The position numbers and the translations under genes are program-made. A DNA stretch of 64,000 nucleotides from Candidatus Cryptobacteroides sp. (GTDB lineage: Bacteria; Bacteroidota; Bacteroidia; Bacteroidales; UBA932). Numbering within the stretch: the stretch's first letter is position 1; the number at the start of each line of letters is the position of its first letter. The stretch lies in contig JAZUFA010000056.1 in assembly GCA_045640445.1 (NCBI GenBank), forward strand, positions 4,208-68,207, given 5' to 3'. The notes beneath the pieces were generated by a model that saw nothing but the letters and a program-made list of their open reading frames with translations, was not told the origin of the DNA and did not search any database. Below are positions 1 through 64,000 of the stretch, piece by piece.

Positions 1-1645
1 GGACAGCCGCATCGCAAAGGCGGACGGCGACCCTCTCAAGGTCGCAGCTGCAAAGGAGGAGGCCGAGAGGCGCGAGGCCGACTGGCTGGCCAAGGCGAAG
101 GAACTGTCCGTAGAGCTTGCAAGAGTATTCCCGGACCATAATGCGGACCACTATTACCAGCTCATAAAGGAAGGCCGTGAGAACAACCGCAAATATGTGA
201 AGATCGGCACTCCGGTCGACCGCAACCTCAGGAACGAAATCCTCGAGTTCCCCCTCTTCAGGGATGGACGTTACAGGAGCGGGCTCATCATAGAGCAGGA
301 TTACATCCGCAAGTATCCTTACGGAAAACTGGCAAGGCGCACTATCGGATTCGTCCGCAACAACAAGTCAAACGTGGGCAACACCCATATAGGCCTCGAA
401 GGCAAGTTCGACCACATCCTCCACGGCACCAACGGAAAGGAGTACCTGCGCGTGACCGACCACGGCCGCATGCGCGACAACGACAGTACATTCGTGAAGG
501 CCATCGACGGTCTTGACCTGCGCACCACCATCAACATCGACTACCAGGAAATAGCCGACAAGGCCCTGCGCGAGCAGATTGAGGTCGAGGAAGACCTCGA
601 CGGCGCATGCCTCGTGCTCATGGAAGTCGGCACAGGCGCAATCAGGGCTATGGTCAACCTTGTCAGGGACCAGCAGTCCGGCACCTTCGAGGAGATCCAG
701 AACCTCGCCATCGGCCGCAAGTGCGAGCCCGGCTCCGTATTCAAGACCGTGACCCTCATGAGCGTGCTCAACGACGGATTCATCAAAAGCCTCGAGGAGA
801 CGCTTCCCGCCGGAAGCGGCCACGTTGAAGGCACCAGCATCAACGACCCCCACATCCCCGACTTCGTCCACAGTCATGGCGGCGTCCATGAAATATCCAT
901 CATCGACGGATTCAAGATCTCGTCCAATTACGTATTCGCCACACTGGCCGTCAAGAACTACGGCAAGCATGGAACGACCGACAACACCAGGAGGTTCCTC
1001 CAGAACATCTACACATACAAGTTGGGAGAGGCTTACGACTTCGACCTCGACGGAATGCTCACCCCTACCATTCCCAGCCCCGACACACGCTACTGGACGA
1101 ACACCGACCTCGGCTCCATTGGCTTCGGATACTCCACCGAGGAGACTCCGATGCACATCCTCACCTTCTACAATGCGATTGCAAACAAGGGAAAGATGAT
1201 GAAGCCCTATCTGGTTGAGAGCATCGATGACGTCAACGGCAAAACCGTCGACAAACGCGGCCCCAGCATACTCAATTCGGCCGTATGCACAAAGGCTGTA
1301 GCCGACACCATCACCCGCGCCCTGATCGCCGTAACGGAAGAAGGTACGGCAAAAAGGCTCAAGAGCGCGAAATGCACCGTTGCAGGAAAGACGGGAACAT
1401 CTTTCGGAACATTCGATAACGGCCAGTATTCAGACGCACAGGGCCGCAAGAAATACCAGGGAACCTTCGTCGGGTTCTTCCCCGCCGAGGACCCCCAGTA
1501 CAGCGTGATCTGCGCAGTATACTCGAAGCCTACGAACAAACAGTTCCAGGGCGGTGGAATTCCGGCCAGGGCAATCAAGACACTCATCGACGGTCTGTAC
1601 TGCATGGATCCATACTTCAGACCACAATTGGAGAAAGCAAAATGA
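1..1645 (+). CDS. ftsI: Penicillin-binding protein FtsI/PBP3 (5'-truncated by window edge)
   Basis: Frame is open from base 2 (D-S-R-I-A-K...) into the ORF-track protein. Transpeptidase motifs SxxK (EPGSVFK), SxN (ISSNY) and KTG (GKTGT). First visible gene of the dcw cluster, ATGA overlap with murE. Confidence 0.93.
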   Translation, partial: DSRIAKADGDPLKVAAAKEEAERREADWLAKAKELSVELARVFPDHNADHYYQLIKEGRENNRKYVKIGTPVDRNLRNEILEFPLFRDGRYRSGLIIEQDYIRKYPYGKLARRTIGFVRNNKSNVGNTHIGLEGKFDHILHGTNGKEYLRVTDHGRMRDNDSTFVKAIDGLDLRTTINIDYQEIADKALREQIEVEEDLDGACLVLMEVGTGAIRAMVNLVRDQQSGTFEEIQNLAIGRKCEPGSVFKTVTLMSVLNDGFIKSLEETLPAGSGHVEGTSINDPHIPDFVHSHGGVHEISIIDGFKISSNYVFATLAVKNYGKHGTTDNTRRFLQNIYTYKLGEAYDFDLDGMLTPTIPSPDTRYWTNTDLGSIGFGYSTEETPMHILTFYNAIANKGKMMKPYLVESIDDVNGKTVDKRGPSILNSAVCTKAVADTITRALIAVTEEGTAKRLKSAKCTVAGKTGTSFGTFDNGQYSDAQGRKKYQGTFVGFFPAEDPQYSVICAVYSKPTNKQFQGGGIPARAIKTLIDGLYCMDPYFRPQLEKAK

Positions 1646-3090
1646 AACTGAGCGAGCTCATAAAGAATACAGGAATCACATCGGTATCGGGTAACACCGA
1701 CATCGACATCACCTTTGCAACCAACGACTCCCGCAAAGTCGTTCCCGGCACCCTCTTCGTGGCCGTCACTGGCTGCGGAAACGACGGCCGTGCCTTCATT
1801 CCCGCCGCAATAAGGGCGGGAGCGGTTGCCGTGATATGTGAAGGATGGACGGATTATCCCGGCTGCACCTCTGTGACGGTCGAGAACAGCAGACTCGCAG
1901 CAGCCATGGTCGCTGATGCATTCTACGGCCACCCCAGCAGGGAGCTCAAGCTCGTGGGAATCACCGGCACAAACGGAAAGACCACTACCGTCACCCTCCT
2001 GTACAACATGTTCATGAAGCTCGGTTACGGCTGCGGGCTCCTGTCGACCATAGCAAACTATGTGGGCACGGAGCGCCTCGAAACAGCCAACACCACCTCC
2101 GACCCGTTCACCATCAATTCGCTCATGGCGAAGATGGTGGCTGCAGGTTGCGAGTACTGCTTCATGGAGGTGAGCTCCATCGGCATCGAGCAGGACAGGG
2201 TCAGCGGCCTGGACTTCAATGTGGGCATCTTCTCGAACCTCACACATGACCATCTCGACTATCACGGCACCTTCGCCGAGTATCTGAGATGCAAGAAGCT
2301 CTTCTTCGACAGACTCCCCCGCAAGGCCGTCGCCATCATCAACGCAGATGACCGCAACGGCATGATAATGACACAGAACACCAAGGCTGAGGTGATGACC
2401 TACAGCTGCCGCAGCATTGCGGACCACAGCTGCCGCATAATCGAGCAGAGCTTCGACGGAATGCTCCTCAGGATAGACGGCACCGAGGTATGGTCCCGCC
2501 TTGTAGGTGCGCACAATGCCTACAATCTGCTCGCAATCTACTGCGCCGCCATCGCACTTGGCGCCGACAGGGAGGAAGCCCTCGTCGCACTGTCATCGCT
2601 GCAGCCGGCACCCGGACGCCTCGAGAGCATGAGCGGACCGAGAGGCATCAACGTCATCATCGACTATGCACATACCCCTGACGCCCTCGAGAACGTGCTC
2701 AAGACTCTCAGGGACGTGGCTCCCGAGCACCAGCTCTGCTGCCTGTTCGGATGCGGCGGCGACCGTGACAGGACCAAGCGTCCCGAAATGGCAGCAATTG
2801 CCGAGAAGTATGCCGACAGGATCATCGTAACCTCCGACAACTCCCGCACAGAGAGTACGAAGAATATAATCGAGGAGATCGTGACGGGCTTCACACCCGC
2901 CGGAAAGGCAAAAGCAGTATGCATACCCGACCGCAGGGAGGCCATCAGATGCGCCATAATGTTCGCTCCGCAGGACGCCACGATACTGCTCGCCGGCAAA
3001 GGACACGAGACTTATCAGATAATAGGAAAGGAAAAGACCCACTTCGACGAAAGGGAGATAGTGGATGAAATTTTCAAAACGATTGAATAG
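1642..3090 (+). CDS. murE: UDP-MurNAc-Ala-Glu--meso-DAP ligase
   Basis: GITGTNGKTT P-loop, MEVSS, NLTHDHLDYH, DYAHTPDAL, GCGGDRD, DNSR (DNPR-like), AGKGHE. Confidence 0.97.
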   Translation: MKLSELIKNTGITSVSGNTDIDITFATNDSRKVVPGTLFVAVTGCGNDGRAFIPAAIRAGAVAVICEGWTDYPGCTSVTVENSRLAAAMVADAFYGHPSRELKLVGITGTNGKTTTVTLLYNMFMKLGYGCGLLSTIANYVGTERLETANTTSDPFTINSLMAKMVAAGCEYCFMEVSSIGIEQDRVSGLDFNVGIFSNLTHDHLDYHGTFAEYLRCKKLFFDRLPRKAVAIINADDRNGMIMTQNTKAEVMTYSCRSIADHSCRIIEQSFDGMLLRIDGTEVWSRLVGAHNAYNLLAIYCAAIALGADREEALVALSSLQPAPGRLESMSGPRGINVIIDYAHTPDALENVLKTLRDVAPEHQLCCLFGCGGDRDRTKRPEMAAIAEKYADRIIVTSDNSRTESTKNIIEEIVTGFTPAGKAKAVCIPDRREAIRCAIMFAPQDATILLAGKGHETYQIIGKEKTHFDEREIVDEIFKTIE

Positions 3091-3093
3091 GAT

Positions 3094-4251
3094 ATGCTAT
3101 ACCATCTTGTAAAATGGCTTTCAGACCTCGGACTCGACATCCCCGGTGCCGGTTTGATGAACTACCTGTCATTCAGGGCTATGCTGGCAGCTGTGTTCAG
3201 CATGCTCATCGCATTCTTCGCAGGCGGGAAGATCATACACTGGCTGCAGAGGAAGCAGATCGGTGAGACCATACGCGACCTCGGACTCGAAGGTCAGATG
3301 CAGAAGAAGGGCACACCCACGATGGGAGGTATCATCATCATCCTGGCCGTTGTCGGATCGGCGCTTCTGGTCTGCAGGCTCGACAGCATCTACACCCTGC
3401 TGCTCCTCCTCACCACCCTCTGGTGCGGTGCGATCGGCTTCACCGACGACTACATCAAGGTATTCAAGCACAACAAGGAGGGAATGAGCGCCAAGGGCAA
3501 GCTCGTCCTCCAGTTCGGCCTGGCCCTCACAGTTGCCGTGACCGTATGCATCAGCAAATCGATTCCCACCGACAACCTGGTCACGACTATCCCCTTCGTA
3601 AAGGCGCACGAGTTCGACTATTCATGGCTCTCACCCTTCAAAGGACAGCTGGGAGTATATTGCTCATGGGGCATCTACATGGCGATGATCATCATTGTCA
3701 TACTCGCCTGCTCCAACGGAACCAACCTCACCGACGGAATGGACGGCCTGGCAGCAGGCACATCCGCAATCGTCGGAATCGCAATAGGTATCATGGCATG
3801 GCTCAGCGGTGACGCCCTGGATGCAAAGTACCTTAACATCATGCTTATCCCTGGCGCCGGTGAAGTCGCAATCTACATGGCGGCATTCGTAGGCGCACTG
3901 CTCGGATTCCTCTGGTACAACTGCTTCCCCGCCCAGGTATTCATGGGCGACACGGGCAGCCTCACCATCGGCGGCGTGATCGGCGTGAGCGCAGTGCTCA
4001 TACGCAAGGAACTCCTCCTCCCCATACTCTGCGGCATCTTCCTCATGGAAAGCCTCTCAGTCATCATCCAGCGCACCCACTTCAAGCGCACCAGGATCAA
4101 ATACGGCGAAGGCAGACGCGTGTTCCTCATGGCTCCCCTCCACCACCATTACCAGAAGAAGGGTGTTCCCGAGCCCCGCATCGTTAGCAGATTCTACATC
4201 ATAGGTATCATACTGGCAGTTTCAACATTGGCACTTTTGAAGATAAGATAA
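3094..4251 (+). CDS. mraY: Phospho-MurNAc-pentapeptide translocase
   Basis: KKGTPTMGG, DDYIK, NLTDGMDGL, VFMGDTGS, MAPLHHHY; multiple TM segments. Confidence 0.97.
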   Translation: MLYHLVKWLSDLGLDIPGAGLMNYLSFRAMLAAVFSMLIAFFAGGKIIHWLQRKQIGETIRDLGLEGQMQKKGTPTMGGIIIILAVVGSALLVCRLDSIYTLLLLLTTLWCGAIGFTDDYIKVFKHNKEGMSAKGKLVLQFGLALTVAVTVCISKSIPTDNLVTTIPFVKAHEFDYSWLSPFKGQLGVYCSWGIYMAMIIIVILACSNGTNLTDGMDGLAAGTSAIVGIAIGIMAWLSGDALDAKYLNIMLIPGAGEVAIYMAAFVGALLGFLWYNCFPAQVFMGDTGSLTIGGVIGVSAVLIRKELLLPILCGIFLMESLSVIIQRTHFKRTRIKYGEGRRVFLMAPLHHHYQKKGVPEPRIVSRFYIIGIILAVSTLALLKIR

Positions 4252-5585
4252 TGGCACGCTTAGTAGTTTTGGGCGGAGCAGAAAGCGGCGTGGGCGCTGC
4301 AGTGCTCGCAAAGGTCAAAGGATTCGACGTATTTCTCTCAGACAAGGGACAGATCAAGGAAGAGTACGCCAGGACACTCCGTGAATGGAACATCCCGTTC
4401 GAACAGGGTGGCCATACCGAGAGCCTCATCCTCAATGCGGACGAGGTTGTCAAGAGCCCCGGCATCCCCTCGACGGCCCCCATGGTGCAGAAGCTGGCGG
4501 ATCAGGGCACGCACATCGTATCCGAGATAGAGTTCGCTTCACGTTACGACAACGCGAAGAAGATCTGCATAACCGGTTCGAACGGCAAGACCACCACCAC
4601 CTCGCTCATCTACTACCTCCTCAAGGAGCCCGACCTCAACGTGGGCCTGGGAGGCAACATCGGAAAGAGCTACGCCATGCAGGTAGCCACCGAGCAGCAC
4701 GACTACTACGTACTGGAGATCAGCAGCTTCCAGCTTGACGACACCTATGACTTCCGCCCCGACATCGCCATCATCACCAATATCACCCCCGACCATCTCG
4801 ACCGCTATGACCACAAGATGGAGAACTACGTGAAGGCCAAGTTCAAGATAACCCAGAACCTGCGTCCAGAGGACTGCTTCATCTTCGACTCGGACGACAA
4901 GATCACGATCGAGCACCTCAGCAAGATAGTCCTTCAGGCAAAGATGCTCCCCTTCACCCAGGAGACCAAGGTCGAGCAGGGCGCATATGTCGAGGACGAG
5001 AAGATAGTTGTGAAGTACGAGGAGAGCGAGACCGAGATCTACCTCAAGGAACTCGCACTCGGCGGCAGGCACAACGTATACAACTCGATGGCAGCGGCTC
5101 TTGCAGCCAAGGCCACAGGTATCTCCGACAGTGTGATACGCAACTCCCTCAAGTCCTTCTCACCCATCGAGCACCGTCTGGAGCCCGTGATGAGCATAAA
5201 GGACGTGATGTACATAAACGACTCCAAGGCGACCAACATCGACTCCGCATGGTACGCACTTGAAAGCCAGACAAGCCCCGTCGTATGGATAGTGGGCGGC
5301 AAGGACAAGGGCAACGACTACTCCATCCTCGACGAGCTCGTCCGCACCAAGGTAAGGGCCATCGTCTGCATGGGCGTCGACAACAGCAGGATACACGCCG
5401 CATTCGAGAAGTTCGGGAAACCCATGGTCGACGCACTCTCAGCCGAGGAGGCTGTAAGGAAGTCAGCCGAACTGGCCAAGGCAGGAGACGTGGTTCTGCT
5501 CAGCCCCTGCTGCGCAAGCTTCGACCTGTTCGAGAACTACGAGGACCGCGGACGCAAGTTCAAGGAAGCAGTAAGAAAACTCTAG
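4251..5585 (+). CDS. murD: UDP-MurNAc-Ala--D-glutamate ligase
   Basis: ITGSNGKTTT, GGNIG, EISSFQL, DHLDRY, NDSKATN, LLSPCCASFD. Confidence 0.97.
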   Translation: MARLVVLGGAESGVGAAVLAKVKGFDVFLSDKGQIKEEYARTLREWNIPFEQGGHTESLILNADEVVKSPGIPSTAPMVQKLADQGTHIVSEIEFASRYDNAKKICITGSNGKTTTTSLIYYLLKEPDLNVGLGGNIGKSYAMQVATEQHDYYVLEISSFQLDDTYDFRPDIAIITNITPDHLDRYDHKMENYVKAKFKITQNLRPEDCFIFDSDDKITIEHLSKIVLQAKMLPFTQETKVEQGAYVEDEKIVVKYEESETEIYLKELALGGRHNVYNSMAAALAAKATGISDSVIRNSLKSFSPIEHRLEPVMSIKDVMYINDSKATNIDSAWYALESQTSPVVWIVGGKDKGNDYSILDELVRTKVRAIVCMGVDNSRIHAAFEKFGKPMVDALSAEEAVRKSAELAKAGDVVLLSPCCASFDLFENYEDRGRKFKEAVRKL

Positions 5586-5591
5586 ACCCTC

Positions 5592-6971
5592 ATGGCAGCA
5601 AAGAAGAAAAAGTCACTCTGGAACTTCGCAGACAGTCTTGAAGGCGACAAGGTGGTGTGGATCATCGTCTTGATGCTCATCCTGTTCTCGATTGTCTGCA
5701 TATTCTCATCCACCTCGAGGCTTCTCGAAGGCGGACAGACCAGACTCGACATTGTCCGCAGCCAGCTGTTCATCGTGGCAGGTGGCCTTGCGCTCATTAT
5801 CATTTGCTACAACATAAAGAACATAAAGATATTCCAGTGGTGCTCGAAGTGGGGATTCCTGCTGTCGCTGATCCTTCTTGTCCTCCTGCTGATGAGGGTC
5901 GACCTTCCGTTCCTCAAGTCGATTGAAATCAACGGCGCCAGGCGCATTCTCAGGGTCGCAGGCTTCCAGCTGCACGTATTCGAGGTGGTCAAGGTCGCAA
6001 TGGTAATGTACATGGCCTGGGCAATAGACGCACTCAAGAACGGCAACGTCAGATGGCCGAAGAAATATGAAGGAAAGAAGTACCTCATATGGAAGAAGTT
6101 CGTCTACCTGTACATTCCTTTCCTTGTTACTTTCATCATGGTGCTCAGCGGTTCCAATTCCGCCGCCCTGTTCCTCGGTGGAATGATGTTCATCATCCTG
6201 CTGCTCGGAGGCGGTAACGCCAAGGAGCTCGGTATCCTGGCATTGTCCGGCATAGTGCTCCTGCTGCTCTGCATCGGAATCTACAAGATTTCGAACGGAA
6301 AGGTCCTCGGACGTATCGGCACAGGCATCAGCCGTATCTTCGATGACGAGGACTGGGAAAAGCAGGCGAGGGAGTCAAAGAAGGGCTCGATAGAATACCA
6401 GCAGGCTCTGGACGAAATACGCCAGCCCTACAGCGCGAAGATCGCAGTGCATGAAGGCGGATTCCTGGGCAAAGGCCCCGGTCAGAGCACCCAGCGCTAT
6501 GTGGTTCCCGACATTTCCGAGGACTACATGTTCAGCTTCATCATAGAGGAGTACGGTCTGCTTGGAGCGATCCTGGTGATATTCCTTTATGTGTCCCTGA
6601 TGGCAAGGGCCACCATCATAGTAAGGAACTGCGGCAATGACCTCTACGCCAAGCTAAGCGTGGCAGGTCTGGCCATACTCATAACAGGACAGGCCTTCCT
6701 CCACATGTTCGTGAATGCCGACATCGGGCCCATGACGGGACAGACGCTTCCGCTCATCAGCCACGGAAACTCGGCGTTCCTGTGCTTCAGCCTGGCGTTT
6801 GGAATAATACTCAGTTTCAGCAGAATCGCATCGCGCAAAATCAACAAGGAAATAGAGCAGGCCGTACCTCTGGTGGAGGCTCACGAGACAGTTCAGGAGA
6901 CACACGGGGAAATGACGGCGGACGATGAGTTAATGAATGAATACAACGAATATGACATACAGGAAGATTAG
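5592..6971 (+). CDS. ftsW: SEDS family peptidoglycan polymerase FtsW
   Basis: Multi-TM; NGARR, GKGPGQS, DYMFSFIIEEYG, TGQTLPLISHG; lies between murD and murG. Confidence 0.93.
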   Translation: MAAKKKKSLWNFADSLEGDKVVWIIVLMLILFSIVCIFSSTSRLLEGGQTRLDIVRSQLFIVAGGLALIIICYNIKNIKIFQWCSKWGFLLSLILLVLLLMRVDLPFLKSIEINGARRILRVAGFQLHVFEVVKVAMVMYMAWAIDALKNGNVRWPKKYEGKKYLIWKKFVYLYIPFLVTFIMVLSGSNSAALFLGGMMFIILLLGGGNAKELGILALSGIVLLLLCIGIYKISNGKVLGRIGTGISRIFDDEDWEKQARESKKGSIEYQQALDEIRQPYSAKIAVHEGGFLGKGPGQSTQRYVVPDISEDYMFSFIIEEYGLLGAILVIFLYVSLMARATIIVRNCGNDLYAKLSVAGLAILITGQAFLHMFVNADIGPMTGQTLPLISHGNSAFLCFSLAFGIILSFSRIASRKINKEIEQAVPLVEAHETVQETHGEMTADDELMNEYNEYDIQED

Positions 6972-8076
6972 GGTCATCATCAGTGGTGGCGGTACCGGCG
7001 GGCACATTTTCCCCGCAGTGTCCATTGCAAACAAACTCAAGGAAGTCAACCCCGAAACAGAGATACTGTTCGTCGGTGCAGAGGGCAAGATGGAGATGGA
7101 GAAAGTCCCCGCAGCAGGCTACAGGATAGTAGGTCTGCCCATCGTCGGCATCCAGCGCCAGCTCAACTGGAAGAACATAATCAACGACATCCAGGTGCCG
7201 TTCAAGATACTCGCCAGCATAAGGAAGGCAGGGAAGGTAATCGACGAGTTCAAGCCTGATATAGCCATCGGTGTGGGTGGCTATGCCAGTGCCCCCCTGC
7301 TCTGGAAGGCCACCGCAAAGAAGATCCCCGCTCTCATCCAGGAGCAGAACGGATTCGCAGGTCTCACCAACAAGATACTTGCAAAGAGGGTGGGCAGCAT
7401 ATGTGTTGCATATGACGGTATGGAGCGCTTCTTCCCCGCCGACAAGATCACGTTCAGCGGCAACCCCATCCGCTCGGTGATCCACCCGTACAGCGAGGAG
7501 GAGAAGCAGCAGGGCTACGAATACTACAAGCTCGACCCTTCAAGGAAGCAGCTGCTCATAGTTGGCGGAAGCCTCGGTGCAGGAACCCTCAACAAGGCCA
7601 TGCGCAAATGGATAGAGGACGGATGCCCCGGATCCGAAGGCATAGAGGTTCTCTGGCAGTGCGGACGCTACTACAAGAAAGGCATAGATGAGTTCATGGC
7701 AGGCAGGGACCTCCCGTTCATTCACCATACCGACTTCATCGGCAGGATGGACCTCGCATACGCATGTGCCGATGTGATCATCAGCCGTTCCGGAGCATCA
7801 TCGGTGTCCGAGATATGCGCAGCCCACAAGGCGGCCATCTTCGTTCCCAGCCCCAATGTGGCCGAGGACCATCAGACCCACAACGCAATGGCACTCGTAA
7901 GCAAGGATGCCGGCGTGCTGGTGCGTGATGCGGAGGCGGAAAGCAGGCTGATGCCCACAGCCATCGAGCTCCTCGGAGATCCTGAAAGGATTGCCACACT
8001 CGAGAGGAACGTGGCACCTCTCGCGAGACCGGATGCGGCACAGACAATAATAGACGAAGTTTACAAACTGATATGA
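6937..8076 (+). CDS. murG: Lipid II GlcNAc transferase (start may be ATG 6952)
   Basis: SGGGTGGHIFPA, GGYAS, EQN, GGSLGA, SRSGAS, DHQTHNA. Confidence 0.97.
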   Translation: MNTTNMTYRKIRVIISGGGTGGHIFPAVSIANKLKEVNPETEILFVGAEGKMEMEKVPAAGYRIVGLPIVGIQRQLNWKNIINDIQVPFKILASIRKAGKVIDEFKPDIAIGVGGYASAPLLWKATAKKIPALIQEQNGFAGLTNKILAKRVGSICVAYDGMERFFPADKITFSGNPIRSVIHPYSEEEKQQGYEYYKLDPSRKQLLIVGGSLGAGTLNKAMRKWIEDGCPGSEGIEVLWQCGRYYKKGIDEFMAGRDLPFIHHTDFIGRMDLAYACADVIISRSGASSVSEICAAHKAAIFVPSPNVAEDHQTHNAMALVSKDAGVLVRDAEAESRLMPTAIELLGDPERIATLERNVAPLARPDAAQTIIDEVYKLI

Positions 8077-9419
8077 CGAACGTATATTTCATTGGAATAG
8101 GCGGCATTGGCATGAGCGCCATTGCCAGGTACTTCAAGTTCAAGGGGCTTGAGGTGAGCGGATACGACCGTACTCCCAGCGAGCTTACAGCCAGGCTGGA
8201 GGCCGAGGGCATAGCAGTGCATTATGAGGACCGCCCGGACCTCATTCCGGCTGACATAGCCCAGACTCTCGTCATATATACACCCGCGATACCTGCAGAA
8301 CTAGGAGAACTGCAGTATGTCAGGGAAAAGGGATACCGTGTGGTCAAGCGCAGCCTCGCCCTCGGCGAGATTACCGCCGGCCAGACCTGCCTTGCAGTTG
8401 CAGGCACCCACGGAAAGACCACCACGAGCACCCTCGTAGCCCATATACTTACGGAAGCCGGCTCGGGATGCTCCGCATTCCTCGGAGGCATCTCCAAGAA
8501 CTACGGCACCAACCTGCTGATGAGCAAGACTCCCACCGTTGTTGCAGAGGCCGACGAATTCGACCGCTCATTCCTGCAGCTGCACCCGGCTATCGCCGCC
8601 ATCACCGCCATGGATGCCGACCATCTCGACATCTACGGCGACCTCGAGCACGTCCAGCAGGCATTCCGGGAGTTCGCCTCACAGGTGAGCGAGACCCTCA
8701 TCCTCAAGTACGGCTGTCCCATCAGCAAGGATGACATAAGTGCGAAGATCTACACATACCACTTCGACAACGAGAAGGCCGACATCCACAGCGCCAACCT
8801 CAGGCTCAGCGAAGACGGCCACTACACATACGACCTTGTCTACCCCGCCGGTGTCCTGAAGGACATAAGGGTCGGCACGCTCGGATGGGTCAATGTCGAG
8901 AACAGTATCGCCGCAGCCGCAATCTGTCTCTGCTACGGCACCGACGCACAGAAGATACGTCATGCCATCGGCACCTTCCAGGGAGCTGAACGCCGCCTCG
9001 ACGAGCACGTCAACAGGCCCGGACTGACATACATCGACGATTATGCCCACCATCCCGCCGAGCTTGCAAGCGCAATCTCCAGCATACGCGGCATATTCCC
9101 CGGCAGGAAGATAACAGCCATCTTCCAGCCGCACCTCTACACCCGCACCCGTGACTTCGCCGCCGAGTTTGCAAAGTCGCTCAGCGCAGTGGACAAGCTC
9201 ATCCTGCTCGACATCTATCCGGCACGCGAGCTGCCCATCGAAGGAGTCACCTCAGAGATCATCTTCAAGGACGTCACAGCACCCCGGAAGAAGATGATAT
9301 CCAAGGAGAAGCTCATGGATTATCTTAAGAAAGAGGATATCGACGTGCTGGTGACCTTCGGCGCCGGCGACATCAGCGCCTTCATAGCCCCCATCACTGA
9401 AATGCTCGAAAAGAGATAG
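8073..9419 (+). CDS. murC: UDP-MurNAc--L-alanine ligase
   Basis: GIGGIGMSA, AGTHGKTTT, EADEFDRSF, DDYAHHP, FQPHLYTRT. Confidence 0.97.
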   Translation: MTNVYFIGIGGIGMSAIARYFKFKGLEVSGYDRTPSELTARLEAEGIAVHYEDRPDLIPADIAQTLVIYTPAIPAELGELQYVREKGYRVVKRSLALGEITAGQTCLAVAGTHGKTTTSTLVAHILTEAGSGCSAFLGGISKNYGTNLLMSKTPTVVAEADEFDRSFLQLHPAIAAITAMDADHLDIYGDLEHVQQAFREFASQVSETLILKYGCPISKDDISAKIYTYHFDNEKADIHSANLRLSEDGHYTYDLVYPAGVLKDIRVGTLGWVNVENSIAAAAICLCYGTDAQKIRHAIGTFQGAERRLDEHVNRPGLTYIDDYAHHPAELASAISSIRGIFPGRKITAIFQPHLYTRTRDFAAEFAKSLSAVDKLILLDIYPARELPIEGVTSEIIFKDVTAPRKKMISKEKLMDYLKKEDIDVLVTFGAGDISAFIAPITEMLEKR

Positions 9420-9422
9420 GAT

Positions 9423-10163
9423 ATGACGACAAAAGTACGACATCTGCTTACTGCATCTTTCATACTGGCATTCGTGATCATAGTCGGTCTGCTTGCCGGG
9501 ATAGGACACAGCTCGCGTGCCGCGCTGTCCTGCGGGGATCTGGACGTACAGTTCACCGACTCACTGGACTTCGTGAACGAGGCGGATGTACGCGCATGCC
9601 TTGAAAAATACTACGGCTGCTACATCGGGCAGAGGATCGACAGCGTCAGGCTCGACGACATGGAACGCATACTCGAGGAGCAGAATGCCATAAGGAACTG
9701 CGAGGCATGGACCACCGACGACGGTCTGCTCCATCTCCTTATAGAGAGAAGGCATCCTATGATACGCTTCATCGACGGATCGGAGGAAGCATATGCCGAC
9801 GAGGAAGGCAACATACTCAGGCTCAAGGACGGCTTCGTTGCCGACGTGCCCGTAATCGAGGGCATCATACCCGAAGACCCGCAGTGGGTCGGCCAGGTCC
9901 TGGGAATGATCGGATACATGGACACACATTACTGGAAGGAGCGCATAAGCGCCATGAAAGCGAACAGGAACGGTGAGCTCATCCTCATATCCGCAGAAGG
10001 CGGTGAGAAGATACTCTTCGGCACACCCACAGAGGTGGAGGAGAAGTTCTGGAGGCTGGGCAAATACTACTCGCACATACTGCCGTCGAAAAATGAAGGA
10101 TACTACAGGACGGTCAACGTGAAATTCAAAAAACAAATAATATGCAGCAGGACAGATATCTAG
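9423..10163 (+). CDS. ftsQ: Cell division protein FtsQ (Bacteroidetes type)
   Basis: N-terminal TM helix, POTRA-like region, C-terminal 'YYRTVNVKFKKQIIC'; lies between murC and ftsA. Confidence 0.85.
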   Translation: MTTKVRHLLTASFILAFVIIVGLLAGIGHSSRAALSCGDLDVQFTDSLDFVNEADVRACLEKYYGCYIGQRIDSVRLDDMERILEEQNAIRNCEAWTTDDGLLHLLIERRHPMIRFIDGSEEAYADEEGNILRLKDGFVADVPVIEGIIPEDPQWVGQVLGMIGYMDTHYWKERISAMKANRNGELILISAEGGEKILFGTPTEVEEKFWRLGKYYSHILPSKNEGYYRTVNVKFKKQIICSRTDI

Positions 10164-11599
10164 CATCTGTAGACCTGGGTTCTACAAAAATTGCGGTGAC
10201 TGTGGCGAAAGTCACCGGTGAGAACATTCAGATCATCTACTACAAGGAGACGCCCTCCGACGGTGTGAACGAGAGCACCGTCTTCAACCCCGTGCGCGCC
10301 GCAGAGCCGGTAGGCAAGGCGCTGAGGGAGGCGGAGGCGGAACTCGGCATCAAGATCCTCCAGGTTATGGTAGGACTTCCACGCTACGGCGTGCATCAGG
10401 AGACCGCACCCGCATCGATGGTGCGCACCGAACCTGACGACTGCATCACCCAGGAGGAGATCGACTGCCTCAAGAGCATGGCGCTCGAGGATTATCCTCT
10501 GGATGACCCCGACAAGGAGGAGATCTACGGTGCCGTGGCACAGTCGTTCAATGCCGACGAACTGATCCAGCAGCCCGAACGCGACATCGTCGGCTCGATA
10601 GCCGACGTGCTCGAAGGCAACTTCAGGGTTTTCGTAGGTTCCAAGAGGTCGAGGAAGAACGTCGAGAACGTCCTCAACAAACTTGGTGTTGCTCCTGCAG
10701 GAAAGATTTTCATGCCCCATGCAACAGCAAACGCAGTCCTCACCGATGAAGAGCGCGACAATGGTGTGGCCCTCATCGAGGTCGGCGGCGGCGTGACCTC
10801 CCTCACGATCTACCAGGGCAGGATACTCCGCTATTACGGAGCAATTCCCTTCGGAGGAGAGAGCATAACATCCGACATCAAGTACGAGGGAAGCTTCAAG
10901 CGCGACCTTGCCGAGAACATCAAGCTCGCCTTCGGTGCATGCATGCCCGAGAAGCTTCTCAGCATGAGCGACAAGATACTCCAGATCAACGACGAGGAGA
11001 CAGGCGCATATGAGATCCTCCCCGTGAAGTATCTCTCCGAGGTCATCACGGCAAGGGCAAAGGAAATCATCGACGCCGTGCTGTTCCAGATCCAGGACAG
11101 CGGATATGCCGACCGTCTGAGGAGCGGTGTGGTTGTCACCGGAGGATGCGCGAAGCTCGCAAACTTCGCCAACCTCATCAAGGAGATGTCGGGATACAAG
11201 GTCCGCATCGGATATCCCAGGTCACATATGTTCAGTGCCGAAGGATGCCCCGACGTCTGCGACCCTTCAGCCGCAGCTTCCGTGGGCCTCATCCTCGCTG
11301 CAAAGCAGGACCTTCACCTGAACTGCACCACGGAGCCCGAGCCTGCAGCCGTTGAAGAAGCAGCGCCCGTGATCATCGAAGAACCCGAACCAATCAAGGA
11401 AGTGGAGAATTACGAGGGCACCATACTGGACGAGACCGCAAACAGAATCGAGCCCGAGAAACTCCAGAAGCCGCAGAAGCAGAAACCTGCCAAGCCTCAG
11501 AAGCCCCATAACACCATCAACTGGGGACCGAAGCTCACAAAGAAACTCAGCAAGATATTCGACGATACCATCGGAGGACTTTACGACGGACTTAATTAA
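10142..11599 (+). CDS. ftsA: Cell division protein FtsA
   Basis: VDLGSTKI, IEVGGGVT, VVVTGG actin-fold motifs; low-complexity linker and C-terminal amphipathic helix. Confidence 0.95.
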   Translation: MQQDRYLASVDLGSTKIAVTVAKVTGENIQIIYYKETPSDGVNESTVFNPVRAAEPVGKALREAEAELGIKILQVMVGLPRYGVHQETAPASMVRTEPDDCITQEEIDCLKSMALEDYPLDDPDKEEIYGAVAQSFNADELIQQPERDIVGSIADVLEGNFRVFVGSKRSRKNVENVLNKLGVAPAGKIFMPHATANAVLTDEERDNGVALIEVGGGVTSLTIYQGRILRYYGAIPFGGESITSDIKYEGSFKRDLAENIKLAFGACMPEKLLSMSDKILQINDEETGAYEILPVKYLSEVITARAKEIIDAVLFQIQDSGYADRLRSGVVVTGGCAKLANFANLIKEMSGYKVRIGYPRSHMFSAEGCPDVCDPSAAASVGLILAAKQDLHLNCTTEPEPAAVEEAAPVIIEEPEPIKEVENYEGTILDETANRIEPEKLQKPQKQKPAKPQKPHNTINWGPKLTKKLSKIFDDTIGGLYDGLN

Positions 11600-11610
11600 C
11601 AAGAAGCACT

Positions 11611-12849
11611 ATGGAAGAAGAATACATCGACATACCGGCTCCCACCAACTGGGCTCCGTCTGAAGAAATAATCAAGGTCATCGGCGTAGGCGGTGGCGGA
11701 TGCAATGCGGTGAACAACATGTACCGCGAAGGCATCACGGGTTGCAGCTTCATAGTCTGCAACACCGACGCCATGGCACTCATGAACTCCCCCATACAGA
11801 CAAAGATCCAGATGGGACATGGCCTTGGCGCAGGAACCGACCCCATCAAGGGCCGCAACGCAGCACTTGAATCCCAGCAGGACATAGAGAGGATAGTGAT
11901 GAACACCGGCACGCAGATGCTCTTCATCACTGCAGGTATGGGAGGCGGCACCGGCACCGGTGCGGCTCCCGTCATTGCAAAGATGGCAAAGGACAAAGGA
12001 ATCCTTACCGTAGCTGTGGTGACCCTTCCTTTCAAGAACGAGGGCAACAAGGCGCTTACCCGCGCAATCGAAGGCATACACGAACTCGAGAGGAACGTCG
12101 ACTCGCTGCTTATCATAAACAACGAGAAGCTGTATGAGTACTATGGCACCCTGCTCATCCACGATGCTTTCCCCAAGGCTGACGAAGTCCTTTCAACCGC
12201 AGTACGCGGTATAATAGAGATAATCCAGAAGCCCGGCTACATCAACGTGGACTTCGAGGATGTCAAGACGATGATGAAGGACAGTGGAATGGCATTGATG
12301 GGATACGGCTCGGGAAGCGGCAAGAACCGCATCGAGGATGCCGTGAACCAGGCATTCAAGTCCCCCCTGCTGAACGACTTCGACCTCAAGACAGCAAGCA
12401 ACGTGCTCGTGAACATCACCGGAGGACGCAACGACAAGGGCCTCACAATGGACGACATGAGCGCCATCAACGCAAAGATCGACGAGTATACGGGCGGCGC
12501 CAACAACTTCAAGCGCGGCCTCATATGGGACGATGATCCCGAGATAGGAGACCATATCCACATCACCTCCATAGTTACAGGCCTGAAGTTCAAGGATGTC
12601 ATCGGTCCTACCCCGGAGATGGGCGACTACATCCTCATCACCCGCAACTTCGTATACGACAAGGCTGAGGCGTCGCACAAGGAAGGTATCCAGCTTCACG
12701 AGACCCCCAGCGGAACCCGTGTCGGATACAGCAGCAAGGACAATCAGAGAACATTCAACTACGATATGGACAAGCGTCCCACCCTCCTTGTTGACGAAAC
12801 GGGCAGCCTCGCAGTATTGAAGAACACACCAGCTATCAGAAGAAAATAA
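11611..12849 (+). CDS. ftsZ: Cell division protein FtsZ
   Basis: GVGGGGCNAV, GMGGGTGTG tubulin signature, INVDFEDV T7 loop. Confidence 0.98.
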   Translation: MEEEYIDIPAPTNWAPSEEIIKVIGVGGGGCNAVNNMYREGITGCSFIVCNTDAMALMNSPIQTKIQMGHGLGAGTDPIKGRNAALESQQDIERIVMNTGTQMLFITAGMGGGTGTGAAPVIAKMAKDKGILTVAVVTLPFKNEGNKALTRAIEGIHELERNVDSLLIINNEKLYEYYGTLLIHDAFPKADEVLSTAVRGIIEIIQKPGYINVDFEDVKTMMKDSGMALMGYGSGSGKNRIEDAVNQAFKSPLLNDFDLKTASNVLVNITGGRNDKGLTMDDMSAINAKIDEYTGGANNFKRGLIWDDDPEIGDHIHITSIVTGLKFKDVIGPTPEMGDYILITRNFVYDKAEASHKEGIQLHETPSGTRVGYSSKDNQRTFNYDMDKRPTLLVDETGSLAVLKNTPAIRRK

Positions 12850-12850
12850 C

Positions 12851-14506
12851 ATGAAACGCACAAGAGTAAGATTCGCCCCCTCACCTACCGGGCCACTCCA
12901 TATGGGCGGTGTCCGTACCGCATTGTACAACTACCTGTATGCCAAGCAGAAAGGCGGTGATTTCATCATCAGAATCGAGGATACAGACTCACACAGGTTC
13001 GTACCTGGCGCAGAACAGTACATCATAGAGGCGCTGGGTTGGTGCGGTATCATACCTGACGAGGGCGTCGACGAGAACGGAAAGGTTGTGGAGACCGCTA
13101 CAGAGAAGCACCCTCACGCTCCGTATCGCCAGAGCCAGAGGCGCGCCATCTACCGCGCTTACGCCGAGCAGCTTATCGCTGCAGGCTGGGCTTACTACGC
13201 ATTCGATTCCGCAGAGGCGCTGGAAGCAGCCCGCGCCGCTGCCGAGGCTGAAGGAAAGACCTTCATCTACAATGCGGAAAGCCGTCAGAGCCTCCGCAAC
13301 TCCCTTGTCCTTCCCGAGGACGAGGTGAAGCGCCTCATCGAGGAAACAACGGACTGGACCGTCCGCTTCAAGATGCCTCAGGATACGGTTGTCGCAATGG
13401 ACGACCTTATCCGCGGACACATCGAGGTGAACACATCGACTCTCGACGACAAGGTGCTCTGGAAGCGTGCCGACGAACTCCCTACATACCATCTCGCCAA
13501 CATAGTCGACGACCATCTCATGGAGATCACCGAGGTCATCCGCGGCGAGGAATGGCTCCCTTCACTCCCCCTGCACTATCTGCTCTATCAGGCATTCGGC
13601 TGGGAGCGTCCGCAGTTCGCACATCTTCCCCTGCTGCTCAAGCCTGTGGGAAACGGCAAACTCAGCAAGAGGGACGGCGACAAGATGGGATTCCCCGTAT
13701 TCCCCCTCAACTGGCTCAATTCAGAAGGCGAGACCTATCACGGCTACCGTGAGGACGGTTACTTCGCACCCGCATTCGTGAACCTTCTTGCGATGCTCGG
13801 CTGGAACCCCGGCACCGAGCAGGAACTCTTCAGCATGGATGAACTGATTGCATCCTTCTCACTCGACAAGGTCAGCAAGTCCGGTGCAAAGTTCAATCCC
13901 GAGAAGGCTAAATGGTTCAACAAGGAATATCTCCGCATGAAGAGCGACGAGGAGCTTGCAGCCATCTTTGCACCCATGCTCGAGGCTAAGGGAATCTGCG
14001 TCGACAGCACCAGGCTCGTGGAGATTGTAGCACTCATAAAGGAGCGCGCCACCTTCGTCAAGGACTTCTGGACCATCGCATCATACCTGTTCGTCGCTCC
14101 CGCAGAGTTTGAAAAGTACGGCATCAAGGCAGGCGCTGCAAGTGAGAAGCCCGTCGATCCTTCCCGCCCCGTCGATCCAAGGGCGAAGGTCTACGACGAC
14201 ACCCTCACCGCCCCCTTCCTTGCAAAGGACGTGGACAAGTTCTGGAAACCGGAGGCCGTGGCTGCCGCAAACGAAGCCTGCAAGGCTGTATGCGACACAG
14301 TTGCAGACTGGAACAAGGAAGCCATTGAGACAGCGCTCGAGGAATACATCAAGGGCCATGAGATGCCTATGGGCAAGGTCATGAACTGCACACGCCTTGT
14401 ACTTTCAGGCGCAGCAAGCGGACTCGGCATTGCCGACATCATGTATTTCATTGGAAAGGACGAGACCCTCGCCCGCTGGGCATTCGCTCTCGAAAGACTC
14501 AAATAA
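12851..14506 (+). CDS. gltX: Glutamate--tRNA ligase
   Basis: RVRFAPSPTG-x-LHMGG (HIGH-like), RIEDTD, IRGEEW, KLSKR (KMSKS-like). Confidence 0.97.
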   Translation: MKRTRVRFAPSPTGPLHMGGVRTALYNYLYAKQKGGDFIIRIEDTDSHRFVPGAEQYIIEALGWCGIIPDEGVDENGKVVETATEKHPHAPYRQSQRRAIYRAYAEQLIAAGWAYYAFDSAEALEAARAAAEAEGKTFIYNAESRQSLRNSLVLPEDEVKRLIEETTDWTVRFKMPQDTVVAMDDLIRGHIEVNTSTLDDKVLWKRADELPTYHLANIVDDHLMEITEVIRGEEWLPSLPLHYLLYQAFGWERPQFAHLPLLLKPVGNGKLSKRDGDKMGFPVFPLNWLNSEGETYHGYREDGYFAPAFVNLLAMLGWNPGTEQELFSMDELIASFSLDKVSKSGAKFNPEKAKWFNKEYLRMKSDEELAAIFAPMLEAKGICVDSTRLVEIVALIKERATFVKDFWTIASYLFVAPAEFEKYGIKAGAASEKPVDPSRPVDPRAKVYDDTLTAPFLAKDVDKFWKPEAVAAANEACKAVCDTVADWNKEAIETALEEYIKGHEMPMGKVMNCTRLVLSGAASGLGIADIMYFIGKDETLARWAFALERLK

Positions 14507-15323
14507 GAAGCTGCATCGCTTCATCCAGAGATATGGCGTCTTCAATGCTGAAGCCGCCATTTTTCGTTCTGCGAAGGCTGCTGAGGAACGCTCCTGAACC
14601 CAGCGTCTCACCAAGGTCGCGGGCCAGGGCACGTATGTAGGTGCCCTTGCTGCAGTCGACCTGTATCATGGCAGTGGGAAGCCTGAGGCCGCTTATGTCG
14701 GCGACATGGATGCGGCCCACCCTGTCCTCCTGCACGGCAGGTGCGGACGGTGCAGGCCCGTCGAGCCAGTCCATAAGGCTCATGGAGTATATGTTGATCT
14801 GCTGGCGGCTGAGAAGCTCGCTCTGTTCATGATTGAACTCCGCGCCGGTGCGCAGATGCTCGCGGTACATCTTGCGTGCGAGTTCATAGGCGCGCACGCC
14901 GTCGACCGACTTGGCGCTGAAAAGGGGCGCGACCTGTTCCTGCTCGCCAACGAACCTGGGCAGGACAGACTCCAGGGCCTCACGGCTCACGCCATCGAGA
15001 GGATACTCGGCGTCTATCTCCTTTTCAAGGTCGTATGAAGGTGTTGTGGCTCCGAAGGTGACACCGGCAAGGTACTGCTTGGCGGAACGCTGGAGTTCTT
15101 CGGCGCGCTTGGTCGCCGGACCTATGCACACGAGGAGTATGCCCGTAGCAAGAGGATCGAGGGTTCCGGCGTGGCCGACCTTCAGGTTCTTCTTGCCGAA
15201 GTGCCTGATGGCGGCGTACTTGACCTTGCGGATGACGTCGGCCGACGTCCATCGGTACGGTTTGTCGATGGGCAGGATTATTCCCTCGGAATAGTCCTCT
15301 ATGTTATGGGTCAGGGGTTCCAC
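14499..15323 (-). CDS. truB: tRNA pseudouridine(55) synthase
   Basis: IDKP, KVGHAGTLDPLATG, PLFSAKSVDGVRAYELAR, CSKGTYIRAL. Likely start is GTG 15323, overlapping the rpiB TAG stop (TAGTG). Confidence 0.95.
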   Translation of the reverse strand: MEPLTHNIEDYSEGIILPIDKPYRWTSADVIRKVKYAAIRHFGKKNLKVGHAGTLDPLATGILLVCIGPATKRAEELQRSAKQYLAGVTFGATTPSYDLEKEIDAEYPLDGVSREALESVLPRFVGEQEQVAPLFSAKSVDGVRAYELARKMYREHLRTGAEFNHEQSELLSRQQINIYSMSLMDWLDGPAPSAPAVQEDRVGRIHVADISGLRLPTAMIQVDCSKGTYIRALARDLGETLGSGAFLSSLRRTKNGGFSIEDAISLDEAMQLLI

Positions 15324-15754
15324 TATTTTACAGGGATCTTGTCGATGCGTCTCTGGTGACGGCCGCCGGCGAAATCTGTCTTCAGCCACTCGCGTACACA
15401 GCTGACTGCCATCTGATAGGAGATGAAGCGTGCGGGCATCACGAGAACGTTGGCGTTATTGTGCTCCTTTACCAGATGTGCCACTGCAGTGCTCCATGCG
15501 AGTCCTGCGCGTATGCCTGCATGATGGTTCAGCGTCATTGCCATGCCGTTGCCGGTGCCGCAGATTGCGATTCCGCAATCGACGGCGCCTGTCTCCACTG
15601 CCGATGCGAGCGGATGGGCGTAGTCTGAATAGTCGCAGCTGTCGGCGCTGTCGGTGCCGAAGTTGACCACCTCATATCCCTTGCCGAGAAGGTAACTGAT
15701 AAGCTTTGTCTTGTATTCGATTCCAGCGTGGTCGCTGCAGATTCCTATGGTCAT
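15323..15754 (-). CDS. rpiB: Ribose-5-phosphate isomerase B
   Basis: SDHAG, ICGTGNGM, HNNANVL, FAGGRHQRRIDKI. Confidence 0.95.
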   Translation of the reverse strand: MTIGICSDHAGIEYKTKLISYLLGKGYEVVNFGTDSADSCDYSDYAHPLASAVETGAVDCGIAICGTGNGMAMTLNHHAGIRAGLAWSTAVAHLVKEHNNANVLVMPARFISYQMAVSCVREWLKTDFAGGRHQRRIDKIPVK

Positions 15755-15780
15755 AATGCGGTTGTTTTTATGTTATGGTG

Positions 15781-15810
15781 CAAAGGTACGCTTTTTTATT
15801 AGTAAATTTG
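15781..15810. promoter_or_regulatory. Divergent Bacteroidetes sigmaA -7 elements for rpiB (TACCTTTG, - strand, 15781-15788) and kduD (TAAATTTG, + strand, 15803-15810)
   Basis: Both match the TAnnTTTG consensus in the AT-rich gap and point toward their genes. Confidence 0.7.
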
Positions 15811-15828
15811 TGCAAACTACAATCCAAT

Positions 15829-16629
15829 ATGAACAACCCTTTCTCTCTTGAAGGCAAAGTTGCGCTCGTGACCGGAGCATGCTACGGCATAGGCTACGCA
15901 ATCGCCAAGGCTTTTTCAGACGCAGGCGCACAGGCCATAATCTTCAATGCCAGAACACAGACCAACATCGACAAGGCCATGGAAGACTACCGCAAGGACG
16001 GAGTCAACGCCTATGGATACATCTGCGACGTAACCGACGAGAAGGCCGTGCAGGACATGGTGGCCGACGCCACTGCGAAATTCGGCCACATCGACATACT
16101 CGTGAACAACGCAGGCATAATCAAGCGCATTCCCATGCATGAGATGGCAAGGGAGGAGTTCCAGCAGGTTATCGACATCGACCTTGTGGGGCCCTTCATC
16201 TGCTCGAAGGCGGTGCTGCCCCAGATGATGGAGCGCCGCGAGGGCAAGATCATCAACATCTGCTCGATGATGAGCGAGCTTGGCCGTGAGACAGTATCGG
16301 CCTACGCCGCAGCCAAGGGCGGCCTGAAGATGCTCACCCGCAACATCTGCTCGGAGTATGGCGAATACAACATCCAGTGCAACGCCATCGGCCCCGGATA
16401 CATAGCAACTCCTCAGACGGCTCCCCTGCGCGAGCCCCTGGCCGACGGGTCGAAGCACCCCTTCGACAGCTTCATCTGCGCAAAGACCCCTGCCGGACGC
16501 TGGCTCGCACCCGATGAGCTCGGAGGCCCCGCAGTGTTCCTCGCATCGCATGCATCCGATGCAGTTAACGGCCACGTCCTCTATGTGGACGGAGGCATAC
16601 TCGCATACATAGGAAAACAACCGAAATAA
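15829..16629 (+). CDS. kduD: SDR oxidoreductase, 2-keto-3-deoxygluconate 5-dehydrogenase / gluconate 5-dehydrogenase type
   Basis: TGACYGIG, NNAG, YAAAKGG; adjacent to kduI. Start set at ATG 15829, downstream of the -7 box. Confidence 0.85.
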   Translation: MNNPFSLEGKVALVTGACYGIGYAIAKAFSDAGAQAIIFNARTQTNIDKAMEDYRKDGVNAYGYICDVTDEKAVQDMVADATAKFGHIDILVNNAGIIKRIPMHEMAREEFQQVIDIDLVGPFICSKAVLPQMMERREGKIINICSMMSELGRETVSAYAAAKGGLKMLTRNICSEYGEYNIQCNAIGPGYIATPQTAPLREPLADGSKHPFDSFICAKTPAGRWLAPDELGGPAVFLASHASDAVNGHVLYVDGGILAYIGKQPK

Positions 16630-16633
16630 GAAT

Positions 16634-17479
16634 ATGTCAAAGATCAATTGCACAGTAAGACAGGCGTCCAGTAACGTGGACGCAAAGCACTACGACACCG
16701 AAAGGCTCCGCCAGGAATATCTGGTGGAGAATGTCATGGTGGCGGACGAGATAAACATGGTTTACTCGATGTTCGACCGCATCATCGCAGGCGGTGCAGT
16801 ACCACGGGCGGAGACCCTCAAACTGGAAGCTCCCGAAATCCTGCGTGCCGATTACTTCACCCAGCGCCGCGAGCTGGGAATCATAAACGTGGGCGGCGCA
16901 GGCTCGGTGATTGTGGGCGAAGAAGAGTATCATCTCGAATACAAGGAGGCAATCTATGTAGGCCGTGGCAACCGCCACATCTACTTCAAGAGCGATTCAG
17001 CCGAGGCTCCCGCACACTTCTACTTCTGCTCCGCCACAGCACACCGCGAAACTGGCGTGAAGAAGGTGAGCAAGAAGGATGCAGTTGTCATGCATCTTGG
17101 CAGCCTCGAGGAGAGCAACGAGCGCACCATTAACCGCCTTCTCGTAAAGGAGGTGGTGCCCTGCTGCCAGCTGCAGATGGGAATGACCGAACTTGCTCCG
17201 GGAAGCACCTGGAACACAATGCCCGCACATACTCACAACCGCCGGATGGAGGTATACTTCTACTTCGAGGTACCCGAGAAGGATGCAGTCTGCCACTTCA
17301 TGGGAGAGCCTCAGGAGACCCGCCACATATGGATGCACAACGAGCAGGCCGTGATAAGCCCCCAGTGGAGCATCCACAGCGCATGCGCAACCCGCAACTA
17401 CACCTTCATCTGGGGAATGTGCGGCGAGAACGACGATTACAACGACATGGACTGGGTAGCAACCCCCGATCTCCGATAA
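16634..17479 (+). CDS. kduI: 5-dehydro-4-deoxy-D-glucuronate isomerase
   Basis: QLQMGMTEL, WNTMPAHTHNRRME, HFMGEPQETRH, SPQWSIH, YTFIWGMCGEN. Confidence 0.96.
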   Translation: MSKINCTVRQASSNVDAKHYDTERLRQEYLVENVMVADEINMVYSMFDRIIAGGAVPRAETLKLEAPEILRADYFTQRRELGIINVGGAGSVIVGEEEYHLEYKEAIYVGRGNRHIYFKSDSAEAPAHFYFCSATAHRETGVKKVSKKDAVVMHLGSLEESNERTINRLLVKEVVPCCQLQMGMTELAPGSTWNTMPAHTHNRRMEVYFYFEVPEKDAVCHFMGEPQETRHIWMHNEQAVISPQWSIHSACATRNYTFIWGMCGENDDYNDMDWVATPDLR

Positions 17480-18349
17480 ATGAAGAAATCCATCATAGTT
17501 GCAGCGCTGCTCACACTCGCAGCCTGCTCCGAAGCTCCCGAGGTGGATAAGGTCATGGCCCGCCATGTACCCGAACGGGCCGACGACTTCGTCTTCGAGA
17601 ACAACCTGATATGCGGCCGCATATACGGCCAGGCCCTGGAAGCGGAGACAACGTCGCCCGGCATCGACATCTGGGTCAAGAAGCCGGGCGCCCTTGTGGC
17701 CGACCAGCGCTACAAGGACGAGCTTGAGAACGGAAAAACCTACCACAAGGACTGGGGCAACGGCAAGGATTGCTACAAGGTGGGCGTCAGCCTCGGCGGA
17801 GGTGCATCCGCAGTGGTGATCGAAAACCGCCTGCAGTATCCTGCAACAAACTACCGCAGTTGGGAGATTCTCGAGCAGACCCCGGACAAAGTAGTATTCC
17901 GGCTGGATTATCCCGAATGGAACGCCGGAGGCGAAAGCATATCGCTACGGAAGACATTCACGGTAAGGGCTGACACGTACTTCGTCAAAGTCGAGGATGT
18001 GTACACATTCAGCGGCGAGTTCGGCGACGAACTGGAAGTTGTTGCAGGAGTGTTCCGCCATCCCGAACAGGAAACCGTACGGTTCGAGCTCGAGGCCGAG
18101 GACAGATACGCCCTTTGGGAGAGGGCCTCGGACCAGAGCGTCGAGCCCGAAGACGGTATGATAGGCGTGGCAGTTTACGTTCCCGGCGGCAGGAACGGCC
18201 GCCTCTCGCACGGCGACGACCACGGCATCACGGGCCGCAGGATAAAGTCCGGCGAAACCTTCACCTATTACTTCGGCTCCTGCTGGAGCAAAGGAGAGAT
18301 CCAGTCGTGGTCAGACTGGCTGATGATGGTCGACAATCTGAGTTACTGA
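17480..18349 (+). CDS. DUF4861-like lipoprotein (uronate/pectin-associated)
   Basis: Lipobox LAAC; PERADDFVFEN, GIDIWVK, YHKDWGNGKDCYKVG, YYFGSCWSK resemble DUF4861 proteins. Confidence 0.75.
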   Translation: MKKSIIVAALLTLAACSEAPEVDKVMARHVPERADDFVFENNLICGRIYGQALEAETTSPGIDIWVKKPGALVADQRYKDELENGKTYHKDWGNGKDCYKVGVSLGGGASAVVIENRLQYPATNYRSWEILEQTPDKVVFRLDYPEWNAGGESISLRKTFTVRADTYFVKVEDVYTFSGEFGDELEVVAGVFRHPEQETVRFELEAEDRYALWERASDQSVEPEDGMIGVAVYVPGGRNGRLSHGDDHGITGRRIKSGETFTYYFGSCWSKGEIQSWSDWLMMVDNLSY

Positions 18350-18350
18350 T

Positions 18351-18387
18351 AAGAATCGCCGGACTTTGAAGCCCGGCGATTTTCTTT
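18351..18387. terminator. Bidirectional intrinsic terminator between convergent operons
   Basis: Stem AATCGCCGG (18354-18362) / CCGGCGATT (18373-18381), flanked by AAG and TTCTTT, between two stop codons. Confidence 0.8.
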
Positions 18388-19801
18388 AGAATCCGAAGTA
18401 TTTGTCCGCGTTGTTGTAGGAGATGTCCTCGACCATACGGCCTATCCAGTCTATCTCGCTGGCGGGCAGCCTGCCTGCCTCCACGTCAGTGCCGAGCACG
18501 TCGCAGAGAATGCGGCGGAAGTACTCGTGGCGGGGGTAGCTGATGAAGCTGCGGGAGTCGGTCAGCATGCCGACGAAGCGGCTGAGGAGACCGAGAACGC
18601 TGAGGTCGTTTATCTGCTTGCGCATGCCGTGCTCCTGGACGAGGAACCACCAGCCGGAGCCGAACTGCATCTTGCCTGGGCAGGTGCCGTCGTTGAAGGT
18701 GTAGGCCATGGTTATCATGGTCTCGTTGTCCTTGGGATTCAGGCAGTACAGTATGGTCTTTGCCAGTTTGCCCTCAAGTGTGAGACGGTCGAAGAAGCGG
18801 TGGCCGGCTTCGGCACACTGAAGGTCGTGTATGGCGTCATAACCGGTGTCGGGGCCTACGAGATTGAACATCTTCGTATTGTTGTTACGTATGGCGCCAA
18901 CATGGAACTGCTGGGTCCAGCCTGACTCCGCATCCATTCTTGCAAACTCGTAGAGCATTGCGCTGCGGAATTTCACCAGCTCGTCGGCTGAAGGCTCGAA
19001 GCCTGCCATCGTGTTCGCGAATATGTCCTCGATCTCAGTTTGAGTATAATCCGCAGCATAGAAGGTGTCGAGTCCGTGGTCAGAGAGCTTGCAACCCATG
19101 GAAGCGAAGAAGTCGTGACGCTTCTGAAGGGCGTCCATAAGGTCATTGAAGGTGATAATATCAGTCTGTGCAGCCTCGGAGAGCTTCTCGATATATGCCA
19201 CATATGCCTTGGAGTTCTCGATCGCCATGGCCTTGTCGGGGCGCCATGCGGGAAGGACCTTGACACCGAAGGGTTTCTCCGCAATCATCCTGTGCCAGCA
19301 GAGGTCGTCGGCAGGGTCGTCGGTGGTGCAGACGACCTTGACATTGAACTTCCTTATTAGGGCCTGGCCGCGGAATTCCTCGGTGGCAAGCTTGGCGTTG
19401 CACTCCTCGAATATCTCACGCGCCGTTTTGGGACTGAGCACCTTGTCGATGCCGAACACGCGGCTGAGTTCAAGGTGCGACCAGTGGTAGAGAGGATTGC
19501 GCATTGCATAGGGCATGGTCTCCGCCCACTTCTCAAAGGTTTCCCAAGGGGTGCGTGTGCCGCCGGTGATATATTCCTCAGGAACACCGTTTGCACGCAT
19601 AGCACGCCACTTGTAGTGGTCGCCGGCATGGCCGTCGACGAGCCAGAGCTGGGTGATGTCGCGGAACTGTATGTTCTCGGCAATCTGCTGGGGGTTCAGA
19701 TGGCAATGGTAGTCGATGATGGGCATATGCTCGGCATGGCCGTGGTAAAGCTGCCTTGCAGTTTCATTCGAGAGGAGGAAATCTTCGTTGATGAATGACA
19801 T
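18386..19801 (-). CDS. uxaC: Uronate isomerase
   Basis: IIDYHCH, DHYKWRAMR, NPLYHWSHLEL, TTDDP, GSGWWF, GMLTDSRSFISYPRHEYFRR. Confidence 0.96.
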   Translation of the reverse strand: MSFINEDFLLSNETARQLYHGHAEHMPIIDYHCHLNPQQIAENIQFRDITQLWLVDGHAGDHYKWRAMRANGVPEEYITGGTRTPWETFEKWAETMPYAMRNPLYHWSHLELSRVFGIDKVLSPKTAREIFEECNAKLATEEFRGQALIRKFNVKVVCTTDDPADDLCWHRMIAEKPFGVKVLPAWRPDKAMAIENSKAYVAYIEKLSEAAQTDIITFNDLMDALQKRHDFFASMGCKLSDHGLDTFYAADYTQTEIEDIFANTMAGFEPSADELVKFRSAMLYEFARMDAESGWTQQFHVGAIRNNNTKMFNLVGPDTGYDAIHDLQCAEAGHRFFDRLTLEGKLAKTILYCLNPKDNETMITMAYTFNDGTCPGKMQFGSGWWFLVQEHGMRKQINDLSVLGLLSRFVGMLTDSRSFISYPRHEYFRRILCDVLGTDVEAGRLPASEIDWIGRMVEDISYNNADKYFGF

Positions 19802-19813
19802 GTGAAGTGCTGT

Positions 19814-21484
19814 TTATTTTACCTCGAAGGAGGTGGTGTAGTTTATGGGGTTGCCGGCCTCGTCGAATCCGGTTACTTCCACGACGAAGGTGCCGGGGTA
19901 TTCGGGAAGCTTGACGTCGAATGTCTGCTCAGACTCGGCGGCCATGCTGACGAGAGGATGCCAGAAAGCAGTCTGGCGGTAGTCGGGATATGCATCGCCG
20001 GTCTCGGTGCCACTGTATATCATAGGGTATGAACAGCCCTTGAAGTCGACTATTCGCACGTTCTGCTCGAAGGTCATTCCGGGCATGTTGCCCTTGTAGG
20101 TCTCAAGGTTGACTATACCCTCGAAGGAACGTGTGCCAACAAAGTATACGTACGGGTAGATGTTGACCGTCTCGATGAGGAGAGGGTCGTATGCCAGCAC
20201 GCGCTCGGGGTCGAAGACGGGAATGCCGTCGACCATTATGAGCGATGCGTTGTTGGAGAAGCGGACTGAATTGAAGACATCGTTCAGGCGCACCTGGATA
20301 TCCCTCTTGCGGTCGGAGGTCCTGCGGATGCGGAGTTCCTGGATGAACTCGACGATTATCTCCTCCATCGTAGGAAAGCGGGTGTAGTCGTCGAGCCTGT
20401 AGGTTATGACCTCCTGTCCGAAGAGGGTGTTGGGACGTACCGGGAGGAAGTCAGGTATTATCTTGCCGTAGAAATTCTTCTCTATCCTCGAGCAGATGGT
20501 GCGCTTCTCAAGACGGTCGCGCAGGCTGCCTGACAGCTCCAGCGCGGGGATTCCGCTGACAGCGGCATTGACGAAGGGTGAATCAAGCTCCATATGGCAG
20601 GCCACATTGGGGTCCATGCCTTCGATCTCGCAGACGAGGTCCTTGTCGCCGAAGATGTTGCTGGTGAAGAAGACCATATCGCCGCCCTTGCGAACGGGAG
20701 CGGAATACACATCCGACTTGTTGCCGGGAGCGGATATGAATCCGAACTTGCCATAGAGCGAGTCGGCCTGGGCGGGGTTCAGGCCGACTATGCGGCCGGT
20801 GATCACCTCACCTTCATATTCTGCTATTCTATTGTTGCTGAACGAAGTTCCGGGCTTGAGGGATGCGCGGAAGGCATCTGCGCCAAGAGTGGCGGGCGCG
20901 GCTATGCCGTCCTCCAGACGGACGCTGACGCTGAGGGTCGCGGCCTTACCGGGATTGAACAGCGTCATGGATGCCGTACTGCCCTGCCCTGCCTTTTCGG
21001 GGACATTGACAGATATCCGGCCAATGTTCGAAGCAGGGACGGAAGGCTTGTACTCCGACACCACTTCCACACCGTTCTCCACCCTTTCTGAAGAAGACGT
21101 GTTGAAGATTGATATGGTGCGGGCGCCTGTCATGAAGTCGAAGCCGTCCTCGTTGCAGTTCTGCGCGGTATAGGCGACAAGCACATAGTTGCCTGTGGGC
21201 ACGCCGGCAGGTATCACGATGTCGGCGCCACCACGGCCGCCGACGAGGGCCACCTTACCTGTCGCAACCATGGTAGTTGCCGAATGAAGTTCGATATATG
21301 CTATGCTGCTGAAATCAGACAGACTGCCCGTAGCGGCGTCAAAGCAGAATGCCGAACACCAGATGCGGTCGCCGGCGAGATACACAGGACGGTCGGTGGT
21401 CAGGAAGACACGCTCGCTAAGACCGTTCTGCGCAAATGCGCATATGCTTGAAAGCAGCACAAAAAGTAATGCTATCCTTTTCAT
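19814..21484 (-). CDS. Secreted protein with macroglobulin (MG2/A2M)-like termini and an internal TonB-plug-like domain
   Basis: Signal peptide ending AFA|Q. 'ERVFLTTDRPVYLAGDRIW' is MG2-like. 'LIMVDGIPV...DPLLIETVNIY...FEGIVNLET' is plug-like. 'DYRQTAFWHP...GTFVVEVTGF' is A2M-like. Confidence 0.65.
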   Translation of the reverse strand: MKRIALLFVLLSSICAFAQNGLSERVFLTTDRPVYLAGDRIWCSAFCFDAATGSLSDFSSIAYIELHSATTMVATGKVALVGGRGGADIVIPAGVPTGNYVLVAYTAQNCNEDGFDFMTGARTISIFNTSSSERVENGVEVVSEYKPSVPASNIGRISVNVPEKAGQGSTASMTLFNPGKAATLSVSVRLEDGIAAPATLGADAFRASLKPGTSFSNNRIAEYEGEVITGRIVGLNPAQADSLYGKFGFISAPGNKSDVYSAPVRKGGDMVFFTSNIFGDKDLVCEIEGMDPNVACHMELDSPFVNAAVSGIPALELSGSLRDRLEKRTICSRIEKNFYGKIIPDFLPVRPNTLFGQEVITYRLDDYTRFPTMEEIIVEFIQELRIRRTSDRKRDIQVRLNDVFNSVRFSNNASLIMVDGIPVFDPERVLAYDPLLIETVNIYPYVYFVGTRSFEGIVNLETYKGNMPGMTFEQNVRIVDFKGCSYPMIYSGTETGDAYPDYRQTAFWHPLVSMAAESEQTFDVKLPEYPGTFVVEVTGFDEAGNPINYTTSFEVK

Positions 21485-21491
21485 AACTCAA

Positions 21492-22688
21492 TCATTGATG
21501 GCTGTTGGGCCAGTTTTCGGGTCTGTTCTTGTTGCCTCCGCCGTAACGGCAGTCCACACAACGTGCAGGGAGCCACATCAAACCGGCAATGGGATCGAGC
21601 CTGTAGGGCCTCCATATCTTGTTGTTGTAATAGAAGCGCCACGACGACTCATCAAGGATCTCGGGCTCGGTCCTGTCATATTCAGCCCTTTCATAAATCA
21701 TCATGTCATCCGCCTTGAGCCAGAGCTCACGGATGGCGGGATATGCAACGCCCACGTAGCCATATACGATTTCATCGTCGTCGGTGGTGCAGCGTATGTT
21801 TCCGCGCACCTCGCTGGGCATAGGGGCGAAGAGGCTGCCGTCGTACTCGCTCATCTGCTTGACATGCTCGAGATATCTGTAACTTTCCTGAGAAATGGCA
21901 TAGACCTCCATGCGCAGGCGGTACAGAACAGAAAGCCTGTCGTCGTTCTTGGTGTAGCGGAAGAGCGGGTAGTCCTCAAGGGAGTTCACACCCATAGTCT
22001 CGGTGGTTGCGAGGTTTATTCCGCGGGACATCGCCTTCTTCCAGCAGTAGTAGGTGTTTTCATCGCCCTCATATCTTACCACATTGCCTCCCGGATGTTC
22101 CTCCGTAACCGCGGGATCGTAATAATAGATCGCACGTTCCTGAGCCGTGTACTCCCAGTCCTCGACGTATCTGTATCGGAAGTGCTTGTTGTTCTGCTCG
22201 GAATGCAGGCTCATGCTGATCTCGACGCCCAGGGGCTTGTCGCCTTCGACATGTTCGGGCTTGCTGTAATAGAAACCGCTTTCCAATTTGTCGATTATGC
22301 AGTCGCCTGCAGACTTGGACCATGAGGAGCAATACGAGCGGGCAGGGCTGGTTTTACTTACTATTGCCGTAATGCAAAGACGGTACGCAGCGTCAGCCGG
22401 GGCTCCGGCGAGGTCGACCTCGTATTCACCGGGAGCCACCTGCACACCTTCGTACCTGCCGCCGGCGTCGTTCTCCACCCAGAGGTCGCCGGACGGCTGC
22501 ATGGATGGGGTATTCTCACCCATAGGAATCAGGGTGCTCAATGCGAAGTTGGACTTGGAGCCGATGATGATGTCGCCTTCGACAACCAGGTTGCCTCCGA
22601 GGCCCTGCTCCTCGAGTTCGGCTTCATATGGATAGATGCAGGATGCCGCACAGGCAAGGACTGCCATTAATGTCAATATCTTTCTCAT
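21492..22688 (-). CDS. DUF4249-like lipoprotein
   Basis: Lipobox AASC; 'LVVEGDI', 'FRYRYVEDWEY', 'PMPSEVRGNIRC...VYGYV', C-terminal 'CVDCR..GG...RP..WP'; directly downstream of a TonB receptor. Confidence 0.75.
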   Translation of the reverse strand: MRKILTLMAVLACAASCIYPYEAELEEQGLGGNLVVEGDIIIGSKSNFALSTLIPMGENTPSMQPSGDLWVENDAGGRYEGVQVAPGEYEVDLAGAPADAAYRLCITAIVSKTSPARSYCSSWSKSAGDCIIDKLESGFYYSKPEHVEGDKPLGVEISMSLHSEQNNKHFRYRYVEDWEYTAQERAIYYYDPAVTEEHPGGNVVRYEGDENTYYCWKKAMSRGINLATTETMGVNSLEDYPLFRYTKNDDRLSVLYRLRMEVYAISQESYRYLEHVKQMSEYDGSLFAPMPSEVRGNIRCTTDDDEIVYGYVGVAYPAIRELWLKADDMMIYERAEYDRTEPEILDESSWRFYYNNKIWRPYRLDPIAGLMWLPARCVDCRYGGGNKNRPENWPNSHQ

Positions 22689-22690
22689 GG

Positions 22691-25339
22691 CTAGAACTTC
22701 AGGTTAAGTGAAAGATAAGGGATGGGGCAGGCGAACACTGAGAGCATATAGCCCTCGACGCCTGCACGGCCGGTCTTGTAGAACACTGAATAAGGGTTCT
22801 TGCGGCCTGTCACATTGTATGCACCGAAGGTCACGGACATATGGGCCAGCTGCTTGAGATAATGGCTGGGCTCGATGATCATGGCCACGTCCATACGGAA
22901 GTAGTCGGGAATCCTGTGGGTGTTCCTGTCTGAGTATGCCACCATCATGCTGTTGGCATAATGGTACTTGCCGACGGGCACCGTAACGGGACGTCCGGTT
23001 GCATAGTCGATGTTGACAGAGAAGCTGTAACGGTGGGTCAGCTTGTAGTTGGCCACCATCTTGAAGTCATGCGGCTTGTCGTGAGGAGCGTTGTACCAGC
23101 GACCTCCGTTGATGGTCTCGACGCCACGGTCAGCCGTTTCCCTGAGCTGTGCCCTCGACCATGTGTAGGATATCCATCCGTTGAGTTTGCCGAGGTTCTT
23201 CCTTGCCATGAACTCCACGCCATAGGACTTTCCTGTTGTCTCCACGAGGTCATCCTCAAGATCGTGGTTCAGGATGAGGATGGCGCCTGACTTGTAGTCG
23301 GGATAGTGGTACATCATCTTCCAGTACCCTTCCACGCTAAGGTCAACCTTGCCGTCGGCAACCGTCCAGTATGCACCTGCAGCTGCCTGCCAGCCGGTCT
23401 GGGGACGCAGTTTGGCGTTGCTCAAGCGCCAGGTGTCCATAGGAGAGATGGACGTGTTGTTGGAGATGAGATGGATGTTCTGGCTCATCGTGTTGAAGCC
23501 TGCCTTGAGGGAGAAGTCAGGAGTGAAGGAGTATTTTCCGCTAAGCCTGACTTCAGGATAAAAGTAGAACTTCGAGGGGTTGAGCGCCATGAAGCCGGCG
23601 CCTCTGACGCCATACTCCAGCTGAACCTTTTCGGTAGGGCTCCAGGTGTCGCTCAGATACAGGGCGGCTTCTATGCCGTTCTGCTTGTCAAGGGCATCTG
23701 CCACCACCTGCGAACCGGCCTTGATGGGAATGCGGTTACCGGGGTTCAGGTCATAGAATATACCATTAAGACCGTAGGAAACCACATGGGAACCGAAATT
23801 GGACCTGAAGCCGAGCTTTGCATACCCCTGCTGCACTCCTGTGAAGATCTGATATGCCTGGGGCTCATAACCTGACTCCTCGAGCGATGACTGGTATCTG
23901 TCGTAGCCTGCAGTGAGCGTCATTGAGTGGCGCTCGCTGAAGTGGCTGTTCCACTTGATGGAGGCATTCATGTTGGAATAGCGGAATGTGGTGTCTGAGC
24001 CGAAGCTGAACTTGTCGCGTGACCAGTATCCGAATGCCTGTATGCTGTTGTTGGAATTGAACTTGTGGGTGATGCCAACGTTGATGTCGCTGAATCCTGC
24101 AGTTCCGCCTGCATACTCACTCTTGTCCTTGGGGAGCAAGTTGAGCATCCAGTCAGAATACGTTGTACGGCCGCCTACGATGAAGGTGGTCTTGCCCTTC
24201 TTGATGGGTCCTTCGAGAGTAAAGCTGCTGGTGAGCACGCCGATTCCGAGCGAACCGGTGACCTTGTTGGCATTGCCCTCCTTGCTGCGGATGTCGAGCA
24301 CAGAAGAGATTCTGCCGCCGTATTCGGCAGGGATGCTGCTCTTGTAGAGCTGCACGTCGTTGATCACATCGGCATTGAACGAACTGAGGACGCCGAACAT
24401 ATGTCCGGGATTGTAGATGGTGGCGTCGTTGAACAGGATAAGGTTCTGGTCAGTGGCTCCGCCTCGTACGTTGAAGCCTGTTGCAGCCTCACCTACCGAC
24501 TTGACACCGGGCAGGGTGAGGACGACCTTGAGGACGTCGGCCTCGCCGAATGCCGTGGGCACCTTCTTGATAGTAGCGATGCGCACCTTCTCAACGCCCA
24601 TGCGGGCGTCGCGGTGGGCTGAACGGCTCTCGGCAGACACCACAGCACCCTTGAGGGTGGTGACCTGCTCCCTCATGTCCACGTCGAGACCGCCGTCCGA
24701 CATCACGTCAAGGTTCAGTTTGACGTCCTCGAGGGAGAAGCCGCTGAAGCCCAGCTGGCACTCGCCTATGGGAAGGGCAATGCGGTAGAAACCCGTGAAG
24801 TCGGTCAGAGCATAGGCTCCCGTCTTCTCATTGTAGACACTTACGCCTACAAGGGGCTCGCCTGTGGCGACGTCGCGCACATAGCCGCGGACGTACGCCT
24901 TGCCGGTTCTTCCCGGGGTCTTTGTTCCAATCTCGTATATCTTGTTCTGGAAGGTTGCAGTAACATTTTCGGAATCAGCAAGATCGCTGTCCTGCTGCGA
25001 CACGGGAAGCACCTTGTCGAAGTATCCGGCAGGAAGGGTTGATGATCCGAGCACTGAATTGGTTGCGATGAACCAGGCACCGTCATATTCGTTTGCCGAA
25101 TAACCCTTTGCCTTGAGTTCCTCCACGGCCTTGGAGACAAAGAAGTTCTTCGGTGCGCTGACCGAATAGAATGCCTTGTCGTCGGCGTTCTTGAGGAAAT
25201 ACACGCGGGCGCCCATGTTTGTACGGAGGTAATTCACGAGTGAATCGGAACTTACACCCTTGACCTCCACGACATTCTGGGCCTTTGTCTGTAAACAGGC
25301 TGCAGACAGCAGAAGAATTGCAAAAAGGATCTTTTTCAT
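22691..25339 (-). CDS. TonB-dependent receptor with carboxypeptidase-regulatory-like N-terminal domain
   Basis: Signal peptide; 'GYVRDVATGEPLVGVSV'; plug 'LTLPGV...FNVRGGATDQNLIL...YGGRISSVLDI'; C-terminal Phe (LSLNLKF). Confidence 0.92.
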   Translation of the reverse strand: MKKILFAILLLSAACLQTKAQNVVEVKGVSSDSLVNYLRTNMGARVYFLKNADDKAFYSVSAPKNFFVSKAVEELKAKGYSANEYDGAWFIATNSVLGSSTLPAGYFDKVLPVSQQDSDLADSENVTATFQNKIYEIGTKTPGRTGKAYVRGYVRDVATGEPLVGVSVYNEKTGAYALTDFTGFYRIALPIGECQLGFSGFSLEDVKLNLDVMSDGGLDVDMREQVTTLKGAVVSAESRSAHRDARMGVEKVRIATIKKVPTAFGEADVLKVVLTLPGVKSVGEAATGFNVRGGATDQNLILFNDATIYNPGHMFGVLSSFNADVINDVQLYKSSIPAEYGGRISSVLDIRSKEGNANKVTGSLGIGVLTSSFTLEGPIKKGKTTFIVGGRTTYSDWMLNLLPKDKSEYAGGTAGFSDINVGITHKFNSNNSIQAFGYWSRDKFSFGSDTTFRYSNMNASIKWNSHFSERHSMTLTAGYDRYQSSLEESGYEPQAYQIFTGVQQGYAKLGFRSNFGSHVVSYGLNGIFYDLNPGNRIPIKAGSQVVADALDKQNGIEAALYLSDTWSPTEKVQLEYGVRGAGFMALNPSKFYFYPEVRLSGKYSFTPDFSLKAGFNTMSQNIHLISNNTSISPMDTWRLSNAKLRPQTGWQAAAGAYWTVADGKVDLSVEGYWKMMYHYPDYKSGAILILNHDLEDDLVETTGKSYGVEFMARKNLGKLNGWISYTWSRAQLRETADRGVETINGGRWYNAPHDKPHDFKMVANYKLTHRYSFSVNIDYATGRPVTVPVGKYHYANSMMVAYSDRNTHRIPDYFRMDVAMIIEPSHYLKQLAHMSVTFGAYNVTGRKNPYSVFYKTGRAGVEGYMLSVFACPIPYLSLNLKF

Positions 25340-25342
25340 ATG

Positions 25343-25987
25343 CTATCTGTTGTTTGCCGCATTAATTGTCTTGAGCGCCTTGCGGCGTCCTATCCTCTTG
25401 AGTTTGCCGTCCTTGACCACATACCAGCGTTCCTCGTTCATGAAATAATTGAGGACATCGTTGCGGTAGTCGGGGTCGTCATAGCCTATTGCCGCGCCAT
25501 TCACGTTGCTGGCGCTGCTGGTGAAGTTCTTGTCGACACGGTGGTAGACAAGCGGATTCTCGCAGGCCACCTGGTAGAAACCCTCGCGGGCATCTTCCTG
25601 CCCGCCCGCCTTGAGGTTGACGAACTTCTCGCCATCGATCTCGAACCCGGTAACCAGATCGCGGGTTACGACGATGGCGGGGGCGCTGGAATTGATCTTC
25701 ACGAGAAGTTCATTGGCACAGGCGTCGATGTTAAGAAGGACTCCTGAATAGAACTTTCCATTGTACAGCACAGAGCCTGTCCTGAACTCCTTTGTCTGCC
25801 AGAAATAATGGCCGTTGTAAAGGGCGTTCGAGTACAAGAGCGCAGCCCGTCCCCTGTATAGGACGGACTGGGAGGAGGCTGTCTGCTGGAACTGTTCCAG
25901 CTCAGTCTCCTGCGCGCTTGCCCTGGCAGGCAGCAGCGCCGAGAGTCCGAGCAGGACAACAAAAGACACTACTAACTTATTTTTCAT
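25343..25987 (-). CDS. Secreted hypothetical protein (first gene of the TonB-receptor module)
   Basis: Signal peptide ending ASA|Q; 3-10 bp spacing to neighbours; 'GSVLYNGKFYSGVLLNID' beta-rich. Confidence 0.75.
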   Translation of the reverse strand: MKNKLVVSFVVLLGLSALLPARASAQETELEQFQQTASSQSVLYRGRAALLYSNALYNGHYFWQTKEFRTGSVLYNGKFYSGVLLNIDACANELLVKINSSAPAIVVTRDLVTGFEIDGEKFVNLKAGGQEDAREGFYQVACENPLVYHRVDKNFTSSASNVNGAAIGYDDPDYRNDVLNYFMNEERWYVVKDGKLKRIGRRKALKTINAANNR

Positions 25988-25997
25988 ATTTATTCGG

Positions 25998-27443
25998 TTA
26001 TTCTATGACGATGGGCTTGTACTCAGGGACAAGGCTCTTCATTATGATCCAGCTGAGCAGATATGCCACTCCGCAGAATGTGAACATGATGAGATAGCCC
26101 GCCTGAATGCCCTGGCATCCGAGGATGTTCCAGCCCCCTGCCTCGCTGGCGTCGAAGAGCAGGCCGGCAGCCTTCTGGATAGCGAAGCTGCCGAGGCCGC
26201 CTGCCATGCCGCCGATGCCTGTAACGGTGGCGATGGTGGACTTGGGGAACATGTCACCCACGGTGGAGAATATGTTTGCGCTCCATGACTGGTGAGCTGC
26301 GGCTGCAATACCTATGAGGACAACGGGGATCCAGTATGAGATATGAGCGAGAGGAAGCGCACCGAGAGCCACGAGCGGGAAGAACGCGAAGATGAGCATG
26401 GCGCGCATGCGGCCTGCATAAGGGTTCATCTTCTTCTTTTCGATGAAGATGGTGGGAAGGTATCCTCCGAAGATGGAGAGCATCACGATGAGGTAGAGGG
26501 CTCCGATGGCTATCTGGAAGCGGGGCTCGGTGGAAGCCATGCCGTATACGTTCTTGAGGAACGAAGGCATCCAGAAGAGGAAGAACCACCACACACCGTC
26601 GGGCAGGAGCTTGCCGAATGCGAACGCCCAGGTCTGCCTGTAGGTGAAGCACTTCCAGAGGGAAATCTTCTTCTCGTTCTTTGCGGCCTCGGCTGCAGCT
26701 GCCTTTGCCGCCTCCTCCTCCGCCCTGTCCTGCTCGATGTACTCGAGCTCGGCTGCATTCACTGCAGGGTTCTGCTCGGGTTTCTTGTAGAGGAATGTCC
26801 AGAATCCCATCCAGATGAAGCCGAGGGCACCGATGATGATGAAGGCTGCCTCCCAGCCGAACTTTGCGGCAAGTGCGGGAATGCAGAACGGAGCCACGAG
26901 GGCGCCGATGGTTGAGCCTGCATTGAAGATGGAAGTGGCGAAGGCGCGGTCCTTCTTGGGGAAGTACTCGGCCGTCGCCTTTATGGCTGCCGGGAAGTTG
27001 CCGGCCTCACCGAGTGCAAGTATGCACCGCGCTATGATGAACATGGTCATGCTGACCACGGCGATCTTCGACACTGCATCTGCAGCTGTGATGGCCCTGA
27101 GGGCCTCTGCGCTGTCGACGCCGATGAACTTCTGGGTGAGGACGCCGCAGACGGCATGTGCGCATGCACCTACAGACCAGATGCCTATGCTCCAGAGATA
27201 GCCCTTCTTGGTACCGAGCTTGTCGACGAGGGTGCCGGCGAAGAGCATGGCCACTGCATAGAACAGCGAGAAGATACCGGTGATGGTACCGTAGTGGTTG
27301 TTTGTCCAGTGGAACTCGGGGCGGATGAAGTCCTCGAAGGTGAGGGACAGCACCTGGCGGTCCATATAGTTGATAGTGGTCGCGAAGAAGAGCATCGCGC
27401 AGATGACCCACCTGTAGTTTGTCTTTTTTGCAGTCTGGTTCAT
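25998..27443 (-). CDS. exuT: MFS hexuronate transporter
   Basis: TTINYMDRQ, GEAGNFPAAIK, EYFPKKDRAFATSIFNAG, WWFFLFWMP, HQSWSAN. Confidence 0.9.
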   Translation of the reverse strand: MNQTAKKTNYRWVICAMLFFATTINYMDRQVLSLTFEDFIRPEFHWTNNHYGTITGIFSLFYAVAMLFAGTLVDKLGTKKGYLWSIGIWSVGACAHAVCGVLTQKFIGVDSAEALRAITAADAVSKIAVVSMTMFIIARCILALGEAGNFPAAIKATAEYFPKKDRAFATSIFNAGSTIGALVAPFCIPALAAKFGWEAAFIIIGALGFIWMGFWTFLYKKPEQNPAVNAAELEYIEQDRAEEEAAKAAAAEAAKNEKKISLWKCFTYRQTWAFAFGKLLPDGVWWFFLFWMPSFLKNVYGMASTEPRFQIAIGALYLIVMLSIFGGYLPTIFIEKKKMNPYAGRMRAMLIFAFFPLVALGALPLAHISYWIPVVLIGIAAAAHQSWSANIFSTVGDMFPKSTIATVTGIGGMAGGLGSFAIQKAAGLLFDASEAGGWNILGCQGIQAGYLIMFTFCGVAYLLSWIIMKSLVPEYKPIVIE

Positions 27444-27447
27444 ATAG

Positions 27448-28113
27448 CTATTTTACTTCTTTGATGATTTCAAGTGCATTCTTGCAGAGCTCGCTGATAC
27501 TGCTCCAGTCCCCTGCCGCGATAACGTCCTTGGGGAAGAGGTTGGATCCCATGCCCACGCATGTGACGCCGGCCTTGAACCAGGCCTCGAGGTTCTCACG
27601 CTCGGGCTTCACGCCGCCGGTGACCATGATCTGGCTCCAGGGCATGGGAGCGCGGAGGCCTTTGACGAACTTGGGGCCGAGCACGTCGCCGGGGAACACC
27701 TTGCAGAGGTCGCAGCCGAGTGCCTGCGCTGCGCCCACCTCGCTGACGGTGCCGCAGCCGGGGCAGTAGGGCACGAGGCGGCGGTTGCATACGGGAGCGA
27801 TCTCAGGGTTGAAGAGAGGGCCGACCACGAAGTTTGCGCCAAGCTGCAGATACATGGCGGCTGTGGGGGCATCGATGACGGAACCGATTCCGACTATCAT
27901 TCCGGGGAGCTCGCTGTTTGCATATTTTACAAGTTCGGCGAACACCTCCTGTGCGAAGTCGCCCCTGTTTGTGAATTCGAATGCGCGGACTCCGCCGTCG
28001 TAGCAGGCCTTGAGGACTTTCTTTGCCACTTCCTCATCTGCGCTGTAGAACACCGGAACCATTCCGGTCTCCTTCATGGTCGCGAGGACCTGCATCTTGC
28101 TGTACTTTGCCAT
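27448..28113 (-). CDS. eda: KDPG/KHG aldolase
   Basis: [35 protein letters not shown]. Start set at ATG 28113. Confidence 0.93.
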
Positions 28114-28117
28114 AATA

Positions 28118-29143
28118 TTATCTCTGCACTCTTCCGTTGGCGGAACCGCCAACAAGATTCAAAACTTCTGATTCTGTCACGAGGTTGAAGTCGCCGTTTA
28201 CGGTATGCTTCAGGGCGGAGGCCGCAACTGCGAACTCGAGGGCGGCAGCCTGGTCGCCGGGGTACTTGAGCATGCCGTGGATGAGGCCGCCGGAGAACGA
28301 ATCGCCTCCTCCTACACGGTCGATGATGGGCTCGATGTCGTAGCGGCGGCTCTGGTAGAATTCCTTGCCGTCGTAGATGAGCGCCTTCCAGCCGTTATGG
28401 GTGGCGGAATATGACTCGCGGAGGGTTGAGACCACATACTTGAAGCCGAACTCCTGCATCATCTGGCGGAAGATGCCCTCGTAGCCGGCTGCATCGGTAT
28501 TGCCGGCCTCGACGTCTGCATCCGGCTTGAAGCCGAGGCAGAGTTCCGCATCCTCCTCATTGCCTATGCATACATCCACATACTGCATGAGAGGGCGCAT
28601 CACGGAGATGGCCTTTTCTGAAGTCCAGAGCTTCTTGCGGAAGTTGAGGTCGACGCTTACGGTGACGCCGTGGCGCTTTGCAGCCTGACATGCAAGGAGG
28701 GTGAGATGCGCGGCCTTGTCGGAGATCGCGGGGCTGATGCCGGACCAGTGGAACCAGCTTGCACCTTCCATTATTGCATCGAAGTCGAAGTCCCCGGGGT
28801 CAGCCTCGGCGATTGCGGAGTGAGCGCGGTCGTAGATGACCTTCGAGGGACGCATCGATGCGCCGGTTTCTGCATAATAGAGGCCGATGCGGTTGCCGCC
28901 GCGGGTTATGTAGTCGGTGCGCACACCGTAGCGGCGGAGTGCGTTGACTGCTATCTGACCTATTTCGTGAGAAGGGAGTTTCGTGACATAGAAGGCATCG
29001 TGACCGTAGTTTGCAAGGCTCACTGCCACATTGGCCTCTCCACCGCCGGGAATGATACGGAAAGAGTCGGTCTGAATGAAGCGGTCCTGGCCTTCGGGGC
29101 TGAGGCGAAGCATGATTTCGCCGAACGTTATGATTTTTGCCAT
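28118..29143 (-). CDS. kdgK: 2-keto-3-deoxygluconate kinase (PfkB family)
   Basis: [40 protein letters not shown]. Start set at ATG 29143. Confidence 0.93.
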
Positions 29144-29162
29144 AATGCAGGAATAAATTATA

Positions 29163-29170
29163 CAAATATA
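29163..29170 (-). promoter_or_regulatory. -7 element (TATATTTG) for the kdgK...uxaC operon
   Basis: TAnnTTTG match 20 bp upstream of the kdgK ATG. Confidence 0.6.
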
Positions 29171-29242
29171 CGAATAAGTACTCAATAACGCACACGCACA
29201 TACGCGTGTTCACCAAATTGCGGCAAAAATTCACAAAATTGC

Positions 29243-29250
29243 TATCTTTG
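29243..29250 (+). promoter_or_regulatory. -7 element (TATCTTTG) for cpsB
   Basis: TAnnTTTG match; a TTG lies about 22 bp upstream; only 6 nt separate it from ATG 29257. Confidence 0.65.
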
Positions 29251-29256
29251 CGGGGT

Positions 29257-29979
29257 ATGATATCGATTGCAGACTTTCTCAGCTCGCCTCTCAAAGGTGT
29301 ATTTGACGGTTTCACGGACTGGCATTGCCACATCCTCCCCGGCGTCGACGACGGCTTCAAGACTCTTGAAGACAGTCTTTCCGTACTCGCACGCTACGAG
29401 GAGGCAGGCGTGAAGAACGTATTCTTCACACCCCATGTAATGGTGGACATGCCCAATGAGACCGACGACCTGAGAAGAAGGTTCGACGAACTTCAGGCTG
29501 CCTACACCGGGCATCTGAAGCTTTTCCTCGCATCGGAGAACATGCTTGACGACCTGTTCCTGAAAAGACTGGAGTCAAAGGACTTCCTGCCACTTCCGGA
29601 CAAGAGGCTGCTCGTGGAAACGTCGTACTTCAACCCGCCCGTCGACCTGTTCGGAACGCTGCGTAAAATAGAAAAGGCCGGCTATTCACCGGTCCTTGCA
29701 CACCCCGAGAGGTATCAGTATATGAGCGAGCACAAGTACGTTGCGCTCCTTGACAACGAGATAGAATTCCAGCTCAACATTGCATCCCTTACCGGGTACT
29801 ACGGCAAGGAGGCGCAGAGCCGTGCACAGTGGCTGTTGTCAGAGGAGGGGTATTCATACTGCGGCACAGACCTGCACCGCAAGTCGCAGTTCGAGCATCT
29901 GCTCGAGTCCAAGGTAAGGCGTTCAAGCCTTAAACAGCTTCAGGAGACCGTTCTTGATGTCTCCAACATACTGGAGTAG
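29257..29979 (+). CDS. cpsB: PHP-family tyrosine-protein phosphatase (CpsB/CapC type)
   Basis: DWHCHILPGVDDG, TPH, LLVETS, AHPERY, GTDLH. Confidence 0.9.
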   Translation: MISIADFLSSPLKGVFDGFTDWHCHILPGVDDGFKTLEDSLSVLARYEEAGVKNVFFTPHVMVDMPNETDDLRRRFDELQAAYTGHLKLFLASENMLDDLFLKRLESKDFLPLPDKRLLVETSYFNPPVDLFGTLRKIEKAGYSPVLAHPERYQYMSEHKYVALLDNEIEFQLNIASLTGYYGKEAQSRAQWLLSEEGYSYCGTDLHRKSQFEHLLESKVRRSSLKQLQETVLDVSNILE

Positions 29980-30999
29980 GGCCTTCCCCGGAAAGATGGG
30001 GAGCATCATCTTCAAACGCCTGTGAATGAAGCGCAAGGAACCACCCTTGTGCTTTAATTTGCTCTGACCCTGGCGGCCGTGCTTGAACTCGCGGTTGTCG
30101 CCCTGGACGAGGAAGAAGCCGGCGAGCTTCGAGCCTCTTCCAGCCTTTGATGCATCGTAGAACGGCACATCCTCCGGAGGAAGTCCCAGAGTCTGCACGG
30201 CTGCGCAACCGAAGACCTGCCAGACATCCTTCAACTTGAAATAGTCGAGCCACTTCTCCAAACTGTCAAGGTCAAGCCGGCCTCTGTGCGAATGCAGGAA
30301 CACGGCCCAGTCGCAGAGCTGGCGCATGCCTATGCCCATGGCCTTGAAATGACACCACAGATGATGCAGGATATAGAAGGCATTGAAGGTGGGTTCGGGG
30401 GTGTTGACGAGGGCTCCGTCCAGGTTCACCTGCTCGAGCCCCTGCAAGGTGCCGGCGTCAGAAATTCGCTGATATTCAGCATTCCGGCGTTTATTACCAA
30501 GCGTCTCCGTATACTTGTGAAGTTCGATGTCGAGTGTCCCGCCAACGTGGAAGGTCACGTGCTTGCCGCCCACCTCCGTTTCAGCGCCGAAAAGGCGCTT
30601 CATCACTTCGCGGGCGCGGTCGAACTCACTGACATAAATGTCGATGTCCCCGGCCTGACGGATAGTCGGCACAGGGTACCATGAAGCAATCCCCTGCCCC
30701 TTGAGGAGTACGGGGTGAATGCCTTCGCCCTCGAGGGCGGAAAAGCAGTATGCTATGACCTGGTTGGCGGCTTCGTGGGATTTGTCGCACTTCCTGACGC
30801 TCTCCAGCAGAGCATCATATGCCTGCGGCGGGAGCTTGGCGCCCATCTTGTCCAGCAGGGCCTTGCTCACCACAGGTTGTGTGTTCTGGCTGACCGCAAG
30901 GCTCATGATCTCCGAGAACTTGACGGAGCCGGAAACGACGGCCGGCCTGTTCCAAAGGCCGGCTCGAAGAAGTTCAAGATATATCTCGACAGAAGTCAT
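29923..30999 (-). CDS. Uncharacterised nucleotidyltransferase family protein (NTP_transf_5-like)
   Basis: 'VLLKGQGIASWYPVPTIRQAGDIDIYV', 'IELH', 'GIGMRQLCDW'. ATG 30999 overlaps the wbpB stop (TAATG). Confidence 0.8.
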   Translation of the reverse strand: MTSVEIYLELLRAGLWNRPAVVSGSVKFSEIMSLAVSQNTQPVVSKALLDKMGAKLPPQAYDALLESVRKCDKSHEAANQVIAYCFSALEGEGIHPVLLKGQGIASWYPVPTIRQAGDIDIYVSEFDRAREVMKRLFGAETEVGGKHVTFHVGGTLDIELHKYTETLGNKRRNAEYQRISDAGTLQGLEQVNLDGALVNTPEPTFNAFYILHHLWCHFKAMGIGMRQLCDWAVFLHSHRGRLDLDSLEKWLDYFKLKDVWQVFGCAAVQTLGLPPEDVPFYDASKAGRGSKLAGFFLVQGDNREFKHGRQGQSKLKHKGGSLRFIHRRLKMMLPIFPGKALLQYVGDIKNGLLKLFKA

Positions 31000-31976
31000 T
31001 ATCTCTTCTCGTCCCATCCGAAAGGATGCGGGCTCAAGGGAAGTTTTGCCAGAGGGTGGTAGTCACCCTTGAGGCCGATGGGGGTCGCGTTACGTATCTG
31101 GCTCACGATCTCGATGCACGGACGCGCCTCGCTGATGCGGAAGCCCTCGCCTGAAAGTATCTTCTGGTAACTGAGGGTGTGCAGCTCGGTGAAGCCCTGG
31201 CTGAACTCGAACTCGTCGCCGTCGATACTGAGGGTGCGGTAGGTGCGTTTCTCGCCCTGTACCGCATTCTCGGGCAGGCAGTCGGCATTGATGCTGAGGA
31301 AGTAGCGCACGCGGGCCTTCTTAAGGAGAAGGAAGCCCGCAACGCGGTCGAAGCTCATCACATGCACGATATTCTGCTCCACGGGGCCGAATATCCACTG
31401 CAGCATATCGTAGAAGTGCACGCCTATGTTGGTGGCGATTCCGCCACTCTTGTGCACGTCACCCTTCCATGAAGTATAGTACCAACGGCCGCGGGAGGTT
31501 ATATAGGTGAGGTCCACGTCGTAGATCTTGTCCTGCGGACCCTCATCCACCTTCTTCTTAAGTGCGGCGATGGAGTCATGCAGACGGAGCTGGAGGATAT
31601 TGTATGCCTTGTGGCCGGTCTCCGCCTCAACCTTTTCAAGAGCGTCGATGTTATAGGGATTGAGCACGACGGGCTTCTCGCAGATCACGTCGCAGCCCAG
31701 ACGCAGTCCGTAGCGGATGAATGCGTCGTGGGTGTAGTTGGGCGTGCAGACGCTCATCCACTGCAAAGGGGTGGATGAGTTCTGGAGCTTCGAGCAATGG
31801 CGGTCGAACAGCTCGTTCTCGGTGAAGAAAGAGCACTCGGGGAAGAAGCTGTCAAGACGGCCTACGCTGTCGAACTTGTCATATGCAGCGAGCAGTTCGT
31901 TGCCGGTATCCTTTATTGCCTTGAGGTGGCGGGGAGCAATGTAACCCGCAGCTCCTATCAATGCGAAATTTGCCAT
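30999..31976 (-). CDS. wbpB: UDP-GlcNAcA 3-dehydrogenase (Gfo/Idh/MocA family)
   Basis: MANFALIGAAGYIAPRH, ICEKP, ILQLRLH, YITSRG, SGGIATNIGVHFYD: close to the WbpB pattern. Confidence 0.9.
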   Translation of the reverse strand: MANFALIGAAGYIAPRHLKAIKDTGNELLAAYDKFDSVGRLDSFFPECSFFTENELFDRHCSKLQNSSTPLQWMSVCTPNYTHDAFIRYGLRLGCDVICEKPVVLNPYNIDALEKVEAETGHKAYNILQLRLHDSIAALKKKVDEGPQDKIYDVDLTYITSRGRWYYTSWKGDVHKSGGIATNIGVHFYDMLQWIFGPVEQNIVHVMSFDRVAGFLLLKKARVRYFLSINADCLPENAVQGEKRTYRTLSIDGDEFEFSQGFTELHTLSYQKILSGEGFRISEARPCIEIVSQIRNATPIGLKGDYHPLAKLPLSPHPFGWDEKR

Positions 31977-34570
31977 TATTCTGCGCTTTCTGATTCAGAA
32001 GAAGATTCAGACGAACGGCGACGGCGATGCTTCTTTCCGCCGTCAGCAGCCTCTTCGGGATGCTCCTTGTCGTAGTCGCCATAACCGTATCCCTTGTCGC
32101 CGTAGCCGTATGCGCTGCCGTAGCCATAGCTGTGACCGTAGCCATAACCATAGCCGTGGCCGTAGCCGTAGCCGTAGCCATAGCCGTAACCATAGTGGCT
32201 CTTCTTTGCATACTCCACATCGTTGAGGATGATGTTCATCTTGGGGAATGCGCCGGTCTTGTAGATCTTCTCCACGTCAGGAAGCATACGCTTGTCAACA
32301 TAACCTGAGCGGACTACGAAGATGGTGGAATCGGCATATTTCTTCACGATGCTTGCATCTGCAAGGATGCCTGCAGGGATGGAGTCAAGGAAGATATACT
32401 CGTACTGGGTGCGCAGATAGTCCATCATCCTGCCAAAGCGCTCGTCGGAGAGAAGCTCGGCAGGGTTGGGCGGCATGGCACCGGTGAACACTGCGTCGAC
32501 GCAATCTGAAATCGCGTCCTTTGTAACGATGCTTGTGACGTCGTCAATCTGGCCTGACAGATACTCTGACATGCCGGTAACCTTTGTGCTTGAGAACTGC
32601 TTGGTGAGAGTACACTTGCGGAGATCGACATCGAGCACGCAGACCTTCTTGCCAACAAGGCCGAGAGAGGTTGCAAGGTTCGTGGTGATGAATGACTTAC
32701 CTGAACTCTCGAGGAGCGAAGTCATGAGGAATACATTGGAAGCCTTGTCACCATCCTTGACGTACTCTATGTTGGATCGCAGGATACGGAACGCCTCAGA
32801 TATCGGGTCGCGGCGCTTGTTGGACACAACGATCTGGGGAGGATCCGTCTTTGTATGATGGTGAGTGCCCTTCTTTGAAGATGACTTCTTCTTTTTCTTC
32901 TTGGCCTTCTTCTCGCCGGGGAGATGGTTGGAAGGTATCTCGGCAAGGAAAGGAGCAGATACTATTCTTTCAACATCGTCGCGGAAGCGCACACGTGTGT
33001 CGAATATGCTGAAGAGGAAGAAGAGTGCGACGGGGATGAGCAGGCCGATGAGGAAGCCGACTATTGTCTGGCGCCTCTCGTCGGGCGCTACCGGATTACG
33101 GTTCACACGGGCCTCATCGATAATGCGGGCATTGCCCTCGATGGACGGCTGGCTGATGAGGAGTTCCTCACGCTTGCTGAGGAGGTTCAGATAAAGGCTC
33201 TCCTTGATCTTCTGCAAACGCTCCACGCCCTCGATGTACACCTGCTTGACAGGAGCGGAACGGAGTTGCGAACGGACATGGGACGAGTATGCCTCAACGC
33301 CACGTGCCTTTTCCTCCATTGTGCCGATATAACTGTCGAGCATGCTCTCGATGGTGGCCTTCTGAGATGCCTGGTCGGCCTGGAGCTCCTTCACAACAGG
33401 GTTGTTTGTCGCGCCAGTGGAAGCGTACTTGTCAAGCTTCTTGGCATTCTCGTTATACTGGGCTATCATCTCATCCACAGTGCTGTTGTTCAGACCGATG
33501 CCGGTAGGAAGAGTACCTCCGTTAGAATTTCCTGCAGCACTGCGTACGTATCTTGCCAGAGACAACTGACGCTGAAGGGCCTCCATCTCCTCGGAAGCCT
33601 CGACGTTTCCAGCAACGAACTCCTGACCATAATTCTGCGTGTCGACAATCTGGTTGGCACTCTTGAAGGCTGCTATTTCGCCTTCCTTGCTGCTCAGGTC
33701 GTTGTCAAGTGAATTCAGACGGTCATTGATGTAATCATATGTTTGAGCTATGACAGCCTTTTTTGCGTTTACAGCATTGCCATTGTATACGGCTATGACC
33801 TCGTTACAGATCGCTGCTGCCTTGATAGGCGAAGTATCGCGGATTGAGAGGCTGAGCACATTATCCATCTCGTCGTTGCGGGAGACGGAGAGTGCATCCC
33901 TGTACCTGTCAGCAACATCATTGACATTCATATAGCTGACGGTGATGGGCGTGCCATAATAAGAATCGGTAAGGAACCAGGTCTTGTCCACTACAATCCT
34001 CGTGGTAGGTGTGGCAAGGGTGTCGCCATATGCAGCCTTCTGTGTATATGACTCGCCTTCCGAAATGGTATAAAGGCTGTCTGAAACAGGTGTAACGACA
34101 ACAGTCTGATACTGAGTGCCGTTGAAGTCCATGAAATTGACTGTGACAGGGCTCTCGCCATAGAGGTCACGGTCGCGCTTTACGACCTTGCTGCGGCACT
34201 TGTAACCGACATTGAGATTCAGGTTCTCCACAACCTGGATCATGGCAGTCTTTGACTTGAGAGCAAATATCTCACTGTTGATCGCAGTATAGTTCAGCTG
34301 GATACGGCGTGAACCGAGGCTGTTCATCTGGTTGCTCGGAGCCTGGATCGCGTTGTCGTTGATGAGGGACTGGATTGCAATTCTGGCATTCGAGCTATAG
34401 ATACGTGGCTTCTGGTGAACAGAATACCATGATACAAACGCTCCGATTACGGCGCAAAGCAGGAACCAGTGGAGGTTCCTGAGAAGCGTTATGGTTATGT
34501 CTTTGATATGGAGAAAGTCGCTGGTACTCTCTTCAACAAATGTAGACTCGTTGTTTCTGTTGTCTTCCAT
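31976..34570 (-). CDS. wzc: Polysaccharide co-polymerase / BY tyrosine kinase
   Basis: Two TM segments around a coiled-coil periplasmic domain; EAFRILRSN, Walker A SSGKS, A' DVDLR, PPNPAELL, Walker B IFLDS; Tyr cluster tail. Confidence 0.93.
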   Translation of the reverse strand: MEDNRNNESTFVEESTSDFLHIKDITITLLRNLHWFLLCAVIGAFVSWYSVHQKPRIYSSNARIAIQSLINDNAIQAPSNQMNSLGSRRIQLNYTAINSEIFALKSKTAMIQVVENLNLNVGYKCRSKVVKRDRDLYGESPVTVNFMDFNGTQYQTVVVTPVSDSLYTISEGESYTQKAAYGDTLATPTTRIVVDKTWFLTDSYYGTPITVSYMNVNDVADRYRDALSVSRNDEMDNVLSLSIRDTSPIKAAAICNEVIAVYNGNAVNAKKAVIAQTYDYINDRLNSLDNDLSSKEGEIAAFKSANQIVDTQNYGQEFVAGNVEASEEMEALQRQLSLARYVRSAAGNSNGGTLPTGIGLNNSTVDEMIAQYNENAKKLDKYASTGATNNPVVKELQADQASQKATIESMLDSYIGTMEEKARGVEAYSSHVRSQLRSAPVKQVYIEGVERLQKIKESLYLNLLSKREELLISQPSIEGNARIIDEARVNRNPVAPDERRQTIVGFLIGLLIPVALFFLFSIFDTRVRFRDDVERIVSAPFLAEIPSNHLPGEKKAKKKKKKSSSKKGTHHHTKTDPPQIVVSNKRRDPISEAFRILRSNIEYVKDGDKASNVFLMTSLLESSGKSFITTNLATSLGLVGKKVCVLDVDLRKCTLTKQFSSTKVTGMSEYLSGQIDDVTSIVTKDAISDCVDAVFTGAMPPNPAELLSDERFGRMMDYLRTQYEYIFLDSIPAGILADASIVKKYADSTIFVVRSGYVDKRMLPDVEKIYKTGAFPKMNIILNDVEYAKKSHYGYGYGYGYGYGHGYGYGYGHSYGYGSAYGYGDKGYGYGDYDKEHPEEAADGGKKHRRRRSSESSSESESAE
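32072..32194 (-). repeat. Imperfect 6-bp (TAYGGY)n coding repeat giving the (YG)n tyrosine cluster of Wzc
   Basis: Encodes YGYGYGYGYGYGHGYGYGYGHSYGYGSAYGYGDKGYGYGDY (16 Tyr). Confidence 0.9.
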
Positions 34571-35361
34571 TACTTTGCAACTCTAAAAACAAGGAAAAGG
34601 GTTGTAGCCAACGATGCGAATGAGGTTCCCAGGGAAATCCATGAGTTCCAGAAGCTCACCTCATCGCGCCAGTACTTGGAACCGTATGACTGTGTAACGA
34701 TGATATCGTTCTTCTGAAGGATGAAGAACGGGTCGTTGAACACGTCGGACTTGCGGGGGTCGATGTAGTGCATGGTCATCTTGCCGTCGATCTCGCGAAG
34801 AACGCCGATCTTGTCGCGGCGTGTGTATGCGCTGATATCGCCTGACATCGCAAGGGCCTCGAGGAAGGTGCAGCGCTCATTGGAGATGTTGATGGTCTTG
34901 CCGCCGTCTGAACCAAGGAAGAACACCTTGAAGTTGTAGAAGCGTACCATGACATAAGGATCTGCGAGATAGTTACCGTCGACCAGAATGTTGCAGATCA
35001 GGTCCTGAAGCTGAAGACGGGTAAGGCCGGCAGCATGGATTTCTCCCAGAATAGGAAGCTGGATATTCCCATCGGGATCAACAAGATAGGTAAACTGATT
35101 AGTACCACCTGTCATGCCACTGCCTACTACACCTGATGTCCTGATGTTGAAAGGCTTTGCAATCTCAGGATCAGGGCAGGATATGATTACGTCAAGCTCG
35201 TCATAGGGAACGATGACAGCCTGAATCTTGTTCTCCATCTCAATCTGGCTGTTCTGCCCCATGTCCTGGAGATAAACTACTTGTTTAGGTGTCGCACATG
35301 ATGCTGCAAGAAGCATTGCAGCACCGATGAACGCAATTGAAAGTATTCTGTATGTTTTCAT
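34570..35361 (-). CDS. wza: Polysaccharide export outer-membrane lipoprotein
   Basis: Lipobox AASC; 'YLVDPDGNIQLPILGEIHAAGLT' Poly_export motif; 'LEALAMSGD'; C-terminal amphipathic helix. Confidence 0.92.
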   Translation of the reverse strand: MKTYRILSIAFIGAAMLLAASCATPKQVVYLQDMGQNSQIEMENKIQAVIVPYDELDVIISCPDPEIAKPFNIRTSGVVGSGMTGGTNQFTYLVDPDGNIQLPILGEIHAAGLTRLQLQDLICNILVDGNYLADPYVMVRFYNFKVFFLGSDGGKTINISNERCTFLEALAMSGDISAYTRRDKIGVLREIDGKMTMHYIDPRKSDVFNDPFFILQKNDIIVTQSYGSKYWRDEVSFWNSWISLGTSFASLATTLFLVFRVAK

Positions 35362-35380
35362 AATTGCAATATATAACTTA

Positions 35381-35388
35381 CAAAGTTA
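35381..35388 (-). promoter_or_regulatory. Candidate internal -7 element (TAACTTTG) for wza-wzc-wbpB, overlapping the upstream stop codon
   Basis: TAnnTTTG match 20 bp upstream of the wza ATG; no clear -33 box. Confidence 0.45.
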
Positions 35389-36123
35389 AGCATTATTTCG
35401 CATAATCATCAGCCTTTTAACCAGGTTTTTGGCATTTTGGAGGACAAGTTCCCTCATCCATGGGACAAAAGAATCGTTCCACCTCTGAGGATGTGTGGTA
35501 ATCATCACGTTTTTTGGCAAAAATCCCTCTTTTGCGGCAGACATCACATCATCGGTTGTATGAAATACAAGTTTGTCCTTTGTCCACCTGTCCTGATACT
35601 CCGGAATCCTGTCTCTGACACTCACTTTAAAGCCGTCCCAGCGCCTGCCGGTATCGGTCAGATAGAACGTCTTTGAAAAGTCGGTGTCGAGGTAAGGCTC
35701 GAACTCGGCTCCGACACTCCTGTAGTCATATTTCTTCCAGATATCCTTGCTGTCCCACTTCGACTTCGGGCTGCCATGCATGCATATCTTCGTTATCGGT
35801 TTGCCCACAATGGCTTCCAATTTTGCAAGATTAGACTTGAAGTCCTCCCATGCGGCATCAACATCACCATTGCAGGTGGTAAGGCATTCATAGTGATAGC
35901 CTATCTCATGGCCAAGAGCCGATATCTGCCGGATTATATCCTCATCCCAACTCTCAGGAACAGCACGGAAATAATATGTGGCAGTCCACCCCATGGATGC
36001 TTCCAACTGCGCCGTCTTCAAGCTGTTCAGGGGCTTGAGGTCAACGTCGTGCCTTAAAGATATGTTGCCATATCCTTGCAAGGCCTTGAGAAGTTCACCA
36101 TATTTTGTGAGCGTAAAATCCAT
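35386..36123 (-). CDS. Polysaccharide-deacetylase-like (NodB/CE4-fold) protein
   Basis: LRHDVD, ATYYFR, GHEIGYHYE, CMHGSP, THPQRW metal-site-like motifs. Confidence 0.65.
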   Translation of the reverse strand: MDFTLTKYGELLKALQGYGNISLRHDVDLKPLNSLKTAQLEASMGWTATYYFRAVPESWDEDIIRQISALGHEIGYHYECLTTCNGDVDAAWEDFKSNLAKLEAIVGKPITKICMHGSPKSKWDSKDIWKKYDYRSVGAEFEPYLDTDFSKTFYLTDTGRRWDGFKVSVRDRIPEYQDRWTKDKLVFHTTDDVMSAAKEGFLPKNVMITTHPQRWNDSFVPWMRELVLQNAKNLVKRLMIMRNNA

Positions 36124-36124
36124 C

Positions 36125-36592
36125 TTACTCCGGCAATTCTGACTTGTCGATCTCCCTTATGACCCTGGCGGGGACTCCTGCAACGACACTATAGTCGGGC
36201 ACGTCCCTGGTTACAACAGCACCGGCACCAACTACGCAGCACTTCCCTATCTTCACTCCCGGCAGCACAATGGCACCGGCCCCAAGCCACGAATCATGGC
36301 CTATCGATATGAAACGGGGAGGTGCGGGTATTACGGCGGACAGACGGCTGTTGTTCGGGTGGGACGCCAGCACCAGCGTCACATTGGGGCCGAGGCTCAC
36401 CCGGTCTTCCAGAACAAGTTCCATCCTGGTGTCCATTATGCCTGCCGTAACGGTCAGCCCGGGGCCGATATAAACATCCTCCCCTATCGTGAATCCGAGC
36501 TTCCTCAATGCATGAACCCTCATTCCACGGCCAGGAGCCTTGGACATCCTGTACCAGAATCCCCTGTGGAAATACTTAATCCAGTTTCTCAT
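36125..36592 (-). CDS. Hexapeptide-repeat (LbH) acyltransferase
   Basis: [49 protein letters not shown]. Confidence 0.88.
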
Positions 36593-37620
36593 ATTTCTTT
36601 GTGTATTACCTTTGAAACGACAGACTCCAGAAAAGCCGTCACATCTATCTTGTCAGCCATCAGACGTCCGTATCCGGACAGATCCACCTTCCCTGAAAGT
36701 ATGTCCACGCCCTTGCTGATTGCCCTCTGCTGGTCATCATCAGACTCGCTGAAGTTGAAGCACATGCCGTATCTCTTCTCCTGCTCCGTGGTATAATAGC
36801 GGCCGGTGTCGTCCATATAGACACCCGGGACACCGAGCACGACTCCTTCGGACACCATGGTGGCGCTTTCACCGAATATCATCGAAGCAAAAGCCATCAC
36901 ACTATGCACCTTCTCCGGAGCCGTCGGCAGTTTATACTTTTCCAGCTCATCAGGCAGTTCCTTCTCTGAAGATATGAACACCTTGCCATACTTCGAGAAC
37001 TCCTCAACTGCCCTCAGTTTGTTCTCATAGCTCATGCCCTTGTGGCCCTTGTCGTGAGTCGCGTTCCACGAAACGAAGCGCAGAAGGCTGTACTTCTCCC
37101 CCTCCTTGACCCCAAGTTCACCAAGGACTGATCTGTCAGGTGAGAACCTGTTCGGGTGGAGGTATGCAAGTTCGTGGTAACCGGCATAATGGATTTCCTT
37201 CTTCGAGATGAAGGGATGCTCGTAATCACCTGTAAGAATCGCCTTTGTGAACGGCTCATACAAGCGAATCTGCTCAAAGTTATATGTATCCTCAAACGAG
37301 ATATGCGGCCTGCGGTAAAGCCATGCCGCATGGGCGGCGTACATCGAACCATGGCTCAGAAGCACGTCAGGCTTGAACCGCCAGCATGTGCGGAGTTCCT
37401 TCCAGTCAAACTTCAGAAGACCCCAGACCTTGCCTGCAGTCGACTTGTATTTCTTGCCGAAGCAGACGTAGTCGAATCCCTCGGCTTCAAGCAGAGCTAA
37501 CTCAAATTCCTTGTCCCTGCAGGTGAAGAGAACTTTGTTGCCCGCCTTAATCATATCGTGGGCAGAGCATCTGAACAGATGCACGTGGGCAGGATGTCCA
37601 ATGTCTATCAGGATGTTCAT
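36589..37620 (-). CDS. DUF354-family GT-B-fold protein
   Basis: [51 protein letters not shown]. Confidence 0.8.
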
Positions 37621-38549
37621 TTCAATTTCTTAAGTATCTTGACTCCAAGCGCTCCCAATTTGTAAAGGAATGGATCGAGGACATATTTGAAGCGGCCGTG
37701 TTCCACCAGCTCACCGCCGAACTTGGCCTTGAAATCACGCACGCCATAGCCACCGTCTCCAGGAGCGCCGGCGCCCATCATGTCAAACCGTCGATAACCA
37801 TTTTCAGCAGCATATCGGATTCCGGCATATGTAGCCAATGTTGAGGGAAACACGCTCTTGCTGATCCCATCCTCGCCACAGGCAAACCACTCATAAACGG
37901 TATCATCACCGCACACACATACGGTACCACCCACAACACGCCCCTCGAATCTGACAACAAAGATCCTGCCCCAGTTTTCAGAATAAAGTTTCTTGAAGAA
38001 TTCGAACGGGAACAGCGGCGTCTTAACTTTTGTGGTATAAAGCGTTTCTAATATATCGTACAGAGCCTTGACCTCGTCCGTAGATTCAGCCTCTCCTATT
38101 GTGGCGCCGTCACGAAAAGACGTACGGATATCGCGTTTCCGGCTCTTTCCAAGATTCGCCTCGACGACCTCCATCGAAGAAGTGTCTATGTGGAAGTTAT
38201 AATGAGGCTCATATTGCCAGCCGTATTTGCAAAACACGTCACGATACTGGCAATAATCGGCAAAATTCCTGATCTCGGCATAGATGGCCCTGCCATACAA
38301 TTGCCGTCTGCAGGAATTCAGCAGTTCCTGAATCTCCACATCTGTAATATCACCGGAAAGCATGGGGCCGCCGTTTATTATCGCCCTGCGGGAGAGAAAC
38401 CGCATGATACGTCCCCCGTCCCTCTGGATATATCCGACGATGCGTCCCTTGACCTCACCGCCTCTGCTTACAGAACACTCGAACGGTTCGATGAAGGACA
38501 TCGAACTGTACAAGGCCAGGCACTCATCCGATTGGAACCAGTTCGTCAT
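37617..38549 (-). CDS. FemAB-like GNAT (aminoacyl/acyl transferase)
   Basis: GGP, 'AEIRN', 'KSRKRDIR', 'FPFEFF', 'FDMMGAG...YGVRDFKAKFGG' Fem signature. Confidence 0.8.
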   Translation of the reverse strand: MTNWFQSDECLALYSSMSFIEPFECSVSRGGEVKGRIVGYIQRDGGRIMRFLSRRAIINGGPMLSGDITDVEIQELLNSCRRQLYGRAIYAEIRNFADYCQYRDVFCKYGWQYEPHYNFHIDTSSMEVVEANLGKSRKRDIRTSFRDGATIGEAESTDEVKALYDILETLYTTKVKTPLFPFEFFKKLYSENWGRIFVVRFEGRVVGGTVCVCGDDTVYEWFACGEDGISKSVFPSTLATYAGIRYAAENGYRRFDMMGAGAPGDGGYGVRDFKAKFGGELVEHGRFKYVLDPFLYKLGALGVKILKKLK

Positions 38550-39454
38550 ATGACCGACTTGTATATTTCAATTATTCTATCTGCCACAGCCTTGCCTGTA
38601 AGCCCGCGGGACACGATACGGTCGCGTCCCCCGGTCTCGCCATATGCTATGGCAACTTCCAACTTTCCTGCCAGCGCCTCAGCCGTCCTGTCACAGACGA
38701 AGCACCCTGCGACTCCTTCGACCACTTCGCTGACGTCTCCCACATCCACGCTGACTACGGGACAGCCGCACATCATCGCTTCCTTGATGACCTGGGGCGA
38801 ACCCTCAGTATGCGACGTCATGAGGATAGCATCCGCCGCACGCATCAGCATAGTCACCTGAGACCTGTCATAACCTTTAAGTTCTATCAACTGACAGCCG
38901 GGCAACAACGACATTGTCTGTTCTGCAAGAGGGTAATTCTTGACTGTGTTGTCGAACGCACCAGCGAAGAGCACGTATTTACGGGACGTGTCAAGACCCA
39001 TCCTCTCCCTTGCCCCGGTCTTGGGCATGGCCTGTATCTCATTCTCAGCTATTCCGCACGGCACAAGCTCTCCTCTCTTCAGATAGCCCGCTATCTCCAT
39101 TGTCTTCCGGGACACGAAGATATTGAAAGCTGAGAGGCGCATGGCAAGTTTTGAGAACGGAAGCACCTTCCTGTCATTGATGTCGCTGCCGTGATAGGTT
39201 GTCACGACAGGCACCCTGCGCTGCAGACAGGCCAGCAGCCCGCTCAAACCATAATGGGCATGGATGATGTCAGGCTCGAATTCCTTTATTTTCCTTTTCA
39301 GAGCCGGATACGCCTTGAGATAGCCTTTGATTCCCTTGCCTGTTATGCCAAAGAACTCCATACAGCACCCCAGCTCAGCCAATTCGGCAGCCTGCTCCAC
39401 TATGAATGGAGCAAAATGACCCTTGTTGTATGATGCTACTATAAGTACTTTCAT
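38546..39454 (-). CDS. Glycosyltransferase family 4
   Basis: PDIIHAHYG, TYHGSD, EGSPQVIKEAM (EX7E), DVGDV. Start set at ATG 39454. Confidence 0.9.
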   Translation of the reverse strand: MKVLIVASYNKGHFAPFIVEQAAELAELGCCMEFFGITGKGIKGYLKAYPALKRKIKEFEPDIIHAHYGLSGLLACLQRRVPVVTTYHGSDINDRKVLPFSKLAMRLSAFNIFVSRKTMEIAGYLKRGELVPCGIAENEIQAMPKTGARERMGLDTSRKYVLFAGAFDNTVKNYPLAEQTMSLLPGCQLIELKGYDRSQVTMLMRAADAILMTSHTEGSPQVIKEAMMCGCPVVSVDVGDVSEVVEGVAGCFVCDRTAEALAGKLEVAIAYGETGGRDRIVSRGLTGKAVADRIIEIYKSVI

Positions 39455-40860
39455 TACATTCCCCTTCCACGGAGCTTGAACCATGACCATCCGACGTCTG
39501 CGATGAATATGATGGCAAGCCATATTGCAAACCAGTTCTTGTGCTTCCCCTTGAATTGCGAGACTCCATATGCCGCAAACATGAGCTCAAAAGGCAATGA
39601 CGGTATATGGAAGCGTTCTGAGTGGGCATAGTTACTGAATATCAGTATCAACAGATACCCCAGCATGAACGACAGCGGCAGCATATGGTCGCGCCACTTT
39701 CCACTCTTAAACAAAAGAATGAGCGCCAGTATTGTCAGGAAACTGGTTATATTCTTCACAAAATTACCACCATGAATCATAATCTGGTCTTCCTGGAAAC
39801 CCACATCAACCATAGTCGGGAACGGGATGGTAAAGATCAAAGGAGCATACACTGCACTGCTGGCGTTGGTGGCCAATGCATTTCCGCCCTCTCGGGTAGC
39901 GCGCCATTGAATGTTCGCCTCCTGTTCGGCCTGGATTGATGAATAGTCACCCACGCCGAGGATAGCAGCACCTCTGTTCCAGACCAGCACTCCCATGAAG
40001 AGCAGAATGAACAGGCCTTCGATAACCCACTTTCCACCCTTCTTGATCCTGGCATTACCAAGGACTATGGCACATCCGAATGAAAGGAACAGCAGCACAG
40101 CCAGAACGCCTCTGAAGAAGTAACTGGCAGCTGCGGCAAGTATCATGAGGAATATGTCGGTGAACGATGCTTTTGTGCTGTGCATCAGATGGTCAGCCTT
40201 TTCGATGAAAAGCACGGACAGGAAGAGCATCTCGGTTTCCTTGAGGTTGATGCCGCAATAGAAAATGAAGTTCGGCATCAGCATGAAGAACACGGCTGTC
40301 ATACGGCCTACGCTCTCACCAAAATTTCGCCTTGCAATCCTGTACATCAGAACGGCCGTTCCGGCACTTATCAAAGCCTTGACGCAACGGGACAGGATAA
40401 CCGACTTTCCGGTCAAGGAATATACAATCGTCAACCATACAGGATAACCAAGGTCCGTTAGAGAAACTCCTTCAAAGAAAACAGACCATTTGACGTCTGC
40501 TCCCCACACTATATCAGCCCCAAGGCACCCCATGTCATGATACCATAAGGAGTCTCCGGGGGAGAACTCAAACGGTGCGCCTGTCATCATATCATAGAAC
40601 AGATATGAGAACAGCACATATATGATTCTGATTACGGCAGACGCAAGGAACAGGCGGTGCTCAAGATTCTTACCTTCATAACGCTGCCACACCTTAGATA
40701 TGGCATTACTGAAGTAGAAAAAAGAGCCGACCTCAACCAGGCCGAACAGCCACCAGTACCAGGCAATGGGATATCCGAATGCAACTGATACAAGAATCAG
40801 AAGAACCACATATATGGCTATAGCTCTGTCTGCAAAATATTTGGGGAAGAAATTCGTCAT
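39454..40860 (-). CDS. Polytopic GT-C-fold membrane protein (Wzy polymerase-like / PMT-like)
   Basis: About 10-12 hydrophobic segments; loops 'GDSLWYHD', 'LGYP', 'LKET', 'FFRG', 'ERFHIPSLPF'. Confidence 0.6.
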   Translation of the reverse strand: MTNFFPKYFADRAIAIYVVLLILVSVAFGYPIAWYWWLFGLVEVGSFFYFSNAISKVWQRYEGKNLEHRLFLASAVIRIIYVLFSYLFYDMMTGAPFEFSPGDSLWYHDMGCLGADIVWGADVKWSVFFEGVSLTDLGYPVWLTIVYSLTGKSVILSRCVKALISAGTAVLMYRIARRNFGESVGRMTAVFFMLMPNFIFYCGINLKETEMLFLSVLFIEKADHLMHSTKASFTDIFLMILAAAASYFFRGVLAVLLFLSFGCAIVLGNARIKKGGKWVIEGLFILLFMGVLVWNRGAAILGVGDYSSIQAEQEANIQWRATREGGNALATNASSAVYAPLIFTIPFPTMVDVGFQEDQIMIHGGNFVKNITSFLTILALILLFKSGKWRDHMLPLSFMLGYLLILIFSNYAHSERFHIPSLPFELMFAAYGVSQFKGKHKNWFAIWLAIIFIADVGWSWFKLRGRGM

Positions 40861-40861
40861 A

Positions 40862-41572
40862 TCAGCCGAAAATACGTCTTTTAAGTTTGATCAACTTTAT
40901 ACTTAACTTTGGCCCCGCAATCCTCAGGATCAGCGGTTTCTTCGGATTGCTCCAGGAATCCAGACCTTTATGGTCACAATATGTGTTCTCCGTCCTGAAG
41001 TACTCACCGGTTGTCTGCCTGGGGCAGAAATAATCCACCGGAAAGACGTGGAGCCCGTCAAAATCCTTTTCAATTCCGTCGCACATAAGGCCCTGCTCCA
41101 TCATACGGCCGGTCAGGAACGCCACGTTGGTGGTCATGTCATATGACCCGTCAGGCTGGACAAAATGCCTGCCGGCGTACAGTCCCATCTGCTTTGCCAC
41201 CCATGATCCATGCTGCTCGCTGGCGAGCACGCCCATCATCACAGGCGAATGCTTGCTGCCCTCATACCCGGCAAACGCCGGATGGTCCAGCAAGTCATCG
41301 AATGACTTGAAGACTTCGAAGTCGACATCCATATACAGGCCGCCATGATTGTATAATGCATACAGCCGCACATAATCGCTAACAAAAGCAAACTTGCGGG
41401 CCTCGTATGCCTCCTTGACATATGGAAGTGAATTCACATCAAAGTTGTCCTCGTTCCACTCCATGAACGTCCAGTCCGGCATGAGCCTGCGCCAGGACGC
41501 CATGCAGTCAAGCGCCAGCTGCGGCATCTGCCCACGGCCGAACCAGCAGTAATGTATTATCTTGGGAATCAT
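40862..41572 (-). CDS. DXD glycosyltransferase (GT32/Och1-like)
   Basis: MIPKIIHYCWFG, AFVSDYVRL, GGLYMDVD. Start set at ATG 41572. Confidence 0.9.
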   Translation of the reverse strand: MIPKIIHYCWFGRGQMPQLALDCMASWRRLMPDWTFMEWNEDNFDVNSLPYVKEAYEARKFAFVSDYVRLYALYNHGGLYMDVDFEVFKSFDDLLDHPAFAGYEGSKHSPVMMGVLASEQHGSWVAKQMGLYAGRHFVQPDGSYDMTTNVAFLTGRMMEQGLMCDGIEKDFDGLHVFPVDYFCPRQTTGEYFRTENTYCDHKGLDSWSNPKKPLILRIAGPKLSIKLIKLKRRIFG

Positions 41573-42498
41573 CCGACAAACTTCTTTTTCAAGGCATATC
41601 CGGTTCTCCTGACCCATTCCTTGAAACGCAGCAGCCATACGGGCTTGCGATACTCCGCACAAACGGATTGAGGCTGCCGTGCCCAGTCGACTTTGTCAAG
41701 TTCCTGCTGTGCCAACTGTCTGTATTTGGAAGAAAGGTAATATGGTTTCAGCGAGTAAACGCGGATATTGTCGACCAATTGCTTGAATCCGGGGTTGCCC
41801 GTCTCTTCAGCAGCGTAGCGGCCAAGGTTCCAGAGGAAGTGGTTTTCAGGAGCACGCAAAGGTCCAACGCCTCTGGCATTTACGTCAACATCCTGATTGT
41901 AGTATGCCAAACGGCTGTTCAGGAAAGCAACTTTATGTTTGAAAGCAATACGCAGCCAAAGGTCGAAGTCCTCACCCAACTTGAGCTCCGGACGGAAGCA
42001 TCCTACTTCCTCGAACACGCCACGAGGGATAGCAACGGATATGGAGGTAACAGGCATCTGCATTATCCTTGCATACTCGGCAAAATAGTCGATATATCCC
42101 GTAGGTATGTCTATCCTGGACTGCGTCCGTCCGTTCTTGACATAGTAATAATTGACTGCATAGATTCCCGCCTCCGGATAATCCCTTATGAATGCATCCA
42201 TCTCCTCAAGGAAAGTCGGAGCCCACCAGTCATCCGCATCAAGAAAACAGATGTATTCACCCTTAGCCAGCGCAATGCCATTGTTCCTGGCAACGCTGAC
42301 GCCCTGGTTGGGTTGGCTCGTCACTACGGCTGAAGTCCCGTCAAGAACAGACTTGACGACATCTAGCGATTCGTCGGTGCTGCCATCATCGATGACGATA
42401 AGCTCGTAATCCTCAAACGTCTGAGCCAGCACACTGCGGACAGACTTTTCGGCGTAAGGAGCCTTGTTGTACAATGGGATGATTACTGAGAATCTCAT
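41569..42498 (-). CDS. Glycosyltransferase family 2
   Basis: SVIIPLYNK, IDDGSTD, FLDADD, GEDFDLW. Confidence 0.92.
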   Translation of the reverse strand: MRFSVIIPLYNKAPYAEKSVRSVLAQTFEDYELIVIDDGSTDESLDVVKSVLDGTSAVVTSQPNQGVSVARNNGIALAKGEYICFLDADDWWAPTFLEEMDAFIRDYPEAGIYAVNYYYVKNGRTQSRIDIPTGYIDYFAEYARIMQMPVTSISVAIPRGVFEEVGCFRPELKLGEDFDLWLRIAFKHKVAFLNSRLAYYNQDVDVNARGVGPLRAPENHFLWNLGRYAAEETGNPGFKQLVDNIRVYSLKPYYLSSKYRQLAQQELDKVDWARQPQSVCAEYRKPVWLLRFKEWVRRTGYALKKKFVG

Positions 42499-43379
42499 AC
42501 TCTGCCGCGCAGTTTCAAATATATGCGGTATATACCGGGGAACATGAACCTCAAGCGCATCGATTTTTTCTGCAGGGAGAAGTCAATCTTTGCCAGCACC
42601 CTATCGAGGTCAGCTTCATATTGCTTCATTCCCGTATACTGGAATATCCTGTAAAGGCACTCCCTGTCAAAGAAGAAACGAAAATCCCTGTCGGCTGCCC
42701 TGTAGGCATCATACTTCTCGATATAGAACGGAAGATGCTTCTCGAACGGCTTGAATCTGGTCATAGCCCGGTTTTCGGACTCCTGTTCATAATAGGCCAG
42801 CGTCTTCTCATAATATGCCCCGGGATACTCCATGGCGACACGCCACCACATGTCGAGGTCTTCGCCATATGCCATCCTCTCATCGAAAAGTCCTACTTTG
42901 TCGAAAGCCTCCTTGCGTATTGTCGTACTGCTGCCTGTCCAGCACCAGGGATTCGTTGTCCAGGGATTCCTGACATAGCCACGGAATCCGCTGCCATCCT
43001 TCTCATCCTGGGGCTTGCCGGCTACGCTCAATCCCAGGCCGAGGCCATATATGCCTGCCTCCGGGCAATCTTCAATCAAGCGGACGAGTTCCTCCAAATA
43101 GGTAGGATCCCATTTGTCATCGGCGTCCAGGAAGGAAACATACTCGCCCTTCGCCAACGCTATTCCCATATTCCTGGCAGATGACACCCCACCATTCTCC
43201 TTGCGGACATAACGTACCCGCGCATCGTCATAGCTCAGAACCACATCCGCGCCACCATCGGCAGAACCGTCATCCACCACGATGACTTCGAAGTCAGCAT
43301 ATGTCTGCACGAGCACACTGTCAAGTGTCCCGCCTATGCTTGAAGCCTTGTTATATAACGGTATGACTACGGAAATCAT
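42495..43379 (-). CDS. Glycosyltransferase family 2
   Basis: SVVIPLYNK, VDDGSAD, FLDADD, GEDLDMW. Confidence 0.92.
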   Translation of the reverse strand: MISVVIPLYNKASSIGGTLDSVLVQTYADFEVIVVDDGSADGGADVVLSYDDARVRYVRKENGGVSSARNMGIALAKGEYVSFLDADDKWDPTYLEELVRLIEDCPEAGIYGLGLGLSVAGKPQDEKDGSGFRGYVRNPWTTNPWCWTGSSTTIRKEAFDKVGLFDERMAYGEDLDMWWRVAMEYPGAYYEKTLAYYEQESENRAMTRFKPFEKHLPFYIEKYDAYRAADRDFRFFFDRECLYRIFQYTGMKQYEADLDRVLAKIDFSLQKKSMRLRFMFPGIYRIYLKLRGRV

Positions 43380-44383
43380 ATGAAACGTCCAAGATTCTCA
43401 GCCTGGCCGGTCTTGTTTTTGCCAATGAGCTTGAGCCTTAACCTCAGCAAGGACTCCAGCGGCACATACCCTATGACCCTGCCGACCACGGAATATACGC
43501 GGAAGAAGCGGTTCTTCCAGCAAAGCACCCTCCTCGCATTGGCGAGGCAATGCTTGCCGTCCTCCTTGTTCCTTGCAGCGAAGGCAGCCCTCGATCTTGC
43601 AAACCAGAACTTGAAGAGGCCCGGTCTGAACTCGTATGGAAGTTCACCGTATTTTGCCACGAGCAGGTCCTCGAACTTCTGATATGTATAGGCCAGATAT
43701 GCCGAAGTCTCATAATTGCGGGCTTTGGTGCCGGTCGATATCCTGTATATCGAATCATGCTTTCTGTAACTGAAAGTGATTGCAGGGCAGTAGACGAAGC
43801 GGCAACCGCTGTTCGCCAGTCTGAAGTGCAGGTCATACTCCTGCCCGCGGGGCAGCTTCTCATCAAAGAAGCCCACGGCCTCCAGCAGCTCGCGCCTGTG
43901 CAGGGGTGTGGTAATGAGGACTTCCCAATGGGAATAGAAGAAGAGTTCCTGATTGGCCTCGAGTTCCTCCTGCCAGGAGAACTTGTGCTCGTGTATCACC
44001 TGACCTTCCGGATTGATGAAGTTATAGTCTCCAAAAGGTATCTCATTCTCTCCAAGTCCCTCTATCTGTGCGATCTGAACTGACAAACAGTCCTTATCAA
44101 GCAGATCATCTGCGTCCAGGAACTTCACGAATGCGCCGGAAGACTCCCTGAGCGCCCTGTCCCTGGCCACGCAGGCGCCGCTGTTCTTTTGGGTTATGAC
44201 CTTGATTCTGTCTGATTCAAATGCCCTCGCCGCCTCGTATGACCCATCGGAGGATCCGTCATCGACTATTATCAATTCCCAATCGGTATACGACTGGGCA
44301 AGGACGGAGCCGATTGCCGCCTCAACGTATGCCGCATCATTGAAGAGCGGCATTATAATTGACACCTTCTTATTGTCCCTCAT
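43376..44383 (-). CDS. Glycosyltransferase family 2
   Basis: SIIMPLFN, VDDGSSD, FLDADD, QEYDLHFR. Start set at ATG 44383. Confidence 0.9.
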   Translation of the reverse strand: MRDNKKVSIIMPLFNDAAYVEAAIGSVLAQSYTDWELIIVDDGSSDGSYEAARAFESDRIKVITQKNSGACVARDRALRESSGAFVKFLDADDLLDKDCLSVQIAQIEGLGENEIPFGDYNFINPEGQVIHEHKFSWQEELEANQELFFYSHWEVLITTPLHRRELLEAVGFFDEKLPRGQEYDLHFRLANSGCRFVYCPAITFSYRKHDSIYRISTGTKARNYETSAYLAYTYQKFEDLLVAKYGELPYEFRPGLFKFWFARSRAAFAARNKEDGKHCLANARRVLCWKNRFFRVYSVVGRVIGYVPLESLLRLRLKLIGKNKTGQAENLGRFI

Positions 44384-45323
44384 TCCAGCTTGACTTAGCG
44401 AAATCCAACATCTTATCGAGATACCAGTCATTATAGGACGCCAGCACACAGCCATTCGGAGTGAAAGTCATCTCTCCGAAGATGGTCTTTCCGTCAACCT
44501 CGTATACATCAAACCGGCAATACTCAAAACTTCGGCACAGGTCTTCGGCCATATTGACCATCCCGGCCAGGTTTCCGGGCCGGGCTATCTCCTTCCTGTT
44601 CGTATGACGGCACTCCCTGACGCCTTCGGTCCTGTTCCATGACAGGTCGTAATCATCGAGGCTCACTTCCGCATGCTGGGCGTCGGGATTTCTGTCATAT
44701 CCCACCTCGCAGGAGAAAACCTTGCCATTGATTACGTGGAATTTGTAATCTGTAAGAGAAGAACTGTCCAATGCATCCAGATACCTCTCGACGACAATCT
44801 TCGGCTCTATCATGGAATACTGCCATTCCCCCGAAAGAAGCCCGAAGTTTCTGTCTGCCAGCCATTCGCGGAATTTTGCAGCCTGTTCAGGCCAGCAGAT
44901 GGACGACTTGTCCTTACAGATCAGGTTCCTGCCGGAAGCGTTGTTCATCTTCATTACGAAACTTGAGGGCAGGGACTCGAAGTCTATGTCATCGACACTG
45001 TCGTATACCCCATACAGTTCATTCAATGTATGGCCGTATCCTGCTGCCTCGACAAACTCCCTGACGGCATATTTATCCGCGCACTGGATTATCATGCCGC
45101 GGTTCCCGCCTTTGCTGTTCTTAAGCGACAAAGCCATCAGCCACTGGTTGAAGTCCCCGGGGTCGTCCCACCTGATTCTCCGACCTGTCCAGTTGAAATA
45201 GAACATGGACAGATATGCCTTCAGATGGTGCTTCGACATGCTCAGGGAAAGAGGCTTGATGCTCAGAAGCATCTTCACAAAGTCTCTCCTTAACCAATAG
45301 ATATAATGGCTTATGCTTTTCAT
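44370..45323 (-). CDS. TupA-like ATP-grasp amidoligase
   Basis: DKYAVREFV, LPSSFVMKMNNASG, PKIVVERYL, DYKFH, RFDVY, FGEMTFTP. Start set at ATG 45323. Confidence 0.88.
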   Translation of the reverse strand: MKSISHYIYWLRRDFVKMLLSIKPLSLSMSKHHLKAYLSMFYFNWTGRRIRWDDPGDFNQWLMALSLKNSKGGNRGMIIQCADKYAVREFVEAAGYGHTLNELYGVYDSVDDIDFESLPSSFVMKMNNASGRNLICKDKSSICWPEQAAKFREWLADRNFGLLSGEWQYSMIEPKIVVERYLDALDSSSLTDYKFHVINGKVFSCEVGYDRNPDAQHAEVSLDDYDLSWNRTEGVRECRHTNRKEIARPGNLAGMVNMAEDLCRSFEYCRFDVYEVDGKTIFGEMTFTPNGCVLASYNDWYLDKMLDFAKSSWNEGQ

Positions 45324-46228
45324 TTCCTGCAGATTGAAATAACATTCTTCACCAAGGATTTCATCGAAGGCTTGACGAAAAACAGCGACAACGCAAGCCC
45401 GATGCACCGGAAAAAGCCTGCGCCTGACGCCTTCGAGGCATTGATGAAGGCCTGGATACGGGCCGCATATGCATTCCTCAAATTCTTTCCTTCGGATGTA
45501 TTCCTGTTATGCCTGTAAAGTTCTTCATATACCAGCATGTCCATCCTTGCCGACTGACAGGGGGACATGGTATGATACATGCTGTCGTCGTGGACAGTCC
45601 GCACGCCACCGACAAAATTGAAGACATAGCCTTTGCCCTGAAGCAGCATGAGCAGGATCATGTGAGAATCCCTGAAATATTCATACTCGTCATACCAGTC
45701 CAGGCTGAATGACTCTCTCCTGAACACCATTGAGAAAGGATATGTTATCCAGTTATGGTAAAATATCTCGGGCGTCAGGTCGAAGCCGGCACCATCGGAA
45801 GCCACGAAACGCTCAAACGCGTTTTCAAACAACACCTCGCCCGACTTCTCGACCATGCGGTTATGAAAACAAATTGAGTAGTCAGGGTTCGACTCCAGAA
45901 AGTCGGCCTGCTTCTGTAATTTGAACTCATCCGTCCAATAATCGTCGCCCTCACATAATGCTACATACCGGCCGCGCGCCAACCCCATGGCGCGCCGTTC
46001 ATTCTGCAGGGCACCTGCATTTTTCTCAGACAGGACAAGACGGATCAGGTCGGGGAACCTGCGCGCATAGTCCTCACATATCGCCCTGGTTCCATCTGTG
46101 CTGCAGTCATCCGCTATGATGAGTTCAACAGGGAAATTCACCTTCTGCATCAATACACCCTCAATACATTTCCGGATGTATGGCTCATGATTATATGTTA
46201 TGGTGACGACAGATAGAAGCGGATCCAT
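45320..46228 (-). CDS. Glycosyltransferase family 2
   Basis: SVVTITYNHE, ADDCSTD, ALCEGDDYW, KLQKQ. Confidence 0.9.
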   Translation of the reverse strand: MDPLLSVVTITYNHEPYIRKCIEGVLMQKVNFPVELIIADDCSTDGTRAICEDYARRFPDLIRLVLSEKNAGALQNERRAMGLARGRYVALCEGDDYWTDEFKLQKQADFLESNPDYSICFHNRMVEKSGEVLFENAFERFVASDGAGFDLTPEIFYHNWITYPFSMVFRRESFSLDWYDEYEYFRDSHMILLMLLQGKGYVFNFVGGVRTVHDDSMYHTMSPCQSARMDMLVYEELYRHNRNTSEGKNLRNAYAARIQAFINASKASGAGFFRCIGLALSLFFVKPSMKSLVKNVISICRK

Positions 46229-46230
46229 AT

Positions 46231-46522
46231 TTATTCCATCATTTTACGAACGATCCGGTTCAGCTTCCATCAAAACGTTTCGCATACCGAGGAGAACACG
46301 GGAAGTAACATCATACAGATCCTGCCCCTGCTGCATGATATTCAGGTCATAATCCTGCACAACACCAAAGATATCGAGCACCTGGTCCAGCATCTCGCGA
46401 TGCTGTCCTGTCACGCATACTATCGTCTTGAAACTATCCGGATTTTTCTGGAACTCCTTGACCAGGGGGCACATCTTGATAGCCTCCGGACGGGTTCCGA
46501 AAACAAGCATTACTGTTTTCAT
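46231..46522 (-). pseudogene. wecB: Internally deleted UDP-GlcNAc 2-epimerase (non-hydrolysing)
   Basis: Intact WecB N-terminus (VFGTRPEAIKM, TGQHREMLDQVL) stops after 92 aa, just before the expected VLVHGDT. An out-of-frame 'RIVRKMME*' tail follows. Confidence 0.88.
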
Positions 46523-47290
46523 CTACACTAAAGTATAATTTTTGAGCAGTTCCTTTGTTCCCTCCCTGCCATTGAACATCATCACGTCAAGTATCGATAG
46601 GCCAGGTTCCTGGAAACCATTATGCTGAGGATAGGATATATCTCCGGTCTTGACGAACAAAAGATCAATCCCGTATTCAGCAAACTCATGCTTGTCGTAA
46701 AGGGCCTGCCCTCCTATCGCATTTATGAAAGTCCGGGCACCTTCCCGCCTGCACATCTCGATAACACGGGCAGTCTTTTTGATCGGAGAAGTCTTCTCCA
46801 TATATGGGAATCTCCCATAACCGAGAGATTCGATGGTTGACAAGTCTTCCTCCATGTCGAGGAAACGCGAGTTATCATATTCTATCTCTGTCCGGATACC
46901 CAGATGTTCAGCGATTTCCATGACACAGGCAGCATTCAGTTCATACAGATATTCATATCGTCTGTTCAGCAGTTTCTCCACCAAAGGATACGTTTCGGCA
47001 TAATATGGCGCCTTATTGTAATTCGAAGCAATGGTGAGAAGCAGATTCCTGGCCCACGGTTTTGAATTGTCTATCCTCACCTCCCGTATCATCTGATTCG
47101 AACTCTTATGAAGGAGCGGCACCGTGAACTGATATATCCTGCCGTCTTTCAAAAGCAGTCTGTTCCTGTTCATCCACGCTTCCTTGATGAAGTTCAGGTT
47201 ACTGTACAGGATATATTTGTCCACGGCAGCAATTGCCTGGAAGTATCCGATGTACGGCATGAAGTACGGCTGCATTATAGCGAGTTTCAT
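46523..47290 (-). CDS. wbqC: WbqC-family protein
   Basis: MQPYFMPYIGYFQ, WMNRNR, YNKAPY, INAIGG..LY, LSILDVMMFNG. Confidence 0.88.
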   Translation of the reverse strand: MKLAIMQPYFMPYIGYFQAIAAVDKYILYSNLNFIKEAWMNRNRLLLKDGRIYQFTVPLLHKSSNQMIREVRIDNSKPWARNLLLTIASNYNKAPYYAETYPLVEKLLNRRYEYLYELNAACVMEIAEHLGIRTEIEYDNSRFLDMEEDLSTIESLGYGRFPYMEKTSPIKKTARVIEMCRREGARTFINAIGGQALYDKHEFAEYGIDLLFVKTGDISYPQHNGFQEPGLSILDVMMFNGREGTKELLKNYTLV

Positions 47291-47293
47291 AAA

Positions 47294-48400
47294 CTACTTT
47301 ACAATCAGGTCAATGACTCTTTGGATATCATCCTCACTCAGCAGATGATGCATAGGCAGGCAGATAACCTCATCGGCGAGCCTCGTGGCTACCGGCAGAT
47401 TCTCAGGTACAGCCGAAGGCAGGGATGAATAGCTGTCGAATGTGCTGATGAGCGGGTAGAAATATCTGCGGCCGAGGACTGCATGCGCTTTCATCTCCGC
47501 GTAGAGTTCGTCGCGTGTTTTACCGTATTTTTCCGCATCAACAAAGATCGGGAAGTATGAATAATTGTGGCGAACACCGGGTGTGTCCTCGAAGAAGCGG
47601 ATGCCGGGCACTCCGCGCAGAGCCTCGCGGTAACGTTCTGCGGCAGTCTTGCGGGCGGCAATGGCAGAGTTCACCTGGCGCAGGTTCAGCAGGCCGTAGG
47701 CGCTGCGGACCTCGTCAACCTTGCCGTTGATACCGGGGCCCACGACGGTGGTCTCGTCCTCGAAACCGAAGTTGCGCAGATAATCAATCCTGCATTTCAT
47801 TTCCCCGGTACGGCAGACCAGGGCGCCGCCTTCCAGAGTGTTATACACTTTCGTTGCATGGAAGCTGAGAGTTGAGATGTCACCTTCGTTCAGGATGCTC
47901 TTCCCATCCACCTCAACGCCAAAGGCATGAGCCGCATCGTAAATGACCTTGAGCCCATATTTGTCGGCAACCGCCTGGATTGCAGCAGTGTCGCAAGGCT
48001 GTCCGTAGCAATGAACGGGCATGATGGCAACAGTATCGGGCGTAATGGCGGCCTCAATCTTTGCAGGATCGAGATTACAGGTCACAGGGTCGATGTCGGC
48101 GAATACCGGCTTCAGACCGTTCCACCAGATGCTATGGGTTGTTGCCACGAAACTGTAAGGAGTGGTAATCACCTCACCCTTGCGTATGTCAAGGGCCTGA
48201 AGAGCCGTAATCAACGGAATGGTTCCATTGGTGAACAAGCTGATATAAGGCACCTTGAGGTACTCGGCAAGTTCATGCTCAAGCCTCTCGTGGTACTCAC
48301 CGAGATTGGTCACCCAATGCTTCGCCCAGATGTCCTCCATCATTTCGCGGAGTTCATCGAGATTCGGGAGCAAAGGGGATGTTACTGTTATCTGTTTCAT
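47294..48400 (-). CDS. vioA: DegT/DnrJ PLP sugar aminotransferase (VioA-like, dTDP-Qui4N)
   Basis: NGT, DAAHAFG, SFHATKVYNTLEGG, GINGK, RRYFYP. Start set at ATG 48400. Confidence 0.8.
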   Translation of the reverse strand: MKQITVTSPLLPNLDELREMMEDIWAKHWVTNLGEYHERLEHELAEYLKVPYISLFTNGTIPLITALQALDIRKGEVITTPYSFVATTHSIWWNGLKPVFADIDPVTCNLDPAKIEAAITPDTVAIMPVHCYGQPCDTAAIQAVADKYGLKVIYDAAHAFGVEVDGKSILNEGDISTLSFHATKVYNTLEGGALVCRTGEMKCRIDYLRNFGFEDETTVVGPGINGKVDEVRSAYGLLNLRQVNSAIAARKTAAERYREALRGVPGIRFFEDTPGVRHNYSYFPIFVDAEKYGKTRDELYAEMKAHAVLGRRYFYPLISTFDSYSSLPSAVPENLPVATRLADEVICLPMHHLLSEDDIQRVIDLIVK

Positions 48401-49227
48401 TTTCCAAATAATCTGCGAAGGGCAACGCCACAACTATGCTTGATGCGCTGAAGTTTCGGATGCTTTATCTTGAATTCATATTTTCGGCAGAAGGCATGGT
48501 ACTTCCCACCAAAGAAAGAGTCCATTGCACGCAGATCTGCCACCAAGGCAGCCTTCTTCTCGCCGTCCGTCAAGCCGGCCCACTGGCCCTTGTCCGATAT
48601 GCGGTAGACAGATGTCTGCTGGCGCAGAATCGCAATCGGCCCGAATTGAGCCATATATGCACCCAGCTCCCAGTCGGCCATATTCAAGTCGTAGAACGGA
48701 TCCGGGATTGACCGCACAAGGCTCCCCCTGAACATGCAGGCGGAGAGGTTCCCGAGCTGATTGCCAGAGCCTAACTGCTCGTCAATACCAACGGTGCGAA
48801 AATCCCCCATGCTACCCCAGCCACCCTCTTTGAACTCGCCACCAGGCATAAGCCTGAAATGACGGTTCATCGACATCGAATACTCTTCATGCGCTGTCAG
48901 GAAATCAATATGCTGCTGGAGATGTCCTTCAAGCCAGTAGTCATCTCCTTCGAGAATGGCGACATAATCCCCCATGCAAGCAGCAAAGGCCTGCTTGTAA
49001 TTCCGGATATATCCGATATTCTTCTCTTTCGGCAGGAATTCAGCCGGGATGCAGGAACCTGCCAGATGCTCCTTGATGATGTCTGGAGTGCCATCGGTCG
49101 AAACATCATCGGCGACGATGAGTTTCAACTTAACGTCTTCAGCGAGTCGTTGAGCAAGAATGCTGTCAACAGCCCTGGCTATGAAGGCTTCCTGATTATA
49201 GGAGATCAGTATGATGTCGAGTTCCAT
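48397..49227 (-). CDS. Glycosyltransferase family 2
   Basis: ISYNQE, ADDVSTD, ILEGDDYW. Start set at ATG 49227. Confidence 0.88.
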   Translation of the reverse strand: MELDIILISYNQEAFIARAVDSILAQRLAEDVKLKLIVADDVSTDGTPDIIKEHLAGSCIPAEFLPKEKNIGYIRNYKQAFAACMGDYVAILEGDDYWLEGHLQQHIDFLTAHEEYSMSMNRHFRLMPGGEFKEGGWGSMGDFRTVGIDEQLGSGNQLGNLSACMFRGSLVRSIPDPFYDLNMADWELGAYMAQFGPIAILRQQTSVYRISDKGQWAGLTDGEKKAALVADLRAMDSFFGGKYHAFCRKYEFKIKHPKLQRIKHSCGVALRRLFGK

Positions 49228-49228
49228 C

Positions 49229-50125
49229 TTACTTCTTTCTGAAAAGTCCCGCAATCTTCTTCACGGGAGCAACTATGGCATTGCCAATACGATATGCCAA
49301 TGAAGCCCTCACCTCGAGCTCCTTGTCATATACGGCCTGATGTACCTGTATGTCAACATACTTGTCAAAGACTCGTTTGGTGTCCTCGTACATGATGGCA
49401 TCCACATCAAGGCCTCTGCGGACGGCTGCCCTGCGGCGGGCATCGAGGTTCCAGTACCAAAGGCGGAAATAATTCTTCTGGTCAGTAGCGATGGAGTGAT
49501 CGTGACCCTTGATGACGTAATTGTAGCAGAACTCGTCGAGCGCCACAATGCCGCCGGCCTCCTCGATCACGAAATAAAGGTCCTGGTCGACTCCGGCATA
49601 AGCCTTGGGATTGATTCCCACAGTCTTGTCATAAAACAACTTCTTGTATGAAGTGAAGTGCATGCAGCCCCACCAGCGATAGTCGAAATAAGTCCTGCCA
49701 CCGCTGAGGTCCGGAAGTTCCGCCTCATCTATGACATTGAAGTTGGTGTCACAGTAATGGGCCTTCGAATACACCACAGAAGCGTTCTCATTCTCAAGAT
49801 GTGCCTTCACATGCTTCTCAAGGGCCTCAGGCAGAAGAGTGTCGTCAGGGTCGAGGAAACCGCAGATCTCTCCGTGGGCCTCGGCGGCGCAACGGTTCTT
49901 GGTGAACCCGCAGCCGCTGTTCTTCTCGTTGAAATAGATATGAATTCTCGGGTCCTCACCAAGTATCTTGTACAATTCAAGAGAGTTGTCGGTGGAACCG
50001 TCGTCCACCAGGATTATCTCCCAGTTAGTGTATGTCTGCTTCCTGACACTTTCGACCGCGTCAGGAAGATAATCGCCATTGTTGTAGTTGGCGACAAGGA
50101 CAGAAAACAGAGGATTATTGTCCAT
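49229..50125 (-). CDS. Glycosyltransferase family 2 with C-terminal amphipathic tail
   Basis: SVLVANYN, VDDGSTD, FLDPDD; C-terminal 'SLAYRIGNAIVAP'. Confidence 0.88.
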   Translation of the reverse strand: MDNNPLFSVLVANYNNGDYLPDAVESVRKQTYTNWEIILVDDGSTDNSLELYKILGEDPRIHIYFNEKNSGCGFTKNRCAAEAHGEICGFLDPDDTLLPEALEKHVKAHLENENASVVYSKAHYCDTNFNVIDEAELPDLSGGRTYFDYRWWGCMHFTSYKKLFYDKTVGINPKAYAGVDQDLYFVIEEAGGIVALDEFCYNYVIKGHDHSIATDQKNYFRLWYWNLDARRRAAVRRGLDVDAIMYEDTKRVFDKYVDIQVHQAVYDKELEVRASLAYRIGNAIVAPVKKIAGLFRKK

Positions 50126-51194
50126 GCTGATTGTCAAGGCTCGCCATGAGCCATTTTTGTGAATTCTCAGACATCTTCTTCAAAGCGGATGTCATATCAT
50201 CGGTGGAACTGCAGCGCAACATATCCGCAGAAGGAGCACCTATCCCGGCAAGGAGTTGCATTACACGGCCACTCAAACCAGGCTGCGATGCATAGAAGAA
50301 AGGCTTCCCGAAAACAAGCGACAATGCCACCCCATGGAAGGAAGACGTGACGACATACTCGGCTGAATAGAGGTCGCGCAGGAAGTCCAGCGGGCCGTGT
50401 GCCAACTTGTCTGACTTTCCTTCAGGGAACTTGAGCACCTGACCGGAATACCGGACAATCGGAAGGCCTCTCTGCTTTGAAAGTTCTGATGCCTTTGCCT
50501 CAACTTCGGGAATATTGCAGAGATTGTAAAGCAGAATATGCCTCTTCGTGCTGTAGTTGTCAAGACCTGCGAGGGTAACCCACTCCTGTGCAGAAAGAAG
50601 GAATACAGGATCACATACAAGCGATGCCGACAGCCCGGCTTTGCCTGCGAGGAACTCCTGAAGGTCCTTTTCCCTGACGCTCAACGCTGCAAATCTGCCA
50701 AGGCTGCCCTTGACGAACTCCACATCCTCTGTTGACCCGGCCTCGATCGGGCCCATGCTTGCCGCATAAGAAAGCATCTTCGTTGCCTGATAGCCACCGC
50801 CACCGAAATACACCGGATTGAAGGACTCGCAACCGGGAAGATGCTGCTTGCGCCAGATCTGGTCGCTGCCGTAGATTATGACATCATATGACTTTGCTGC
50901 CGACAAGCTTAGATTTCTCTTTGCAAAAAGCACACAACTGCGATGTCTTCTGGCAGCCAGGAACTTCATTGCCAGCGCGCGGACCAAGTACTTGACTTTG
51001 CCAGGAATACTCTTGCTTGCAAAGACCGCCTTGTCAAAATACTCGTGACGATAGAGCCCGTCATGATACTCAGGCCAATAGTCGATGACATTCACCTCAT
51101 GTCCCAGACTCGCCACATATGACTTCAGAGCCCATGCCTGAAGCTGGGCACCATAGTTCTGAGACCTGTGATATGTCAGAATACCGACCTTCAT
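50115..51194 (-). CDS. Polysaccharide pyruvyl transferase family protein
   Basis: NYGAQLQAWAL, GSDQIW, SYAASMG, SVRE, DPVFLL, TSSFHG. Start set at ATG 51194. Confidence 0.88.
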   Translation of the reverse strand: MKVGILTYHRSQNYGAQLQAWALKSYVASLGHEVNVIDYWPEYHDGLYRHEYFDKAVFASKSIPGKVKYLVRALAMKFLAARRHRSCVLFAKRNLSLSAAKSYDVIIYGSDQIWRKQHLPGCESFNPVYFGGGGYQATKMLSYAASMGPIEAGSTEDVEFVKGSLGRFAALSVREKDLQEFLAGKAGLSASLVCDPVFLLSAQEWVTLAGLDNYSTKRHILLYNLCNIPEVEAKASELSKQRGLPIVRYSGQVLKFPEGKSDKLAHGPLDFLRDLYSAEYVVTSSFHGVALSLVFGKPFFYASQPGLSGRVMQLLAGIGAPSADMLRCSSTDDMTSALKKMSENSQKWLMASLDNQHGQ

Positions 51195-51199
51195 TGTTT

Positions 51200-52039
51200 T
51201 CACTTGACTAAAAGCACTTCGCGGGTGCAGGACTTGCGGCACAACTTGTGGGCGGCCTGTGCCAGTTTGACAAGCATGAGCACCTGCCAGTTCTTTGCAT
51301 TTCTATCGTTAGATATCCAATTGGGGGTCTTCGGAGACCAGCAGGCGCCGCCGATCCTGATACCCTTCAACCGGTTCATAACGTCAGAGTCACAACGCTT
51401 GAACACCGACCCTGCACTGGGCTTCGAGCCGTCCTGAGTATTTGTCACAAGGGAAATCCTGTCACGTATGGCCGCCTCGACCTGCTCTGCAGGAATGCTG
51501 TCCATCTTGAGAACCACTTTTAGAATTATCATCCCATTCCCGCAAAATACCGAATGCCTGTGGGCAAACTCACAGTCAGCCTTGCCGAGTGTGACAATGT
51601 CACCCGTCGCAGGGTCGAAGCATTCAACTGATACCACAAAATCGGCAATCGACTGGTGGAATACCTCTGCCCGGCCGGCATTCATATATACTGCGCCGCC
51701 CACCGTGCAGGGCACGGAAAAGAGATACTCCATGCCTCCAAGATTGCTGCTCTGCATTGTACGGATCAACTTCTGGATACGGACTGATGCGGAGCACCCG
51801 ACCATGTTGCCTGAGACAGAGATTTCATCCACCATCTCCGACAGAAGAATCACAGTCTTGTGCAACTTTGCGGGCAGTATCACATTACTGCCTCCCGCAA
51901 GGATGAAATACGGGCCGGACTGCTGCCTTACTGATTCTACAAGCTCTCCTGCACTCCCGGGAAAGAGCACGGTATCGGCGACACAATGCAGGCGCATCGT
52001 GTTGTGGCTGTAGAGATCATATCCGTGTTCAGTCCTCAT
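51200..52039 (-). CDS. MurB-like FAD-dependent enolpyruvyl reductase paralogue
   Basis: GGSNVI, PCTVGGAVYMNAG, FAHRHS, PSAGSVFK, IGGA-x2-S, C-terminal REV; 279 aa, short type-II-like. Confidence 0.85.
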   Translation of the reverse strand: MRTEHGYDLYSHNTMRLHCVADTVLFPGSAGELVESVRQQSGPYFILAGGSNVILPAKLHKTVILLSEMVDEISVSGNMVGCSASVRIQKLIRTMQSSNLGGMEYLFSVPCTVGGAVYMNAGRAEVFHQSIADFVVSVECFDPATGDIVTLGKADCEFAHRHSVFCGNGMIILKVVLKMDSIPAEQVEAAIRDRISLVTNTQDGSKPSAGSVFKRCDSDVMNRLKGIRIGGACWSPKTPNWISNDRNAKNWQVLMLVKLAQAAHKLCRKSCTREVLLVK

Positions 52040-53306
52040 CCGTTATTGCAAAATATCCTGAATTGGACTTTGTAAAGGACGTACCGGTGTAAAGGCTGCA
52101 GTATCCCTCCTTGTGCACTTTCATTATGCGGGGCATATCGACAAGATTTCCACCGTTCGAATCATTCAGTTTGAGAGAAAGATAGTATGATCCGTTGACA
52201 AGGTTTTTGGGCAGATAGACTTTCTCCCTGATTATGTGCTTTCCTGAATCCAGACGGTAGATATGTCCGGCGCCGCTCTGGGAAGAGAACGATGCCACCA
52301 TATCACTGCCCTCGAACAGAGAAGCAACCAGATAAATATCGTGATGGGTCGTAGCCGAAAGCTCCACCTCGATATCGAGCGCATTGTCTGAATCCTTTGT
52401 CAGGATATAGAGTTCCGGAGCTTTTCCACCGACTTTAAGGTCGAGTATTTCGATATCCTTGGCCTTGTACTGCACATCCCGCAAGATGCTGAAGCTGTCC
52501 GCATCGCCACGCTCACAGGATGAGTAATAATAGCCTATGCATTCATCTGTATTGCCCATGAATCCGATGGTTCCCTTGTCGAGCAGCACGCATGACTTGC
52601 ACAGGGTGGAGATGCTCGCCATGTTGTGGCTCACGAACAGGACGGTACGTCCTTCTCCCCTGCTGACGTCCTGCATTTTGGCAATTGCCTTCTTCTGGAA
52701 CTCGGCGTCACCTACTGCAAGAACCTCGTCGACGACAAGGATCTCCGGTTCGAGATGAGCGGCAACGGCAAAGCCCAGACGTACGGTCATTCCGGAAGAA
52801 TATCGCTTTACAGGAGTGTCAAGATATCTCTCGCAACCGGAAAAGTCGACTATCTCATCAAGTTTGGCTGTGATTTCCTGTTTGGTCATACCCATGATGG
52901 CGCCGTTGAGATAGATGTTCTCGCGGCCTGTCATCTCGGGATGGAAGCCGGTGCCGACCTCGAGAAGGGAACCGATACGCCCGCGGGCGCGGATAGTGCC
53001 CGTGGTGGGTGCGGTGACCTTCGAGAGGAGTTTGAGCAACGTACTTTTGCCAGCACCGTTCTTGCCGATGATACCGACAACATCGCCCTGCTCAACCTTG
53101 AAGTCGATGTCCCGGAGAGCCCAGACGAACTCGCTGTCGGCTGCTGATGATCGGTCATTGACGGAGCCTATCTTGAGGAAAGGATCCTCCTTGTGACGTA
53201 CGTTCATTGTCCACCAACGATTGAGGTCAGCGCCGAGTGTCCTGGTTGACACAAGGCCAAGTCTGTACTGCTTGCTGATATTGTTGAATTCTATTGCTGT
53301 TGCCAT
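52029..53306 (-). CDS. wzt: Polysaccharide ABC transporter ATPase with C-terminal extension
   Basis: GKNGAGKST, YSSGM, VVDEVLAVGD, VSH; about 160-aa Wzt_C-like tail. Start set at ATG 53306. Confidence 0.93.
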   Translation of the reverse strand: MATAIEFNNISKQYRLGLVSTRTLGADLNRWWTMNVRHKEDPFLKIGSVNDRSSAADSEFVWALRDIDFKVEQGDVVGIIGKNGAGKSTLLKLLSKVTAPTTGTIRARGRIGSLLEVGTGFHPEMTGRENIYLNGAIMGMTKQEITAKLDEIVDFSGCERYLDTPVKRYSSGMTVRLGFAVAAHLEPEILVVDEVLAVGDAEFQKKAIAKMQDVSRGEGRTVLFVSHNMASISTLCKSCVLLDKGTIGFMGNTDECIGYYYSSCERGDADSFSILRDVQYKAKDIEILDLKVGGKAPELYILTKDSDNALDIEVELSATTHHDIYLVASLFEGSDMVASFSSQSGAGHIYRLDSGKHIIREKVYLPKNLVNGSYYLSLKLNDSNGGNLVDMPRIMKVHKEGYCSLYTGTSFTKSNSGYFAITDED

Positions 53307-53324
53307 ACGTAATCCTCCCTGCAA

Positions 53325-54209
53325 TTAAACCGTATCCATGAAATTCTTCTGGACCCTGTTGAATACAACCACTCCAAGGGATATGAGAACCACCATGAAG
53401 ACGAAGCTGTATATGAGCCAGCGCCAGCCCACGAAATCGCCGCAACCGAGGAACCCGTACTTAAAAGTCTCGATGATGGGAGTTACAGGGTTCAGACACA
53501 TGAGCGTATGTACGGGGATGCCACACCACACCATGCTATTAGTCTTACTGAGAGGATAGACGATAGGAGTAGCGTACATCCACAACTGCACAATAAAACT
53601 GAAAAGCACCTGCAAGTCGCGATATTTAGTGGTCATGGCAGAGATAAGAGTACCGAACCCGAGGGCAAGGCCGGCCAGCATTGCAACCAGTACAGGGAAC
53701 ATCAGAGCATACCAGGTGAAATGGGCCTGACAAGTCGGATCGAAGATTGAATATACGACATAGACTATCGCGAAGAAGCCGAACTGGATGCCGAATCTTA
53801 CGAGACCGCTGAGGACGTCGGCGATTGGCACCGCGAGACGGGGAAAATAGACCTTGCCGAAGATTCCGGCATTGTTCACGAAAGTGTTCGAGGTCTTGTT
53901 CAGGCAGTCGGCGAAGTACTGCCACATGCAGGTACCGGCCAGATAGAACAGAGGACGGGCGATGCCGTCGGTGGGGATGCCGGCGATGCCGCCGAAGACG
54001 ATCATGTACATGATCACGGTCAGGGCGGGCTGCACGACGAACCATACAGGGCCGAGGATGGTCTGCTTGTATTGGGTTATTATGTTACGCTTGATGAAAA
54101 GGGAGATGAGGTCCCTGTATTGCCAGATTTCCTTGAGGTTGACCTCAAAGAGGTTGTTCTTAGGCTTGATGACAGTTGTCCACTGCCCGGAGTCTTGTGT
54201 CTTTTTCAT
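53325..54209 (-). CDS. wzm: Polysaccharide ABC transporter permease
   Basis: QYKQTILGPVW, KVYFPRL, KYRDL, YATPIVYP, NPVTPII. Start set at ATG 54209. Confidence 0.93.
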   Translation of the reverse strand: MKKTQDSGQWTTVIKPKNNLFEVNLKEIWQYRDLISLFIKRNIITQYKQTILGPVWFVVQPALTVIMYMIVFGGIAGIPTDGIARPLFYLAGTCMWQYFADCLNKTSNTFVNNAGIFGKVYFPRLAVPIADVLSGLVRFGIQFGFFAIVYVVYSIFDPTCQAHFTWYALMFPVLVAMLAGLALGFGTLISAMTTKYRDLQVLFSFIVQLWMYATPIVYPLSKTNSMVWCGIPVHTLMCLNPVTPIIETFKYGFLGCGDFVGWRWLIYSFVFMVVLISLGVVVFNRVQKNFMDTV

Positions 54210-54276
54210 AGCACGGCTTCGCCCTCGTGGGTCCCATATGCACACGCGCGCATAGTAACCCCCGGGTATAATTACA

Positions 54277-54284
54277 CAAAAATA
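54277..54284 (-). promoter_or_regulatory. Candidate internal -7 element (TATTTTTG) upstream of wzm
   Basis: TAnnTTTG match in the only ~100-bp gap of the locus. Confidence 0.55.
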
Positions 54285-54310
54285 GAAATTTTGCGTAAAT
54301 ATACCAATTT

Positions 54311-55480
54311 CTAGTGGGACCTTTTCCTATGGAAAAGAATATTGGAGATGCTGCCGAAGAAATATTTCACATCCGTGCGGAAAGGAGCACGCAGATATGC
54401 CTCTATATAGCGGCGCTCGGACTCCTGGACTTCCTCCAGGGTTTTAGGTGTTTCCTTCTCGTAATAGAACGGAGGGAAAAGGCCTGGTTTAACCTGCGTC
54501 CTGAGCTTCTGCATCTCGGGAGAATACAGACTGAAATAGTGCCTTGAAAGCGGACGCACGCCCACCAGTTTCATCTGGCCCTTGAAGAGGTTTATGAACA
54601 TCGGGATCTCGTCGAGCCAGCAGGAACGGAGAAGCCTGCCTATCTCGTTCACACGGTAATCGTCAGCGAACTTGCCGCCTTCCCTCAGCCCGCCATGCTC
54701 GTACATATAAGGCTGCAAATACTCTGAGTAAGAGTACATTGTGCGGAACTTGTAGACACCGATGATATTACCATCCTTGCTGACACGAGGTAACTTTATC
54801 AGAGCTCCACAACTGGGTTCGTCGTCCCATATGGGCGCCTTGACCTTGCGGGCAAGCACGAAGAATTCACCGAAGCGGAAGCCTTCGTCAACCACCTCGA
54901 AGCCGGCTCTGTATAACCGGCCCATGACCTCGACCCTGTGGTAGGTTCTGTTGCGTCCTTTTGTAACCCAGAAATAGAACCATTTCGTGAGCTTGAGCTT
55001 GGGACACACACGATGCCAAAGGTAATGAAGGGCATAAAGGAACCATCCGACAGGTTTTGAATGCCTGTCGCGTATCATGCGCTTCTTCATCATCGCCGTA
55101 GTCGCATGGCACATAAGATACCCTCCATCCGCAAGAGATTCGTTGGCGCGGTTGAGGAAAGTATTCAGATGCCTTATGCGGTTCAGCCTCTTGTGCGAGA
55201 AGAAAAACTGAGGATTCTTGTAGGCAAACTGGCGCACGATATCGCCGCTGTCGGTGTCAAGCAGAACAGTGCTCTCCTGAAGCTCTCCGGCATGGGCGAG
55301 AAGCCATGGCCAGAGTTCATATCGGGGCAACTTTTTAGAAGCCTCATAGACCCTCAGGACATCGGGATTCTCAACCGACGAAATGTCGAGCTTAGCACCC
55401 GTGTCGGAGCCGTGTTCGGTGTATTTTGAGAGGTCGGGATCATACTGCAGTCTGACCCAAGGTTTCTTCTTGAAAATCAT
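54311..55480 (-). CDS. Priming phosphoglycosyl transferase (bacterial sugar transferase) with atypical N-terminal domain
   Basis: YKFRTMY, DYRVNEIGRLLR, LDEIP, MKLVGVRP, VKPG. Confidence 0.85.
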   Translation of the reverse strand: MIFKKKPWVRLQYDPDLSKYTEHGSDTGAKLDISSVENPDVLRVYEASKKLPRYELWPWLLAHAGELQESTVLLDTDSGDIVRQFAYKNPQFFFSHKRLNRIRHLNTFLNRANESLADGGYLMCHATTAMMKKRMIRDRHSKPVGWFLYALHYLWHRVCPKLKLTKWFYFWVTKGRNRTYHRVEVMGRLYRAGFEVVDEGFRFGEFFVLARKVKAPIWDDEPSCGALIKLPRVSKDGNIIGVYKFRTMYSYSEYLQPYMYEHGGLREGGKFADDYRVNEIGRLLRSCWLDEIPMFINLFKGQMKLVGVRPLSRHYFSLYSPEMQKLRTQVKPGLFPPFYYEKETPKTLEEVQESERRYIEAYLRAPFRTDVKYFFGSISNILFHRKRSH

Positions 55481-56598
55481 AATGCAGCAAGGAGCTTACA
55501 ACAAACGGTATCTATCTGTTCCTCAGTCAAATACGGATGCATTGGCAATGCCAGAGCACGCTGGCAGAGAGACTCTGCAAGAGGGCAGGAACGCAGCCCT
55601 TCAGAGCCCTCGAAAGCCTTCTGGAGATGCATCGGAAGGGGGTAATATACCATGGTTGGAATGCCCTCTTCCTTCAGGGATTTTTGCACATTTTCGCGCT
55701 GCTCGGAAGACTCCAAAAGTATGGAATATTGAGCCCAGCTGGAGCCGTATCCGGTCGGAATTGAAGGCACTTTGACAGCCCCCGAAAGGCGCTCGGAATA
55801 TGCTTTTGCAGCTGAGTTCACGTCCTCAAGTTCATACGCCTTGAAGGCCTTCAATTTCTCAAGGAGAACAGCCGCCTGAACCGTATCGAGACGGGAGTTC
55901 ATACCTATGCGGACATTCTCGTACTTGCAGTTTCCCTTGCCGTGAACACGGTAGCTGTCCATCAGTGCCGCCCACTCGTCATTGTCGGTGAAAACGGCCC
56001 CTCCGTCACCATAGCAGCCTAGTGGTTTTGCCGGGAAGAAGGACGTGGTGGCTATGTCGCCGAAAGAGCAGGCGCGGCGGCCGTCCATGCTGCCGCCAAA
56101 GCCCTGCGCGCCGTCTTCAAGGACAAGAAGGCCATAGGTGTCAGCGATCTCCCTTATGCGCCTGAAATCGGCAGGAAGGCCGAAAAGATCGACTGCAACG
56201 ACAGCCTTCGGCACAAGATTCCCCTCAGCACGGACTTCCACAACAGCCCTCTCGAGGTCAGCAGGATCAATATTGAAGGTATCCTCAAGGACATCGACAA
56301 AGACGGGCGTGGCGCCCTCGGCTGCAACAACCTCAGCGGATGCAAAGAATGTGAAATCAGGAACAAAAACGGCATCGCCGGGGCCGACGCCCCAGGCCTT
56401 AAGCGCCAATGCAAGCGCATCCGTGCCGTTGGCACAGGTCAGGCAATGCTTGACGCCGACATATTCTGCCAGTTCGGCTTCAAGTTGTTTGACCTCGGGG
56501 CCCATGATGTAGTGTCCGCCGGCCACAGCCTTGAGAATCGCAGCATCGATGCTTTCTGAAAGCATCTCATGCTGCTTGCGCAAATCCCTGAATTCCAT
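55477..56598 (-). CDS. wbpE: UDP-3-oxo-GlcNAcA aminotransferase
   Basis: CANGTDAL, EDGAQGFG, TSFFPAKPLGCYGDGG, GMNSRLDT; adjacent to wbpD and wbpA. Confidence 0.85.
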   Translation of the reverse strand: MEFRDLRKQHEMLSESIDAAILKAVAGGHYIMGPEVKQLEAELAEYVGVKHCLTCANGTDALALALKAWGVGPGDAVFVPDFTFFASAEVVAAEGATPVFVDVLEDTFNIDPADLERAVVEVRAEGNLVPKAVVAVDLFGLPADFRRIREIADTYGLLVLEDGAQGFGGSMDGRRACSFGDIATTSFFPAKPLGCYGDGGAVFTDNDEWAALMDSYRVHGKGNCKYENVRIGMNSRLDTVQAAVLLEKLKAFKAYELEDVNSAAKAYSERLSGAVKVPSIPTGYGSSWAQYSILLESSEQRENVQKSLKEEGIPTMVYYPLPMHLQKAFEGSEGLRSCPLAESLCQRALALPMHPYLTEEQIDTVCCKLLAAL

Positions 56599-56606
56599 AG
56601 TACTAA

Positions 56607-57113
56607 CTAGTCTGTCGGGCAGGAGTCAACTCTCTTGCCCTCAGCGTTCACCCACCCTATCTGACGGGCGGGAACACCGGCCATAAGTGCAAAGTCCGGG
56701 ACATCCGTGGTAACAACGGCGCCAGCCGCTATCATGGCGCACCGGCCTACGGTATGGCCGCACACTATCGTGCAATTTGCGCCAAGGGAAGCCCCTTCCT
56801 TAATCAAAGTCCTGTTATAGACCCCATGTACCGGATAGGCGGCACGGGGTACGGTAACGTTGGTGAACACACACGACGGCCCGCAGAAGACGTTGTCTTC
56901 GAGCGTGACGCCGCTGTACACCGACACATTGTTCTGTATCCTGCAGCCATTGCCTATGTGCACGCCGTCCGCAACGTTGACGTTCTGGCCGAGGGAGCAG
57001 TTCTCCCCTATTACCGCGCCAGCCTGGATGTGGCAGAAATGCCACACCTTGGTGCCGTCGCCGATGACAGCCCCTTCGTCAACGTAGGAACTCTCGTGTA
57101 CAAAAACAGCCAT
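56607..57113 (-). CDS. wbpD: UDP-GlcNAc3NA N-acetyltransferase (LbH)
   Basis: [51 protein letters not shown]. Confidence 0.88.
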
Positions 57114-57114
57114 G

Positions 57115-58428
57115 CTACAGTACTTCTATATTATCACGCGCGCACACGCGCTTCATCACGTTCTTGGTGTCAAAGATGGCCTTGGCATGAGCCTGGACGA
57201 ACTCGTAGTCCACCTTGGTATGCGCAGCCGTAACAACCACAAGGTCGCAGCTCTCGAGCAGTTCTGCCGTGAGTTCCGGCTCGCCCTTGACGGTCTCGCC
57301 CTTGTGGCGGAACTCAGGGATATACGGGTCGAAGTAGCAGACGTCGGCGCCCTCCTTCCTGAGGTTCATGTAAACCTCGATGGCGGGAGACTCGCGGTAG
57401 TCGTCGATGTCCTGCTTGTATGCCACGCCGAGCACGAGCACCTTAGCGCCATTGAGCGCCTTGGCAAAGCGGCGGTTAAGCATGTCGGCAGCACGGCTTA
57501 CGCAGTACTCGGGCATACGGTCGTTCACCATCATCGAAGCCTCGATCATCGAAGTGTGAAACCCGTACTCGCGGGCTTTCCAACTAAGATAATAAGGATC
57601 GAGAGGAATGCAGTGGCCACCAAGACCCGGGCCGGGATAGAACGGAGTGAAGCCGAAAGGCTTGGTCTTTGCCGCCTCTATCACCTCCCAGAGGTCTATT
57701 CCCATGCGGTTGCAGAGGATTGCAAGCTCGTTGATGAGACCGATGTTTATGTTGCGGTAGGTGTTCTCGAGAATCTTCGTCATCTCGGCAACGGCGGGAG
57801 AGCTGGCGCGGAAGACGCTGCCCTGCAGCACAGCCTCATACATGGCGCTGATGACCTCGCTGGCATCGGCACCCAGACCGCCTACAACCTTGGGGGTGTT
57901 CTTTGTCTTGTAGATGAGGTTGCCGGGATCCACACGCTCGGGTGAGAAGCCGAGATAGAAGTCCTCGCCGCACTTGAGGCCGGACTTCTCGAGAATGGGC
58001 TTGATGAGTTCCTCTGTGGTACCGGGATAGGTGGTGGACTCGAGGACAACCATCATTCCTGGGTGAAGATACTCAGCCACTGCTTCGGCGCTGCTGCGCA
58101 CGTAACTGATATCAGGCTGCTGATGTGCATCGAGAGGAGTAGGCACGCAGATGGCAACGAAGTCGACGTCCTTGATGAAGGAGAAGTCGCTTGTAGCGGA
58201 GAGCATGCCCTCGCTCACGAGCCGCTGCAGATCGGAATCCACAACATCGCCGATATAGTTGTGACCGGCATTCACCATGTCGACCTTCTGCTTCTGCACA
58301 TCGAATCCGATAGTGCGGAAACCGGCCTTTGCCTTTTCAACGGCAAGAGGTAGACCAACGTAGCCGAGGCCAACGACCCCGGCTACGATTGTTCTGTCCT
58401 CTATCTTTTTAAGAAGAGTATTTTTCAT
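57115..58428 (-). CDS. wbpA: UDP-GlcNAc 6-dehydrogenase
   Basis: [64 protein letters not shown] at 58428 (the track start 58431 is a TTG). Confidence 0.9.
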
Positions 58429-58434
58429 CAAGAA

Positions 58435-59778
58435 TTACTTAGTCAGACTGTCCTTAGGGAGAGTTCTCTGACCGTAGTCTTCGATGTTCTTACCTACGAG
58501 AGGAATGATCATGACGCAGCGGCTGAGCTCTTCCTTGGTGTAGAACATGTAGTCGACACCACCCCGGTAATCGATCTCGAGCTGGTCGGGATCAACACCG
58601 AACTCGTTTACGAGCATGTTGTAAACGTTCTTTGCACGGTGCTCTGACAGCCACATGTTGTGCTCGGGATAAGAGGTCTGCTTGTCGGCGAAACCTGCAA
58701 CGAGGAACTTGGTGTCGGGAGCAGACTTGATGAAGTCGGCAACTGAGTTGATGTTGATACGCTCACGAGGCTGGATCTCGGTGCGGTCGATCTTGAACTG
58801 GATGTGGAACCAGAGCTCGGGGCTGACAGGAGTGCCGACCTGGATTGTATCGTGAACGATTTCCTTCTCCTTGATGACAACAGGTGCAACATAGTGGTCT
58901 GCGGTAACGCTGTTGGCATTCTTCCAAGTATGGAGATCCTTCTTCACACCGAAGTGGAGGCAGAGACCTGCGGTAACGCCTGCCATGCCGTCGAAGGGGA
59001 AGTTGTTCTTGATGTGGGATGCATCGTATGACTCGTTCTGCTCGCGGCTCTCACCGTCGAAGTCGTCTGATACGAGTGCACCGCGGAGGTTGATCACGAA
59101 GTCGAAGTGCTCGTTGATACGGAACTTGTTGAGGAGTCCGGTATTGAAGCTTACGCCACGAGCGCTTGAGAGCTGCATCTGGTTCTTGTCGAAGCCGAGC
59201 ATCACACCACCACCGGCATAGAACTGAGCGGTATAGAAGCGGTCAGCCTTGACGCCGCCGATCATGTTGCTGAGGTCGAACATGGCAACGATGTAAGGAT
59301 TGATGAACCAGCCGTTCTGATAACGGAGGTCGATCTGATGGCTATCGCGGGTCATGTGATTTGTCTTGTAGACGTCATCAGTCATGAAGTGAGGAGGGTT
59401 GGCCTGTGCGGGTGCACCTGTGGCTGCATCCCACTGATAAACGCCCTTCATCTTAAGACCTGTTACACCTACTGCGAAACCGATGCTAGGAGATGCCCAC
59501 TTGTTGAGCATGATGTCGGCTGCAGGGAATGTGAAACGCTCCCAGAAGCCCATGTACTTGTCATTCTCACCATAGTAGAACTGGGTACCGAGAAGTCCGA
59601 TGAGCTCCCAGTTGTACTTGAAGTCATTGGTGAGCACGTTCTTGCTTGTGGTAGAAGATACTACGGTGCGTCCGCCTTCACCATCCTGTGACTCAGTCAC
59701 AACGGGCTCGGTGTACTGCTGTGCGGAAGCGATTACTCCACAAACGAGTGCCGCAAGAATTGCAAAAAATCTTTTCAT
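58435..59778 (-). CDS. OmpA-family outer membrane protein (Bacteroidetes type)
   Basis: Signal peptide ASA|Q; N-terminal beta-strand barrel region; C-terminal 'GFADKQT...NMWLSEHRAKNV...SRCV' peptidoglycan-binding domain. Confidence 0.88.
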   Translation of the reverse strand: MKRFFAILAALVCGVIASAQQYTEPVVTESQDGEGGRTVVSSTTSKNVLTNDFKYNWELIGLLGTQFYYGENDKYMGFWERFTFPAADIMLNKWASPSIGFAVGVTGLKMKGVYQWDAATGAPAQANPPHFMTDDVYKTNHMTRDSHQIDLRYQNGWFINPYIVAMFDLSNMIGGVKADRFYTAQFYAGGGVMLGFDKNQMQLSSARGVSFNTGLLNKFRINEHFDFVINLRGALVSDDFDGESREQNESYDASHIKNNFPFDGMAGVTAGLCLHFGVKKDLHTWKNANSVTADHYVAPVVIKEKEIVHDTIQVGTPVSPELWFHIQFKIDRTEIQPRERININSVADFIKSAPDTKFLVAGFADKQTSYPEHNMWLSEHRAKNVYNMLVNEFGVDPDQLEIDYRGGVDYMFYTKEELSRCVMIIPLVGKNIEDYGQRTLPKDSLTK

Positions 59779-59826
59779 ATTACGTTATAGATTACATTTA
59801 TTTCCGACTATTCAAGCATAATCGCA

Positions 59827-59834
59827 CAAAATTA
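59827..59834 (-). promoter_or_regulatory. -7 element (TAATTTTG) for the ompA-wbp polysaccharide operon
   Basis: TAnnTTTG match about 50 bp upstream of the ompA ATG. Confidence 0.6.
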
Positions 59835-60036
59835 AGTAAAATTTTCGTTGGTTAACAACATTTTGTGAAAAATTTCTTCGATTTGGTGGCATTCAGCACC
59901 CCGTATTTCCTGCAGCACACACAGTTGCAGGCTTTTTGCATATTTTTCATTGACATTTTCACATTTTTTGCCCACTTTTGCATTGTATTTGCATGAATAG
60001 AAGACCCGCGCATATTCGCGCGTTACCTAAAACATA

Positions 60037-61845
60037 ATGAAGAGCACGAAAAGTTTATTGAAAATCTTCCTGGTCATTACCTGCCTGACCGCGGTCAACG
60101 CCTGCAAGGAAGAGCCAGGAGGCAACGAGCCCACGCCGGATGATGAAACCGGCACCATGATGAAATTCACCGTCGGAGGAGCCGCAGTCGACACCAAGAC
60201 CAGCACCGGACTTCCCGAAGCCGAACAAATTGACAGGATATCCATCTCGGACCCCGGTGACCCCGACCAGCTTTACCTCATCGTCACAGCCCAGAAGATC
60301 GACGATCTCTACGGCCTGGGCGACGTGGCCACCAAGGGAACCCCCATCTACACCGAGAACTTCGTCGCCGAGCGCGGTGACATCAGCACCATCCCCTACG
60401 ACGGCACCAGCGTCTATACCGGAGGCAAGTCGTACTGGTCAGGACTTCTCGAGGCCAGCACCAGAACCTACGGATACGATTTCGGCGAGGCCGGATGGCC
60501 CGAGTCAGCATCGAGCCTCCTGTTCTTCTTCGGTTCTCCCGAAGACCTCACCAGCAAAGCCGCAAGCGCTGAAGACGCATCGGGCAACTATGGCTGCTAC
60601 AACATCAAGTGCACCCCCGGCAGCAAGGCGAACATCGCATTCGACTTCGTCACCCCCGGCGCAGCAGAAAAGCAGGAGGACATCCTCTTCACAACCAAGG
60701 ATATTACAAAACAGTATTACTTCGAGCGCAAGGACGAGCATTCCAAGGTCCTGTTCTACCACACCCTCGCGGGCGTCAAGTTCAAGTCCGGCAACGCTCC
60801 CAGGGAGATTAACAAGGATGGCTCCATCAAGAGCACCAATACAGGCGAGGTCGTAACCAGCATAACGGACATCGCCCTCACCAACATCCTCTCCACCGGC
60901 CACTGTGTCGTTACTCCTTCCTACGACCCTGATTATACAAACAACGACAGCAACCCTTACCAGAAGGACGACAAGGGGCAGGTCGACAAGTCAGCGCTCG
61001 TATCTGTATGGTCCGACGTTGCAACCAAAGCCAACTATAAGGTCAGCGGGCTGCAGAACATAAGCAACGGAACCAACAGCTCATACACCTACCCCGGGTC
61101 CACGGACTTCGAGGGTGAGACCGCACCCGGAAACTCCAGGGAACTCGGCCAGTACAACCTCAATGACGCCGACTTCAGCAAGACCTTCTTCTTCGTGCCG
61201 CAGACCACAGGCGCCGACGCCACCATCGCCATCACCTACACCATCACACGTAATGGCGAGACAAAGACCAACACCCGCAAGGTCAAGTTTAACGGCCAGA
61301 CATGGAAGCCCGGTTACCTCTACACATACACTCTCACGGCAAACCATGTAGCGCTCAAGATTTCAGACGACATAGACCCTGAGACAGGAAAGACCAAGAG
61401 CAACCTCAAGATCCAGAACACTGGCAACACCGACGCATACATCCGCGCAACCGTCATAGGCAACTGGTTCGACACCCACGTCCCTCCCCAGATCGTCACC
61501 GATTGGGCCGGCTTCAGTTACAACAACGGCAAGCTCGGAACAACCGACGGCTCCTTCACCGGTCTCGACGAGACCCACTGGGTATACAGCGACCCCGAGA
61601 AGGGTGGCGACGGCTTCTTCTATTATAAATATAAGGTAAAACCCGGCAACAAGGTTAAATTCCCCCTGTTCACCAGTTTCACCGCAAGCTCTGACGGTCC
61701 CTCCGGCCTTTATGGCGAGAGCGCCCATCTCGAGATGGACATCCTGGCGCAGAGCTTCCATGCCGACAAGATCGACAAGATGATCGAGGCTTACGGCTGG
61801 CTGACCGACGTATTCGTCGACCAGTATGACGATGAACTTGAATAA
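60037..61845 (+). CDS. Fimbrillin (type V pilin)-like lipoprotein with extra C-terminal domain
   Basis: Lipobox VNAC23 followed by KEE (surface export signal); 'VATKG' propeptide-like site; 'QEDILF', 'FYHTLAGVKF', 'FFFVPQT', 'WKPGYLYTYTL' Mfa-like motifs. Confidence 0.8.
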   Translation: MKSTKSLLKIFLVITCLTAVNACKEEPGGNEPTPDDETGTMMKFTVGGAAVDTKTSTGLPEAEQIDRISISDPGDPDQLYLIVTAQKIDDLYGLGDVATKGTPIYTENFVAERGDISTIPYDGTSVYTGGKSYWSGLLEASTRTYGYDFGEAGWPESASSLLFFFGSPEDLTSKAASAEDASGNYGCYNIKCTPGSKANIAFDFVTPGAAEKQEDILFTTKDITKQYYFERKDEHSKVLFYHTLAGVKFKSGNAPREINKDGSIKSTNTGEVVTSITDIALTNILSTGHCVVTPSYDPDYTNNDSNPYQKDDKGQVDKSALVSVWSDVATKANYKVSGLQNISNGTNSSYTYPGSTDFEGETAPGNSRELGQYNLNDADFSKTFFFVPQTTGADATIAITYTITRNGETKTNTRKVKFNGQTWKPGYLYTYTLTANHVALKISDDIDPETGKTKSNLKIQNTGNTDAYIRATVIGNWFDTHVPPQIVTDWAGFSYNNGKLGTTDGSFTGLDETHWVYSDPEKGGDGFFYYKYKVKPGNKVKFPLFTSFTASSDGPSGLYGESAHLEMDILAQSFHADKIDKMIEAYGWLTDVFVDQYDDELE

Positions 61846-61860
61846 CAGAACACTCCTGAA

Positions 61861-64000
61861 ATGAAAAGCATAGCAAAATATATATTCGCCCTTGCAGCAG
61901 CTGCACTGCTGCTGCCCGGATTTACATCATCTGCCCAGCAGACGGAGAAAAGCAGGATAGTCCTTGACAAGACCATCGCGCCTATCGGGGACTCGAAGAC
62001 CGACTACCAGATCACCCTGGACTCATATGTTACCGGTACGTTCGACCAGGACGTGGAGGCGGTCCCCGTCGACCTTATCCTTCTGCTCGACGCGTCCGGC
62101 TCGATGAAGGACAACGCATACAGATACGACCCTGCCAGCAGGACCACTTTCTCGTACAACAATCTGAGTTCCACATATTACTACAAGAACCAGGACGGAA
62201 GCTACTCGACAGTTTCAAGGTACAGGTACATGCCCGACAACAACAAATATTATCTGTACTTCGACTACAACGACGTCCGCTATTATCTGTACGCCCCCAC
62301 AGGATCGACTGAAAAGGCACCAACCACAGAATTCAAGTACATAACAACGGGCTTGGACGACCAGATATGGTATGGTGCCCTGTATCAGAAACAGAGTGAC
62401 GGATCTTTCAAGCAAATGTCCAAGGGAACATGGTCATACCAGGGCATCCTCGGCAAGAACACCTCTTCCAATAAAGATTACCGTTACTACAAAATAGGAA
62501 ACACCGACGACGAATCCTCCTATGCCAGAGTATACTCCGGCCCCGACCCCAGCGAGGGCACAGTCTGCTATGGTGCAAGGATCACGGTCAACGGTGTCGT
62601 TTACCACCTGACCCCCAATGGCATCTCGGCCACTATGCCTAGCGATGTCACCACGGCACCCCAGAAGGCAACAGACACCATCTGGTCAGGAACATTGTAT
62701 ACCAGAACCTCCATCGGTTCCAAGATCAACCTTCTGAGAGAGGCATGCAACGCATTCGTCGATGAGATTACGGCAAATGCCGCAAGGGATAATGTCGACC
62801 ACAGAATATCCATCATTAAGTTCGCATACACCCATTACCCCAACGACAAGGAGGGTGCAGCCGACCTTACCGAAGGCAACCACATAAACGGCAACAATTA
62901 CAGCCACACTGAAGTCGTAAAGAATTTCAAATCAGTTCAGACCGAAGGTGCGGCGGACGAGTTGAAAGCCGCCATCAACGAAATGGCCGTAGGCGGCCAG
63001 ACCGGTGTCGACCGAGGCATGGTCAAGGTGACCAAACTCCTCGAGACCATTCCCTCAGACCGCGTGAGCAGCAAGGTTGTCCTTGTATTCACCGACGGTG
63101 AGCCCAACCACGGTTCCGGCTTCGACTCCAAAGTGGCATCGGACGCCATCGCATCCGGCCAGGTCCTGAAGGGCACCATCTACGGAGCCAAGATTTACAC
63201 CGTGGGTGTATTCGGCTCCGTGACTGACCAGAACCAGCTCAATGCCTACATGAGCTGCCTGTCATCAAGATACCCTGACGCAGCAACAATGCCCAAGGAC
63301 TACACCGATCAGTGGCAGAAATACGTTCCCCAGAACGGTGCTGTAGGCGGAGGTGTTCCCTACTACCAGACATCCGACGGTTCCGACCTCGCATCCATCT
63401 TCAAGGCAATCGCAGGAGAAGCCACCTCGGATATCAAGAACGTCGACAAGACATCCTCAGCAGTAATCGACGTTGTATCAGACAACTTCATCCTTCCCGC
63501 AGGCATCGATGCCGAGCATGCCAACGTACAGTGGCATGTGGAATCATGTACGGGAACAACCACCGACGAAGCCGGCAATGAGGTTCCCGTCTGGGTAACC
63601 GAAGGCAATCCCGGCTACTACTATAACGACAACTTCGAGGACATAAAAGCCGAGATCACCGGCAACAAACTTACCGTCACCGGATTCGATTACAGCAAGG
63701 CTGACGTCCTCAACGAGTCCAAGACCGAAGTCGACCTCAAGGGCAACTGGGTCGGTCCCCGAACCTTCGGCTCCAACACAAGCTTCTACGGCAACAAGCT
63801 CGTCATCACCTTCAAGGTCACCCTGAACCCCGACTACACCGGAGGTCTCGACATGCCCAGCAACGAAGCCACTTCAGGTCTGTACTACGACTCCGACGGC
63901 GACGGCAAATGGGACAGATACGAGCCCTACCCCATCCCCTACAAGCCCTTCCCGTCAATCTGCATCATGAAGGACGGTCTCCATTCCGGCGAGAGCGCAG
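61861..64000 (+). CDS. vWA-domain adhesin with CnaA-like isopeptide domain (3'-truncated by window edge; absent from ORF track)
   Basis: Manual translation shows an open frame from ATG 61861 to the window end (713 codons): MKSIAKYIFALAAAALLLPGFTSSA|QQ.... MIDAS DASGS (62089-62103), T381 (GGQT), FTDG D412, IYTVG, 'YYQTSDGSDLASIFKAI'. Confidence 0.88.
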   Translation, partial: MKSIAKYIFALAAAALLLPGFTSSAQQTEKSRIVLDKTIAPIGDSKTDYQITLDSYVTGTFDQDVEAVPVDLILLLDASGSMKDNAYRYDPASRTTFSYNNLSSTYYYKNQDGSYSTVSRYRYMPDNNKYYLYFDYNDVRYYLYAPTGSTEKAPTTEFKYITTGLDDQIWYGALYQKQSDGSFKQMSKGTWSYQGILGKNTSSNKDYRYYKIGNTDDESSYARVYSGPDPSEGTVCYGARITVNGVVYHLTPNGISATMPSDVTTAPQKATDTIWSGTLYTRTSIGSKINLLREACNAFVDEITANAARDNVDHRISIIKFAYTHYPNDKEGAADLTEGNHINGNNYSHTEVVKNFKSVQTEGAADELKAAINEMAVGGQTGVDRGMVKVTKLLETIPSDRVSSKVVLVFTDGEPNHGSGFDSKVASDAIASGQVLKGTIYGAKIYTVGVFGSVTDQNQLNAYMSCLSSRYPDAATMPKDYTDQWQKYVPQNGAVGGGVPYYQTSDGSDLASIFKAIAGEATSDIKNVDKTSSAVIDVVSDNFILPAGIDAEHANVQWHVESCTGTTTDEAGNEVPVWVTEGNPGYYYNDNFEDIKAEITGNKLTVTGFDYSKADVLNESKTEVDLKGNWVGPRTFGSNTSFYGNKLVITFKVTLNPDYTGGLDMPSNEATSGLYYDSDGDGKWDRYEPYPIPYKPFPSICIMKDGLHSGESA

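Follow-up and report, generated by a model that had tools for sequence, protein, structure and literature searches.

A MurB-fold paralogue and a PF04230 pyruvyl transferase as a likely lactyl-ether module in a Candidatus Cryptobacteroides glycan locus

The window analyzed here, a 64,000-nucleotide stretch of a Candidatus Cryptobacteroides sp. contig (JAZUFA010000056.1), encodes a paralogue of the peptidoglycan enzyme MurB (hereafter MurB2) beside a PF04230 pyruvyl transferase in a surface-glycan locus. Judged from sequence comparison, the PF04230 enzyme probably carries out enolpyruvyl transfer from PEP, followed by a MurB-type reduction, so that the glycan would likely bear an (R)-1-carboxyethyl ether. 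The first-pass annotation had proposed such a repurposed MurB and transferase for lactyl-ether formation, and this reading is supported by a neighbourhood survey, by gene fusions, by haloarchaea that have the pair without MurA, and by the match to O-antigen and capsule loci of lactyl type. Lactyl ethers occur in many bacterial surface glycans. So far the evidence for the reaction that attaches them is genetic and does not come from purified enzymes, and no enzyme assay of lactyl-ether formation was found in the literature searched (subscription journals lay largely outside the search).

Gene organization of the glycan locus

The genes concerned, all on the reverse strand, are:
48397..50137, reverse strand: two GT2 glycosyltransferases, directly downstream of the transferase gene
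50115..51194, reverse strand: pyruvyl transferase of family PF04230 (Pfam assignment), GSDQ/SFH subtype, 359 aa, predicted enolpyruvyl transferase
51200..52039, reverse strand: murB2, 279 aa, MurB-fold FAD oxidoreductase paralogue (Pfam PF01565 and PF02873), predicted enolpyruvyl-ether reductase
52029..53324, reverse strand: wzt, ATPase of the ABC exporter, extended at its C terminus by ~160 aa; start codon uncertain
53325..54245, reverse strand: wzm, ABC-2 permease (context gene)

The layout is as first described: the start of the 279-aa MurB-like ORF and the end of wzt (at 52029) share 11 bp, and the TGA of this ORF (51200–51202) is followed after 5 bp by the ATG of the 359-aa transferase at 51194. 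An alternative transferase start, a GTG at 51242 (375 aa, overlapping murB2), is less likely than the ATG. The two downstream GT2s are candidates for transfer or carriage of the modified sugar. A Pfam search of the Wzt C-terminal extension gave no match below E 0.2.

MurB2 is distinct from the housekeeping MurB

MurB2 has FAD_binding_4 and MurB_C domains, and its AlphaFold model (pLDDT 93) resembles the type II MurB structures 4PYT (TM 0.92) and 1HSK (TM 0.91). Its score against TIGR00179 is 103.5 bits, short of the cut-off of 144.5, and it lies below all murB equivalog cut-offs. A separate housekeeping murB adjoins murA on contig C10 (178.8 bits against TIGR00179), so murB2 is not the only murB in the genome. 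The distribution of murB2 is patchy: of 24 genomes of the genus that were searched, only one contained it, as a fragment at the end of a contig. In two haloarchaeal genomes MurB2 is the sole MurB-like match, and no MurA was detected in either (best TIGR01072 match ~50 bits, cut-off 393); MurA therefore cannot supply the MurB2 substrate there. Cultured strains carrying MurB2 include Natrinema pellirubrum DSM 15624 and Cetobacterium somerae CS2105-BJ. The MurB2 sequences form one clade (87/88 sequences, FastTree support 0.94), and some members are annotated as UDP-N-acetylmuramate dehydrogenase.

All of the motifs quoted in the first-pass annotation are present in the window protein (GGSN 49–52, PCT 110–112, HR 160–161, SAGS 208–211, KRC 214–216, KTPNW 237–241, and REV 273–275). 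The catalytic Arg, Ser, and Glu are likewise retained, with R161, S211, and E274 aligned to invariant MurB columns; we take the aligned Arg and Glu to have the catalytic roles assigned to them in MurB. The catalytic Ser is named in published work (PMC10058398). Across the MurB2 family (88 members, from bacteria and archaea), conservation is 100% for R161, 99% for E274, and 100% for N52, and the catalytic Ser position is Thr in 28%. Several changes at otherwise conserved MurB positions had also been pointed out. Of these, KTxNW holds throughout the family (T 82%, N 99%, W 95%), but PCT and HR are local: G stands at position 111 in 56% of the 88 members and Y at position 160 in 73%, frequencies that rule out PGT-to-PCT and YR-to-HR as family signatures. 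The earlier reading overlooked a larger change: position 198 of MurB2 no longer carries the type II Arg, which is present in 24/24 housekeeping type II MurBs and presumably contacts the flavin. Residues new in MurB2 include Arg194 (98%) and His264 (93%); R215 is present in the window protein and is not conserved across the family. At positions aligned with S. aureus R225, R242, and H271 (numbering of the 1HSK chain, derived from the alignment), the window protein lacks the type II residues (V198, T238). Given the loss of the type II Arg and the altered positions aligned with R242 and H271, the activity and substrate of MurB2 are not assured.

The transferase belongs to a lactyl-type subtype

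The window transferase scores 244 bits against an HMM built from MurB-adjacent transferases; the same model reports all four lactyl-type E. coli proteins (241–292 bits) and none of four ketal-type references. Its pairwise E values run from 4e-38 to 2e-18 against the four lactyl proteins (25–30% identity) and are 0.68 or worse against the ketal ones. In the tree it clusters with wfeP-subtype proteins in the same clade, and four ketal references (O149, O156, WcaK, and a putative ExoV) fall outside this lactyl-type clade (support 0.91), in a reference set that excluded the CsaB and Pvg1p sequences. The assignment of the ExoV sequence is putative and based on its position. R174 and H287 are kept in the window transferase and are invariant in 87/87 clade members, as is D111. 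In CsaB, R148 and H308 bind PEP (PMC10435577), and R174 and H287 are apparently their equivalents, matched by motif and not by structure. No sequence relative of the window transferase was found in the PDB at E up to 1, a single-sequence fold (pLDDT 34) was set aside, and an ESM Atlas query returned only PF04230 clusters.

Lactyl O-antigen clusters of E. coli, as opposed to ketal clusters, provide a comparison by known structure (classes from PMC7685785). A PF04230 gene accompanied by a reductase-type gene occurs in 4/4 lactyl clusters examined, a set that left out O58 and O112ac, and in 0/2 ketal clusters (O149, O156); the reductase-type gene is FrhB-like in O69 and O124/O164 and a nitroreductase in O146 and O150. 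Among Klebsiella capsules, we take K22/K37 to match the nitroreductase type and K66 an F420-hydrogenase-like gene. In O164, a frameshift in wfeP, which gene order identifies as the PF04230 gene of the cluster, abolishes the lactyl group (PMC7685785). The window locus likewise has a linked reductase gene of the flavin or Fe-S kind, here murB2, lying 5 bp upstream of the transferase.

Linkage, fusion, and exchange of partners

Of the 63 dereplicated loci flanked by 4 kb or more on either side, 60 have a PF04230 transferase within 3.5 kb of murB2; over all MurB2 90% clusters the figure is 84/114. As a PF04230 match of any kind occurs in only 42/111 genomes of the order, this pairing is not attributable to chance. 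The remaining three well-flanked loci have no transferase nearby, and their genomes carry PF04230 genes elsewhere. A UDP-glucose dehydrogenase gene was observed in 53 of the MurB2 loci; this gene type is common in glycan loci generally.

Fusions of MurB with the transferase, some in each order, were seen in 6 of the 7 long matches tested and in 7 of 22 longer relatives. Of 120 proteins related to one fused transferase domain, 18 are associated with MurB, 38 with FrhB, 37 with nitroreductase, and 21 with a ThDP enzyme. Partners can differ between close relatives: the transferase domains of P0333 (MurB partner) and P0336 (nitroreductase partner) share 96% identity. In an unbiased survey of the order, an FrhB, nitroreductase, or ThDP gene lies within 2.6 kb of 16/20 subtype transferases versus 6/30 others; four of the 20 have no partner gene within that distance.

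The mutual exclusion of MurB2 and FrhB expected at the outset is found per transferase (6/7 dual loci have a second transferase) but not per locus; loci carrying MurB2 plus another reductase rule out strict locus-level exclusion. Exclusion between MurB2 and other reductases is strong, not absolute. L070 (a short contig) and L071 each have a nitroreductase alongside an intact MurB2, with one transferase visible, and L141 (also a short contig) has MurB2, FrhB, and one transferase. In L061, murB2 is truncated and, relative to L064, a nitroreductase occupies the place of the lost 5' end, which reads as replacement. No FrhB_C match was found in the source genome, where the nitroreductase-type matches are weak and lie on other contigs; with the genome 86.5% complete, absence of an FrhB gene is not proven.

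Proposed pathway and alternatives

The two genes likely make up a two-step module through which a sugar of the ABC-exported glycan receives a lactyl (1-carboxyethyl) ether. The PF04230 enzyme would join a sugar hydroxyl to C2 of PEP with release of phosphate, and would stop at the enolpyruvyl ether without ketal closure, as in the MurA reaction although with an unrelated fold. MurB2 would then reduce the enol ether via FADH2, presumably generated from NAD(P)H, with protonation of C2 through Ser211 to give the ether. An (R) configuration is expected, as in MurNAc and the E. faecalis capsule. Both steps are expected in the cytoplasm, on either a nucleotide sugar or a lipid-linked chain prior to Wzm/Wzt export; the nucleotide-sugar route has a published proposal, UDP-GlcLA in O124. 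MurB is the most telling partner, since its known chemistry, the reduction of an enolpyruvyl ether, points to the intermediate.

The nature of that intermediate is the point at issue in one alternative, in which the transferase forms an ordinary pyruvate ketal (or releases a tetrahedral phosphoketal) that MurB2 opens reductively to the same ether. All characterized PF04230 enzymes do form ketals (PMC6801904; PMC10435577), and the comparative data show the need for a reductase only, not what it acts on. Nevertheless, this route is improbable: the transferase subtype is distinct from the ketal-formers, MurB2 keeps the Arg, Ser, and Glu of an enzyme that reduces enol ethers, and the subtype also fuses to MenD-like ThDP enzymes, which would fit an acrylate-type acceptor. 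In this connection, 2,4-dihydroxypentanoate ethers are known (PMC10609480).

Slightly less probable still is that MurB2 is a spare UDP-GlcNAc-enolpyruvate reductase, working with the housekeeping MurA to give MurNAc for peptidoglycan or glycan, while the transferase separately makes a ketal. The closeness of its fold to true type II MurBs, the dehydrogenase annotations, and several Ruminococcus-type loci with MurB2 away from any transferase are consistent with that role, but it accords poorly with the MurB2–transferase pair in haloarchaea without MurA, with fusions in both orders to a transferase of lactyl type, and with the patchy occurrence within the genus (1/24). An equally small chance attaches to MurB2 having another redox function on the glycan, or being a degenerate passenger, with the glycan keeping an unreduced enolpyruvyl ether or ketal. 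DprE1, for example, is a VAO-family flavoprotein with a redox role on a glycan, although its match to the MurB2 model is far weaker (TM ~0.47 versus 0.92 for MurB). The lost type II Arg, the second reductases in L070, L071, and L141, and the L061 truncation could be read this way; against it stand R161, E274, and N52, conserved across bacteria and archaea, the position of MurB where lactyl loci have FrhB or nitroreductase, and the L061 nitroreductase, itself read as a replacement. The evidence overall favors the two-step lactyl-ether pathway.

Implications

We lean, by a modest degree, toward a broader reading in which this PF04230 subfamily forms a second class of enolpyruvyl transferases, unrelated to MurA, whose product is completed in bacteria and archaea by interchangeable partners, each determining the end product: MurB, with at least two recruitments, or FrhB-like proteins would give the (R)-lactyl ether, nitroreductases the (S)-ether, and MenD-like enzymes an extended chain. 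The rule agrees with O124 (R, with FrhB), with O150 (S, with a nitroreductase), and with the E. faecalis capsule (R, with MurB). O69 and O146 fit as well if the order of terms in the title of Knirel et al. 2017 is taken to be respective. If the broader reading is correct, the substituent and its handedness would be readable from genomes, and CpsG would be the enzyme that makes the lactyl ether of an enterococcal capsule targeted for vaccines. The MurB partnership, for its part, would lead to reclassification of many "pyruvyl transferases" and "murB" annotations, would show a core peptidoglycan enzyme recruited for glycan tailoring, archaea included, and would give E. faecalis CpsG a candidate function.

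Comparison with known systems

The window pair shares with MurA/MurB the MurB fold, FAD motifs, and catalytic Arg/Ser/Glu, as well as the proposed two-step logic from PEP to lactyl ether. MurB2 differs from housekeeping MurB in its separate clade, altered substrate-side residues, and sub-cut-off score, in having PF04230 instead of MurA as partner, and in its placement in glycan loci, including those of MurA-less archaea.

CpsG (EF2489, "MurB family protein"), of the CPS-C/D diheteroglycan capsule of E. faecalis, likewise combines a PF04230 domain of the window subtype (178 bits) with MurB domains in an ABC-transporter glycan operon, but as one 817-aa fusion rather than two genes. The PF04230–MurB fusion P0289 shares 99.8% identity with the gene that occupies the cpsG position in an E. 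faecalis cps operon, the product of which carries 3-O-lactyl-Galf (PMC3060912) in the (R) configuration (PMC8424007). The CpsG MurB domain belongs to a different clade from MurB2 (26% identity) and retains the type II Arg; by its sequence, CpsG represents a separate recruitment of MurB. The lactyl-glycan structures compared here belong to loci with FrhB-like, nitroreductase, or CpsG-type partners. No paper assigning a lactyl-ether function to CpsG was found in the literature searched. Relatives of P0289 were absent, at the thresholds used, from a viral-contig scan and from 401 genomes of the class of G146, and an ESM Atlas query with P0289 returned nothing.

The ketal enzymes CsaB, Pvg1p, WcaK, and those of O149/O156 share the Pfam family and, apparently, the PEP-binding Arg/His with the window transferase. 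However, they have GG and RLH-like motifs instead of GSDQ and SFH, those compared (WcaK, O149, O156) are missed by the subtype HMM, and they have no reductase neighbour in the stretches examined. Parallels in transferase subtype include wfeO/wfeP of O124 (Shigella dysenteriae 3) and the clusters of O69, O146, and O150, which differ from the window locus in their FrhB-like or nitroreductase partner and in using the Wzx/Wzy pathway rather than Wzm/Wzt. The transferase half of the module is already published (wfeP of O124), and the MurB-type partner is the variant feature.

Gene organization of the glycan locus

The genes for MurB2 and the adjacent PF04230 transferase are enclosed in a ~30 kb glycan locus, in the minus-strand order wzm, wzt, murB2, PF04230, GT2, with GT2 genes downstream of the transferase:

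53325-54245, minus strand: wzm
ending at 52029, minus strand: wzt
51200-52039, minus strand: murB2, MurB-like, 279 aa
50115-51194, minus strand: PF04230 transferase gene, 359 aa

As the first-pass annotation had it, murB2 starts before wzt has ended and stops 5 bp short of the transferase ATG; the overlap with wzt measures 11 bp. The named relatives, together with the genes around the pair, point to a host in the Bacteroidales. The wzm-wzt-murB2 order recurs in locus L002. The Wzt C-terminal extension (52029-52550, minus strand) has no Pfam hit; should it bind a chain end, the lactyl sugar might cap the chain terminus. Genes at 55477-58431 and 30999-31976 (minus strand) encode, by Pfam only, a nucleotide-sugar dehydrogenase, hexapeptide acetyltransferase, DegT aminotransferase, and Gfo/Idh/MocA oxidoreductase, a set resembling the WbpA/D/E/B route by which 2,3-diacetamido-uronic acids are made. 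Those at 37617-48433 (minus strand) encode a second DegT, WbqC, a TupA-like ATP-grasp enzyme, and a FemAB-like GNAT; they suggest that this glycan also carries other amino-acid or amide groups. A 602-aa ORF at 60037-61845 (plus strand) has no Pfam hit and lies in a region of strong AT skew.

MurB2 as a distinct family

The window's genome (86.5% complete) contains two matches to the housekeeping murB model TIGR00179: a copy on another contig (C10) above the cut-off, and MurB2 below it. The separate housekeeping murB sought after the first-pass annotation is the C10 copy, directly before murA, and MurB2 is not the housekeeping enzyme. PF04230 matches a single gene of this 86.5% complete genome and FrhB_C matches none; among 40 relatives searched, the paralogue occurs in only one other genome, as a contig-end fragment.

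A homologue search gave a score gap after 49 proteins of ~280 aa each, and a profile from 48 of these was used to collect 64 loci from genomes plus the top 80 of 121 from metagenomes. They span Bacteroidota, Bacillota, Campylobacter, Elusimicrobia, and haloarchaea, and ORF calling recovered murB2 in 142 of the 144. A phylogeny of 133 sequences places every MurB2 protein but L062 (87 of 88) in a single clade with support 0.94, separate both from type II housekeeping MurB and from another clade that is CpsG-like. The predicted MurB2 structure (48-row alignment; pLDDT 93) best matches type II MurB structures. The catalytic Arg, Ser, and Glu equivalents reported in the window protein are kept family-wide (R161 in 100%, E274 in 99%, position 211 Ser in 72% and Thr in 28%), as is N52 (100%). 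KHAGF has become KTxNW, and position 198 no longer carries the Arg of type II enzymes; Arg194, one helical turn before, is newly present in 98%, and from the modeled helix 184-201 it may replace Arg198.

Protein P0148 combines an FrhB-like Fe-S domain with MurB2, without a transferase, giving two reductases per chain. On a Levilactobacillus plasmid (L154:5956-9537), an IS-flanked cassette carries a transferase, a flippase, and a murB that belongs to neither the MurB2 nor the CpsG clade and may represent a third MurB recruitment.

Linkage of MurB2 to the transferase

The neighborhood survey bore out the pairing noticed in the window: after dereplication at 90% into 114 clusters, a transferase lies within 3.5 kb in 84 and is directly adjacent in 40. 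Among clusters flanked by 4 kb on each side, the figure is 60/63 (51/53 at 70% dereplication), and the three exceptions have PF04230 genes elsewhere in their genomes. MurB2-transferase fusions occur in both orders. In two haloarchaeal genomes MurB2 is the only MurB-like match and no MurA was found, which rules out MurA as substrate source there; on a Natrinema plasmid the pair lies between GT2, flippase, aglF, and aglM genes.

In the Ruminococcus-type loci L023, L039, L044, and L143, murB2 stands apart from any transferase, with ilvD downstream in L023, L044, and L143. Five genomes of this type (L023, L029, L031, L039, and L044) have 2-4 PF04230 matches elsewhere.

Transferase subtype and reductase partners

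According to PMC7685785, O58, O69, O124, O146, and O150 bear lactyl groups and O112ac, O149, and O156 bear ketals; a frameshift in wfeP is linked there to the difference between O124 and O164. We compared the E. coli clusters for four of the five lactyl types (O69, O124/O164, O146, and O150) and two of the three ketal types (O149 and O156). All four lactyl clusters pair PF04230 with a reductase-type gene (FrhB-like in O69 and O124/O164, nitroreductase in O146 and O150); neither of these genes occurs in the two ketal clusters. In an O124/O164-type cluster (L220:6170-7305) the PF04230 gene is in two ORFs, which fits the published O164 frameshift.

A subtype HMM was built from 44 transferases (not dereplicated) that directly adjoin MurB2 where no other reductase is present. 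It gives the four lactyl proteins 241-292 bits and the window transferase 244 bits, and reports none of O149, O156, WcaK, and a putative ExoV. The four ketal references lie outside an 87-member clade (support 0.91) in a tree built from 113 transferases, and this clade takes in every one of the 58 MurB-linked, lactyl, and window sequences. Judged by sequence, the window transferase is of the lactyl type. D111 of GSDQ, invariant across this clade, is a candidate base.

In a survey starting from the transferase, 111 genomes of the order gave 54 PF04230 matches, reduced to 50 by dropping the window's own and three below the cut-off. An FrhB, nitroreductase, or ThDP gene lies within 2.6 kb of 16/20 subtype versus 6/30 non-subtype transferases (Fisher p 4e-5, which overstates the significance, since related transferases and copies from one genome are not independent). 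The six non-subtype cases mean that the subtype is not the sole reductase-linked group, and MurB2 accompanies none of the 50, making MurB the rare partner. Of the four orphan subtype transferases, three stand without an adjacent oxidoreductase partner by Pfam, one of them near an NAD-dependent epimerase, and the last has an aldo-keto reductase ~1.5 kb off.

Among 120 listed of 140 relatives of the transferase region of protein P0289, the partner is MurB in 18, FrhB in 38, nitroreductase in 37, and a ThDP enzyme in 21, with two HMM calls in 2 and none in 4; the partner HMMs were partly built from these same relatives, and precomputed Pfam labels concur. A MurB fusion and a nitroreductase fusion share 96% identity in their transferase domains. 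On such comparisons, the partners are interchangeable. The mutual exclusion of MurB2 and FrhB expected at first pass held in part: six of seven MurB2 loci with FrhB have a second transferase, but L070, L071, and L141 contradict strict exclusion. At L061:6969-8735, a nitroreductase directly precedes a murB2 lacking ~40 N-terminal residues, and in the close relative L064 murB2 is intact and the nitroreductase absent; L061 is likely a replacement in progress. MenD-like ThDP enzymes are fusion partners or neighbors of subtype transferases in P0293 and 20 relatives and in L081 and L101; this could be a route to 2,4-dihydroxypentanoate ethers.

Proposed pathway and comparison with known systems

The PF04230 enzyme would first transfer enolpyruvate, and MurB2 would then perform a flavin reduction; this sequence would account for why a reductase is required, why MurB can fill the role, and why ThDP fusions occur. 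We infer the chemical steps, cofactor, (R) configuration, and acceptor. PF04230 enzymes are described only as ketal-forming in the available parts of PMC6801904, PMC10435577, and PMC13721041. Four Klebsiella types have a transferase gene without pyruvylation (PMC4616057), and a pyruvyl transferase has been proposed to act together with SEPHCHC synthase (PMC13291983). In our literature search, no paper credited a MurB paralogue or CpsG with making lactyl ethers; FrhB and nitroreductase genes may already be assigned in Knirel et al. 2017, Liu et al. 2008, or the Klebsiella supplement. Overall, the MurB2-transferase pair is probably a genuine and well-supported variant of a module known from genetics, for which our literature search gave no biochemical proof.

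Enterococcus faecalis offers a MurB-type case whose glycan structure is known. P0289, in which PF04230 and MurB domains are fused, matches record OR846590 at 99.8%, among uppS, cdsA, a glycerophosphotransferase gene, two GT2 genes, a short ORF, glf, wzt, and wzm, which is the E. faecalis cpsD-cpsK order, except that no ORF of cpsF size lies between cpsG and the second GT2 gene. This record (L226) is labelled Enterococcus phage, yet carries host chromosomal DNA (uppS, cdsA, and the cps operon). The P0289 position in E. faecalis cps is occupied by EF2489, 'MurB family protein (cpsG)' (PMC2766626), and the cps product bears lactic acid at O-3 of Galf (PMC3060912), which is (R)-configured (PMC8424007). 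None of the other cps operon genes appears to be a candidate for the ether. By analogy, the CpsG case supports the proposed chemistry, through a MurB of a different clade from MurB2.
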